DNA of 43,222 nt, taken from positions 1-43,222 of the IMG/VR virus record IMGVR_UViG_3300017653_000087, one strand, 5' to 3'. Source of the stretch: a virus (Duplodnaviria; Caudoviricetes). Positions 1-43,222 of this stretch are shown piece after piece. Every line of letters starts with the position of its first letter. Within the stretch, counting starts at the first letter, position 1. Below the pieces are notes generated by a model. That model was given only the letters and a program-made list of their open reading frames with translations. It did not search any database and had not been told where the DNA came from. A program made the translations under genes and the position numbers.

Positions 1-123
1 ACGTCGGACAGCGCTTCCCCGGCATCTTCAAGATGCTGGACTCAAACCGCGTCTTTCAACACCGCTGGTTGCACCCAGAAGCGCACGGCTATCGCCTCGC
101 CACGCTGGGAGGGGATATTGGCC
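1..123. repeat. Terminal direct repeat (circular assembly overlap), copy 1
   Basis: 1-123 is identical to 43100-43222; the glycosyltransferase ORF reads through the junction in frame. Confidence 0.97.
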
Positions 124-458
124 TGTGTCCGATCAAGGACGAGCCGTTCAACCGCTACAAGTCCTCAGTCAAGTTCTACGAGTACTCGATGAGTGGTATG
201 GCCACCATCGCACGGGGGATTGAGCCCTATACCGACGACATCACCAACGAGAAGACTGGTCTGCTCTACAACTCAAACGACGAGCTCAAATCACAGTTGG
301 TGCAGTTGATCAACGATCCCGTCCTGAGAGTGAGCATGGCTCGCTCGGCACGCAACTACGTCGAGGCCAACCGCGACGTCGACGCCGTCACCCGTGACTG
401 GGTGGCGTTTCTCAGTGGTGTCGCTGATGCCCTGAAAGGAGGCCATGCAACGACCTAA
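1..458 (+). CDS. GT4-like glycosyltransferase, C-terminal part
   Basis: DIGLCPI..FNRYKSSVKFYEYSMSG...TGLL nucleotide-sugar binding motif typical of GT4. Confidence 0.85.
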   Translation, partial: VGQRFPGIFKMLDSNRVFQHRWLHPEAHGYRLATLGGDIGLCPIKDEPFNRYKSSVKFYEYSMSGMATIARGIEPYTDDITNEKTGLLYNSNDELKSQLVQLINDPVLRVSMARSARNYVEANRDVDAVTRDWVAFLSGVADALKGGHATT

Positions 459-1695
459 CCATACTGAACGTACCGTCTGTCGCATCTGTGAGGGTGAGTG
501 GGGACAGGACAACCCGATCCTGCACCCGTTTGCTAACCTTGGTGACCACCCACTGGCTGACCGCTTTCCGCGCAGTGTGAATGAACAAGAGCCTACCTAC
601 CCGTTACGGGTCAAAGTCTGCGATCGCTGTCGTCTGGTCCAGCACACCGACATCGTCGACGACGCCATCCTGTTTGGCAATGACTACGCGTTCTTTACCG
701 GTGCCTCGCCATCCTCGATCGCCTACTTCAAGCAGTACGCACAGGACGTGATGAGCCGCTACCCCGACAAACTGGCGTTTGTGGTCGAGATCGCCGGCAA
801 CGACGGGACCCTCCTCAAACACTTCCAGAAGAAAGCCGCTCGCGTCCTCAACATCGAGCCTGCGACCCCACCTGCTGAGGTTGCCAAAGCACAAGGCATC
901 CCGACGCTCGTCAAACCGTTCTCCCTGGATACGGGACGGGTCCTGAGTCAGGAGCAGGAAGCCACGCTGGTGATCGCCAACAACGTGGTCGCCCACACCG
1001 ACAAGCTCCTGGACTTTCTCGCAGGCATCAACGCGCTCCTGAGTGAGGACGGTGTGTGTATTGCCGAGGTCCAGTATCTCCCGCATCTACTCTTCAACAC
1101 CGCCTTTGACCACCTCTATCACGAACACCGCTCGTTCTTCTCGCTACACGCCCTCCAGAAAGCCTGCTGGAGAGTCAATCTGGTGATCGTGGACGTTGAG
1201 GAAGCCGACACGCAGGGTGGCTCAATCAGGGTCCATGTGAAAAAGGCCAGCAGCTATCCCAAACCCCGTCCTGCAGTTGAGGCGATGCTGGCGCGTGAGC
1301 GCAGTCTGGGTCTGCTTGACGGCCGGACCTATCAGGGCTTTCAGGCACGCGTCAACTACACCTGCCAGAAGCTCGTCCAGCAGCTCCAGTGGCTGAAGAT
1401 GGAGGGGTTCACGATCCAGGGCTTTGGGGCCAGTGCCAAAGGCAACACGCTGCTCAATACGGCCGGCATTGGACCAGACCTGCTTGACTGCATCGTCGAT
1501 CTCACGCCCTACAAGATCGGCACCTACGCCCCAGGCTCCAAGATCCCGATCAAGCACCCTGATGAGGTGGAGAAGCCCGACTACTACCTGTTGCTCGTCT
1601 GGAACTACCTGGAGGGCGTTCTGGAGCGTGAGAGCGCCTTTCGTGAGGCGGGCGGCCGCTTTATCGTGCCGATTCCCACCCCTAAGATTATCTAA
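445..1695 (+). CDS. SAM-dependent NDP-sugar C-methyltransferase (TcaB9/TylC3/EryBIII-like)
   Basis: N-terminal CxxC..CxxC zinc site, VVEIAGNDG SAM motif, YHEH, FGASAKGNTLLN, and LLVWNY/GGRFIVPIP C-terminal domain. Confidence 0.9.
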   Translation: MQRPNHTERTVCRICEGEWGQDNPILHPFANLGDHPLADRFPRSVNEQEPTYPLRVKVCDRCRLVQHTDIVDDAILFGNDYAFFTGASPSSIAYFKQYAQDVMSRYPDKLAFVVEIAGNDGTLLKHFQKKAARVLNIEPATPPAEVAKAQGIPTLVKPFSLDTGRVLSQEQEATLVIANNVVAHTDKLLDFLAGINALLSEDGVCIAEVQYLPHLLFNTAFDHLYHEHRSFFSLHALQKACWRVNLVIVDVEEADTQGGSIRVHVKKASSYPKPRPAVEAMLARERSLGLLDGRTYQGFQARVNYTCQKLVQQLQWLKMEGFTIQGFGASAKGNTLLNTAGIGPDLLDCIVDLTPYKIGTYAPGSKIPIKHPDEVEKPDYYLLLVWNYLEGVLERESAFREAGGRFIVPIPTPKII

Positions 1696-1697
1696 CT

Positions 1698-2129
1698 ATG
1701 ATTCATAAGCATCAACACCTATCGCCGGCGACTGAATTTAAGAAAGGGGAAAACGTAGGTGAGAAAAACCAAAACTGGAAAGGTTCAAACGTAGGATATG
1801 ACGCCCTACACGACTGGGTGAGACGGTGGAAGGGTAAAGCTTCCATATGCGTGGTCTGTGGCTCGAAGAAGAATGTCCACTGGGCTAACAAGAGTCACGA
1901 TTACAAACGTGAACTCGACGATTTCGTAGAACTCTGTGCTCCCTGTCACAAAATCTACGACTCAAAGGCTAAGGGTATAACCTTTCACAAGCCTGCTCGT
2001 AAGTGGCAGGCTCAGATCAGATTTAACGACAAGTGCCACTACCTGGGTCTGTTTGATACCAAGGAAGGAGCGATGAGGGCATACGAACAAGCTAAGCGTC
2101 GGTTCGGGAGGATTGCGCCGATCATATGA
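1698..2129 (+). CDS. HNH-type homing endonuclease with AP2 DNA-binding domain
   Basis: NQNWKG, CxxC..HWAN..LCxxCH, then KWQAQI..YLGLFDTKEGAMRAY (AP2); visibly AT-richer than neighbours. Confidence 0.8.
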   Translation: MIHKHQHLSPATEFKKGENVGEKNQNWKGSNVGYDALHDWVRRWKGKASICVVCGSKKNVHWANKSHDYKRELDDFVELCAPCHKIYDSKAKGITFHKPARKWQAQIRFNDKCHYLGLFDTKEGAMRAYEQAKRRFGRIAPII

Positions 2130-2845
2130 AGATCCTGTCGCCTAGCATCACCTGTATCCTCACCACTCATATGAAGCCAACCCTTGGGGAAGCCCTCAAA
2201 TCAGTGACCGAGCAGACCAGGCGGGATGCTCAAGTCATCGTGGCTGACTCTGGTGCCTGGCACGGGGGAGCGGACCGAACCTCCCGTGAGATCGCCTACC
2301 TCTATAGGACATACAAGGACCACCCGATGATCGAGTGGGTCTTCACCGGTGAGCGACCGGGAGCCTCGCTCTCAACGTGCATGGTGGCAAAGGTCTTCAA
2401 CGACGTTCTAGCGTCTGGGATGGTCAGGGGACGCTACCTGTGTACGTTTTACGACGACGACCTCTATCTGCCGACGTTCTTTGAGCGGATGGCAGGCTAC
2501 CTCGACGAGCATCAAGACTGTCAGGCGGTCAGATGCTCAGAACGCTGGGTGACACGGGACGCCAGTGGCACCGAACGCTATCTCAAGACGCTCGCAGCAG
2601 ATCGTGTCCTCACGCCACTGGATCAGTTCGACTGTGTCGTCGACGGGATGCAGGTCATGATGCGGACCGAGGCTGTCCTCAAACTCACTCAACCCATCAT
2701 CCCTGAAGACGTAGACTCATGCCGGCACTCAGACGGGTTGTTCTTCGAGCGCCTCAAGACGGTCATCCCGCAGATGGACGCACTCAACGAGGAACTGTGT
2801 GTTCACCGGTTCACCCCACACTCGACGTTTACTCCAGTATCCTAA
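2126..2845 (+). CDS. GT2-family (GT-A) glycosyltransferase
   Basis: ITCILTTH, VIVADSG, YDDDLY (DxD) and HSDG motifs. Confidence 0.85.
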   Translation: MKILSPSITCILTTHMKPTLGEALKSVTEQTRRDAQVIVADSGAWHGGADRTSREIAYLYRTYKDHPMIEWVFTGERPGASLSTCMVAKVFNDVLASGMVRGRYLCTFYDDDLYLPTFFERMAGYLDEHQDCQAVRCSERWVTRDASGTERYLKTLAADRVLTPLDQFDCVVDGMQVMMRTEAVLKLTQPIIPEDVDSCRHSDGLFFERLKTVIPQMDALNEELCVHRFTPHSTFTPVS

Positions 2846-3131
2846 GCCCATAGTACGTCCCCCTTAAACCCCCAGTCTCCCCTGCAAAGCACTCCCTCCG
2901 TTTCTTCCCTGCACTCCCTCCCCTCGGTGGTGTCCTATGGCGACGCTAGCGCGTCGGATTTTTTCAGCTAGCATCGGTGTCGCCTGAGGTTACTCGGTAC
3001 GTGGGAGGAAAACTCCCATGCCCTAGCTGGAAACCAGCCAGTTAACACGTCGGTCGGTCGTTTGGTTGTCAACGTCCTGCATTGTTAGCTCCACCGAAGT
3101 GGAGAGGGCAGCAGGAGCCCTATCCCCCGTT

Positions 3132-3611
3132 TCAGTACCCCACAAAGAAGTGGACAACATAACCGGAGTCGTGAGCGATACAGCTGTGTGTGAAATACGG
3201 GCTGTTGAGGTTTTCCGCGTGTTTGGGAGAGTTGAGCCAGGCCTCAAGCATCGCATCAGCTGAGACAAAGCCTCGCGCGAGGTTCTCTCCCCAGTAGGAG
3301 CAACCGAGACAGTCTTCATCCCAGAAGCCGTCATGTGACCAGTTGAGCTTGGTCTCTTCAAGACGCTTCTGTGCAAGCTCACAAGCCTGGTCGTCCTTGA
3401 TGTAGATGGGTTTGTTCTCAGTCATTCTCCAGCCCTGTACCTCGGCCCAGATCGCCTCGTCGGTGAGTGGGTAGTAGGTGACGTCGGGGAAGTCAATCGG
3501 TTGAGTGTAGGAGACGGCAGACTCCTGTGCGGTGATGGTCTTGTTCCACAGCTGGGTTAAACCGAATCCGGCGAGTAGTGTAAGAACGATGATGATCAGT
3601 GTCGTTTTCAC
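3132..3611 (-). CDS. Secreted/membrane-anchored CAP (SCP-like) domain protein; probable GTG start at 3611
   Basis: N-terminal hydrophobic helix; WSH, GENLA and WLNSPKHAENL CAP motifs. Confidence 0.8.
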   Translation of the reverse strand: MKTTLIIIVLTLLAGFGLTQLWNKTITAQESAVSYTQPIDFPDVTYYPLTDEAIWAEVQGWRMTENKPIYIKDDQACELAQKRLEETKLNWSHDGFWDEDCLGCSYWGENLARGFVSADAMLEAWLNSPKHAENLNSPYFTHSCIAHDSGYVVHFFVGY

Positions 3612-3710
3612 GAAAAAACCCTTTCGGATGGCGTCGTGCCGAAGTAACGAAACAGCGACACCCGAAAGGGTTCTCGTGTTACTCCTGACTATCCGGCGGT
3701 GGGTTCCCGC
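3612..3710 (-). promoter_or_regulatory. Structured 5' leader ending in a terminator-like hairpin and U6 (copy A)
   Basis: Homologous to 27795-27896 with compensatory stem changes. Confidence 0.65.
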
Positions 3711-3716
3711 ATCTTG

Positions 3717-3759
3717 AGTATACCAAGTACTTGACATAATTGCAAGAAGCGTCTACAAT
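3717..3759. promoter_or_regulatory. Overlapping divergent sigma70-type promoters
   Basis: + strand TTGACA(3731)-17-TACAAT(3754); - strand TTGCAA(3745)-17-TATACT(3722). Confidence 0.75.
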
Positions 3760-3784
3760 GAGAATAAGCAATACCTATCAAGGT

Positions 3785-3820
3785 AGCCCAGACGGAAAAC
3801 CCCCGTGCTGGGCTTTTTTT
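3785..3820 (+). terminator. Intrinsic terminator/attenuator abutting the start codon
   Basis: AGCCCAG...CTGGGCT stem, T-run, then ATG at 3821. Confidence 0.6.
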
Positions 3821-4912
3821 ATGGCATTATCACCGGACTTCTCTACATGGGGATCTTTCAACAACGTCGCAGGACAGACCTCAGGCGCGTTGAAAAACAA
3901 CAAACCTACTCAGTACTACGGTGTACCAGCAGTGAGTGGGGTGTCTGACTTCATCGGCCCAACCAAGCCATCGAGTGGAGGTGGAGGAGGGAGTACCGGG
4001 GGTGGCGGAACTCCTCAAGGACCAACACCAAACCCACAACCATCCCAACCATCAGGACCGTCCCCAGAAGATCTCATGCGTCAACAGGTAGAGCGTACCT
4101 ACGGTGAGGTCCAGTCAAACCTCGATCGCTTAGCAGGTCTGCTCCCAGGCATGCGCAGTGAGCAAGAGGGCACCGTCAACCGCTCAGCTGATCTCCAACG
4201 GGGCAACATCCAGGAACAACTCGCGCTCGGCAACAAGAAACTGGATGCGTCCGCAGCTGGTGTCCGCGATCGACAAGTAACATCCGTTCGAGATCTGGCC
4301 TCCAACATGCGCAACCTCCTCCAGGCTGGGAACACGTATCTGGGGACCTATGGCGCTGGCGACTCATCGGCCGCCAACCTCTACTCATACGCCCTCGGCA
4401 AAGAAGCCAATCGCGGACGAGCAGACATTCTCAAGCAGGCCAACCAACAGTACGGGGACATCGACATGAAGCGCCTGGACATCGAGCAGACCGCCAACAA
4501 CGAGATCAACAAAGTCAACCTCTGGAAAGAAGAGTCGCTCGGCAAGATCGGTCAGTGGTTCAGCCAGCAGATGTTTGATATCGAGAGTCGCCGTGGTGAA
4601 GCTCGCGTTGCGAAGGAACAGGCCAAGATGAGCATCCTGGAAAACGCCCTCAAACACCTCAGAGATCTGGATCTCCAGGCTACTCAGTACAGTCAGCAGG
4701 TACAGAGTTGGGCAACTGAACGATTAGGTGAGATCAACAACGTCCGGATGGAGATGGGTCAGATGTCGACCTACAACCCGCAGGCGATCGTCGCACAAGA
4801 GCTTCAGGGCATGGGACAGATCCAGGCTGGCGGTATCGGTGGAGACTTCTTCAACCCGTACGCACAACGCCGTGATCAGGAACAGCAACGACTTGGAAGC
4901 CTGTTCGGATAA
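3821..4912 (+). CDS. Putative internal virion (ejection) protein
   Basis: Gly/Pro linker then Q/A-rich helical region; lies before the large ejection protein; ATG at 3821 follows the promoter and leader. Confidence 0.55.
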   Translation: MALSPDFSTWGSFNNVAGQTSGALKNNKPTQYYGVPAVSGVSDFIGPTKPSSGGGGGSTGGGGTPQGPTPNPQPSQPSGPSPEDLMRQQVERTYGEVQSNLDRLAGLLPGMRSEQEGTVNRSADLQRGNIQEQLALGNKKLDASAAGVRDRQVTSVRDLASNMRNLLQAGNTYLGTYGAGDSSAANLYSYALGKEANRGRADILKQANQQYGDIDMKRLDIEQTANNEINKVNLWKEESLGKIGQWFSQQMFDIESRRGEARVAKEQAKMSILENALKHLRDLDLQATQYSQQVQSWATERLGEINNVRMEMGQMSTYNPQAIVAQELQGMGQIQAGGIGGDFFNPYAQRRDQEQQRLGSLFG

Positions 4913-4921
4913 CGCATATGT

Positions 4922-7900
4922 ATGGACTTAGACAAACTACTCAAACGGATGCGGGAGCTCGGCGGTAACGTCGCCTCCTCATTCACCCAACCCAAACGAA
5001 CCAGCACCCTCAACCGAGCAAGTCAAAACACCCAGCGCGTCAAGCAGTCGATCGGGAACTTCCGCGCCAGCCCCAACACGCCAACCGTCTCGCAAGCGTT
5101 TCAAAGCTCAGTCCGTAACAACCCACTCTCGACGATGGCGCGAGGTCAGTACTTTGGTGATTCACGCATCGACCAGAAGATCGCACCGGTAACGCGACCG
5201 ATCGGGCAGTTCGGTGGCGGTGTGATCTCAGGACTCTCGTTAGGCTTTGTGAACCCTGTTGCTAATGCGCAACCCACCAACCGCTTCGAGCAGGGAGCCA
5301 ACATCGCCGGCAACATCATGGGGATGTTCAACCCCGTCAGTGCAGGGAACCAGATCCTCGGCCGTGTGGGAACGGCAGGGACCAGGCTGGGGACGAGTCT
5401 TGCGCTTCGTAGCGGTGTTCCATCAGCTGGTAAGGCGATCGGTGCTCTGGCTGGGGAAGTCGCACAGACCGGCACACTCATGAGTGCCTCAGCCCTCTCA
5501 GGACGCGATTTCAACCCGGTTACCGATCTTGCCTTTGGTCTCGGTACTCGTGGCGCTCTTGGGACGCTCTACAAGGGTCTCAGCAGGGGAGTCCCTAAGG
5601 GGTACTCACCACGCATCAACCGCATCATTCCGATGGATGGCTACGACACCCGTGAGGCCCTGGAGATCATCAACAGCAAGACCACCAGCAGAGCCGAGAA
5701 GCAGGACGCCTGGGTCACGCTCCAGAACATCGCAGAAGCTTATATGCCAGGCATCAAGAACTCGACCAATGCACAGGTGAAGAAAGCGGCCGAGGACTTC
5801 CTCACGCGTTTCCAGCGACAACAGGACAACTTCGACATTCCAAAGATGGGGATCAAAGGGGATGACTCCCCTCTCAGTCAAGGCACGCTCCGCTCTTCGG
5901 CCCTGACAGATTCACCCCGCTCGGGCAAGAGCCAGGTATCTGGGTCAGGTATGACCCAAGCAGACAACACCATGAACGTCGCACAAGAACGATTAACCGA
6001 CATACCAACATTCGGAAGCATAGACGAGCAGATACTCAAAAAGTATCCACAGGCAGACCCCATGATTGAAGAATTAGACAGAGTGATACAGGTACACCGA
6101 ATCAACTTGCCAAAAGATCAACAAGGCAAAGGAACTGGTACAAAGATAATAAATGAAATATTGGAGTATGCAGATCGCACAGGTAAGCGGGTGGAACTAA
6201 CCACAGACACAGGGTTTGGTTCTGATAAAGCACGACTAACTGATTTTTATAAAAGGTTTGGATTTTCAGAAAATCCTAGTTTGAAAAATGCACAGCCCTG
6301 GGAACGCCAACAAACCCACGAATTAGTCAGAGAGCCTCGTAATGTCGCACAACAGCAGATAGGCGACATAGCAGGCGACCTCGACGACATATCTGGAGCG
6401 ATGGGCTTTGCTGGTCGATCTGACAGCACGCTCAACGACCTGCGTGAGTGGGAACGCCAGATTAAACGCGAGACCATCACGCAACGCCAGAACAATCAGG
6501 CGAAACAACGTTCGTTTAACCAAACAATGAGGGTCGCTGACGAGAAGCTCACCAAAGCCTACAAGGGCGGCAAGATCAAGGAGACGACGCAGGGCTTTCC
6601 GAGCAAGGCACTCTCATCCAAAGACGTCCGCGACAAGGGCGCGTTTGCCTACCAGCGTGAAACCCTGCTCCGCAACATCGAGGATACCTTCAAAGGGCAG
6701 AGCCAGCAGGTCAAGCAGTACTTCCATGACCCGATCGTTGCCAACGAGACGGCCGCAACCAACTTCCGCAACGACCTCAGAACCCGACTCTCTGAGACAT
6801 TTAAGAGTCTGGGGATCACACGAGGGAGCAAGGAAGACTACGCAGCAGCCGACTACATCGAGGGCACGATCTCAGCAGACGAGCTGATGAAACGCTTCCC
6901 GGGCAAAGCACAAGAGATCATGCAGGCAGCAGAAGAGGGGCGCGCGGTTTACAAGAACCTGCTCAACCAGGTCAACGCCACGCTGACCAAGTTCGGCTAT
7001 GACCCGATCCCTGAACGCCAGAACTACGTGACCCACACCCGCCAGATCCAGACGCTCTCAGAGCAGATCGGCTCACTCTTCAACCTCTCAAAAGACAAGC
7101 TCCCACAGGCGATGGCAGGTATCAACCTGGACACGCAACCTGGTCGCCAGTTCTTCAAGTTCGGTCAACAGCGTCAGGGTGGCTCAACCCACGAGGGGCT
7201 GATCGGCGCGCTGGATAAGTACATCGATCCAGTTGCTAACCAGATCTATCACACCGAAGACATCCAGCGCGGTCGGGCGCTCCTGAAATACCTCCAGGAC
7301 TCGGCCGATCCGAGCGATACGAGGCTGTCCAACTTCACAAGCTACCTGCGCCAGTACGTCGACCATCTCTCAGGCAAGCAGAACATCATCGATCGGCCAT
7401 TTGAGAAGGTGTTTGGTCGCAACATGCTGGCAATCGGCAACAAGCTCCGCCAGCGGACCGGTGCCAACATGGTCGGTGGCTCGTTCTCCAGTGCGATCAC
7501 TAACTTCATCCCGTTCACCAACTCGCTGGCAACGACCTCAAAGCCAGCGGTTGCCAAGGGACTCTACGAGGCCGCACTCTCGCCGGCGACTGGCTCAACT
7601 ATGATCGACGGAGTACAAAGTGGCTTCCTGACTCGCCGGTTTCCCAAAGAACGGATCGGGTCAACCGTCTACACCAATATGCAGGGAGCAGCAGGAGCGC
7701 TCTTCAAATGGGTTGACCAATTCACCTCCAAAGCGATCGTGGCCGGCAAGTATCACGAGGGCATCGCCAAGGGACTTGATCCGCAGACGGCGATGGCTCA
7801 AGCCGACGAGTATGCGGCTCGTGCGTTATCTGATCGGTCGTTTGCACAGTCCCCGCTCCTGTTCAACTCGAAAGTGCTGGGAGCTGTGACGCAGTTCCAG

Positions 7901-9346
7901 AACGAGGTCAACAATCAGGTCTCATTCCTCTTCAAGGACATTCCCAACAATCTCGGTTACAACAAGGCGCAGGTGGCATCAGCTCTCGCGCAGTTTGCCG
8001 TCTACTCCTACGTCTTCAACGAGATGTATGAGCGCGTGACAGGTAGACGTCCACAACTAGACCCGATGAACGCAGGCCTGACGCTCTATAGCCAACTCCA
8101 GGAGGGTGCTGGAATCGGTGAGATCCTTGACCCGACTGACCAGTACAGTGCGGTTGGAGGCCTCGCCCAATCCCTGCCGTTCTCCTCTGTTGCGACCGGT
8201 GGTCGTATTCCGATCGGTGGCGCAATCCCTGACGTGGTTGGGCTTGCCAAGGGTGAGACTACACTGGGCAAGGAAGCAGTCAAACCCCTCGCCTACCTGT
8301 TGCCTCCGTTCGGTGGTGGACAGATCAAGAAGACACTGGAGGGGACTGACGCCTACAACCAGGGCTTCTCAGAAACCGCTACAGGCAATATCCGCTTCCC
8401 GATCGAGCAGAACTTTGGCAACCTGGCTCGGAGCGTGCTGTTTGGTCAGTACTCAACGCCAGAGGCACGCCAGTACTTTGAGAGTGACGGGAGGCCCCTC
8501 TCTGAGAACCAGTCGATGTACGTCAGGAACGCCCAAGACAAGGGCAACGCGTTTGCACGGATCGTTGCCAATCGGGAAGAGAGCAAAACGCTTGCCGAAC
8601 GCAAGGCCGAGATTGAGGAGGTCGGCGGGGTCTCAGCCGGCGACAACGAGATCATCTACATGACCGATGACGGCACGGTGGCAACCATCGACCTCTCCAA
8701 GTACGACAAGAAAGCAACCGGCCTCAAGAAATTCGAGCTGGAAGACGAGAAGATCGAGACCGCACGAAAGATCTACGCGATCGAGGACGAATCGATCACC
8801 GACGAGCAGAAAGCCGCCTACTACAAACGGCTGGGCTTCAAGGCAGAGGACGTCGAATACGACTACCTTGCCAACCAGGAGAACGACATCAAGAGCGCCT
8901 ACTTTACCAGTGAGTTTGGGGAGCTGGAGCACGATCAGCTGATCGAGACGCTCACAACCCTGCGTAAGCCATCCGTCTCCGGCAAGATCCCCGCAGCAGA
9001 CGGGGTGCTTGATGACCTCTACGAGGACGGGCTCATCAGTGACGCTGAGCGCAAAATGCTCAAGAAGATCGACTACGACAAGAACGGCAAGCTCAAGAGT
9101 GGGAGTGGTGGCAAGAAGTTCAGTGTCGCCGCACCCAAGGCGATCGGCACCGTCAGTGTCAAGCAGTCTGACCCTGTCAAGATCACGATGAACATTCCCA
9201 AAATGCAGGGCCTGAAACTGGCTCCGATGCCCGAGATCAGTGCACCCCCATTGACACGAGCACAAAATGTGTCTACAATATCAGTAGGCAATAGTCGTCC
9301 TGAACCGATCCGCGTCCGCAAGACGCAGGTGAGATTCGGACGCTAA
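4922..9346 (+). CDS. Large internal virion/DNA-ejection (polyvalent) protein with GNAT acetyltransferase insert
   Basis: 1474 aa; Gly/Ala-rich hydrophobic N-terminus; GNAT motif A (QQGKGTGTKII) and FYKRFGF; podovirus synteny. Confidence 0.7.
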   Translation: MDLDKLLKRMRELGGNVASSFTQPKRTSTLNRASQNTQRVKQSIGNFRASPNTPTVSQAFQSSVRNNPLSTMARGQYFGDSRIDQKIAPVTRPIGQFGGGVISGLSLGFVNPVANAQPTNRFEQGANIAGNIMGMFNPVSAGNQILGRVGTAGTRLGTSLALRSGVPSAGKAIGALAGEVAQTGTLMSASALSGRDFNPVTDLAFGLGTRGALGTLYKGLSRGVPKGYSPRINRIIPMDGYDTREALEIINSKTTSRAEKQDAWVTLQNIAEAYMPGIKNSTNAQVKKAAEDFLTRFQRQQDNFDIPKMGIKGDDSPLSQGTLRSSALTDSPRSGKSQVSGSGMTQADNTMNVAQERLTDIPTFGSIDEQILKKYPQADPMIEELDRVIQVHRINLPKDQQGKGTGTKIINEILEYADRTGKRVELTTDTGFGSDKARLTDFYKRFGFSENPSLKNAQPWERQQTHELVREPRNVAQQQIGDIAGDLDDISGAMGFAGRSDSTLNDLREWERQIKRETITQRQNNQAKQRSFNQTMRVADEKLTKAYKGGKIKETTQGFPSKALSSKDVRDKGAFAYQRETLLRNIEDTFKGQSQQVKQYFHDPIVANETAATNFRNDLRTRLSETFKSLGITRGSKEDYAAADYIEGTISADELMKRFPGKAQEIMQAAEEGRAVYKNLLNQVNATLTKFGYDPIPERQNYVTHTRQIQTLSEQIGSLFNLSKDKLPQAMAGINLDTQPGRQFFKFGQQRQGGSTHEGLIGALDKYIDPVANQIYHTEDIQRGRALLKYLQDSADPSDTRLSNFTSYLRQYVDHLSGKQNIIDRPFEKVFGRNMLAIGNKLRQRTGANMVGGSFSSAITNFIPFTNSLATTSKPAVAKGLYEAALSPATGSTMIDGVQSGFLTRRFPKERIGSTVYTNMQGAAGALFKWVDQFTSKAIVAGKYHEGIAKGLDPQTAMAQADEYAARALSDRSFAQSPLLFNSKVLGAVTQFQNEVNNQVSFLFKDIPNNLGYNKAQVASALAQFAVYSYVFNEMYERVTGRRPQLDPMNAGLTLYSQLQEGAGIGEILDPTDQYSAVGGLAQSLPFSSVATGGRIPIGGAIPDVVGLAKGETTLGKEAVKPLAYLLPPFGGGQIKKTLEGTDAYNQGFSETATGNIRFPIEQNFGNLARSVLFGQYSTPEARQYFESDGRPLSENQSMYVRNAQDKGNAFARIVANREESKTLAERKAEIEEVGGVSAGDNEIIYMTDDGTVATIDLSKYDKKATGLKKFELEDEKIETARKIYAIEDESITDEQKAAYYKRLGFKAEDVEYDYLANQENDIKSAYFTSEFGELEHDQLIETLTTLRKPSVSGKIPAADGVLDDLYEDGLISDAERKMLKKIDYDKNGKLKSGSGGKKFSVAAPKAIGTVSVKQSDPVKITMNIPKMQGLKLAPMPEISAPPLTRAQNVSTISVGNSRPEPIRVRKTQVRFGR
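9251..9279 (+). promoter_or_regulatory. sigma70-type promoter
   Basis: TTGACA-17-TACAAT. Confidence 0.7.
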
Positions 9347-9368
9347 GCGGAACTACCAAGTTCATTTG

Positions 9369-9403
9369 GCACCGCGGAGACTTCTCCGATCGGTGCTTTT
9401 TTT
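9369..9403 (+). terminator. Intrinsic terminator/attenuator abutting the start codon
   Basis: GCACCG-CGGAGA-ct-TCTCCG-at-CGGTGC then T7 and ATG at 9404. Confidence 0.7.
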
Positions 9404-10093
9404 ATGGCTTTTACAACCACAGACGCCCTACAAGAGATGCACGTCCTGCTCGTCAAGGACGTTGACTACCCTGACTCCTCAGAAGAGGACTATCAGGTAC
9501 GCCTGGCACTGCTGCAAAACGCCGTTCGTGTCTGGGCAAGTGAAGAGGGTGTGCTCTGGCGCGAGCTGGTCCAGACCTGGGAAGACGCAACAGGTGGAGA
9601 TAAGACCGTTGCAACCGGCGATCTCACGATCGACTGTCCGACCCTCTTTGACGGCTTCAACACCGCTTACCTCTACCTGTCGCTGAACGGCACCTCGATC
9701 CGCTACGACGTCGTTGACGCTTCACAAGCTCCCCTCTACGTCGACAACCCTGGGCAACGTGCCTGCTGGGTAACAGGTAACCCAAGCGGTGGCTACAAGG
9801 TGCGCTTCTCTGAAGCCGTCCCCGAGGACCTCAACGGTGCAACCGTCGTTGCTGACATCCTCGTGACACCAACCGTACCGACGAGTGGCTCTGACATCCT
9901 CCAGATGCGCGACCCGCAGTTTGCGATCTACTGGTCACTTGCTGAACTCATCAAAGACGAAGACCCAGGCCTTGCTGGGGAGTACACCCAGATCGCCGTC
10001 AACAAGCTCGCTGCCATGAAGCTCAAAAACGATATGCCTGCGCACTGGCAGGGATCAAACAGTCTGGATGCGTTCCCAGGCTTTGGTAATTAA
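9404..10093 (+). CDS. Head-tail adaptor / tail tubular protein A-like
   Basis: Size, helical ends and position before the nozzle gene. Confidence 0.55.
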   Translation: MAFTTTDALQEMHVLLVKDVDYPDSSEEDYQVRLALLQNAVRVWASEEGVLWRELVQTWEDATGGDKTVATGDLTIDCPTLFDGFNTAYLYLSLNGTSIRYDVVDASQAPLYVDNPGQRACWVTGNPSGGYKVRFSEAVPEDLNGATVVADILVTPTVPTSGSDILQMRDPQFAIYWSLAELIKDEDPGLAGEYTQIAVNKLAAMKLKNDMPAHWQGSNSLDAFPGFGN

Positions 10094-10096
10094 CCC

Positions 10097-12079
10097 ATGC
10101 AACTATCACTACCAAAACGAGACAAACCAAAAGACACGATCATCGACATCGACAACTTCTCTGGTGGGACGATGACGATGGTGGATGAGGCACGCCTTGA
10201 CAAGAAGTTTGCGAGTCAATCACTCAACCTGATTCAGGTACAAGACGGGCGCTGGAAAACCCGCTGGGGATTTGACTACTTCGGGATTGCCCTCGCCGGC
10301 GAGGACAGCATCGACGGCGCAACCGAGTACATCAAGGCCGACCAGAGCCGTGAGTTGATCGTCGTCGGTGGGACGAGTGGCAAGATCTACAAGTCGACCA
10401 ACAACGGCGCTTCATGGACCCAGATCGACACCGAGACGCTGACACCCGGCAATACGACCTACTTCCTCCAGATCAAGAACACTCTCTACATCTCAAACGG
10501 GGTGGACGACCTGCACCGCTATGACGGCACGAATATCGTAGCCTACAGTGCGATCAGCCAACCAGCAAACCTTGCGGCAACTCGCGGGGACGGGTTATCT
10601 GACGGTGGCTTCACGTACTACTACGAAGTGACAGCGCTCAACGAGGTTGGCGAGACAGTAGGCTCAAACGAAGACAGTGTTGTCGTTGACAAGGTCCGTG
10701 AGTCATGGAGCACCGAGGATGGCTCAACTGAAAACGTGGCGCTGACCTGGGACGCCGTGGCTGGGGCAACGCGCTACAACGTCTACATCGCAGAAGAATC
10801 TGGCTACCAGGTGTTTCTGGCAACCACTATCACCAACAGCTACACCGACAACAACACCGCAACCCCCAACGACTATATCGAGGCACCGCTTGAGAACACG
10901 ACCGCAGCTCCCAAGTTTGGTCCGATGGAGCTTTCCGGCAATCGCATCTGGGGCACCAAGAACCCTGACAGCCCGTACACGGTCTATGGCACGGGCACGG
11001 GTCAACAGCTCGGCAACTTCTCAGGTTTCTACGGTGGGTTCAGTGTTGACCTTGAGAAAGGTGGACGGGAACGGCCGGTCTCTGTCGTTCACTACCGCAC
11101 GGGAAAAGGTGATCCGATCGCAACCGTCCTGACCGAGACCCCAGAGGGTACCGGCTCCATCTGGCAGATCGAACTGACCACGACGACGGTTGGTGACTTC
11201 TCCTTCATCGTCCCTGTCACCTACAAGATCGTGGGAGGGATCGGGACCAACGCGCCACTCTCCGTCACCAAAGCACGCGACAACATCTTCTTCTGCAACA
11301 AGCGAGGCGTGTTTGCGCTCCGCAACAAGGAGCAACTCTTCAACGTGCTCTCAACCGACGAACTCTCGCAAGCCTGGAGACCCAACTATCGCTCGCTCAA
11401 CGCTGACCAGCTGCCAAATGCGTGCGGTTACTACCTGGACGGCAAGGTGTTCTTCTCCTTTGCGGAAGGCAGTAGCAACGACATCACGGTGATCTTTGAC
11501 CTCGAGCGCAACAACTGGAATTACAAGTGGACTCGGGGCGTGAAGCGCTTCTTTGAGTACACCGACACAGCCGGCAACACGCATTTTCTGGCGATCCCGA
11601 CCAGTGGCGGAAGGTTGTGGGAGATCTCTGAGAACTTCCTGGGCGACTTCGGCGCACCGTTCAACCAGTCGTATGTATCCCCACTCATTCCAGTCTCAAA
11701 AGACTCTACCGACGTCCTCAAGACCCGTGAGGCACTCGTGGAACTCGGCAGGCCTCGGGGCAACGTGACGTTCTCGATCTCAGGGATTGAGGCGAAGCGT
11801 GGCTTCTCATCTTTAGGCAGTCGGGCGATTACCGACAGCGTCTCAGGTGGCGGGTACTCCTGGGATCTGTACTCAAACGTGCAGTACTCAGACACGACAG
11901 GCACACCAACGACGTTCTCCCAGGCGTCGATCAAAAAGACACTCAGGATCAGAAAGCGTGTCTACGCGCTCCAGTACCAGGTGTCTTCAACCAGCGCTAA
12001 CACTGACTTCACGATTCTGAAATTTCAAACGAAAGGGAGGTTGCTCAACAAGCGAACGCCGAGCAGTTGGCGTAACTAA
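10097..12079 (+). CDS. Tail nozzle/stabilisation protein (beta-propeller) with Ig/Fn3-like insert
   Basis: NFSGG start, beta-rich repeats, YYYEVTALN..LTWDAVAGATRYNVY Fn3-like motif. Confidence 0.6.
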   Translation: MQLSLPKRDKPKDTIIDIDNFSGGTMTMVDEARLDKKFASQSLNLIQVQDGRWKTRWGFDYFGIALAGEDSIDGATEYIKADQSRELIVVGGTSGKIYKSTNNGASWTQIDTETLTPGNTTYFLQIKNTLYISNGVDDLHRYDGTNIVAYSAISQPANLAATRGDGLSDGGFTYYYEVTALNEVGETVGSNEDSVVVDKVRESWSTEDGSTENVALTWDAVAGATRYNVYIAEESGYQVFLATTITNSYTDNNTATPNDYIEAPLENTTAAPKFGPMELSGNRIWGTKNPDSPYTVYGTGTGQQLGNFSGFYGGFSVDLEKGGRERPVSVVHYRTGKGDPIATVLTETPEGTGSIWQIELTTTTVGDFSFIVPVTYKIVGGIGTNAPLSVTKARDNIFFCNKRGVFALRNKEQLFNVLSTDELSQAWRPNYRSLNADQLPNACGYYLDGKVFFSFAEGSSNDITVIFDLERNNWNYKWTRGVKRFFEYTDTAGNTHFLAIPTSGGRLWEISENFLGDFGAPFNQSYVSPLIPVSKDSTDVLKTREALVELGRPRGNVTFSISGIEAKRGFSSLGSRAITDSVSGGGYSWDLYSNVQYSDTTGTPTTFSQASIKKTLRIRKRVYALQYQVSSTSANTDFTILKFQTKGRLLNKRTPSSWRN

Positions 12080-12082
12080 CAT

Positions 12083-12634
12083 ATGAAGAAGGAATGTAAC
12101 AACTGTAGGACCGAAATGATAAAGACACAGGCGCTTAGTCGTCACAATTGGGAGATTAAGAAGTTCTGCGGACATCGATGTGCTGCGCTATACCGCACTG
12201 CTAGTGGCGTTCTAAAGAACACTGGCCGCACTCATTTCGTTGTCGGACAAGTATCTCCTCGTAAAGGAACGACGACGTCAGATGAACACAAGGCAGCGAT
12301 ATCGCGTGCCAACAGAGGACGGCAAGCATGGAACAAGGGACTCTATGGTCTGAACGCTGGAGACAAGAACCCCAACTGGCGAGGCGGGAACAGTCAAAAC
12401 TATCTAATCCGTCGAACACAAGCTTATAAGGCTTGGAGAAAAGCTGTATTTGATCGGGATGACTACACCTGCCGAGTTTGCGGAGACTTTGGAACATACA
12501 TAACAGCCCACCATATCAAGAGTGTGGCTCGGTATCCGGAGCTGGCTCTGGAACTGTCTAACGGAGCAACACTATGTGAACCGTGCCATGCGCTGACAGA
12601 TAACTATAAAGGTAGAGAAAGGAGGATAGTCTAA
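12083..12634 (+). CDS. HNH endonuclease with NUMOD3-like motifs
   Basis: HKAAIS, AWNKGL, NPNWRGG, VFDRDDYTCxxC..HHIK..NGATLCxxCH. Confidence 0.85.
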   Translation: MKKECNNCRTEMIKTQALSRHNWEIKKFCGHRCAALYRTASGVLKNTGRTHFVVGQVSPRKGTTTSDEHKAAISRANRGRQAWNKGLYGLNAGDKNPNWRGGNSQNYLIRRTQAYKAWRKAVFDRDDYTCRVCGDFGTYITAHHIKSVARYPELALELSNGATLCEPCHALTDNYKGRERRIV

Positions 12635-12636
12635 CC

Positions 12637-13851
12637 GTGGCGGCAAATATCAACGATTACTTCACAAAGGCAAAGGAGCGCTGGACCGGCCAGATCGGGT
12701 CTGGTGGTGTGGCTGACGCATCAGTGACCACCGTCCCGTTTGCGTCTTCAACCGGCCTCCCAACAGATACCGCCATCTACCTGTCAGTCGATCGCGTGGA
12801 CGCTAACGGCGATCCGACCCCCTCTAAGTTCGAGGTCGTCAAGGTCGTGATCAGTGGAGACAACGGCACCAACGCCGTTCGAGGTGTCGAGGGAACCGCG
12901 CAAGCTCACAGCGCCGGTGCAGTCGTTGAGTTCCTAGCAACGGCCGCAGCGTGGAACAGCCTCATCACAGGCCTGCTCGTCGAGCACAATCAGGACGGCA
13001 CACACTCAGATATAACGGCAGATAGTATCGAGGTTGACGGCGATCCGGTCGTCACACTTGATGATGCCCAGACCCTCACAGGTAAGACGCTCACAAGCCC
13101 TGTCCTCAACGGCAACCTAACCGGTACGGGTATCATCGACGAGGATGACATGGCCTCAGACAGCGCCACCAAGGTACCGACTCAGCAGAGTGTCAAAGCC
13201 TATGTAGACGCCTACAGTGGCAGTGCAGACGGCTGGACCGAGATCACCGATACCCTGACCTATGCTTCAGCAACCAGCTTCACGATCGCAGGAGTCGATC
13301 GCACGGCCGTCTACACCAAAGGAACTCGCATCAAGCTGACTCAGACGAGTACCAAGTACTTCGTTGTGACAAGCTCTAGCTTCTCGACCAATACGACGGT
13401 CAACATCACCGCAGGCACGGACTACACGCTTGCAAATGCTGCAATCACAGCACCGTTCTACAGCTACCAGGCGAACCCGCAGGGGTATCCAGGGTGGTTT
13501 AACTACACCCCGACCTACGCAGCCTCTGGGAGTATGTCATTTGGTTCGGTGACCACGAATCTGGCTCGATTTGCAGTCACTGGACGCGTATGTAATGTCG
13601 TCTTGCAGGCGTCAGGGACGGTTGGTGGCTCGGTCTCATATGGATTGCACTTTACGCTCCCGATTACAGCAGCACAGCGATTCAGTGTGAGCGGGGCGGG
13701 AGTGGGAAACACTGCGGGTACCAGTAAGAGTGTGGTCGTGAGTAACTACAACCTCAACTCAACCACCTCAGCTGAGGTCTCTATTTATGACGTTTCTAAC
13801 TGGTCAGCGGGGACACGTGATTTCTCGGTCGGAGCCAGTTACGAGATCTAA
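12637..13851 (+). CDS. Tail fibre / receptor-binding protein
   Basis: RGVEGTAQAHSAGAVVE N-terminal motif, QTLTGKTLTSP and PTQQSVKAYVD shaft motifs, T/S-rich beta C-terminus ending YEI. Confidence 0.75.
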   Translation: MAANINDYFTKAKERWTGQIGSGGVADASVTTVPFASSTGLPTDTAIYLSVDRVDANGDPTPSKFEVVKVVISGDNGTNAVRGVEGTAQAHSAGAVVEFLATAAAWNSLITGLLVEHNQDGTHSDITADSIEVDGDPVVTLDDAQTLTGKTLTSPVLNGNLTGTGIIDEDDMASDSATKVPTQQSVKAYVDAYSGSADGWTEITDTLTYASATSFTIAGVDRTAVYTKGTRIKLTQTSTKYFVVTSSSFSTNTTVNITAGTDYTLANAAITAPFYSYQANPQGYPGWFNYTPTYAASGSMSFGSVTTNLARFAVTGRVCNVVLQASGTVGGSVSYGLHFTLPITAAQRFSVSGAGVGNTAGTSKSVVVSNYNLNSTTSAEVSIYDVSNWSAGTRDFSVGASYEI

Positions 13852-13902
13852 TCCTTACCCGTTTCTCACATCCGTCTTAAACGGGAAGAGCACAATGGAA
13901 GG

Positions 13903-14250
13903 ATGCAAGACACGAAAAAACAAACGAACATTATGGAAGACCAAGCACGAAAACTCGACGCCCTGGACAAGCTTCAGCGAGCAGATCACGACACGCTCAT
14001 CCGTGTAGAGGAGACCGTCAAGAGCATCGCCATCGACGTCAAGGAGCTCAACAGCGGGTTCATCCAGCAGCTCGCAGCCCAGAAAGCAGAGATCGACCTC
14101 AACACCAAGGCGATCGGAGAACTCAAGGCGGGGTTCAACGAATACAAGACGACGATCAGGGTGCTCAAGTGGGTCGTGGGGACGCTGGTGGCAACCACCG
14201 CATTCATCCTGTCGACCGCCACTGGAGTGAGAGCCCTGTTCGACCGATAA
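13903..14250 (+). CDS. Coiled-coil membrane protein in lysis cassette (start possibly 13933)
   Basis: Coiled coil plus C-terminal TM helix, upstream of the endolysin. Confidence 0.55.
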   Translation: MQDTKKQTNIMEDQARKLDALDKLQRADHDTLIRVEETVKSIAIDVKELNSGFIQQLAAQKAEIDLNTKAIGELKAGFNEYKTTIRVLKWVVGTLVATTAFILSTATGVRALFDR

Positions 14251-14254
14251 ACCT

Positions 14255-14317
14255 ATGAGCTTACCGTACATACTCTTAATCATTCTAATCATCCTCATCA
14301 TTGCGAGGGTGATCTAG
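14255..14317 (+). CDS. 20-aa hydrophobic micropeptide
   Basis: MSLPYILLIILIILIIARVI; fills the intergenic gap; ACCTATG start context like neighbours. Confidence 0.5.
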   Translation: MSLPYILLIILIILIIARVI

Positions 14318-14326
14318 ACCTGACCT

Positions 14327-15268
14327 ATGACCATTACCTGGAAAGGTGCCCATAGCAACAACTACACACCCGGCCGAGCCGGCAAGCCCGTCCAGTACAT
14401 CGTGCTCCATTGGATCGTCGGCACCCTCCAGTCAGCAGACGCTACCTTTGCCAACCCCAACAGACAAGCGAGTGCTCATTACGGCATCGGTAAGACCGCG
14501 ATTCACCAATACGTCAGTGAGACCGATACCGCCTGGCATTGTGGAAACTTCGACTTCAATCAGCGATCAATCGGCATCGAGCATCAGGGTGGACCAGATC
14601 TCCCGATCGACGAGCTGACCTATAAGACCAGTGCCAAGCTAGTCGCAGACATCGCCAAGCGCCACGGTATCACTCTCAACCGAACCACTGTACGCGGACA
14701 TCGCGAGATATCGTCCACCCAGTGTCCTGGGACGCTTGATATTGACCGCATTATCCGAGACGCCAACGCACTACTCGGGGGTACGCCTCCCCAGGCTGGA
14801 GGTGGATCTATGGTTGAAGTAGAAGCATCCAAGTTTGAAGAGCTCGTGACCAAGTCCAGCAAGTACGACGAACTCGCTCCCCTCTATGAGGACTTGAAGC
14901 GCCAGTTCGACGAGAACAACCACACCAAGGACCGCACGATCGAGCATCTCAATGAGGCACTGACCACCAAAGACGGTGAGATCAAGACACTGACGGCCGA
15001 GAAAACCACTCTAGAGGCTCAGCTAGGAGAAGCGATCAAGCAACGTGAGACGTTTGAGGTCGAGGCCTCCCGCGTACCAGAGCTGGAGCAACAACTCAAA
15101 GAGACGACTGAATCACGCACCCTTGCCTGGGATGAGGTGGACCGCATCAAGAAAGACTGTGACCGCCGAATCGCAGAAGCCAACACCGCCAAACAGCACG
15201 CAATCGACAATGCACCACACGCATTCTGGCTGTGGCTGACATCGAGACTGAGGGGAGGTGACAAGTAA
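14327..15268 (+). CDS. Endolysin, N-acetylmuramoyl-L-alanine amidase (Amidase_2) with coiled-coil C-terminus
   Basis: IVLHW, SAHY, AWHCG, SIGIEH, GHREISSTQCPG zinc-amidase motifs. Confidence 0.92.
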   Translation: MTITWKGAHSNNYTPGRAGKPVQYIVLHWIVGTLQSADATFANPNRQASAHYGIGKTAIHQYVSETDTAWHCGNFDFNQRSIGIEHQGGPDLPIDELTYKTSAKLVADIAKRHGITLNRTTVRGHREISSTQCPGTLDIDRIIRDANALLGGTPPQAGGGSMVEVEASKFEELVTKSSKYDELAPLYEDLKRQFDENNHTKDRTIEHLNEALTTKDGEIKTLTAEKTTLEAQLGEAIKQRETFEVEASRVPELEQQLKETTESRTLAWDEVDRIKKDCDRRIAEANTAKQHAIDNAPHAFWLWLTSRLRGGDK

Positions 15269-15269
15269 A

Positions 15270-15476
15270 ATGGCAGCGAAGAAACAACCGACCAAGAAGT
15301 GGTACGAATCCAAGACCCTCTGGATCAACGGCGCACTCGGCTTACTAACCGTGCTTGAGATCGTCGTGGCTTCAAACCTGATCCCAGATCCTGAGTATCT
15401 GGCCCTGGCAATCGCCGTGATCAACATCTTGAGGCGATTTAGAGTCACCGAACCCGTCAAGACACTTTCACGCTAA
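15270..15476 (+). CDS. Putative holin (two TM segments)
   Basis: KKWYESKTLWIN..., two hydrophobic segments, INILRRF; directly after the endolysin. Confidence 0.6.
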   Translation: MAAKKQPTKKWYESKTLWINGALGLLTVLEIVVASNLIPDPEYLALAIAVINILRRFRVTEPVKTLSR

Positions 15477-15483
15477 AGAGACT

Positions 15484-15654
15484 ATGAACGACTACACGAC
15501 CGACAGCCGTGGCTATTACCACCGTGGCTACTACGAGCAGAAGCGCATCAAGCTCAGACCACTGGCAATCGATGACGGTGAGCTGATCATCGACAACCCC
15601 GAGGCGAGAGCCGAGAGGCAGAAGTGGCGAGAGAGCATCCGAACGTCTCGCTGA
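15484..15654 (+). CDS. Hypothetical 56-aa protein
   Basis: MNDYTTDSRGYYHRGYYEQKRIK...; ACTATG start context. Confidence 0.45.
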   Translation: MNDYTTDSRGYYHRGYYEQKRIKLRPLAIDDGELIIDNPEARAERQKWRESIRTSR

Positions 15655-15854
15655 CTGCGGATAATCGGCTTATACGCATAACGGTTATTATCAGCAAAGT
15701 ACGGAGGGGTCTTACCCCTCGCAGTCAAGGGTCGAGATGAACGGTCTACGACCGCCCTTGACCACTTCACCCCGCTCCCTGATAACAAGTAATCAGGCAT
15801 GAGCCTGATACTCAACATCATGACGGAAGGAGGTGAAACTAACTACAAACGACT

Positions 15855-16385
15855 ATGAACAAGTACACGACGATATACGCAGACCCACCGTGGATGGAGC
15901 GCGGTGCGGGGAAGATCAAGCGCGGAGCTGACAGACACTACCTACTCATGAAGACCTCAGCAATCATGAGTCTCCCAGTTCAGAACCTGGCAGCAGACAA
16001 CGCGCATCTGTATCTATGGGTCACCAATAACTTCCTGCCTGACGGGCTGGCAGTCATGCGAGCCTGGGGCTTTACCTATAAGACGTCAATCACCTGGGTA
16101 AAGGATAAGATGGGGCTCGGGCAGTATTTCAGAGGGATGACCGAGCACTGCCTCTTCGGGGTGCGTGGCAGTCTGTCCTACAAGACCATCGACGGCCGGC
16201 GTCAACAAGGACGAACAGTGATTCATGCTCCTCGCGGAGTTCACTCCCAGAAGCCAGACGCGATGCGGGAGATGATTGAGAAAGTCAGCTATCCAAACTA
16301 CCTCGAGCTGTTTGCTCGAAGACCAGCTCCTGGCTGGGACGTCTGGGGCAACGAGGTCGAGTCCGACCTGGAACTCGCAGCCTGA
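15855..16385 (+). CDS. MT-A70 family N6-adenine methyltransferase
   Basis: IYADPPW, LYLWVTN, TEHCLFG, HSQKPD, LELFAR, WGNE. Confidence 0.92.
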   Translation: MNKYTTIYADPPWMERGAGKIKRGADRHYLLMKTSAIMSLPVQNLAADNAHLYLWVTNNFLPDGLAVMRAWGFTYKTSITWVKDKMGLGQYFRGMTEHCLFGVRGSLSYKTIDGRRQQGRTVIHAPRGVHSQKPDAMREMIEKVSYPNYLELFARRPAPGWDVWGNEVESDLELAA

Positions 16386-16386
16386 T

Positions 16387-16426
16387 TGACCTCGGGGGTG
16401 TGACAGGCCCCCGCGTCAGGTTCTTT
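16387..16426. terminator. Hairpin between convergent genes
   Basis: TGACC..GGGGG..CCCCC..GTCAGG followed by TTCTTT. Confidence 0.45.
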
Positions 16427-16564
16427 GCTGATAAATTCTGTTATTAGTCCTAGAGTATTTGTTCTTTTCCCCGTCCACAAGCCATAGGCGACATACCCCA
16501 CCTAGCGTTACCATAATCCCGTTGTCCACCACCGAACGAAATCGGGGAAATTGTCCTCTTATGT

Positions 16565-17383
16565 TCAGTGACGGCGCAGTGGTCGTCCGAGTTCAGTGAT
16601 CACCACATCCTCGTAGGCAAAGGCCTCAGACTCTTTCTGCTCCTTACTCAGATCGTGCCTCGTTATACCGTGACCGGCGACACTGTGACCGACCTCATGC
16701 AGGAAGGTGTTGATAAAGTGAGGATCGTGGACGTTGATTCGAAACGCCCCACCTGATAATGCGCGAGCCTCGATCGTGTCGTCCCACCTGGCTTCTGGGA
16801 GGTACTCAACCGCCTCCCGATACCGGTGTGGCGCTTTGGTCTCCAGTTCGTCCAGCACGGCCGTCACAGCCCTCACGAAGTCACGCGGACCACTGATCGG
16901 AAGATCCACTCGACCTGGAAAACGTGGCGGTGCGATCTCAAATGGGAGCTTCTGAGGGTCCGGGGACTTCTGCTTACTCCAGACCTGCCGACGCTTCCCG
17001 TACTTGGCCTCAAGCGCCTCATCCTGCATCTCAAGCCCTGCAACACTGGCACCAATCAGCCACGGAGCGCTCCAGTTGACCCAGCCGGTATCAGCCAGCC
17101 GACTTGTGAAGCTGTCGTCGCTGTAGAGGGCAAAGATCACTTGGCCGTGCCAGCCGTCATACATCGAGCCCGATCGAAACGACGTGCCAAACTCCTTGAC
17201 TGTCCAGAGCGCAAGCCCAGGCGACTGGATCCAGCGTGCTGGCAGGTCGTGGATGGTTCTCTCAGCATCCCGCAGACTACAACCAACGAACAATGGGAAT
17301 CGCTCAGCAGGACCGGTGATCTCCAGCCCAAACACGACCGAGCCGTGATACCTGAAACTGTCGACGATCGCGAGACGATACAT
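16565..17383 (-). CDS. Hypothetical protein with C-terminal zincin-like HExxH domain
   Basis: FLHEVGH...E motif; divergent from parA. Confidence 0.55.
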   Translation of the reverse strand: MYRLAIVDSFRYHGSVVFGLEITGPAERFPLFVGCSLRDAERTIHDLPARWIQSPGLALWTVKEFGTSFRSGSMYDGWHGQVIFALYSDDSFTSRLADTGWVNWSAPWLIGASVAGLEMQDEALEAKYGKRRQVWSKQKSPDPQKLPFEIAPPRFPGRVDLPISGPRDFVRAVTAVLDELETKAPHRYREAVEYLPEARWDDTIEARALSGGAFRINVHDPHFINTFLHEVGHSVAGHGITRHDLSKEQKESEAFAYEDVVITELGRPLRRH

Positions 17384-17433
17384 GCGTCATATCCCAACTA
17401 GGATCTTAAACGTTTGTTCGTTACAATCATCGC

Positions 17434-18183
17434 ATGATAGTAGCAACAGCGTCGCAAAAAGGAGGGGTCGGGAAGACGGCAACGGCACTCAACGTGTCGG
17501 CGTGTCTTGGCCTGCGCACGCTCCTTGTCGACCTGGACCCACAAGGGGCCTGCTCGATCTCTCTGGGGATCGACGCCGACAGCCTTGAAACGACCATCTA
17601 CGAGGCGCTCACCGAGCGAGCCAGTATCCGCGATGCGATTCTCCCGACATCCTACGGATTCGATCTTGCCCCGTCAAACATTGATTTGGCTGAGGCTGAA
17701 CTTGCGCTCGCTGCAACACCAGGCCGAGAGTTCGCTCTGAAGCGAGCACTCGCACCTGTCGCCGGCGAGTACAGCCACATCGTGATTGATACCCCACCCA
17801 CGTTGGGCCTGCTGACGATGAACGCCTTTGCGGTAGCTGATAGCGTCCTGATCCCGGTCTCAACGCAGCTGCTCTCACTCCGAGGCCTGGCTACCCTCAT
17901 GGACACGATCGAGAAGATCAGGCGCTACTCGATCAACCCTGACCTTAAGGTGTTGGGCATCCTGCCGACCAAGTATGACGGACGGACGATCCACGCTCGT
18001 CAGGTGCTCGAGTACCTGGGCAACTTCGCCCACGAAAACCATATTCGGCTGTTCAGCCCCGTGAGGTCCACGGTGCGCTTTGATGAGGCAGTCAACGAGC
18101 ACACACCCTATGTGCTGCTGTACCCCGACGATGAGGCCTCACACGCCTACGAGGAGGTCGCTTCCTATGTCCGCCAGACGTAA
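17434..18183 (+). CDS. parA: ParA/Soj partition ATPase
   Basis: KGGVGKT deviant Walker A, LLVDLDPQG, IVIDTPP; TACAAT 7 nt before the ATG suggests a leaderless transcript. Confidence 0.95.
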   Translation: MIVATASQKGGVGKTATALNVSACLGLRTLLVDLDPQGACSISLGIDADSLETTIYEALTERASIRDAILPTSYGFDLAPSNIDLAEAELALAATPGREFALKRALAPVAGEYSHIVIDTPPTLGLLTMNAFAVADSVLIPVSTQLLSLRGLATLMDTIEKIRRYSINPDLKVLGILPTKYDGRTIHARQVLEYLGNFAHENHIRLFSPVRSTVRFDEAVNEHTPYVLLYPDDEASHAYEEVASYVRQT

Positions 18184-18439
18184 GTCCAAGGAGCTTGATA
18201 CCAGTCTATTCCGTACTCCAGAACACATCGAACAGGGGCAGACCCCAGCCTCTCGGGATATGTCCCCTGTCGCAGAGCAAGCAGAGCCACGATTGAAGCG
18301 TGCGAGCTTTGACCTGCGCGAAGAACAGATACTCGACCTGAACGACCTCAAGACCAAGCTCGCTAGACAAGGTATCAAGCGCCGCATCTCAGACCTGGCG
18401 CAAGAAGCCATCGACGACCTGCTTGCCAAATACGGGTAA
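18167..18439 (+). CDS. Small ParA partner (type Ib, RHH/ParG-like adaptor)
   Basis: Overlaps parA stop; GAGGAGG upstream; flexible N-terminus then RASFDL...ISDLAQEAIDDLL. Confidence 0.65.
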   Translation: MSARRKSKELDTSLFRTPEHIEQGQTPASRDMSPVAEQAEPRLKRASFDLREEQILDLNDLKTKLARQGIKRRISDLAQEAIDDLLAKYG

Positions 18440-18484
18440 GGCGCTACACTGGACGTGAGATAGCCTTGCGTCTAGGTAAGACTT

Positions 18485-19207
18485 GTGACAGATAGTCAAC
18501 GGTTTGAGGGGTTTGACCGCCCTCGCTATACACCGACGCCAGATGCTCTTTTCGATGAGCTCCTGCCTGACCTGTCGCTCGTCGAGCTACGGGTACTCCT
18601 CTATATCATCCGTCGCACGTTCGGCTTCAAGAAAGACTCAGACGCGATCTCCGTTGCTCAAATGGAGTCTGGCATCACCACCCGCGACGGTCGCCGGCTT
18701 GATCGTGGGACTGGGTTGTCCACGGCGGGTGTCAGAAAAGGTCTGCGTGGCCTGCTCGATCGTGGCGTGATTGTGGCAATCGCCAACACCGATGAGACCG
18801 GAGCAAGCCTCCCCACCACCTACGCACTACGTTTCAAAGACGAGGGAACACACACGTCACAGGAGGGGGTTTCCACCCGTACACCCTCCCCTGTTACAGG
18901 CGTAGACCCCTCCCCTGCACAGGTGAACACCCACAAGAAACAGTTACAAGATACAGAGGAACAAGAGGATTCGAAATTCGAGTTTGAATCGTTTCTAAGA
19001 GATTTTGCTCGGGAGTTTCGGGATCGCGCACCGATCAGGAGCACCCTGAAACGAGCACAGAACCTCCTCGATGGCATGGACTACCACGATGCGCGGGATG
19101 CCCTCTACGAGGCCCGTAGACGCACCCGTGAGGCCACTAACGTCAAGAACCGCACCGCCTACTTCTTCGCCGTCCTGGAGGAGCTCGTCAACAATCCGAC
19201 TTCCTGA
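18485..19207 (+). CDS. Replication initiator (lambda O-like winged helix N-terminus)
   Basis: YTPTPDALFDELL..LSLVELRVLLYIIRRTFGF..DAIS; low-complexity middle containing DNA repeats. Confidence 0.75.
   Translation: MTDSQRFEGFDRPRYTPTPDALFDELLPDLSLVELRVLLYIIRRTFGFKKDSDAISVAQMESGITTRDGRRLDRGTGLSTAGVRKGLRGLLDRGVIVAIANTDETGASLPTTYALRFKDEGTHTSQEGVSTRTPSPVTGVDPSPAQVNTHKKQLQDTEEQEDSKFEFESFLRDFAREFRDRAPIRSTLKRAQNLLDGMDYHDARDALYEARRRTREATNVKNRTAYFFAVLEELVNNPTS
18859..18923. repeat. Candidate iterons/origin inside the initiator gene
   Basis: CCCTCCCCTG at 18884 and 18908, each followed by ACAGG; inverted-like ACAGGAGGGGGT at 18859. Confidence 0.45.
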
Positions 19208-19465
19208 TCGATCTCCTACCCGGTTTCCTTGCCCTGACGCTGAATATCAGCCCTTGCGCGTCGGGTGACATGTCGGTAACTTACCCTTATCTCTCCTGTG
19301 AGTACAGACTGTGAACGGGTACCGGATGTATCCGCTCCGACATTTCAATCACTCCCGGCGCCGAGGCCTCGCGTTCACTGAAATGTCTCCGCTCTTGGCT
19401 GCGCACAGGTATGCGAAGCAGGAGCACCCTGCTCCGCAACCTATAATGATGGGAGGTGATAACTA

Positions 19466-19648
19466 ATGAAGACATACGTCATGTTTCGGATCTACAAGAT
19501 CCAGGCGCCAGACGATCCGTCGGCACGAGTCGCATTCCGAGAGATCGAGGGCGACGGCCGACTTGAGGATTATCTCGTGTCAGTCTCGATCAAGGAAGAA
19601 CAGCCACGTGGCCTGCTTGCCGAGGTCAAGCGGCAGATCACGAAGTAG
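19466..19648 (+). CDS. Hypothetical 60-aa protein
   Basis: GGAGGT SD and upstream TATAAT. Confidence 0.6.
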   Translation: MKTYVMFRIYKIQAPDDPSARVAFREIEGDGRLEDYLVSVSIKEEQPRGLLAEVKRQITK

Positions 19649-19782
19649 TCGTGAACCAGCCTACGGGGGTACGCCCCTCGTAGCGCCGGGCTCGCCTGAG
19701 TCGCAGTGAGCAAGCTCACCGCACCTCTTGACGGCTCGCCCTGAGAGACAGGTCGAGTCGAATCGAGTCGAAAGGAGACCTT

Positions 19783-20256
19783 GTGGATGACCCGATTCTG
19801 TTTCCAGGACGAATCATGGTAACTGTGGTTCGTCGGTGTCTACGAGACATCAACGGGACCCATATCTATCAACTTGGTGGTCCAGGGCACCAGATCAAAA
19901 TGGTAGCTAACGCGGAGGAGGGCGAGAACGCGCTGAGACGGATTGACTCGCTCTCAGGTGGACTGATGGTCAACTTCCTGGGGCAGTTCATGCACTGGAA
20001 GCTCCCGCCACCGAGCGAGATCACAAGACCTGATGTGCTGGAGATGCTGCGCAACAACCCCCGTGACCGGATGCGTACAACGCTTCAAGGTGGGATTCAG
20101 GAAGCACTTTCTCGGTACCGACCTGACTTTCACTACATCCAGGCGTATCTTCTCGCTCCAGAGCCCTACCTTGAGGGCTGGCGGATGGACCTCAAGACTG
20201 GCCGTGTCTGGCAGGTGCCAGTCGAGGTGACTGGAATAGTCGACTGGGAATGGTGA
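19783..20256 (+). CDS. Hypothetical protein
   Basis: AAGGAG SD; overlaps the ATPase start. Confidence 0.55.
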   Translation: MDDPILFPGRIMVTVVRRCLRDINGTHIYQLGGPGHQIKMVANAEEGENALRRIDSLSGGLMVNFLGQFMHWKLPPPSEITRPDVLEMLRNNPRDRMRTTLQGGIQEALSRYRPDFHYIQAYLLAPEPYLEGWRMDLKTGRVWQVPVEVTGIVDWEW

Positions 20257-22139
20257 TGTTCCTTGGAACAGACCTGGACAACACGTACCGCGACATCTCA
20301 ATCCCCGAGCAGACCCGCCGGCAGGGCTTCTATATCGTTGGCAGGCGTGGGATGGGGAAGTCCACACTCCTTGAGAGTCTGATCTGCGAGGACCTCTACT
20401 CAATGTCAGGCGTCGGTGTCATCGACCCACACGGCAGTCTGATCGATGCCGTGATTACTCGCATCCCTGAGTCACGCGTAAATGACGTCGTCTATCTGGA
20501 CGCCTCCGATCCCGAGTACGCCTTTGGGTTGAACCTGTTTGATACCGGAGGACTGACGAGCGAGATTGCCAGAAGCCGCAGTGTCGACGGTGTTGTTCAG
20601 ACGTTCAAGAAGGTCTGGGGAGTTGGAGAAGACGCCTCCTGGGGACCGCTCCTTGAGGATCTGCTCGCAAACGTCACCCACACTTTGATGGCGGGTGAGG
20701 GCATGACGATGGCTGAGATTCCCGCCCTGCTCTATAAGCCCAACTTCCGAAAGAGGCTCGTCGACAGTCTTGAGAACTGGGTCGTGCGCGACTTCTGGGA
20801 GTATGACTGGGATCCACTGCGTAACGAGCAGCAGATCCGCGATCGCCGCTCGACGACCAACAAGGTGAGAGCGTTTCTGCGTGACCCCGTGCTGTTGCAC
20901 ATCCTCGGACAGACCCAAACGACGGTGGATTTTCGCGCTGTCATGGATGAGCGCAAGATCCTGCTGGTCAAGCTCCCCTTAGGCCCTGACGTGAGTGAAA
21001 CGGCCGTTAGCTTGCTTGGTTCACTGATGATCGGACAGCTCCTGACGGCCGTGATGGGGCGAGAGCCAGGCGGAGACGCACCACACTTCGCGCTCTACTG
21101 CGATGAGTTCCAGCGCTTTGCCACCCCTGCCTTTGCCACGCTGATCGATGAGACACGCAAGTACCGCGTCTCAACGACGATTGCTCACCAGCGCCTGGAC
21201 CAGCTGGATGATGCGTATCGGTCCTCAGCGATGGGATCAAGCAACTTCGCACTGTTCCAACTCACGGGAGACGATGCCGCCGAGTTTGCGTTGCAGTTTG
21301 ACGTTACGCCTCCTGAGGTCGAGCCAGACGTCAACCAGTGGGAGCAGGTGAAGCGAGGCCTGCACCCTAACCCCAAGATGGCCGAACTCCTGGGTCTCTT
21401 GAACACAGGGCTCGACAGGGTCCGCACCGTTGCCGAGTGGTTCAGTGGCGTCCGCTACGACTACAAGCGTCGAGACGGCACCTATACGCCGTTTTACAGC
21501 GACAACGTCGACTATCACGCGGTTGCCCGTCTCATGGAGTGGCTTGACGAGCGCATCAGTCAGTTCTTTGCGCAGAGCCTGCCAGTTCGGAGCTACGACG
21601 AGCTAGAAGCCCTGCACGAGCAGGTGTTTGCCGATCTCACGGCTCAGCTGGAGCGGCTCTACCAGGTTGAATACTACGATCCAAAACCGCCCAAAGACGT
21701 CCGGGAAGGTCTCTCACAGACCAAAGCAAGTTACCTCTTCATGGCGCAAGACCGACTGATGCCAGCCATCGGGAAGCTCTACTACGCCATCAAAGAGGAG
21801 CCGATCAGAACAGGGAACAGACGGACGGTTGCTGACACGAGAGCTGAGTTTGCTAACCGCCTGGCAACGCTCTCCCCGCGCACGCTGGCTGTCAGATTCT
21901 GGGACGGGAGCACCTACCAGCAGGGCATCGTCAAGATGACCGATGTCCTGCCAGGGATCGAGAACCCCGAAAAGACAGCGGCAATTCGTATCGTCAGTCG
22001 AGAGCGCTACTGTCGCCGGCGACAGGATGTTGACCGAGAGATCAGACAGCGACGGGAGACACTCGAGCAGGAGCCTAACGAGCCAGAACCAGCACTCGCC
22101 GAGCAGCCTCCCCTGCCGATTCGCAGGCGTGACTCCTGA
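20250..22139 (+). CDS. VirD4/TraD/HerA-like P-loop ATPase (coupling-protein-like) 1
   Basis: Walker A GRRGMGKST, VIDPHG, Walker B LYCDEFQ, ETRKY..IAHQ. Confidence 0.85.
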   Translation: MVMFLGTDLDNTYRDISIPEQTRRQGFYIVGRRGMGKSTLLESLICEDLYSMSGVGVIDPHGSLIDAVITRIPESRVNDVVYLDASDPEYAFGLNLFDTGGLTSEIARSRSVDGVVQTFKKVWGVGEDASWGPLLEDLLANVTHTLMAGEGMTMAEIPALLYKPNFRKRLVDSLENWVVRDFWEYDWDPLRNEQQIRDRRSTTNKVRAFLRDPVLLHILGQTQTTVDFRAVMDERKILLVKLPLGPDVSETAVSLLGSLMIGQLLTAVMGREPGGDAPHFALYCDEFQRFATPAFATLIDETRKYRVSTTIAHQRLDQLDDAYRSSAMGSSNFALFQLTGDDAAEFALQFDVTPPEVEPDVNQWEQVKRGLHPNPKMAELLGLLNTGLDRVRTVAEWFSGVRYDYKRRDGTYTPFYSDNVDYHAVARLMEWLDERISQFFAQSLPVRSYDELEALHEQVFADLTAQLERLYQVEYYDPKPPKDVREGLSQTKASYLFMAQDRLMPAIGKLYYAIKEEPIRTGNRRTVADTRAEFANRLATLSPRTLAVRFWDGSTYQQGIVKMTDVLPGIENPEKTAAIRIVSRERYCRRRQDVDREIRQRRETLEQEPNEPEPALAEQPPLPIRRRDS

Positions 22140-22157
22140 TATAATGAATATGCCCTT

Positions 22158-22880
22158 ATGTTAAATGAATCTGAAACTCGCATCGTGCAATTGATCGGCC
22201 GGATGTACTTCCTGACGGCAGGTCAAGTGGTCAGGCGCTACTACAGCGCTGGCTCCAAGACCTTAGTTGGCTCCTATCTCAAGGCACTCACTGAGAGTGG
22301 CTATCTCACCCGCCGTGGCTTCAAGCCCAGCCTCCAGGGTGGCTCGTATCCCTACGTTTACTCACTCTCTCCTAAAGGCAGACGCGAGTTGGTGAGGACT
22401 GGATACCTCCCAAACCAGCGTTACCGCCCCAGTGAGGAGGAGGCGCTCAGGACATACCCCGACCACACGCTTGCCATCAATGACGTGCTGATTGCCGGCG
22501 AACTGAGTGGCAAGCTGACGAGGTTCGTCCACGAGCGCACGATCAACCGGATCAGACCGCCGTACCGTCCTGATGGATACCTGGAGTGTGGCAACACCGG
22601 TTTCCTGCTGGAGGTCGATCGTGACACCGAGGCCTTCGAGTTCTGGGATCGGAAGATCGCCAGGCTGTGTGCCTTTGTGGGGTCAGATAACTACACGAAG
22701 TACTTCGAGCTCTTTGAGGGCGTGCTCGTGGTCGTACCAGACCAGAGCCGTCTGGATCTGCTGACACGCTGGACGAAGGCGAGCCTTGATCGTCTTGGAC
22801 TACCCGACTGGCTGCAACTGTTCAGATTCCTGACTCATGCAGAGGCCTGTGATCCGGAGCGCCTTGCTCAACACCTATGA
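22158..22880 (+). CDS. Replication-relaxation family protein (Replic_Relax)
   Basis: FLTAGQV, YSLSPKG, HTLAINDV, RPDG, LLEVDR.TE. Confidence 0.85.
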   Translation: MLNESETRIVQLIGRMYFLTAGQVVRRYYSAGSKTLVGSYLKALTESGYLTRRGFKPSLQGGSYPYVYSLSPKGRRELVRTGYLPNQRYRPSEEEALRTYPDHTLAINDVLIAGELSGKLTRFVHERTINRIRPPYRPDGYLECGNTGFLLEVDRDTEAFEFWDRKIARLCAFVGSDNYTKYFELFEGVLVVVPDQSRLDLLTRWTKASLDRLGLPDWLQLFRFLTHAEACDPERLAQHL

Positions 22881-25201
22881 CCAAACCACTGACACTACTG
22901 CTCGGACGAGTACCTGACCCACCCATCTGGGCCAGACTCTTTCCACAGCGGGTTCAGCTGCCGATTACGTCTGCCGGCAACCACATGCACGTAATCGGAA
23001 AAATCGGTTGTCTACACCCAGACACGCCGATATTCGATCCTGTCGATCGAACCACGCGATCGGTCTACCAACGCTATCTGCTGGGTAAGCCGTTCCATGT
23101 CCTGGCTCTCGACGAGCATAACGAGCCTGTGATTGCTAGAGCTGAGGCTCCTGTCGAGTTCACGAAGGAGCGCATGTATCGGGTTAGGTTCAGTAATGGG
23201 GAGTCAGTTACGGTCACTGGGGAGCACCGTCTGTTTGTGGGGTCTGGCTACCGGACAGTCGACGAGCTCTCCACCATCGTTTCCGACCCTCAGAGATCTT
23301 GCGCTTGTGATCCTCAGAGAACGTGCGACCTCGAATCCGCGAGAATCCTTCTTCCGTCCATTTCGGACAGCGACCTGCAAGCGTCACTCGGAGATGCTCA
23401 GCGTTGGAAGCAAACAGTCGTAAGTTTTCAGGACGGTTGTCGTCAGGTATCCCATTTATGTGGTCAACGACCTCAGTCGGGAGCAGATACCGGCCGAGCT
23501 TCTTCTCCATCACGAGACGGTGCTCAGAGACCTGATTCTTGCGGGTGCGATACGGGTGATCTGGAGCATAGACGTAGACATAGCCCTTCACACGGTGAAC
23601 ACCACGTTTCCAAGCTGGATTGCGGTCTCCCTTCGAATACTCCGACCTCGGGCGGATCTCCACGCCAGCATCGAGCAAGTGCCGGCGAACGGTTACACTC
23701 TTCCCGCCAACACGTTTCGATACCTGAAGCATGCTTAGACCACTCTGATACAGGCGGATTGCCTCCTGTATCTTCTCGGTCTTCCATTTTCGATGTGAAC
23801 TTCTCATGTGATTATGTCAATGGTAGCACAGGCGCTACCCAGTGTCAATTAGTGTCTATTGAGGAAGTTGAACCATCGATCTACTACGACTTCCACGTGC
23901 CGAGGTACCAGAACTACTGGGCGTGTGGGGTGTTCCACCACAACAGCGGGAAGAGCTACTTCCTTGCTACCTACTACCTCGCACTGATCAAGGCGGGGAT
24001 CGGGGTGACGCTGATCGACCCCCACGGGGATCTCTCCAACCTGATCCTGAGATTGCTCGTGCAGGAGGGTAACGAACAAACGTTAAAAGATACGATCTAT
24101 CTTGATTTTCAACGCGCACACGAGCGAGGGCGGTATCTCCCGCTCAACGTGCTCAAGCAACCTGGGGACAGGACTCGGATCGCCCAGAACGTCAAAGAGG
24201 CGTTTCACCGTGCCTGGCCGTCGCTCGCCGGAGGCGTTGCCCCACGCTTTGACAAGCTGGTCCTCAACGGGGTGAAGGCGCTTGCTAGTGCCAACGAGCG
24301 ACTCCCCGAACTGTCGTGGTTCCTGACGAACCTGCCGTTTCGAGCGGAGGTTCTGGCACATGAGACCGACAGTCGGGTGCTTCGTCACTGGAAACACTGG
24401 TACGACACGCTGACCCAACGCCAGCAGACCGAATACGCCGATTCGACCCTCTCACGGGTAGATCTCCTCGCCTTTGACGAGGTCCTGCGCTACTCCCTCG
24501 GCCACGAGGAACTGGCGCTGGACTTCCGCTCAGTCATGGATAGACGGCAGAACGTCCTACTGAATCTCTCGGGCCTCGCTGATGAGACCCAGCGCCTGAT
24601 CGGGTCGCTATTCACCGTGATGTACGAGCAAGCGGCGAAAGGTCGAGCAGACACCCATGAACGGCCGACGCATGTGCTGATGATCGACGAGTTCGCGTCA
24701 TTCAGTGCACAGTCTGAGTCAGCCATGCAGAAGATGCTGTCTGAAACCCGCAAATTCGGGTTGTTTCTGGTGATGGCGCATCAAAACTGGTCGCAGGCCT
24801 CCAGCAAGCTCAAAGGTGCGATGGGCAATACCAAGATCAAGGTGGCGTTTCAACTGGACCGAGAGGATGCCGAGATCACGGCAATGACGTTTGCTGACAT
24901 CGATCCGGTAACGACCCACACCAGAGACGGAGCAGTCGGTTACTCCAAGAGTGTTGCCGATCAGATCGAGGAGACAGTCAAGGAGCTCATGCAACTCCCC
25001 GAACGCCATGCTCTGGTGAAGTTTCCGGATCTCAAAGTCAACCCACTTGTTACCGAGGAAGTCAAAGACCAGCACGTCGACACCACTACGATCGAACGGG
25101 AGCAGCTGGAGCGCTGGTTCAAGCATCCAACGGTGGTGCTTCCCGAACCGACACGGCCGGTGGTGAAGCTCCCGATTCGCAGTCGTTTGCCTCAGGATTG
25201 A
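22877..25201 (+). CDS. VirD4/HerA-like ATPase 2, intein-containing (462 aa after splicing)
   Basis: Spliced Walker A GKIG|SGKS, LIDPHG, Walker B LMIDEF, ETRKF..MAHQ. Confidence 0.88.
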   Translation: MTKPLTLLLGRVPDPPIWARLFPQRVQLPITSAGNHMHVIGKIGCLHPDTPIFDPVDRTTRSVYQRYLLGKPFHVLALDEHNEPVIARAEAPVEFTKERMYRVRFSNGESVTVTGEHRLFVGSGYRTVDELSTIVSDPQRSCACDPQRTCDLESARILLPSISDSDLQASLGDAQRWKQTVVSFQDGCRQVSHLCGQRPQSGADTGRASSPSRDGAQRPDSCGCDTGDLEHRRRHSPSHGEHHVSKLDCGLPSNTPTSGGSPRQHRASAGERLHSSRQHVSIPEACLDHSDTGGLPPVSSRSSIFDVNFSCDYVNGSTGATQCQLVSIEEVEPSIYYDFHVPRYQNYWACGVFHHNSGKSYFLATYYLALIKAGIGVTLIDPHGDLSNLILRLLVQEGNEQTLKDTIYLDFQRAHERGRYLPLNVLKQPGDRTRIAQNVKEAFHRAWPSLAGGVAPRFDKLVLNGVKALASANERLPELSWFLTNLPFRAEVLAHETDSRVLRHWKHWYDTLTQRQQTEYADSTLSRVDLLAFDEVLRYSLGHEELALDFRSVMDRRQNVLLNLSGLADETQRLIGSLFTVMYEQAAKGRADTHERPTHVLMIDEFASFSAQSESAMQKMLSETRKFGLFLVMAHQNWSQASSKLKGAMGNTKIKVAFQLDREDAEITAMTFADIDPVTTHTRDGAVGYSKSVADQIEETVKELMQLPERHALVKFPDLKVNPLVTEEVKDQHVDTTTIEREQLERWFKHPTVVLPEPTRPVVKLPIRSRLPQD
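23214..23807 (-). CDS. HTH-HNH-NUMOD3 homing endonuclease nested antisense inside the intein
   Basis: IRLYQSGLSMLQVSKRVG (HTH), NPAWKRG, EHRLVMEKKLGR..VDHINGIPDDNRPENL (HNH), SEDHKRKISE. Confidence 0.9.
   Translation of the reverse strand: MRSSHRKWKTEKIQEAIRLYQSGLSMLQVSKRVGGKSVTVRRHLLDAGVEIRPRSEYSKGDRNPAWKRGVHRVKGYVYVYAPDHPYRTRKNQVSEHRLVMEKKLGRYLLPTEVVDHINGIPDDNRPENLRLFASNAEHLRVTLAGRCPKWTEEGFSRIRGRTFSEDHKRKISEGRKRWWRARRLSGSQTPQTDGAPQ
23820..23848 (-). promoter_or_regulatory. sigma70-type promoter for the antisense HNH
   Basis: TTGACA(23848-43)-17-TACCAT(23825-20), 12 nt upstream of the ATG at 23807. Confidence 0.7.
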
Positions 25202-25226
25202 GAAGCAACGAACAAACGTTTATAAT
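25198..25226 (+). promoter_or_regulatory. sigma70-type promoter upstream of the ardC leader
   Basis: TTGAGA-17-TATAAT. Confidence 0.65.
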
Positions 25227-25229
25227 GGT

Positions 25230-25465
25230 GATACCTGGCAGGGAAACGCAATCGAGCATCGGTGGTGTGACTCCAACGGACACATCACCCGCTCGACGTT
25301 TGAGATGTGCGGTGATGAAGGTTTCGGACCTAATGTGAGCGTTGACCGGAACATGCTCAGAGGCATCACCGCACTTCTTAGATCGACGTTTGAGATCTGG
25401 GGTGGTGGGGAAACGCTTTTCCACAAGCGAGAGTTTGTGGGTCCAATCATCACCTCAGTTCCCAG
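25230..25465 (+). ncRNA. Candidate structured RNA / ssDNA leader
   Basis: Multiple G-U-containing stems, a GAGA tetraloop, a UUCG-containing loop and a repeated TCGACGTTTGAGAT. Confidence 0.4.
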
Positions 25466-26455
25466 ATGGAGACCAGTCCCTATCGACCAACACCCGAGGA
25501 AGCCAAGCCTCAGGGTGACCCACGTATCGACGCAGCCATGCAGTTGCTTGAGGCTGGCATCGACCGCATCCACGACTCTGAGGAGTTCAAGCGCTACCTC
25601 GAGTTCTCCTCAAAATTTCACAAATACTCACCACGGAATAGCCTATTAATCTGGATGCAGAAGCCTGACGCGACCGACGTCATGGGCTACGGCTCCCGTG
25701 ACGGTCGCACAGGCTGGAAGTCGGTGGGTCGGCAGGTTCGCGCCGGCGAGAAAGCGATCAAGATCTTTGCTCCCCTGCTGAAAAAGGAAGTCGATATCCA
25801 GACCGGTGAGCAGGTCGAGGTCTTACGTGGGTACAAGCTGGTGAACGTCTTTGATGTGAGTCAGACAGACGGCGACGAGCTTCCGAAACGACCGAGTCCA
25901 CGCGAGATCGAATCGTCGACTGAGGCGGGTCACCGCATGTTTACCGCCAACTGGGACTGGCTGGCGACTAAAGGCGTGCCCGTGTTTCGACGCGAAGTCC
26001 CTGGCATCCCCGGCGCACGCGGGAGCTTCAGCCCAGGGCGTGAGGGGAGCGGTGCCAAGATCTACGTGAGAAGCGACATGGCCATCGACATGCAGGCTAA
26101 GACGCTTGCCCATGAATCGGCTCACATGGTTGCTGACCACCGCTGGCATATGCCCAAAGAAGAAGTCGAGCTCGAAGCGGAAGCCGCAGCGTTTGTGACG
26201 AGCTACCACTTCGGGGTGGATACCTCCTCATACAGCTTCGACTATATAACGCACTGGTCCCATGACCGCGATCTGTTCAAGCAGAAGTTGACCACGATCC
26301 AGCAACTGTCAAAGACGCTGATTGATGGCATCGGACAACACTATCCAGATGCCCTCTCAGCCCCTCCAGAATTCGATTCTAGCCCTGTTTACCTGTCAGA
26401 AGGACTACCACACCGTCTGCCGTCGCGAGACGAGTTAGGAGGTGGTACGGCATGA
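25466..26455 (+). CDS. ardC: ArdC-like ssDNA-binding antirestriction protein with metalloprotease domain
   Basis: FHKYSPRNSLLI..Q, WKSVGRQVRAGEKAIKI, VFDVSQTDG, AHESAH, EAEAAAF..S..Y. Confidence 0.85.
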   Translation: METSPYRPTPEEAKPQGDPRIDAAMQLLEAGIDRIHDSEEFKRYLEFSSKFHKYSPRNSLLIWMQKPDATDVMGYGSRDGRTGWKSVGRQVRAGEKAIKIFAPLLKKEVDIQTGEQVEVLRGYKLVNVFDVSQTDGDELPKRPSPREIESSTEAGHRMFTANWDWLATKGVPVFRREVPGIPGARGSFSPGREGSGAKIYVRSDMAIDMQAKTLAHESAHMVADHRWHMPKEEVELEAEAAAFVTSYHFGVDTSSYSFDYITHWSHDRDLFKQKLTTIQQLSKTLIDGIGQHYPDALSAPPEFDSSPVYLSEGLPHRLPSRDELGGGTA

Positions 26456-26544
26456 AGAAGCAGTACACAAACAATAAGTTAGACAACGATTCGTACAGAA
26501 GCATGAAAATGGCCAGGAAGCAGGCTAAGAGAAAGAAGAAGTAG
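26452..26544 (+). CDS. 30-aa Lys/Arg-rich peptide
   Basis: AGGAGGT SD; ATGA overlap with ardC stop; MKKQYTNNKLDNDSYRSMKMARKQAKRKKK. Confidence 0.5.
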   Translation: MKKQYTNNKLDNDSYRSMKMARKQAKRKKK

Positions 26545-26592
26545 ACGCCGAGCGCTCTCAGCTGATCGGGAGTGGGAACTGTTCCACTTCCC

Positions 26593-26895
26593 ATGCCCGA
26601 TCAGAGGAGGCAGTTCGTGTACGTCACTGGATTCAGTGGCACGATCGGAGAGTACGAGGTCACAGCCCTCGGAAACCTGATCCAGGTGACCAAGGACGAG
26701 CAGGTGATCGCCGTCAGAGTCGTTGACAACTTCGGCCGGTTCACCAGAAGAGCCAGAGCGCTCAAGCTGGGCCTGGCCTACTTCGACGACTTTGAGGTCA
26801 TCTACATCTATGACAGTGCAGATGACAACTACGGCTACGCCGTCAACCTCCAGATCGAGGAGTTCAGCGAATGGGGTTATTCGCCCGTCAGCTGA
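26593..26895 (+). CDS. Hypothetical protein
   Basis: Globular-looking ORF with phage-like codon use; start uncertain. Confidence 0.55.
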   Translation: MPDQRRQFVYVTGFSGTIGEYEVTALGNLIQVTKDEQVIAVRVVDNFGRFTRRARALKLGLAYFDDFEVIYIYDSADDNYGYAVNLQIEEFSEWGYSPVS

Positions 26896-26933
26896 ACAAC
26901 CGGGGCTCTCACGTAGAGGGCCCCACTAACACG

Positions 26934-27233
26934 ATGTCAGAACGATTTAGACCACCATCACGGGAAGAACTAGAGGCCTCACTGGCCCAGAGTCGGGCTC
27001 GCCTGGCTGATCTTGAGCAGCGCGGCAACGATGCCTGTAGCGCGTATGACCTCAGGATGGGCTACGACGCTACGTTTAACAAGAAGCTGGTAAGCAATCA
27101 CGTGAAGTACTACGAGCGCCTCTTAGAGCCCTACCGCACGCAACCCCAGCAATCAGATTTTCTGTCCATGTTCGATGTCGGAGAGGTTGTCCCACAAGCT
27201 GAGGAAACTAGTGAGGGAGCGCCAGGAGTATAG
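26934..27233 (+). CDS. Hypothetical protein
   Basis: ORF after hairpin 26902-26924. Confidence 0.5.
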   Translation: MSERFRPPSREELEASLAQSRARLADLEQRGNDACSAYDLRMGYDATFNKKLVSNHVKYYERLLEPYRTQPQQSDFLSMFDVGEVVPQAEETSEGAPGV

Positions 27234-27534
27234 ATGCGCGCTCTGCGGAGCTCACCACCCACCAGGCGATAAAGCCGGTTGTATCTCCGTGCACCATAAA
27301 ACACCGTTTTCCAGAGGAGGGGGAAGTGAACCGAGCAACTTAATTGGATTATGTAGGGGTGGGGAGGACTGCAACAACTGCCACGATCACGTTGACTACC
27401 TGACGCTTGAGCACAACATCCCCTACGAGCAGATCCTAGAGGAGGGCGTTGAGTACTACCTCACGCTCTACCCTAAGGAGCAACACTTCGAGGCGAAACG
27501 AGCGCCGATCGAGTGGATGAACGGCGAAGACTAA
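27175..27534 (+). CDS. HNH endonuclease
   Basis: RQEYRCALCG..HHK..GG..SNL..LC..CH. Confidence 0.85.
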   Translation: MSERLSHKLRKLVRERQEYRCALCGAHHPPGDKAGCISVHHKTPFSRGGGSEPSNLIGLCRGGEDCNNCHDHVDYLTLEHNIPYEQILEEGVEYYLTLYPKEQHFEAKRAPIEWMNGED

Positions 27535-27760
27535 CCCATCTCTTACACGTTCTTGCTGGTGTTCACACGCCCCTGCCCCATACTGAGAATAGAGAAATGC
27601 ACGACTACAGAAAGGAGGAGACTATGGTAGGAGATGAAAACACCCGCCCAGGTGGAGGAACACAAACCCCACAAGGCGATCAAGGCACTGAACAAGGTCG
27701 ATAGAGTGGTGTCCCCAGCCGACAACAGCCTTGCCTGGCTGGAGAGAATACTCTAGGTTC

Positions 27761-27896
27761 TTGCATTATGTCAATGATTCTGTCATAGTGATATTGCTGT
27801 AACCCACAGCCGAGCGTAAGATGTACGGTATCAAGACCCATCTCGGGTGTCGCTGTTTCGTACATCGGCACGGCACCGCTCGAGATGGGTTTTTTC
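27761..27896 (+). promoter_or_regulatory. Promoter plus structured leader with terminator (copy B)
   Basis: TTGCAT-17-CATAGT; leader homologous to 3612-3710; ACCCATCTCG/CGAGATGGGT stem then T-run. Confidence 0.65.
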
Positions 27897-28088
27897 ATGC
27901 CCAAAACACTTGACCAACAACTCGAAGAGCTACGCACCGCCTGGCAACAGGCTCGTACCCGTGCTGACAGACGGATCATTGAAGCCCGTGCAGGCCTGCT
28001 TCGCATGGCCAAAGAGAAGCAAGCTCAGCAGTATCCCCAATCCACTATCGCAATACCAGCAGAGCATACAGACGTAACAGAAGCCTGA
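27897..28088 (+). CDS. Hypothetical 63-aa protein
   Basis: ATG directly after the leader U-tract. Confidence 0.55.
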   Translation: MPKTLDQQLEELRTAWQQARTRADRRIIEARAGLLRMAKEKQAQQYPQSTIAIPAEHTDVTEA

Positions 28089-28342
28089 GAGAGCTCTCGT
28101 AGCTCACGTCCAGAGGGGTGAAGACAGGAGGACGTAAAAGCCGTGCAAAGCGGCACGCTGGCAACTACCTCGCAGCGGAAACAAGATGTCGGAAACGTGA
28201 TGCCTGCCACTCGGCTATAGGAAGAGTGGTCCATATACGGAATGACCGCGCGTCGGTTATCTAAATGCTCTCAGGGGGTAGGGGGGCGATGAAGCCATGC
28301 CGGAATGAGTTTCAAACAGACTCTTCGTTACATACAGACGAT

Positions 28343-28852
28343 ATGATCAACATCGAACAAGCAATTGCAGAGTACAACAGGGGAACACGGCTAAAAGATA
28401 TCGGCCAAATGTTTGGTGTCTCCGAAGTGAGACTGTGGCATGCAATCCGGCCGCGCTCGGCTGATTTAATACCTAGAGGTAAACCAACCTCAGGTGGAGA
28501 ACCATCGGAATCTGAACGGTGGGTAATAAGAACTCTAATGGAACGGGGCATAGAATCGAAATTCATGGGTTACAACGCTCCCTATGACTTAACGGCAAAC
28601 GGAAAAAAGATCGAGATCAAACAGCGAACGTCCGCCACGTTCTTGAAGACCAGGAACCATGGTGCCTACTACTTTCGCAACCTGATAGGGCGGGAGCAAG
28701 TTGATCTATACGTATTGATATGCGGTTCTCTGGAAAGCCCAGTCGTCTATGTAATTCCCTCGCCGGAGATTAGAAAAGACATGAACGTGCCAGCTGTGCA
28801 CGTCGGACGTTCTCGACTAACTCAGTACCTTAATCGGTGGGACTTGGTCTGA
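28343..28852 (+). CDS. HTH plus PD-(D/E)xK nuclease (homing-endonuclease-like)
   Basis: LKDIGQMFGVS HTH; SE...PYDLTANGKKIEIK; AT-richer. Confidence 0.65.
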   Translation: MINIEQAIAEYNRGTRLKDIGQMFGVSEVRLWHAIRPRSADLIPRGKPTSGGEPSESERWVIRTLMERGIESKFMGYNAPYDLTANGKKIEIKQRTSATFLKTRNHGAYYFRNLIGREQVDLYVLICGSLESPVVYVIPSPEIRKDMNVPAVHVGRSRLTQYLNRWDLV

Positions 28853-28913
28853 ATGCACCTTATAAGACAAGTCTTGCAAGTTATGTCAACAACCTCTATA
28901 CTGTACACACCGT

Positions 28914-29093
28914 ATGGACAAGCACACCCAACAACTCATGGCCGAGTACACCGCCAGGGTTCGTAACAAGACGATCGCTGACATCTACCACGCATTAGAT
29001 GGCAAGATCCGGCCGAGTGAGTTTGCAAAAGCCTCTGGGATCTCCCAAAACCAACTCGGGAACCTCATTCGCCACTACTACCCAAAACGCTAG
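28914..29093 (+). CDS. Small HTH regulator (Cro-like), 59 aa
   Basis: Below the ORF cut-off; PSEFAKASGISQNQLGNLI; promoter TTGCAA(28874)-17-TATACT. Confidence 0.6.
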   Translation: MDKHTQQLMAEYTARVRNKTIADIYHALDGKIRPSEFAKASGISQNQLGNLIRHYYPKR

Positions 29094-29153
29094 CCTCGAT
29101 TGTAAGAAAACGGAGACAAATCTTGACAATGCTACACATACTGTGTTATTATT

Positions 29154-29423
29154 ATGTCAGATATGGACAACAACCTAACCCAACTAACTAAGGATCACGT
29201 AAAGACCATGCTGTTGCTCAACGAAGCAGAGCACTGGTTAGCTGACTGCACCAATGCAGATCAGGCCAAAAGACTCGAAGCAGAGATTCTCGATCTTATC
29301 GCTATTGCTGAATACCTTACTGGACAAATCCACGATCTCAAACAAGCACTTGATAGTCACGACTGCCACCTCGGACCTGAGGACGGTTGTGACTGCGTAA
29401 AGGAGGGCTATGCGAGAGATTAA
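29154..29423 (+). CDS. Hypothetical protein
   Basis: First gene after the TTGACA promoter at 29123; HDCH..GCDC tail. Confidence 0.6.
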   Translation: MSDMDNNLTQLTKDHVKTMLLLNEAEHWLADCTNADQAKRLEAEILDLIAIAEYLTGQIHDLKQALDSHDCHLGPEDGCDCVKEGYARD

Positions 29424-29844
29424 GTTCAGGGCGTGGCAGAAATATCACAAGAGAATGCTACCCATTACAAGTATTGGTTGGGAGGATAGCCAGATAAAGA
29501 AAGTGACTGTATATCAGGAAGCAACAGCACCTCTACTACAGACCTACGGAATTGGTGAGTATCGGCTCGAGGCTCTGGAAATCATGCAGTACACAGGCCT
29601 CCGTGACAAGAACGGCCGCGAGATCTACGAGGGGGACGTCGTTGAGAGCTGGTATGACGACGTAACTCGAGGAATCGCAACCGTCAGGACACAAGGAATG
29701 ATACAGAGCGTCCGCGGAGGATTCGTGATACATGAGTCAGATTGGATCTCTTATCCCATGATTGGACTATCTCGCAAGACGAAAGTCATCGGCAACATCT
29801 ACGAGAACCCAGAGCTCTTAGAGCGAAAGGCGGCTCGTGGATAA
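29410..29844 (+). CDS. YopX family protein
   Basis: MREIKFRAW, MQYTGLRDKNGREIYEGD, VIGNIYENPELL. Confidence 0.92.
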   Translation: MREIKFRAWQKYHKRMLPITSIGWEDSQIKKVTVYQEATAPLLQTYGIGEYRLEALEIMQYTGLRDKNGREIYEGDVVESWYDDVTRGIATVRTQGMIQSVRGGFVIHESDWISYPMIGLSRKTKVIGNIYENPELLERKAARG

Positions 29845-30064
29845 CTACGACGAAGATTACGATCCAAGCCAAGACGTTGCTGATATGTATATCGACACCG
29901 TAACTGGTGGAGATGGCGACTTTGATCCAACCAGCAGACTTGATCTTGATGAGGTCAAGGAACGGCTCAACGAGGGCAAGGTCGAAGTCAAAACCAAGAA
30001 AGTCTATATCCCGTTATGGGAGCGTGAGTGGACGCTGATCAAGCCAGGGGAGGATAAAAACTAA
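29837..30064 (+). CDS. Hypothetical acidic protein
   Basis: Operon-packed ORF. Confidence 0.55.
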   Translation: MDNYDEDYDPSQDVADMYIDTVTGGDGDFDPTSRLDLDEVKERLNEGKVEVKTKKVYIPLWEREWTLIKPGEDKN

Positions 30065-30065
30065 T

Positions 30066-30224
30066 ATGACGAACTTTGAAGACTACCTACGAGCCGTTCA
30101 CGCCAGTACTTACACAGGGACTGATGATGATATGGCAGACGCCTTTGAGCACTGGCTCTCTGATCTGGACACGGCCGAGGTTATCGAACTCGCGAATGAA
30201 GCGATCAAGACACTAACCAAGTAA
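30066..30224 (+). CDS. Hypothetical 52-aa protein
   Basis: MTNFEDYLRAVHASTYTGTDDDMADAFEHWL...; fills the gap; GGAGG SD. Confidence 0.55.
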   Translation: MTNFEDYLRAVHASTYTGTDDDMADAFEHWLSDLDTAEVIELANEAIKTLTK

Positions 30225-30225
30225 T

Positions 30226-30981
30226 ATGAAACTGAAACAGACACAACCAAACAAGCTGATCGTCGAGAAACGACGCTGTCGCAACTGCGATAAGCCGACC
30301 CTCTTTGAGAGCAGTATCCTGCCAGGCAAAACCATCTGTGACGAGTGCGAACCCAAGGTTCGTGAGTCCAAGATCTGGCACGATGCCCATATGAAAAATA
30401 AACGTTCAAAGCAAGCAACCAAGACACGTACCACCAGAGGTCGCCGTGGATCGAATCAATACGCGATCAAGTCTCACGATCGTACCTGGCTAACGGTGTT
30501 GATCGTGCTGGTGCTTGGCACCCTGTTGCTCCTGATGCTCAACGCTATGTTCACTCCGAGGCTCGACGATACATTCTTGAACCGAAAAGCCGAGGCGAGC
30601 TTCATAAGCCCGCTTCCGACAGTACTTGCGAGTGCAGTCGTTGCTACCCCTACCCCGTCAGGAGAACGGCAGAACTCTTCTGATGGGGAGGTAGCGGACT
30701 TCATTCGTCGTGTCCACCGCAAGGAATCATCATCAGGTACCAACACCAACCCAGACGCGCTCCACAACCGTTGTAAGGCTCAAGGAAAGTCCAACGAGTA
30801 CGGATATGGTGGTATGGCCTTGATGATCTGTTTTGACAGCCATGAGGAGGCTACTGCACGCGTTGCACGTTGGTACCTCGAACACAGGCCAGGGCGAACC
30901 GAGGCACAGACCTACTGCCGATACAACATCGGCGGAGAGCACGAGACCTGTGCGTACTGGGAGGAGGTACGAGCATGGTAA
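30226..30981 (+). CDS. Membrane protein with possible lysozyme/SLT-like domain
   Basis: Zn-ribbon N-terminus, TM helix, S/T/P linker, helix-KESS motif. Confidence 0.5.
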   Translation: MKLKQTQPNKLIVEKRRCRNCDKPTLFESSILPGKTICDECEPKVRESKIWHDAHMKNKRSKQATKTRTTRGRRGSNQYAIKSHDRTWLTVLIVLVLGTLLLLMLNAMFTPRLDDTFLNRKAEASFISPLPTVLASAVVATPTPSGERQNSSDGEVADFIRRVHRKESSSGTNTNPDALHNRCKAQGKSNEYGYGGMALMICFDSHEEATARVARWYLEHRPGRTEAQTYCRYNIGGEHETCAYWEEVRAW

Positions 30982-31343
30982 GAGAGATCAAATTTCGAGT
31001 GTGGGATGAGAAGCGAAAGAAGATGCTCGTGCCGGCAGGCATCTATGAGGACGGTGTGCCGTTCATTCGCTACAACGACGGATCGAACGCTATGCCGCTA
31101 AATGACTATCCAGTCATGCAATACACAGGCCTCAAGGACAAGAACGGCCGAGAGATCTACGAGGGGGATCTTCTTTCTGTCGCCCCCCATTCACGTCCCT
31201 ATGAGGTTCGATGGGTTGGAGCGGGATTCTTCGGCGTAGATCCTGAATACAACGACCTCGAGATGCACGCAAACGCCGTTAAAGACATGGAAGTCGTCGG
31301 AAACATCTGGGAGACCCCAGAGCTGTTGGAGGGTAAGTCATGA
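30975..31343 (+). CDS. YopX family protein (second paralog)
   Basis: REIKFRVW, MQYTGLKDKNGREIYEGD, VVGNIWETPELL. Confidence 0.92.
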   Translation: MVREIKFRVWDEKRKKMLVPAGIYEDGVPFIRYNDGSNAMPLNDYPVMQYTGLKDKNGREIYEGDLLSVAPHSRPYEVRWVGAGFFGVDPEYNDLEMHANAVKDMEVVGNIWETPELLEGKS

Positions 31344-31470
31344 GCTTCCTCTACGCCGTGTGCTTCCTGTCAGTCGCTATCCCTGGCCTGTTCGTACTCG
31401 GTCTGATCTGGGGAGAAGATGAGAAAACAAACAAACGAATCAAGACACGTATGAGAGGAGGTGTAACACG

Positions 31471-32127
31471 ATGAAACTACGCGAAACGCTAATCAAGATC
31501 CAAGCGGAGCTGGACGCTCCCAAGAATCAGCACAACAGCTTTGGGAACTACAACTACCGCAGTTGTGAAGACATCCTGGCGGCCGTCAAGCCGTTTCTGG
31601 GTGACTGCATCTTGCTCCTCAACGATGAGGTGGTAAATGTCGGAGCACATAACTATGTCAAGGCAACGGCGACGCTCTCAGATACAGAAAACACCGTTGA
31701 GGTCTCAGCTTACGCACGAGAAGCGCTCGATCGTAAAGGTATGGATGACAGCCAGATCACAGGATCAGCCTCATCCTACGCACGCAAATACGCGCTTAAC
31801 GGCCTGTTTGCTATCGATGACGTGAAAGACGCTGACACGACCGACAACCGTAAGCCGGCTACCAAACCAGTACGCACGGTCAACCACGATCTCAAGGCAG
31901 CGGCCGAGCAAGCTAACGCCAAGATCGCAAGCGACCTGAGCGGGATCAAAGCATCAGACGTGGACGAGGTTCTCGGCAACGATGAACCCCTGCCCTGGGA
32001 GACAACCCCGCCGTGTGAGACCTGTGGACAGCCTACAACGCACAAGACAGGTACAAGTAAGACAGGGAAAGACTGGGAAGCGCTCTTCTGTGCATCAGGA
32101 GATCGGGACCACGCGAAGTGGCTATAG
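31471..32127 (+). CDS. erf: ERF family single-strand annealing protein
   Basis: APKNQHNSFGNYNYRSCEDIL, QITGSASSYARKYALNGLFAIDD. Confidence 0.92.
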   Translation: MKLRETLIKIQAELDAPKNQHNSFGNYNYRSCEDILAAVKPFLGDCILLLNDEVVNVGAHNYVKATATLSDTENTVEVSAYAREALDRKGMDDSQITGSASSYARKYALNGLFAIDDVKDADTTDNRKPATKPVRTVNHDLKAAAEQANAKIASDLSGIKASDVDEVLGNDEPLPWETTPPCETCGQPTTHKTGTSKTGKDWEALFCASGDRDHAKWL

Positions 32128-32235
32128 ACCACCACGAGTTTGTTCTCGTGGACGGCGGCTGAGTTATCCCCGGTGAGGTGTTTTCATATCCGCCCCACCA
32201 CTGACTCGACCGCTCGTTCAGGGGAACAAATCATT

Positions 32236-32496
32236 ATGACAAGACCAGAATTCTTACAACGGGCTGGCGACAACCTCCATACACACGCCTACCAAGGCAG
32301 TAGCCAAGAGCTATTGGAGCTCATCGACCAGTACGTGGACAGCGTGATCGGGGAAGACGATTATTGCGAGTGCCAGCGCGACGAGTACGAGAGCTGTTAC
32401 CACAGTGAAGACTTAGATATTGATGAACGAAACACGCTCCGGGACGAGCAACGCGAACGTGCAGGACTGAACAAACAAACGAAAAAAGGAGTATAA
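32236..32496 (+). CDS. Hypothetical protein
   Basis: Operon-packed ORF. Confidence 0.5.
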   Translation: MTRPEFLQRAGDNLHTHAYQGSSQELLELIDQYVDSVIGEDDYCECQRDEYESCYHSEDLDIDERNTLRDEQRERAGLNKQTKKGV

Positions 32497-32513
32497 TTTG
32501 TCATAACCCAACT

Positions 32514-32906
32514 ATGGAAAAAGCATGGCGCCCATCTGACGAGACCATCGCTACACGAGTAGCAGAACCGGTCGCGCTCCCTGACCTGGACAGCATACCC
32601 GTTGAGGAGACGGCGTTCATCGACACGTTCTCGCGCCAGTTTGACCGCCACTACCAACTCACCGAGGGTATCGAGTCCTGGCTGAACGTCAACCCCGATT
32701 ACGACTGCTTCACCTATCTTCCTGAGACGACTGATGGCACCTACACGCCCGATCAAGGCGCGTTCAAGGTCACGATGGAGACTTCCCACATCGTGAAGAA
32801 GTACGTCGGCCTGAACCGCTATGAGTACCTGCGCAACCATTCAGAGCTCGGCTATGCCGTGGCTCAGGATGTCGTTGAGAGCTGGAGGAAACCAAGTGAA
32901 GAATAA
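32514..32906 (+). CDS. Hypothetical protein
   Basis: AACTATG start; TATAAT upstream. Confidence 0.55.
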   Translation: MEKAWRPSDETIATRVAEPVALPDLDSIPVEETAFIDTFSRQFDRHYQLTEGIESWLNVNPDYDCFTYLPETTDGTYTPDQGAFKVTMETSHIVKKYVGLNRYEYLRNHSELGYAVAQDVVESWRKPSEE

Positions 32907-33210
32907 ACAAACCAACGAAGAGATTTTGGAACGGGCGGTTAAGCAGGCCCAGAGCAGCGGCTTTGTGGTGGACCATAGTGGTTGGGGGTACCACCACATC
33001 ATCTTCTCCCACGACTTCGCCAAGGCGTTCTGGGGGACCGATAAGGACGTGGAGATCGGAACCGTTTGGGTCGGAGACGAACTCAACGGGGATGAAGCGC
33101 CAATCTTATACGGAGGAGAGATTTGGCAGCACCACCTCCAGCAGATGGTGCTCGAGCCCGATCCAATCCAGTACCTCGCACGGTTCCTGGGAGAGGAGGA
33201 TACTCCGTGA
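32896..33210 (+). CDS. Hypothetical phage protein
   Basis: IIFSHDFAKAFWG..WQHHLQQMVLE..PIQYL; GGAGG SD before GTG. Confidence 0.6.
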   Translation: MKNKQTNEEILERAVKQAQSSGFVVDHSGWGYHHIIFSHDFAKAFWGTDKDVEIGTVWVGDELNGDEAPILYGGEIWQHHLQQMVLEPDPIQYLARFLGEEDTP

Positions 33211-33358
33211 ACTGGGGCAAGGGTCTGCACACCCGCTACTGCGTGAGCTGTAAGCGAAACCGTATCAAGCAGGACAGCAAGAGCGGTCTGTGCGGGAGGT
33301 GCTACTCAGGTGGGAACTTCCAACGGCTGGGGAGCATCCTCAAGGGGGTCATGAAACG

Positions 33359-33568
33359 ATGAATAAACAAATCAAACAACTTGAAAAGATAGCCTACAAC
33401 CTCGGGAGGGTGCTGGAGCGTGTTGATCGTGAGGACCAACAACGCAAACGAGAACAAACCAGCTACGTCAGGGGCAGGGTAGCCAACTGGGTGCGTGACT
33501 GCGTGCAGTGTGAGCAGGAGTTTTTCCCAACGAGCAACAAGAACACCAGATGCGGGAGGTGCAGGTGA
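33359..33568 (+). CDS. Small zinc-finger protein
   Basis: CVQC..CGRC. Confidence 0.5.
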   Translation: MNKQIKQLEKIAYNLGRVLERVDREDQQRKREQTSYVRGRVANWVRDCVQCEQEFFPTSNKNTRCGRCR

Positions 33569-33921
33569 AAGCCGTGCTCCCAAAGCCACCCTCAGTCGGG
33601 ACGCTGTGGCGTATGACCAGTAAGCCATTCCCACGGATGTATATGACGGCCAGGGGTAAGCAGTGGTTCACGGATGCTGGTTGGCTGTGGAAGCAGGCAC
33701 AGGGTAGACGCAAGACCATCACAGGCGAGGTAGAGCTTGAGATCGACTTGTACTACTGCCGACCAATCGACCTTGATAACGTGCTCAAGTGTGGCCTTGA
33801 CAGCCTCACCAAGAGCGGGGTCGTGGTCGACGACAACCAGGTCGCAGGCATCAATATCCACCGCTACAAGGTGGCAACCATGAAAGAAGAACGCTTAGAG
33901 ATTGAACTATTCGAACTATGA
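33550..33921 (+). CDS. rusA: RusA family Holliday junction resolvase
   Basis: PPSV, DLDNVLK..LDSL..GVVVDDNQV. Confidence 0.88.
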   Translation: MREVQVKAVLPKPPSVGTLWRMTSKPFPRMYMTARGKQWFTDAGWLWKQAQGRRKTITGEVELEIDLYYCRPIDLDNVLKCGLDSLTKSGVVVDDNQVAGINIHRYKVATMKEERLEIELFEL

Positions 33922-33937
33922 GAGGAGGGGAAACACT

Positions 33938-34300
33938 ATAAGAAACCTAAACAGAGTTGAGTTGATCGGCAACCTAACCCGTGACCCAGAGTTGCGCTTC
34001 ACCGGTTCAGGCCAGGCAGTCACCAACATGGGCCTTGCAACCAACCGCTCATGGAAAACAGACGGAGGGGAAGCCAAAGAAGAGACCGAGTTTCACACGA
34101 TCACCGTCTGGGGCAAGCTTGCTGAGATCTGTAGCCAGCACTTAACCAAGGGACGCCGCGTCTACATCGAGGGACGGCTTCAGACTCGTAAGTACGAGAA
34201 CGCACAAGGGGTCGAAGTCTCAGCAACCGAGATCGTGGCAACTGACATGATCATGCTAGACAACAAACAAACGAACCAACAGATCGGAGGTGATCTGTAA
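33938..34300 (+). CDS. ssb: Single-stranded DNA-binding protein (probable ATA start)
   Basis: LNRVELIGNLTRDPELR, TEFH..WGKLAE..L.KG..VYIEGRLQTR. Confidence 0.93.
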   Translation: MRNLNRVELIGNLTRDPELRFTGSGQAVTNMGLATNRSWKTDGGEAKEETEFHTITVWGKLAEICSQHLTKGRRVYIEGRLQTRKYENAQGVEVSATEIVATDMIMLDNKQTNQQIGGDL

Positions 34301-34524
34301 TGCGTGACGTGTTTTATGCGATCAAGGCACTCGTCGACGGTCTTGCCGACATGCTCATCCAAGAGGGAGATCCACTGTCAAACAGGCTCCTGAGACTGGG
34401 GCTCTACGTCCTGGTGTTTGTCGGACTGCCACTGGTGGTTCTGGTCTCTTTGCCGTACGGCCTCGGGCTTATCGTCCTAATCGGCTTTATCGCCCTGCTG
34501 ATCTTTGGAATACCAAACTTCTAG
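34300..34524 (+). CDS. Small membrane protein
   Basis: Two TM segments; GGAGGTG SD. Confidence 0.6.
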   Translation: MRDVFYAIKALVDGLADMLIQEGDPLSNRLLRLGLYVLVFVGLPLVVLVSLPYGLGLIVLIGFIALLIFGIPNF

Positions 34525-34572
34525 GTTCGACTGCGGGGCCCTTCGTCGTTGGAGGGCTTCGCGATCGAGACT

Positions 34573-34797
34573 ATGAAATGGACAACTAGACCAATAACAA
34601 AACGAAGATCAATCCGAGCATTTGACCTCGGGCTTCCTGGCGCTGTCCTTCATGACCTCCAGTGCTGGGTGTGTGAGAAGGAACCGGCTGTCTATGACAT
34701 GAATCCGAACTGGGTGTTTCGTCCTTGCTGGAAGTGTCAGGAGAAGGGAATAGGAGCGCCACCGAAGAAACGGCGCTGGTGGGAGGTATGGAAATGA
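34573..34797 (+). CDS. Small zinc-finger protein
   Basis: CWVC..CWKC. Confidence 0.5.
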   Translation: MKWTTRPITKRRSIRAFDLGLPGAVLHDLQCWVCEKEPAVYDMNPNWVFRPCWKCQEKGIGAPPKKRRWWEVWK

Positions 34798-34991
34798 ACA
34801 GACTAACGGCCACGGCCGACATCACCAACGAGTTCGACGAGGTCGTCGTGCCAGCCGGCACTGTCCTGACGCGCTCTGGAGACGTCTACGAGGGGCGTAA
34901 CGAACTTACCGGCAACAAGATCCAGATGCATGCGTCCTGGGCTGAGAACGAGGTCTATATGGAATCGTGGGAAAAGGAGGCATCTGAGTAG
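34794..34991 (+). CDS. Hypothetical protein
   Basis: ATGA overlap; GGAGGT SD. Confidence 0.5.
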   Translation: MNRLTATADITNEFDEVVVPAGTVLTRSGDVYEGRNELTGNKIQMHASWAENEVYMESWEKEASE

Positions 34992-35262
34992 CGAGCGTGA
35001 ACCGATCGACTTTATTGCTGAACGCGCTAAACGAGGCGTAGAGCCACTCCGTCCCAGACTCCTGCCTCGGGAGATGAAACCCGTCCTCAGGATCGTTCCT
35101 GACGTACCACAGACGCCCAGAATCACGATGGAGCAACGCATCAACGAGGGTTGGGACAACGTGATGTGCTGCGGGAAGACCTACGAGCTCTCAGACATGG
35201 TTGAGCAAGCCTCAGATCGCTTGTGGGAGGCTCAACTGCCCAGAGAGGAGGAGTATGACTAA
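34930..35262 (+). CDS. Hypothetical protein (start uncertain)
   Basis: Operon-packed ORF. Confidence 0.4.
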   Translation: MRPGLRTRSIWNRGKRRHLSSEREPIDFIAERAKRGVEPLRPRLLPREMKPVLRIVPDVPQTPRITMEQRINEGWDNVMCCGKTYELSDMVEQASDRLWEAQLPREEEYD

Positions 35263-35422
35263 ACGAGACCAGCCAACGTTTACGGCCAACTGTGCCTGGT
35301 GTAAGCAGGACTTTGAGAAACCCGTTCACCGTAAACGCATCGGTCAGGAGAACCACTTCTGTAGCAACGAACACTCGATCCTGTATAAGCGCAAGCACCG
35401 TGTGTGGGGAAGTTGGAGCTAG
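35255..35422 (+). CDS. Small zinc-finger protein
   Basis: CAWC..F..HFCS..H; GAGGAG SD. Confidence 0.5.
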   Translation: MTKRDQPTFTANCAWCKQDFEKPVHRKRIGQENHFCSNEHSILYKRKHRVWGSWS

Positions 35423-35573
35423 GGTATCCATGAGATCCAGACCCGATGAATCAAGCGGGGACACCCTAGCTATACCGACCGACCATGAGACGAGTATGCG
35501 CTGTGTGAGTCAATAAACAAACAAACACAGGTAAGAGTGTTGCAAGGATCTGCTATAATCGACATAACCAACT

Positions 35574-36056
35574 ATGCCCAAGAAGACCGCAGACGAACCA
35601 CAATCGACCGTAGAGAAACACGCAGGCGGCCGGCCGCTTGTCTTCAAGACTCCCGAGGATCTTTCTGAGAAGATCGAAGAATACTTTACGTACTGCGATG
35701 CCAAGACCAAGGAGATCCACTCAGAGAAGCTCGGCGACATGATCGTCCCAGACCCCGAGCCGTACACACTCTCAGGCCTTGCCGTCTGGCTAGGAGTAGA
35801 CCGAAAGACGCTTTTGAACTACTCCGAACGCGACGAGTTTTTCCCCACAATAAAACAAGCACGAGCCCGAGTGGAAGCTGACCTCGAGCGTAGGTTAAGT
35901 CACAAGGACACTTTCACGACTGGGCTGATTTTCAACGCCAAGAATAACTTCGGTTGGGTAGATACTCCAACGACAGTGCAACAAATCAACGTCGGCTCGG
36001 ACAAAGGCAACGCCATTACGTTCGTCGACTTCAAACATGAACCAAAGAGTCAATGA
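35574..36056 (+). CDS. terS: Terminase small subunit (P22 gp3-like)
   Basis: GGRPLVFKTPEDL..IEEYF, PYTLSGLAVWLG, GLIFNAKNNFGW; TGcTATAAT promoter upstream. Confidence 0.85.
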   Translation: MPKKTADEPQSTVEKHAGGRPLVFKTPEDLSEKIEEYFTYCDAKTKEIHSEKLGDMIVPDPEPYTLSGLAVWLGVDRKTLLNYSERDEFFPTIKQARARVEADLERRLSHKDTFTTGLIFNAKNNFGWVDTPTTVQQINVGSDKGNAITFVDFKHEPKSQ

Positions 36057-37299
36057 GAAATACCGACCGCTTTTCACTCAGCGGGTGCGCTACATCATTC
36101 TGATGGGTGGCCGTGGTGCTGGCAGGTCAACGGTTGCCTCCCAATTCGCCCTGGCAAAGCTCAAGGGGCTTGAGTACTTCCGCTGTGCCATCATGCGTTA
36201 CATTTTGGGCGACATCCGTAACTCGATCTACCGCGAGATCACCGATCGCGCCGAAGAGTTAGAGGTCCTTGACTCACTCAGTGTCACCGACAACCTGATG
36301 AAGCTGGAATACGGGCAAAACAGCATCAACGCGGTCGGCTTCAAGAAGTCCTCAGGGGACCAGAAGTCCAAGCTCAAGTCACTTGCCTCCTACAACTGCG
36401 TCATCATCGAGGAAGCAGACGAGATCCCCGAAGAAGACTTCATGCAGCTGGATGACTCACTCAGAACACTCAAGGGTGACATCACGATCATCCTGCTCCT
36501 CAATCCACCGGCCAAGAACCACTGGATCATCAAGCGCTGGATGAACCTGCTGGAGTGTGGTGTCAGTGGCTTCTATGACTTCACGCTCAAGCCAGGCATG
36601 ACCGACACCGTCCTGATCAAGACCAACTACCGCGATAACCTAGCTAACCTCTCACCGCAGTCAGTCGCTCAGTACGAACGCTACAAGGAGACTAAGCCGG
36701 CTCATTACTGGAACATGGTCGAGGGGCTAGTCCCTGAAACCGTCGTCGGGAAGATCTATAACAACTGGCAGATCGTCGAGAGCGTCCCGCACGAAGCCAG
36801 ACTCGAGCGGTATGGCCTGGATTTTGGCTACACCAACGATCCCACGGCGATTGCGGCCATCTACTACTACAACGGTGGCTATATCCTCGATGAGATCGCT
36901 TACTTGCATGGCCTGTCTAACAAGCGGATCGCAGACATCATCCTGAACCAGCCTCAAGCCCTCGTCGTTGCTGATTCGGCCGAGCCTAAGTCAATCGATG
37001 AGATCGCAAGCTACGGCATCTCGATTCTGCCGAGCCAAAAAGGGCAGGGCAGTGTCAATCAGGGCATCCAGTACGTGCAGGACAAGCAGATCAGTGTGAC
37101 AGCGAGGTCTCGCAACATCCTCGCTGAATACGAGAACTACGCCTGGAAAGTCGACAAGGACGGGGAAGTGCTCAACGTGCCAGAAGACGCCTGGAACCAC
37201 GCCATGGACGCAATCAGGTACGGTATGGAGAGTCTCAAGCCAGTCGATCGAGATGAACCATTCCCAACGATCACCTTTGACGAGATGGGGCTGTACTAA
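36037..37299 (+). CDS. terL: Terminase large subunit (PBSX family)
   Basis: GGRGAGRS, IIEEADE, LLNPP, GLDFGYTNDPTA, ADSAEPKSI, NHAMDAIRY. Confidence 0.95.
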   Translation: MNQRVNEKYRPLFTQRVRYIILMGGRGAGRSTVASQFALAKLKGLEYFRCAIMRYILGDIRNSIYREITDRAEELEVLDSLSVTDNLMKLEYGQNSINAVGFKKSSGDQKSKLKSLASYNCVIIEEADEIPEEDFMQLDDSLRTLKGDITIILLLNPPAKNHWIIKRWMNLLECGVSGFYDFTLKPGMTDTVLIKTNYRDNLANLSPQSVAQYERYKETKPAHYWNMVEGLVPETVVGKIYNNWQIVESVPHEARLERYGLDFGYTNDPTAIAAIYYYNGGYILDEIAYLHGLSNKRIADIILNQPQALVVADSAEPKSIDEIASYGISILPSQKGQGSVNQGIQYVQDKQISVTARSRNILAEYENYAWKVDKDGEVLNVPEDAWNHAMDAIRYGMESLKPVDRDEPFPTITFDEMGLY

Positions 37300-37306
37300 C
37301 AAACAA

Positions 37307-37636
37307 ATGAAGAAAGATCTCTCAGACCACAACATCGCACCCTTTGCCGAACTCGAGCAGGCGCTGGAGCGTCAGGGCTATGGCACCGTCTCACTGTCCA
37401 TGCAGGTCCACAAGGGCAAAATCGTGAGCTTAATGGGTCATCAATTCCAGCACGTCAGGTATCGGGAGGGGGAGAACGCCAAAGCCGTGGCTCAGGTGAT
37501 CGGTGAGATCAAGCAGACGTCCCAAGACAAGCGCTCTGGCACGTTCACCTTCTCGATCACGTTCAACGAGGGAGACATCAAAGAGGTCGACATCCAGCGC
37601 AACCTCACTCGCCGCTATGCCCTCAGTGAAAAGTGA
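37307..37636 (+). CDS. Hypothetical protein with two internal repeats
   Basis: YGTVSLSMQVHKGKI and SGTFTFSITFNEGDI repeats. Confidence 0.6.
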   Translation: MKKDLSDHNIAPFAELEQALERQGYGTVSLSMQVHKGKIVSLMGHQFQHVRYREGENAKAVAQVIGEIKQTSQDKRSGTFTFSITFNEGDIKEVDIQRNLTRRYALSEK

Positions 37637-37730
37637 TTGACATAACCGTGGAAAGCACGTACAATTGAGTGAATTAGGCGAGAGCTTATCAAGCACACCC
37701 TAGATCCCACGCGGATCGGGGTGTTTTTTT
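37637..37730 (+). promoter_or_regulatory. Promoter, small hairpin and terminator leader of the portal operon
   Basis: TTGACA-17-TACAAT; GCTTATCAAGC; ACACCC..GATCC/GGATC..GGGTGT with T-run, then ATG. Confidence 0.7.
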
Positions 37731-39650
37731 ATGGCCAGGAACCAAAAACCGACGAAAAACGAGCAGAAACTCGCAAGAGCAGAGCAAGACCAGGCACGCA
37801 GATCAACCGACCTGGTGGCTATGCGTCTGAATGAGGACTGGCGCTATGCTGACCAGGCCCTCGAGAAGCTCAGACCACTCTGGCGGGACAACGAGAAGCT
37901 CTTCTACAACCAGGAGAAGGGAGCTTTGGCAGAAGACCTGGCTAAATCCAACGTCAACGACACCCACCTCTCCACCGCCGTCATCCAACGCACCCAACGC
38001 ATCATGGCTCAACCCCCAAGTGGGTCGATCAAAGCCACCGACCGCCACGATAAAGGCAAGCAGATGCTGATGCAGATCATCCTGGACCGCTACGTCAAGC
38101 CAAACGCCAACGCCCAGTTCTCCCACCTCACCAAGCTCAAGCTCTGGACAATCTACTCGCAAGTCTATGGCTCAATGCCGGTGCTGGTGGACTACTCTGT
38201 CCGTGACGACTACATCGGACCCGACTTCTGGCTGATCCCGATCGACCAGTACTACCCACAACCAGGCGTGACCGCTCCTAACGACATGGAATATTGTTTC
38301 GTTGATTCGTTCGTCTCCCTTGACTGGCTTGCGAAGCGGCCGACAGGCGAGGAGTTTGGCTGGAGCAACATCGACGAGCTGATCACAAGGGTCAAGGAAC
38401 GTGAGGGTAAGGCCAAGTACGCCTACGACTACCAGACGTTTGCTGAATCCAAGTGGGGTGGCATCGACTACGGTGGCAAGGGACGCTTTGCTCGAGTTCT
38501 GCTGCGCACCAAGTACTGTCGAGATCGCTGGTACACCTACGCGCCTGACTTCATGGATGCAGGGTTGATCCGCGATATTCCCAACCCGCACAACAACAAC
38601 AAGCTCCCGATTGTTTTGAAGCAAACCATCCCACTCATGGACCGAGCCGCAGGATTGGGAGACATCGAGCGTGGTGCACCGACGCAGAAAGCGATGAACA
38701 GTCTTATCAACCTCTATATGGACACCGTCAAGATGTCCCTCTTCCCGCCGATGATCGTCAACAAATCAGGCGTGGTGCCGTCATCCATGCGCTGGACACC
38801 TGGGGCGTTCTGGAACGAGACGACACCAAACTCTATTCGCCAGCTGCAACTCTCCCCGCAAGGCACCAACACGTTCCAATCAGTCGCCGGCTTCCTGATC
38901 GCCAACCTCAACAACATGATGGGCACCTCAGATATGAGTGTGCAGAAAGACGTCGACCCAGCCCTCGGCAAGACCCCACAAGCCGTCAAGCTCCAGGCAG
39001 CGCGGGAGTCAGCGGCCGACAACTGGGAACGTGACTCACTCGAAGAGGCATTAGGCGAGCTCTACGACCGTTTCGTGGATCTGATCGCCAGGAAAAATGA
39101 GAAACCAATCGACATGGACCTGTTCGAAGGTGAAATCGAAGAGATCGAAGCGATGTACCCGGACGTCGTGGAGTTGTTTGAGGACGACAAGGGCGGCAAG
39201 ATCACGATCAAGCCCGACATGCTCAAAGGCTCCTACAAGTTCACGATCGACCCTGGCTCAACCCTCATGCGCGATCAGGCGATGCAGAACCAGGAGATCA
39301 TGAGCGTGATCACGATGCTGCTCAACACCACCAACCCGCAGACGGGCGTCTCGATGCTGGCTGAGTCAATGCGCCAGAAAGGCAAAGACATCGATCTTGC
39401 TGAACTCGTCAAGGGCTTTATCGCAACCAGTAACCTGCCGAACAAGGACAAGATCGTCGTCGACTACATCGAGCCACAGCCAGCACCAGAGATGGGTATG
39501 CCAGGCATCGCACAGGAGCAGACCATCGACCCAATGACGGGGCAACCGGTGCCTCAGCAACAACCACAGGGGCAAGAGGGCTTCAATGATCCAGCTATCC
39601 AGGCGATGGCTGAGCAGTTGATGGGAGGAGGACAGAGTGGCTCCTTCTAA
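37731..39650 (+). CDS. Portal protein (P22-like)
   Basis: 639 aa after terL; P/Q-rich tail; KTPQAVKL motif. Confidence 0.8.
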   Translation: MARNQKPTKNEQKLARAEQDQARRSTDLVAMRLNEDWRYADQALEKLRPLWRDNEKLFYNQEKGALAEDLAKSNVNDTHLSTAVIQRTQRIMAQPPSGSIKATDRHDKGKQMLMQIILDRYVKPNANAQFSHLTKLKLWTIYSQVYGSMPVLVDYSVRDDYIGPDFWLIPIDQYYPQPGVTAPNDMEYCFVDSFVSLDWLAKRPTGEEFGWSNIDELITRVKEREGKAKYAYDYQTFAESKWGGIDYGGKGRFARVLLRTKYCRDRWYTYAPDFMDAGLIRDIPNPHNNNKLPIVLKQTIPLMDRAAGLGDIERGAPTQKAMNSLINLYMDTVKMSLFPPMIVNKSGVVPSSMRWTPGAFWNETTPNSIRQLQLSPQGTNTFQSVAGFLIANLNNMMGTSDMSVQKDVDPALGKTPQAVKLQAARESAADNWERDSLEEALGELYDRFVDLIARKNEKPIDMDLFEGEIEEIEAMYPDVVELFEDDKGGKITIKPDMLKGSYKFTIDPGSTLMRDQAMQNQEIMSVITMLLNTTNPQTGVSMLAESMRQKGKDIDLAELVKGFIATSNLPNKDKIVVDYIEPQPAPEMGMPGIAQEQTIDPMTGQPVPQQQPQGQEGFNDPAIQAMAEQLMGGGQSGSF

Positions 39651-39954
39651 GCTCACGCAGATCTACGACCAGTTGAAGCGAGCTGGAGAACGGGATCACG
39701 AGGCTGATGATAAAGACCTTGCTGGTCTTGCCGAATCTCACTACTGGCGAGCTCTCAAGGAAGTCGTGCTCCAGCCACGCATCAATGCACTGTATCTGCT
39801 CTCAGAAGAGCTCACCGGCGTCATGACGGGCCAACTCTCCAAAGAAGCGTTTGCCGAGCGGGTGATCGCAGCCAGGATCGCCGCAGGTCACCTACAAGAC
39901 ATCATCGACACGATCGAGGCGACACACGACGCACTGACCGATGGAAACGCATGA
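39637..39954 (+). CDS. Hypothetical protein (portal-adjacent)
   Basis: GGAGGA SD; helical. Confidence 0.6.
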   Translation: MAPSKLTQIYDQLKRAGERDHEADDKDLAGLAESHYWRALKEVVLQPRINALYLLSEELTGVMTGQLSKEAFAERVIAARIAAGHLQDIIDTIEATHDALTDGNA

Positions 39955-40156
39955 GGAACCATTGCACATTGAAACGAACAGGGATCAACTGACCCCCATG
40001 ACGAGGCCTGGGATGGCTGGTCATGAGTGGAGACAGCAGGGACCGTACCTACGGTGTCATAGCTGTCCGCTGAGTCATGCCGTCTATGTCGGTGTCAACG
40101 TCATGCTGATCGGTTTTCTCCCGACTGGAGAACCAAACCTCCGGCGTGTGCGGTGA
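39941..40156 (+). CDS. Hypothetical protein
   Basis: HEWRQQGPYLRCHSCPLSH. Confidence 0.6.
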   Translation: METHEEPLHIETNRDQLTPMTRPGMAGHEWRQQGPYLRCHSCPLSHAVYVGVNVMLIGFLPTGEPNLRRVR

Positions 40157-40281
40157 GGCGCTTTCGTCATCTAGAGCGCTTCGCCGGACATGCTGACCTG
40201 ATCCGTCAGGGAGTCCGAGAGAGGTCGACCCATCTCAGAACGGGTCCGAGGATACTTTCCTCTGAAACGAGGTGAAACATT

Positions 40282-41112
40282 ATGAACAATGAGGAACAGG
40301 CTGAGGAGCTAAACACTCCAATGGAGGGAGAGCCAACCCCCCAGGAATCGCCAACCGAAGAACAAGCTCCAGTGGAGACTGAGCAGACAGAGACACCGGC
40401 CGGTGAGGATGTCACTCAAGACAACACTGAAGAACCTTTACAAGCCGAAGAAGTGAAGCCAACGAGAGCCGAGCGACGAGTCCATCAACTCCTCGACAAA
40501 CTCAAGGAACGCGGAGCAGAACAGCAACAGGGTACGCCACAGTACCAGCCGTCTCAAGACGGAGCGCCGTTTGCAAACGCACCCTGGAACGCACAGCAGG
40601 CAGAAAGCCTCTGGCAACCAGGAGCCGAACTCACACCACAGGAAATCGATCAGGAGCTCAACCGCCGAGCTGCTGCGATTGCTGAACTCCAGACGCGCAG
40701 AATCCTGCAAGAGCAGGAGCAGCAACAGCAGTACCGCTCAACGGTAACGAGTTACACGAACGATCTGGAGAGTGTGAGTAGCGCGCCAGAGTTTGAAGAC
40801 AAGGGATTTGAGAAAGCGTTTATCAAGCTCTACGAGAAGCTGAACTTTGAAAACGGCCAGTTCGTGCCACGCGCAACGCCGAGTGAGATCTACAACGATC
40901 TCAAAAGCGCTCGTGAGGCCGGACAACTGGAAGGAGCCAAGAAGACTAATGCCACGATCGCGCAGCAGGCCGCAAGCCAAGCGATTGCGCCAAGTGTCGG
41001 GAATACCGATACCGGTGCATCCGAGCTGGATGCGATCAGGCACCAGGCGGTCGTCACTGGCTCGACAGAAGCATGGGCAGAGTACCTGAAACGGCGCTCA
41101 CCCATGAAGTAA
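40282..41112 (+). CDS. Capsid scaffolding protein
   Basis: Acidic N-terminus, RAERRVHQL, coiled coil, directly before the capsid gene. Confidence 0.75.
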   Translation: MNNEEQAEELNTPMEGEPTPQESPTEEQAPVETEQTETPAGEDVTQDNTEEPLQAEEVKPTRAERRVHQLLDKLKERGAEQQQGTPQYQPSQDGAPFANAPWNAQQAESLWQPGAELTPQEIDQELNRRAAAIAELQTRRILQEQEQQQQYRSTVTSYTNDLESVSSAPEFEDKGFEKAFIKLYEKLNFENGQFVPRATPSEIYNDLKSAREAGQLEGAKKTNATIAQQAASQAIAPSVGNTDTGASELDAIRHQAVVTGSTEAWAEYLKRRSPMK

Positions 41113-41153
41113 CGCCACCGATGAGGGGCAGAAAGTGAGGTGAATACATAACT

Positions 41154-42041
41154 ATGGCACAAGCTAGTGCAGCATTAACATATACAACAACAGGAAACCG
41201 CGAAGATCTGTCTGATGTGATCACAAACATATCACCAACAGAAACACCGATGTTTTCTAGTTTTGGCAAAGTGAAAGCAGAAAGCACCTACCACGAATGG
41301 TTGACCGACAGTTTAGCAACCGCGACTGCGAACAAACACATCGAAGGTGCTGACTACTCATTTACTCGACCTACATCACGCACACGACTTGGGAACTATA
41401 CCCAAACACTCGTGACTGACGTTGAAGTGTCTGACACCCAACGGGCTGTCAACACCGCAGGTCTTGAAGACGAGTTTGCATACCAAATGGCAAAAGCGAT
41501 GAAAGAACACGCACTCGACATCGAATACGCGATTGTAAACGGTACCGGAAACTCCGGAGCATCCGGTACAGCACGCGAGATGAAAGGTGTGCTTGCGTTC
41601 ATCACTACCACCAACGTGACAGGAACCGGCACAGGAAACGAAACCCTGACCGAAGACATGTTCAACGGCGCTCTCGAAGACATCTGGGAGCAAGGTGGAC
41701 GACCTGACACCGCGTTTGTAAACGGTAGTCAAAAACGAAAAGTATCTGGCTTTACCGGTGGATCAACCAAATACGTTGAAGCTCCTGAAAAGGAAGTGGT
41801 CAACGCGGTTGACGTCTACGATTCTGACTTCGGTCGAATCAAGGTCAGGCTCGATCGTTTCATGCCGACAGGCACCGTCGCACTCTTGCAATCAGATCTC
41901 TGGAAAGTGGCAACACTCAGACCAACAAAGAGAATCGACGTTGCAAAAGTCGGCTCTGCGACTCGTGCGGTGATCGAAACCGAACTCACCATCGAGTCTC
42001 GTCAAGAAGCAGGATCAGGAAAGATAACCCAGTTATCGTAA
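41154..42041 (+). CDS. Major capsid protein (SU10/DUF5309-like)
   Basis: REDLSDVITNISPTETP, HEWLTDSL, NYTQ, YDSDFG, R(E)MKG. Confidence 0.9.
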   Translation: MAQASAALTYTTTGNREDLSDVITNISPTETPMFSSFGKVKAESTYHEWLTDSLATATANKHIEGADYSFTRPTSRTRLGNYTQTLVTDVEVSDTQRAVNTAGLEDEFAYQMAKAMKEHALDIEYAIVNGTGNSGASGTAREMKGVLAFITTTNVTGTGTGNETLTEDMFNGALEDIWEQGGRPDTAFVNGSQKRKVSGFTGGSTKYVEAPEKEVVNAVDVYDSDFGRIKVRLDRFMPTGTVALLQSDLWKVATLRPTKRIDVAKVGSATRAVIETELTIESRQEAGSGKITQLS

Positions 42042-42103
42042 CCCTGACCCCGTGGGAGGAGGTTCTCAGGCCTGGAGGCCTCCTCACCACAAACGAACCA
42101 ACT

Positions 42104-42415
42104 ATGGAACTTACAGAACAAGACATCAAGGAAGCTATCGGCAAGGTGGCTGACCGTATCAACCACCGCAGGCGGACCGAACTGCTCAACATCCTCGACG
42201 GGAAGAGCGCCCTCTACGCCTACGCCAAGCGGATGCGCGAGCTACAGGTCTTTAACCACGGCAACAAGAGTAAGTCGATGCGCAAAATCGCCTCGATGCC
42301 GGCTGAGATCGACGCGTTCTTTACCAAGCTCTACGGACCTGACTACTACAAGGAACGGGACTTCTTCGATCGCTTCGCCTCGGAATGGAAAGTGGTCAGC
42401 GACCGGACGTCCTGA
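42104..42415 (+). CDS. Hypothetical protein
   Basis: MRKIASMP motif; follows the capsid gene. Confidence 0.6.
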   Translation: MELTEQDIKEAIGKVADRINHRRRTELLNILDGKSALYAYAKRMRELQVFNHGNKSKSMRKIASMPAEIDAFFTKLYGPDYYKERDFFDRFASEWKVVSDRTS

Positions 42416-42417
42416 TT

Positions 42418-42426
42418 TGCTATAAT
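42418..42426 (+). promoter_or_regulatory. Extended -10 promoter for the glycosylation cluster
   Basis: TGcTATAAT 15 nt before the ATG at 42442. Confidence 0.55.
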
Positions 42427-42441
42427 ACTTACCATAACTCT

Positions 42442-43222
42442 ATGAACATCCTGCTCTGCATGGCTGAATCTCCTGACGGGTGCACCTGGTACCGCGTCCA
42501 GCAGTTCGTCGACAGCGCCAACCGTCAGAAGCTGGCCGAGCACCGCTTCCTCAAGTGGTCGCTCTCAGACGCAGAGATGGCCAACCTCATCACACAAGCT
42601 GACGTTTTCCTGCTCCGTCTCAACGACAAAGCGCCAACCATCGTCAAGACGCTCAAGGCCTCGCCCAACCGACGACCGATCATCCTCGACATCGACGACT
42701 CCTACGACCACATCAACGTGCTCTCAGATATGTACCGGATCCTGGGGACCGACGAGGTCAAACTCGAGGACGGTTCGTACCTATGGAAAGATGGTGAGGG
42801 GAAGTTTGATCTCGAAGCGAACCGACAGCGAATCGCCTCCTACGAGCAGGTCATGCGCGAGGTTGACGCCATCATCGTGACGACGCTCACACTTCGCACC
42901 TACGCGCTCCAGTTCAACCCTAACGTGGTCGTGGTCCCCAACAGCATTGACCCCGTCCTCTTTCCTGACGTCTCTGTGAAGCGGGATAACACCATACGGA
43001 TAGTGTGGAGCGGTGGGTCCTCACACTACGACGACCTGGCCGAGATCGCGCCGGTCATTCGCGAGATCCTGCGCGAGTACCCCAACGTCGAGTACCACCA
43101 CGTCGGACAGCGCTTCCCCGGCATCTTCAAGATGCTGGACTCAAACCGCGTCTTTCAACACCGCTGGTTGCACCCAGAAGCGCACGGCTATCGCCTCGCC
43201 ACGCTGGGAGGGGATATTGGCC
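42442..43222 (+). CDS. GT-B fold (GT4-like) glycosyltransferase, N-terminal part; continues across the origin to 458 (about 371 aa total)
   Basis: Not in the ORF track because it runs off the end. Read by hand: MNILLCMAESPDGCTWYRV...IILDIDD...VVVVPNSID...IVWSGGSSHYDDL; in frame with 33..458. Confidence 0.85.
   Translation, partial: MNILLCMAESPDGCTWYRVQQFVDSANRQKLAEHRFLKWSLSDAEMANLITQADVFLLRLNDKAPTIVKTLKASPNRRPIILDIDDSYDHINVLSDMYRILGTDEVKLEDGSYLWKDGEGKFDLEANRQRIASYEQVMREVDAIIVTTLTLRTYALQFNPNVVVVPNSIDPVLFPDVSVKRDNTIRIVWSGGSSHYDDLAEIAPVIREILREYPNVEYHHVGQRFPGIFKMLDSNRVFQHRWLHPEAHGYRLATLGGDIG
43100..43222. repeat. Terminal direct repeat, copy 2
   Basis: Identical to 1-123. Confidence 0.97.

Follow-up and report, generated by a model that had tools for sequence, protein, structure and literature searches.

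A Walker A intein with an antisense HNH endonuclease gene in a phage VirD4/TraD-like ATPase gene, and the intein family to which it belongs

The interrupted ATPase gene and its antisense reading frame

The window analysed here is the whole 43,222-nucleotide stretch of the viral record IMGVR_UViG_3300017653_000087 (IMG/VR; Duplodnaviria, Caudoviricetes), a circular phage genome of 43 kb with a 123-nt terminal repeat. As reported in Table 1, a relaxase gene is followed by a gene for a VirD4/TraD-like P-loop ATPase, whose frame is stop-free across all 774 aa and contains an intein, the only one of its family in this genome. Excising the intein in silico restores the Walker A motif, GKIG joined to SGKS, in a 462-aa ATPase. 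The same motif is uninterrupted in host homologues at 66–72% identity, so the insert is absent from these homologous proteins. A relaxase-like gene adjoins the intein locus also at the related loci L166, L167, L168 and L175. Contigs from public sequencing runs, which are possibly the source of the same DNA, match the intein letter for letter (as a single piece in two of three runs), and no joint skipping it was present in three DNA runs.

Table 1. Features of the intein locus (positions in the window; aa, amino acids)
Feature	Position	Strand	Description or evidence
Second VirD4-like ATPase gene, intein-free paralogue	20250..22139	+	27% identity to the predicted spliced product over 351 aa
Replic_Relax-family relaxase gene	22158..22880	+	Directly upstream of the host ATPase gene
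VirD4/TraD-like P-loop ATPase precursor gene	22877..25201	+	774 aa, or 462 aa after removal of the intein; TraG-D_C above cut-off
Class-1 intein between GKIG and SGKS of Walker A	23009..23944	+	312 aa; motifs, NCBIfam profile, HINT fold in model
N-terminal splicing region	23009..23284	+	Residues 1-92 (C1, block B T70-x-x-H73); pLDDT 90-98
Sense-frame insert, stop-free, predicted unstructured	23297..23836	+	Residues 97-276; imprint of the antisense HNH (imprint profile); pLDDT <50
C-terminal splicing region	23849..23944	+	Residues 281-312 (block F D294, H311-N312, Ser+1); motifs, model
HTH-HNH endonuclease gene	23214..23807	-	197 aa; HNH_3; HTH about 10-46, HNH core about 67-144
Predicted sigma70-type promoter TTGACA-17-(TG)TACCAT	23820..23848	-	10/12 match plus TG

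A preliminary description of this DNA had reported a complete intein splitting the Walker A motif, and the data bear this out. Specifically, the class-1 residues are all present (C1-LHPDT at 23009, T70-G-E-H73, YYD294FHVP, H311-N312 and S+1), and C1 and H73 are unchanged across 18 aligned inteins. The NCBIfam profile intein_Nterm scored 27.2 bits against a cut-off of 24.5, and Pfam Intein_splicing gave an E-value of 1.7e-7, under its gathering score. The AlphaFold model of the intein is confident at residues 1–92 and 281–312, with a pLDDT below 50 at 97–276, and Foldseek searches with the model pointed to a HINT fold (21 matches at E<=0.001, those listed being all inteins), the best match being the Mtu RecA intein (E 1.3e-6, rmsd 1.3). 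From these features we infer that the intein splices itself out to yield the 462-aa ATPase. No nuclease family was matched by profile in the sense frame of the intein, which is thus not a canonical bifunctional one. Neither does it have the layout of a split intein, in which the host gene is broken into two ORFs, since the frame has no stop. The insert, earlier described as about 150 stop-free codons of motif-less sequence, is indeed stop-free, although it comprises about 180 residues and carries the imprint of the HNH core. A sense motif in this region, LP[ST]I, was considered as a splicing strand and rejected, as it lies where pLDDT is below 50 and is the reverse of the HNH motif P-x-W-T-x-E-G.

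The intact HTH–HNH reading frame noted previously on the opposite strand was confirmed by a match to HNH_3 (43.2 bits against a cut-off of 24.8) and by a weak profile match to an HTH at the N-terminus of the protein. HNH_3 is matched by 18/18 aligned family members, hence the antisense nuclease is neither LAGLIDADG nor VSR-like, and H116, N124, N128, N135 and H138 are invariant among the 18 aligned HNH proteins. The NUMOD3 domain assigned in the preliminary description was not recovered: Pfam NUMOD3 gave no match in the protein up to an E-value of 1, it is absent from the 25 commonest of 45 families listed for the 18 members, and a basic helix of the HNH model (residues 165–184) merely resembles it. 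When modelled residues 67–144 were compared with I-HmuI (PDB 1u3e), which stood alone among the structure matches listed for this segment, 71 residues were aligned with a Z of 6.7 (middling, below 8), an rmsd of 3.0 and 22% identity. Foldseek with the HNH model found nothing at E<=0.001, and PDB sequence searches with the protein gave HTH-like matches only. I-HmuI, which is encoded by an intron, nicks DNA, as do enzymes of its type, and bears its HTH C-terminally; in the protein described here, the HTH is N-terminal instead. The antisense stop codon coincides with intein residues 69–70 and therefore, as had been noticed, the gene tail overlaps block B; the HNH ORF extends into the N-terminal splicing domain in 61/68 family members.

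Selection and expression signals on the two strands

The two genes are in a phase in which the third codon position of the HNH frame is the second of the sense frame. As suggested in the preliminary description, dN/dS was compared between the frames. Between this intein and the one at L166, dN/dS was 0.10 for the HNH and 3.6 for the sense frame, and pooling seven of the nine pairs computed gave a pN/pS of 0.12 for the HNH and, across these bases, 3.8 for the sense frame, with 238/322 differences falling on HNH third positions. The HNH sequence is therefore conserved, while the sense insert drifts.

Stops in the sense frame of homologues had been named beforehand as evidence that would refute the antisense-nuclease intein proposed there. 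In the 71 embedded HNH cores we counted 2 against 213 expected, both in the split locus L117. The equivalent frame of 36 free-standing HNH relatives (a set from which L014 and L138, unclear or cut, were omitted) contains 171 stops against 141 expected. Consistently, Phe before I, M, T, N or K, a pair that makes a sense stop unavoidable, is seen at 0/99 positions in embedded and at 14/45 in free-standing proteins. This purging of stops suggests that translation proceeds across the precursor and that the host protein is required. By codon shuffling, the chance of an open sense frame given the HNH protein is 0.0005, and that of an open antisense frame given the intein protein is 0.0055. In conclusion, both strands are under selection, purifying on the HNH and for stop avoidance in the sense frame, and the locus provides a natural example of about 600 bp coding on both strands in which selection is measurable. 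The antisense HNH gene is real and likely functional.

The notion of a separately promoted HNH gene, also put forward previously, gained support from the predicted promoter TTGACA-17-TG-TACCAT, which exceeded synonymous shuffles (p=0.015) and retains both hexamers in L166; a plain promoter scan, with one match against 0.7 expected, was at chance level. In the mini-intein L168, the -10 box and the ATG are gone. The distance from the -10 box to the ATG is 12 nt here and in L166, and 9 nt in L167, and no Shine-Dalgarno sequence precedes the HNH ATG at any of these three loci; a near-leaderless message is accordingly predicted. A hairpin across the -10 box was not significant (z 1.12).

On the family scale, the strand opposite the last 60 codons was compared with amino-acid-preserving shuffles, using approximate sigma70 weights and omitting L117. 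The shuffles were beaten (p<=0.05) by 32/70 full inteins, as compared with 2/26 mini-inteins, 3/6 partial forms and 4/68 extein controls; the 38 full inteins out of 70 that did not beat them count against the reading we favour below. A Shine-Dalgarno-like match was found at 41/69 first HNH ATGs versus 32/698 control ATGs. Antisense promoter and ribosome-site matches are thus enriched at the C-terminal end of the family's inteins, and, judging from these sequence signals, the HNH at the present locus is likely transcribed from the predicted promoter.

A family of inteins with antisense HNH genes

A search for other inteins with antisense HNH genes, as proposed in the preliminary description, proved productive. 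With the HNH as query, 71 viral loci were obtained, 30 of which lie antisense within open frames of 670–1035 aa, every one in the phase seen here. With further loci from genome, viral and metagenome scans (one scan being represented by its best 80 of 169), the collection reached 187 loci including this one. Both intein ends were present in 134; two were dropped at contig ends, and the remaining 132 reduced to 103 distinct inteins at 97% identity (omitted rows: L171, which is this intein itself, and L007 and L162, at contig ends). Of these 103, 71 contain a whole antisense HNH, in identical phase throughout, six contain part of one, and 26 are mini-inteins. Intein queries gave 74 distinct inteins, and all 44 with at least 269 aa hold an antisense HNH, whole in 43 and partial in one. 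A search among 1.84 billion protein representatives gave 314 matches, and among the 150 listed the HNH imprint was present in 109/109 long inteins, next to 34 short and 7 incomplete ones, shares that are biased upward because the queries contained the imprint. With this intein as query, neither tblastn against cultured phages and plasmids nor a scan of viral contigs with the single sequence gave a match; the relatives came through HNH and alignment queries.

Of the 103 inteins, 85 sit ahead of x-G-K of the Walker A motif, 12 follow G-K and six are placed differently. Pfam names the host for 14/40 scanned C-exteins, as terminase large subunits, AAA ATPases, clamp-loader subunits and an AAA_19 protein. 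The label TraD-like denotes similarity to the second ATPase of this genome, and further hosts are putatively DnaB-like, primase-helicase and SMC-like, as read from their motifs.

Tree distances of HNH cores and splicing domains correlate (r 0.55, p 0.001, n=71), indicating that the two travel together. Moreover, the nearest HNH neighbour is found within the three nearest splicing domains in 46/71 cases against 3 expected. This tracking is shared descent and no pointer to a target site. On a quick tree of 98 columns with weak support, embedded and free-standing HNHs cluster apart (7 label changes versus 30 when shuffled), and seven free-standing HNHs fall inside the branch holding 69/71 embedded ones, in a tree that is poorly resolved.

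Mini-inteins are scattered among full forms on the tree (25 changes versus 27.7 shuffled), and HNH remnants, in the family phase only, persist in 5/26 of them and in the six partial forms. L166 (347 aa) and L168 (158 aa) have exteins that are 97% identical, with L168 carrying an internal deletion; L168, the closest mini-intein, is therefore a deletion product of the full L166 and not its precursor. L117, with six sense stops, an intact HNH and a GAGG-ATG ahead of its C-intein, looks from its sequence like a split intein.

Occupancy is patchy, in that alleles of the host ATPase comprise the empty ones at 66–72% identity and one occupied at 67%. Among 119 host homologues, none matched the N-intein and two start within the C-intein, counts in which occupied alleles are underestimated because proteins above 732 aa were excluded from the search. 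This locus and L166, also occupied, are 73–78% identical in the splicing domain and 49% in the extein. At the DNA level, the intein is closer than every flank tested in 8/8 metagenome pairs of full inteins and in the phage pair Ymer–Pappous, although not in Ymer–Koroua nor in any of three mini-intein pairs (0/3), a comparison confounded by double coding, which itself slows change. A patch of differences between Ymer and Koroua, from inside the intein to +168, was considered as co-conversion and dropped, since a second patch (+978 to +1056) indicates ordinary mosaicism.

Proposed mechanism, alternatives and known systems

All together, these data are best accounted for by a splicing intein whose homing nuclease is encoded separately, by the antisense HNH gene, a reading to which we assign a probability of about three in four. 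According to this model, the sense strand would give the 774-aa ATPase precursor, from which the intein would splice out, discarding the unstructured insert. From the C-terminal end of the intein, the convergent antisense promoter would drive the I-HmuI-like HNH, which would nick or cut Walker A regions lacking the intein, with repair from an occupied copy then able to transfer the whole intein. The patchy occupancy and the mutual tracking of HNH and splicing domain on trees are indirect signs of such homing. Historically, a mini-intein may have been invaded in reverse orientation by a free-standing HNH gene, on one or a few occasions; the resulting HNH–intein unit would then have spread among the Walker A motifs of many NTPases, with the HNH deleted many times and the inteins sometimes split. 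The origin from a free-standing HNH gene, suggested in the preliminary description, is upheld, since the frame in question is interrupted by stops in the 36 free-standing relatives, while the invasion it placed at this locus gives way to an old feature shared across the family. What speaks against homing by the antisense HNH is that a single HNH lineage serving Walker A sites that differ greatly in DNA sequence would need frequent changes of specificity.

A more far-reaching version is tentative, at somewhat under even odds: one old backwards invasion by an HNH might have founded a family of Walker A specialists, in which the reverse-strand promoter and ribosome site at the C-terminal end time homing apart from the host gene, and whose layout is a standing source of mini-inteins, through deletion, and of split inteins, through sense stops.

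Alternatively, the HNH could be an active selfish nuclease using the intein as a safe harbour and cutting the DNA of competing phages elsewhere or loosely, so that the intein spreads by co-conversion only. Free-standing relatives of the HNH, some among the embedded ones on the tree, and the gene's own expression signals would suit such a nuclease; its tracking of the splicing domain through many host genes, its fixed phase in all 71 full inteins, and a loss that leaves clean mini-inteins, as in the ordinary intein cycle, make this explanation unlikely. Less likely still is that the antisense unit is kept for the benefit of the phage, either because convergent transcription or the HTH protein tunes the host NTPase or because the nuclease hinders co-infecting phages, homing being secondary or having stopped. 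That the HNH is under strong purifying selection and the convergent promoter is conserved fits any function that is kept, and all eight Ymer-genus records are occupied, with none empty; yet the hosts are unrelated NTPases, the closest host homologues are mostly empty, and the scatter of mini-inteins over the tree shows that the HNH is dispensable. Finally, a chance shadow or a dead relic in a decaying intein, of which the six partial HNHs might be reminiscent, can practically be dismissed given an HNH_3 score above cut-off, invariant residues, the low open-frame chances and, above all, the dN/dS against L166, which largely refutes it.

Turning from these alternatives to the antisense homing nuclease that we favour, its closest counterparts have to be considered. 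Canonical bifunctional inteins, as Dalgaard is said to have described them in 1997, carry a LAGLIDADG or HNH endonuclease in frame. The present intein shares with them the class-1 HINT domain, endonuclease DNA between blocks B and F and the insertion in Walker A; unlike theirs, its nuclease does not belong to the spliced protein, and nuclease expression is consequently uncoupled from the host gene.

The preliminary description had regarded the architecture as undescribed, a view that no longer holds. The available part of the preprint by Gosselin, Arsenault and Gogarten (bioRxiv 10.1101/2025.01.02.630785) presents inteins with antisense LAGLIDADG and antisense VSR-like endonucleases, in addition to an out-of-frame endonuclease VII type, with HNH in frame only. 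It proposes the same invasion model, with nucleotide-binding sites as a route between hosts, and cites Gorbalenya 1998 and Gogarten 2002 for the earlier Synechocystis DnaX and Chloroflexus SpoVR-like cases. Compared with that part of the preprint, the intein described here likewise holds an intact antisense endonuclease ORF inside a contiguous intein. It differs in that the nuclease combines an HTH with an I-HmuI-like HNH, and in that the antisense layout, rare there, is the rule in one large family spanning many Walker A NTPases. Furthermore, the second ORFs there typically lie outside the N-terminal splicing domain, into which most run here, and the promoter and ribosome site antisense at the C-terminal end set this family apart. 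In the literature covered, which includes few subscription journals, no antisense HNH intein was found, and the supplementary list of 784 inteins of Gosselin et al. may bear on this absence. What is new is therefore an antisense endonuclease of HNH type, at family scale and in many Walker A hosts; the antisense layout itself was already published.

Two further systems are related. Dassa et al. 2009 (PMC2677866) describe, in the part available, fractured genes with a free-standing endonuclease gene between the N- and C-intein regions, the endonucleases seen being GIY-YIG and Vsr-like and HNH fracturing only predicted; L117 matches this form by sequence, whereas the intein reported here is contiguous. 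ShiLan, an out-of-frame HNH insertion in phage methylases with signs of homing, is treated by Arsenault et al. 2025 (PMC11855218), and shares with the present case, as far as the available text goes, an HNH ORF that is hidden in overlap with a stop-free frame of the host. There, the ORF is in an alternate frame with no detectable splicing domain, while here it lies on the opposite strand of a full intein.

In a large intein family that annotation misses, a layout thought to be rare is the usual state. Since full, partial, mini and split forms coexist in it, the model 'splicing first, endonuclease invades later' can be tested on a single lineage, as can the way in which split inteins arise, and new mini-inteins, split inteins and HNH enzymes can be drawn from the family. 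Homing is testable as well, in cultured phages whose terminase alleles are occupied or empty. Relatives of the intein occupy the terminase Walker A motif of plaque-forming phages, an indirect sign of splicing, namely in the eight records of Ymer-genus Pectobacterium/Dickeya phages, with no empty allele among them, and in Pseudoalteromonas phage PHS3, while the site is empty in a related Klebsiella phage. The antisense layout was read directly in the DNA of Ymer and PHS3. Neither 'intein' nor 'HNH' occurs in the main text of the Ymer phage paper, and the Ymer terminase is annotated as a 'hypothetical protein' with no HNH called; in PHS3, the annotation gives an HNH and a truncated terminase.

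Relatives of the intein and their annotation

The intein of an AAA ATPase (L117) carries six stops in its sense frame together with an intact antisense HNH gene, and a ribosome site and an ATG precede its C-intein. Judged from these sequence features, this locus is an apparent natural split intein, derived from the antisense-HNH intein family. A further HNH relative (L014:2001-2426) showed no intein match, although its antisense strand has two open frames, one of 184 codons and one of 263.

In the public protein set, the intein-bearing ATPase gene of the window is represented by a 449-aa product (P0004; window 23852-25201, +), and its start lies within the intein. Since the starts of two other proteins, P0155 and P0194, are likewise placed inside an intein, genes of this type appear to be shortened by gene callers. 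As for the intein-bearing terminases of two cultured phages, the GenBank entry for Ymer reports a hypothetical protein, the HNH not being called, while that for PHS3 reports an HNH and a shortened terminase.

Coordinates of family members and of features of the window
Feature	Location	Strand	Remarks
AAA ATPase with family intein	L117:223-1293		
Terminase with family intein, Ymer	L072:984-3248	-	
Terminase with family intein, PHS3	L073:1053-3179	-	
C-methyltransferase and glycosyltransferase genes	window 445-2845	+	close to capsid region
1474-aa ORF	window 4922-9346	+	among likely virion genes
Free-standing second HNH gene	window 12083-12634	+	Pfam HNH, Cys pairs, weak NUMOD3
MT-A70 methyltransferase	window 15855-16385	+	
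Plasmid-like block	window 17434-26455		ParA, phage replication protein O, VirD4/TraD-like ATPases, Replic_Relax relaxase, ArdC N-terminal-domain protein

Genome context of the intein

The second HNH of the window does not match the HNH profile of the intein family, and is of a different HNH type. The sole match of the 1474-aa ORF is to a GNAT acetyltransferase (residues 393-450).

The window is a complete circular tailed phage with a 123-nt terminal repeat, and its tailed-phage genes include an SU10-like capsid, portal and terminase. With its plasmid-like block, it may represent a phage-plasmid, or a phage which captured a mobilisation module. Within this block, two VirD4/TraD-like ATPases flank the relaxase.
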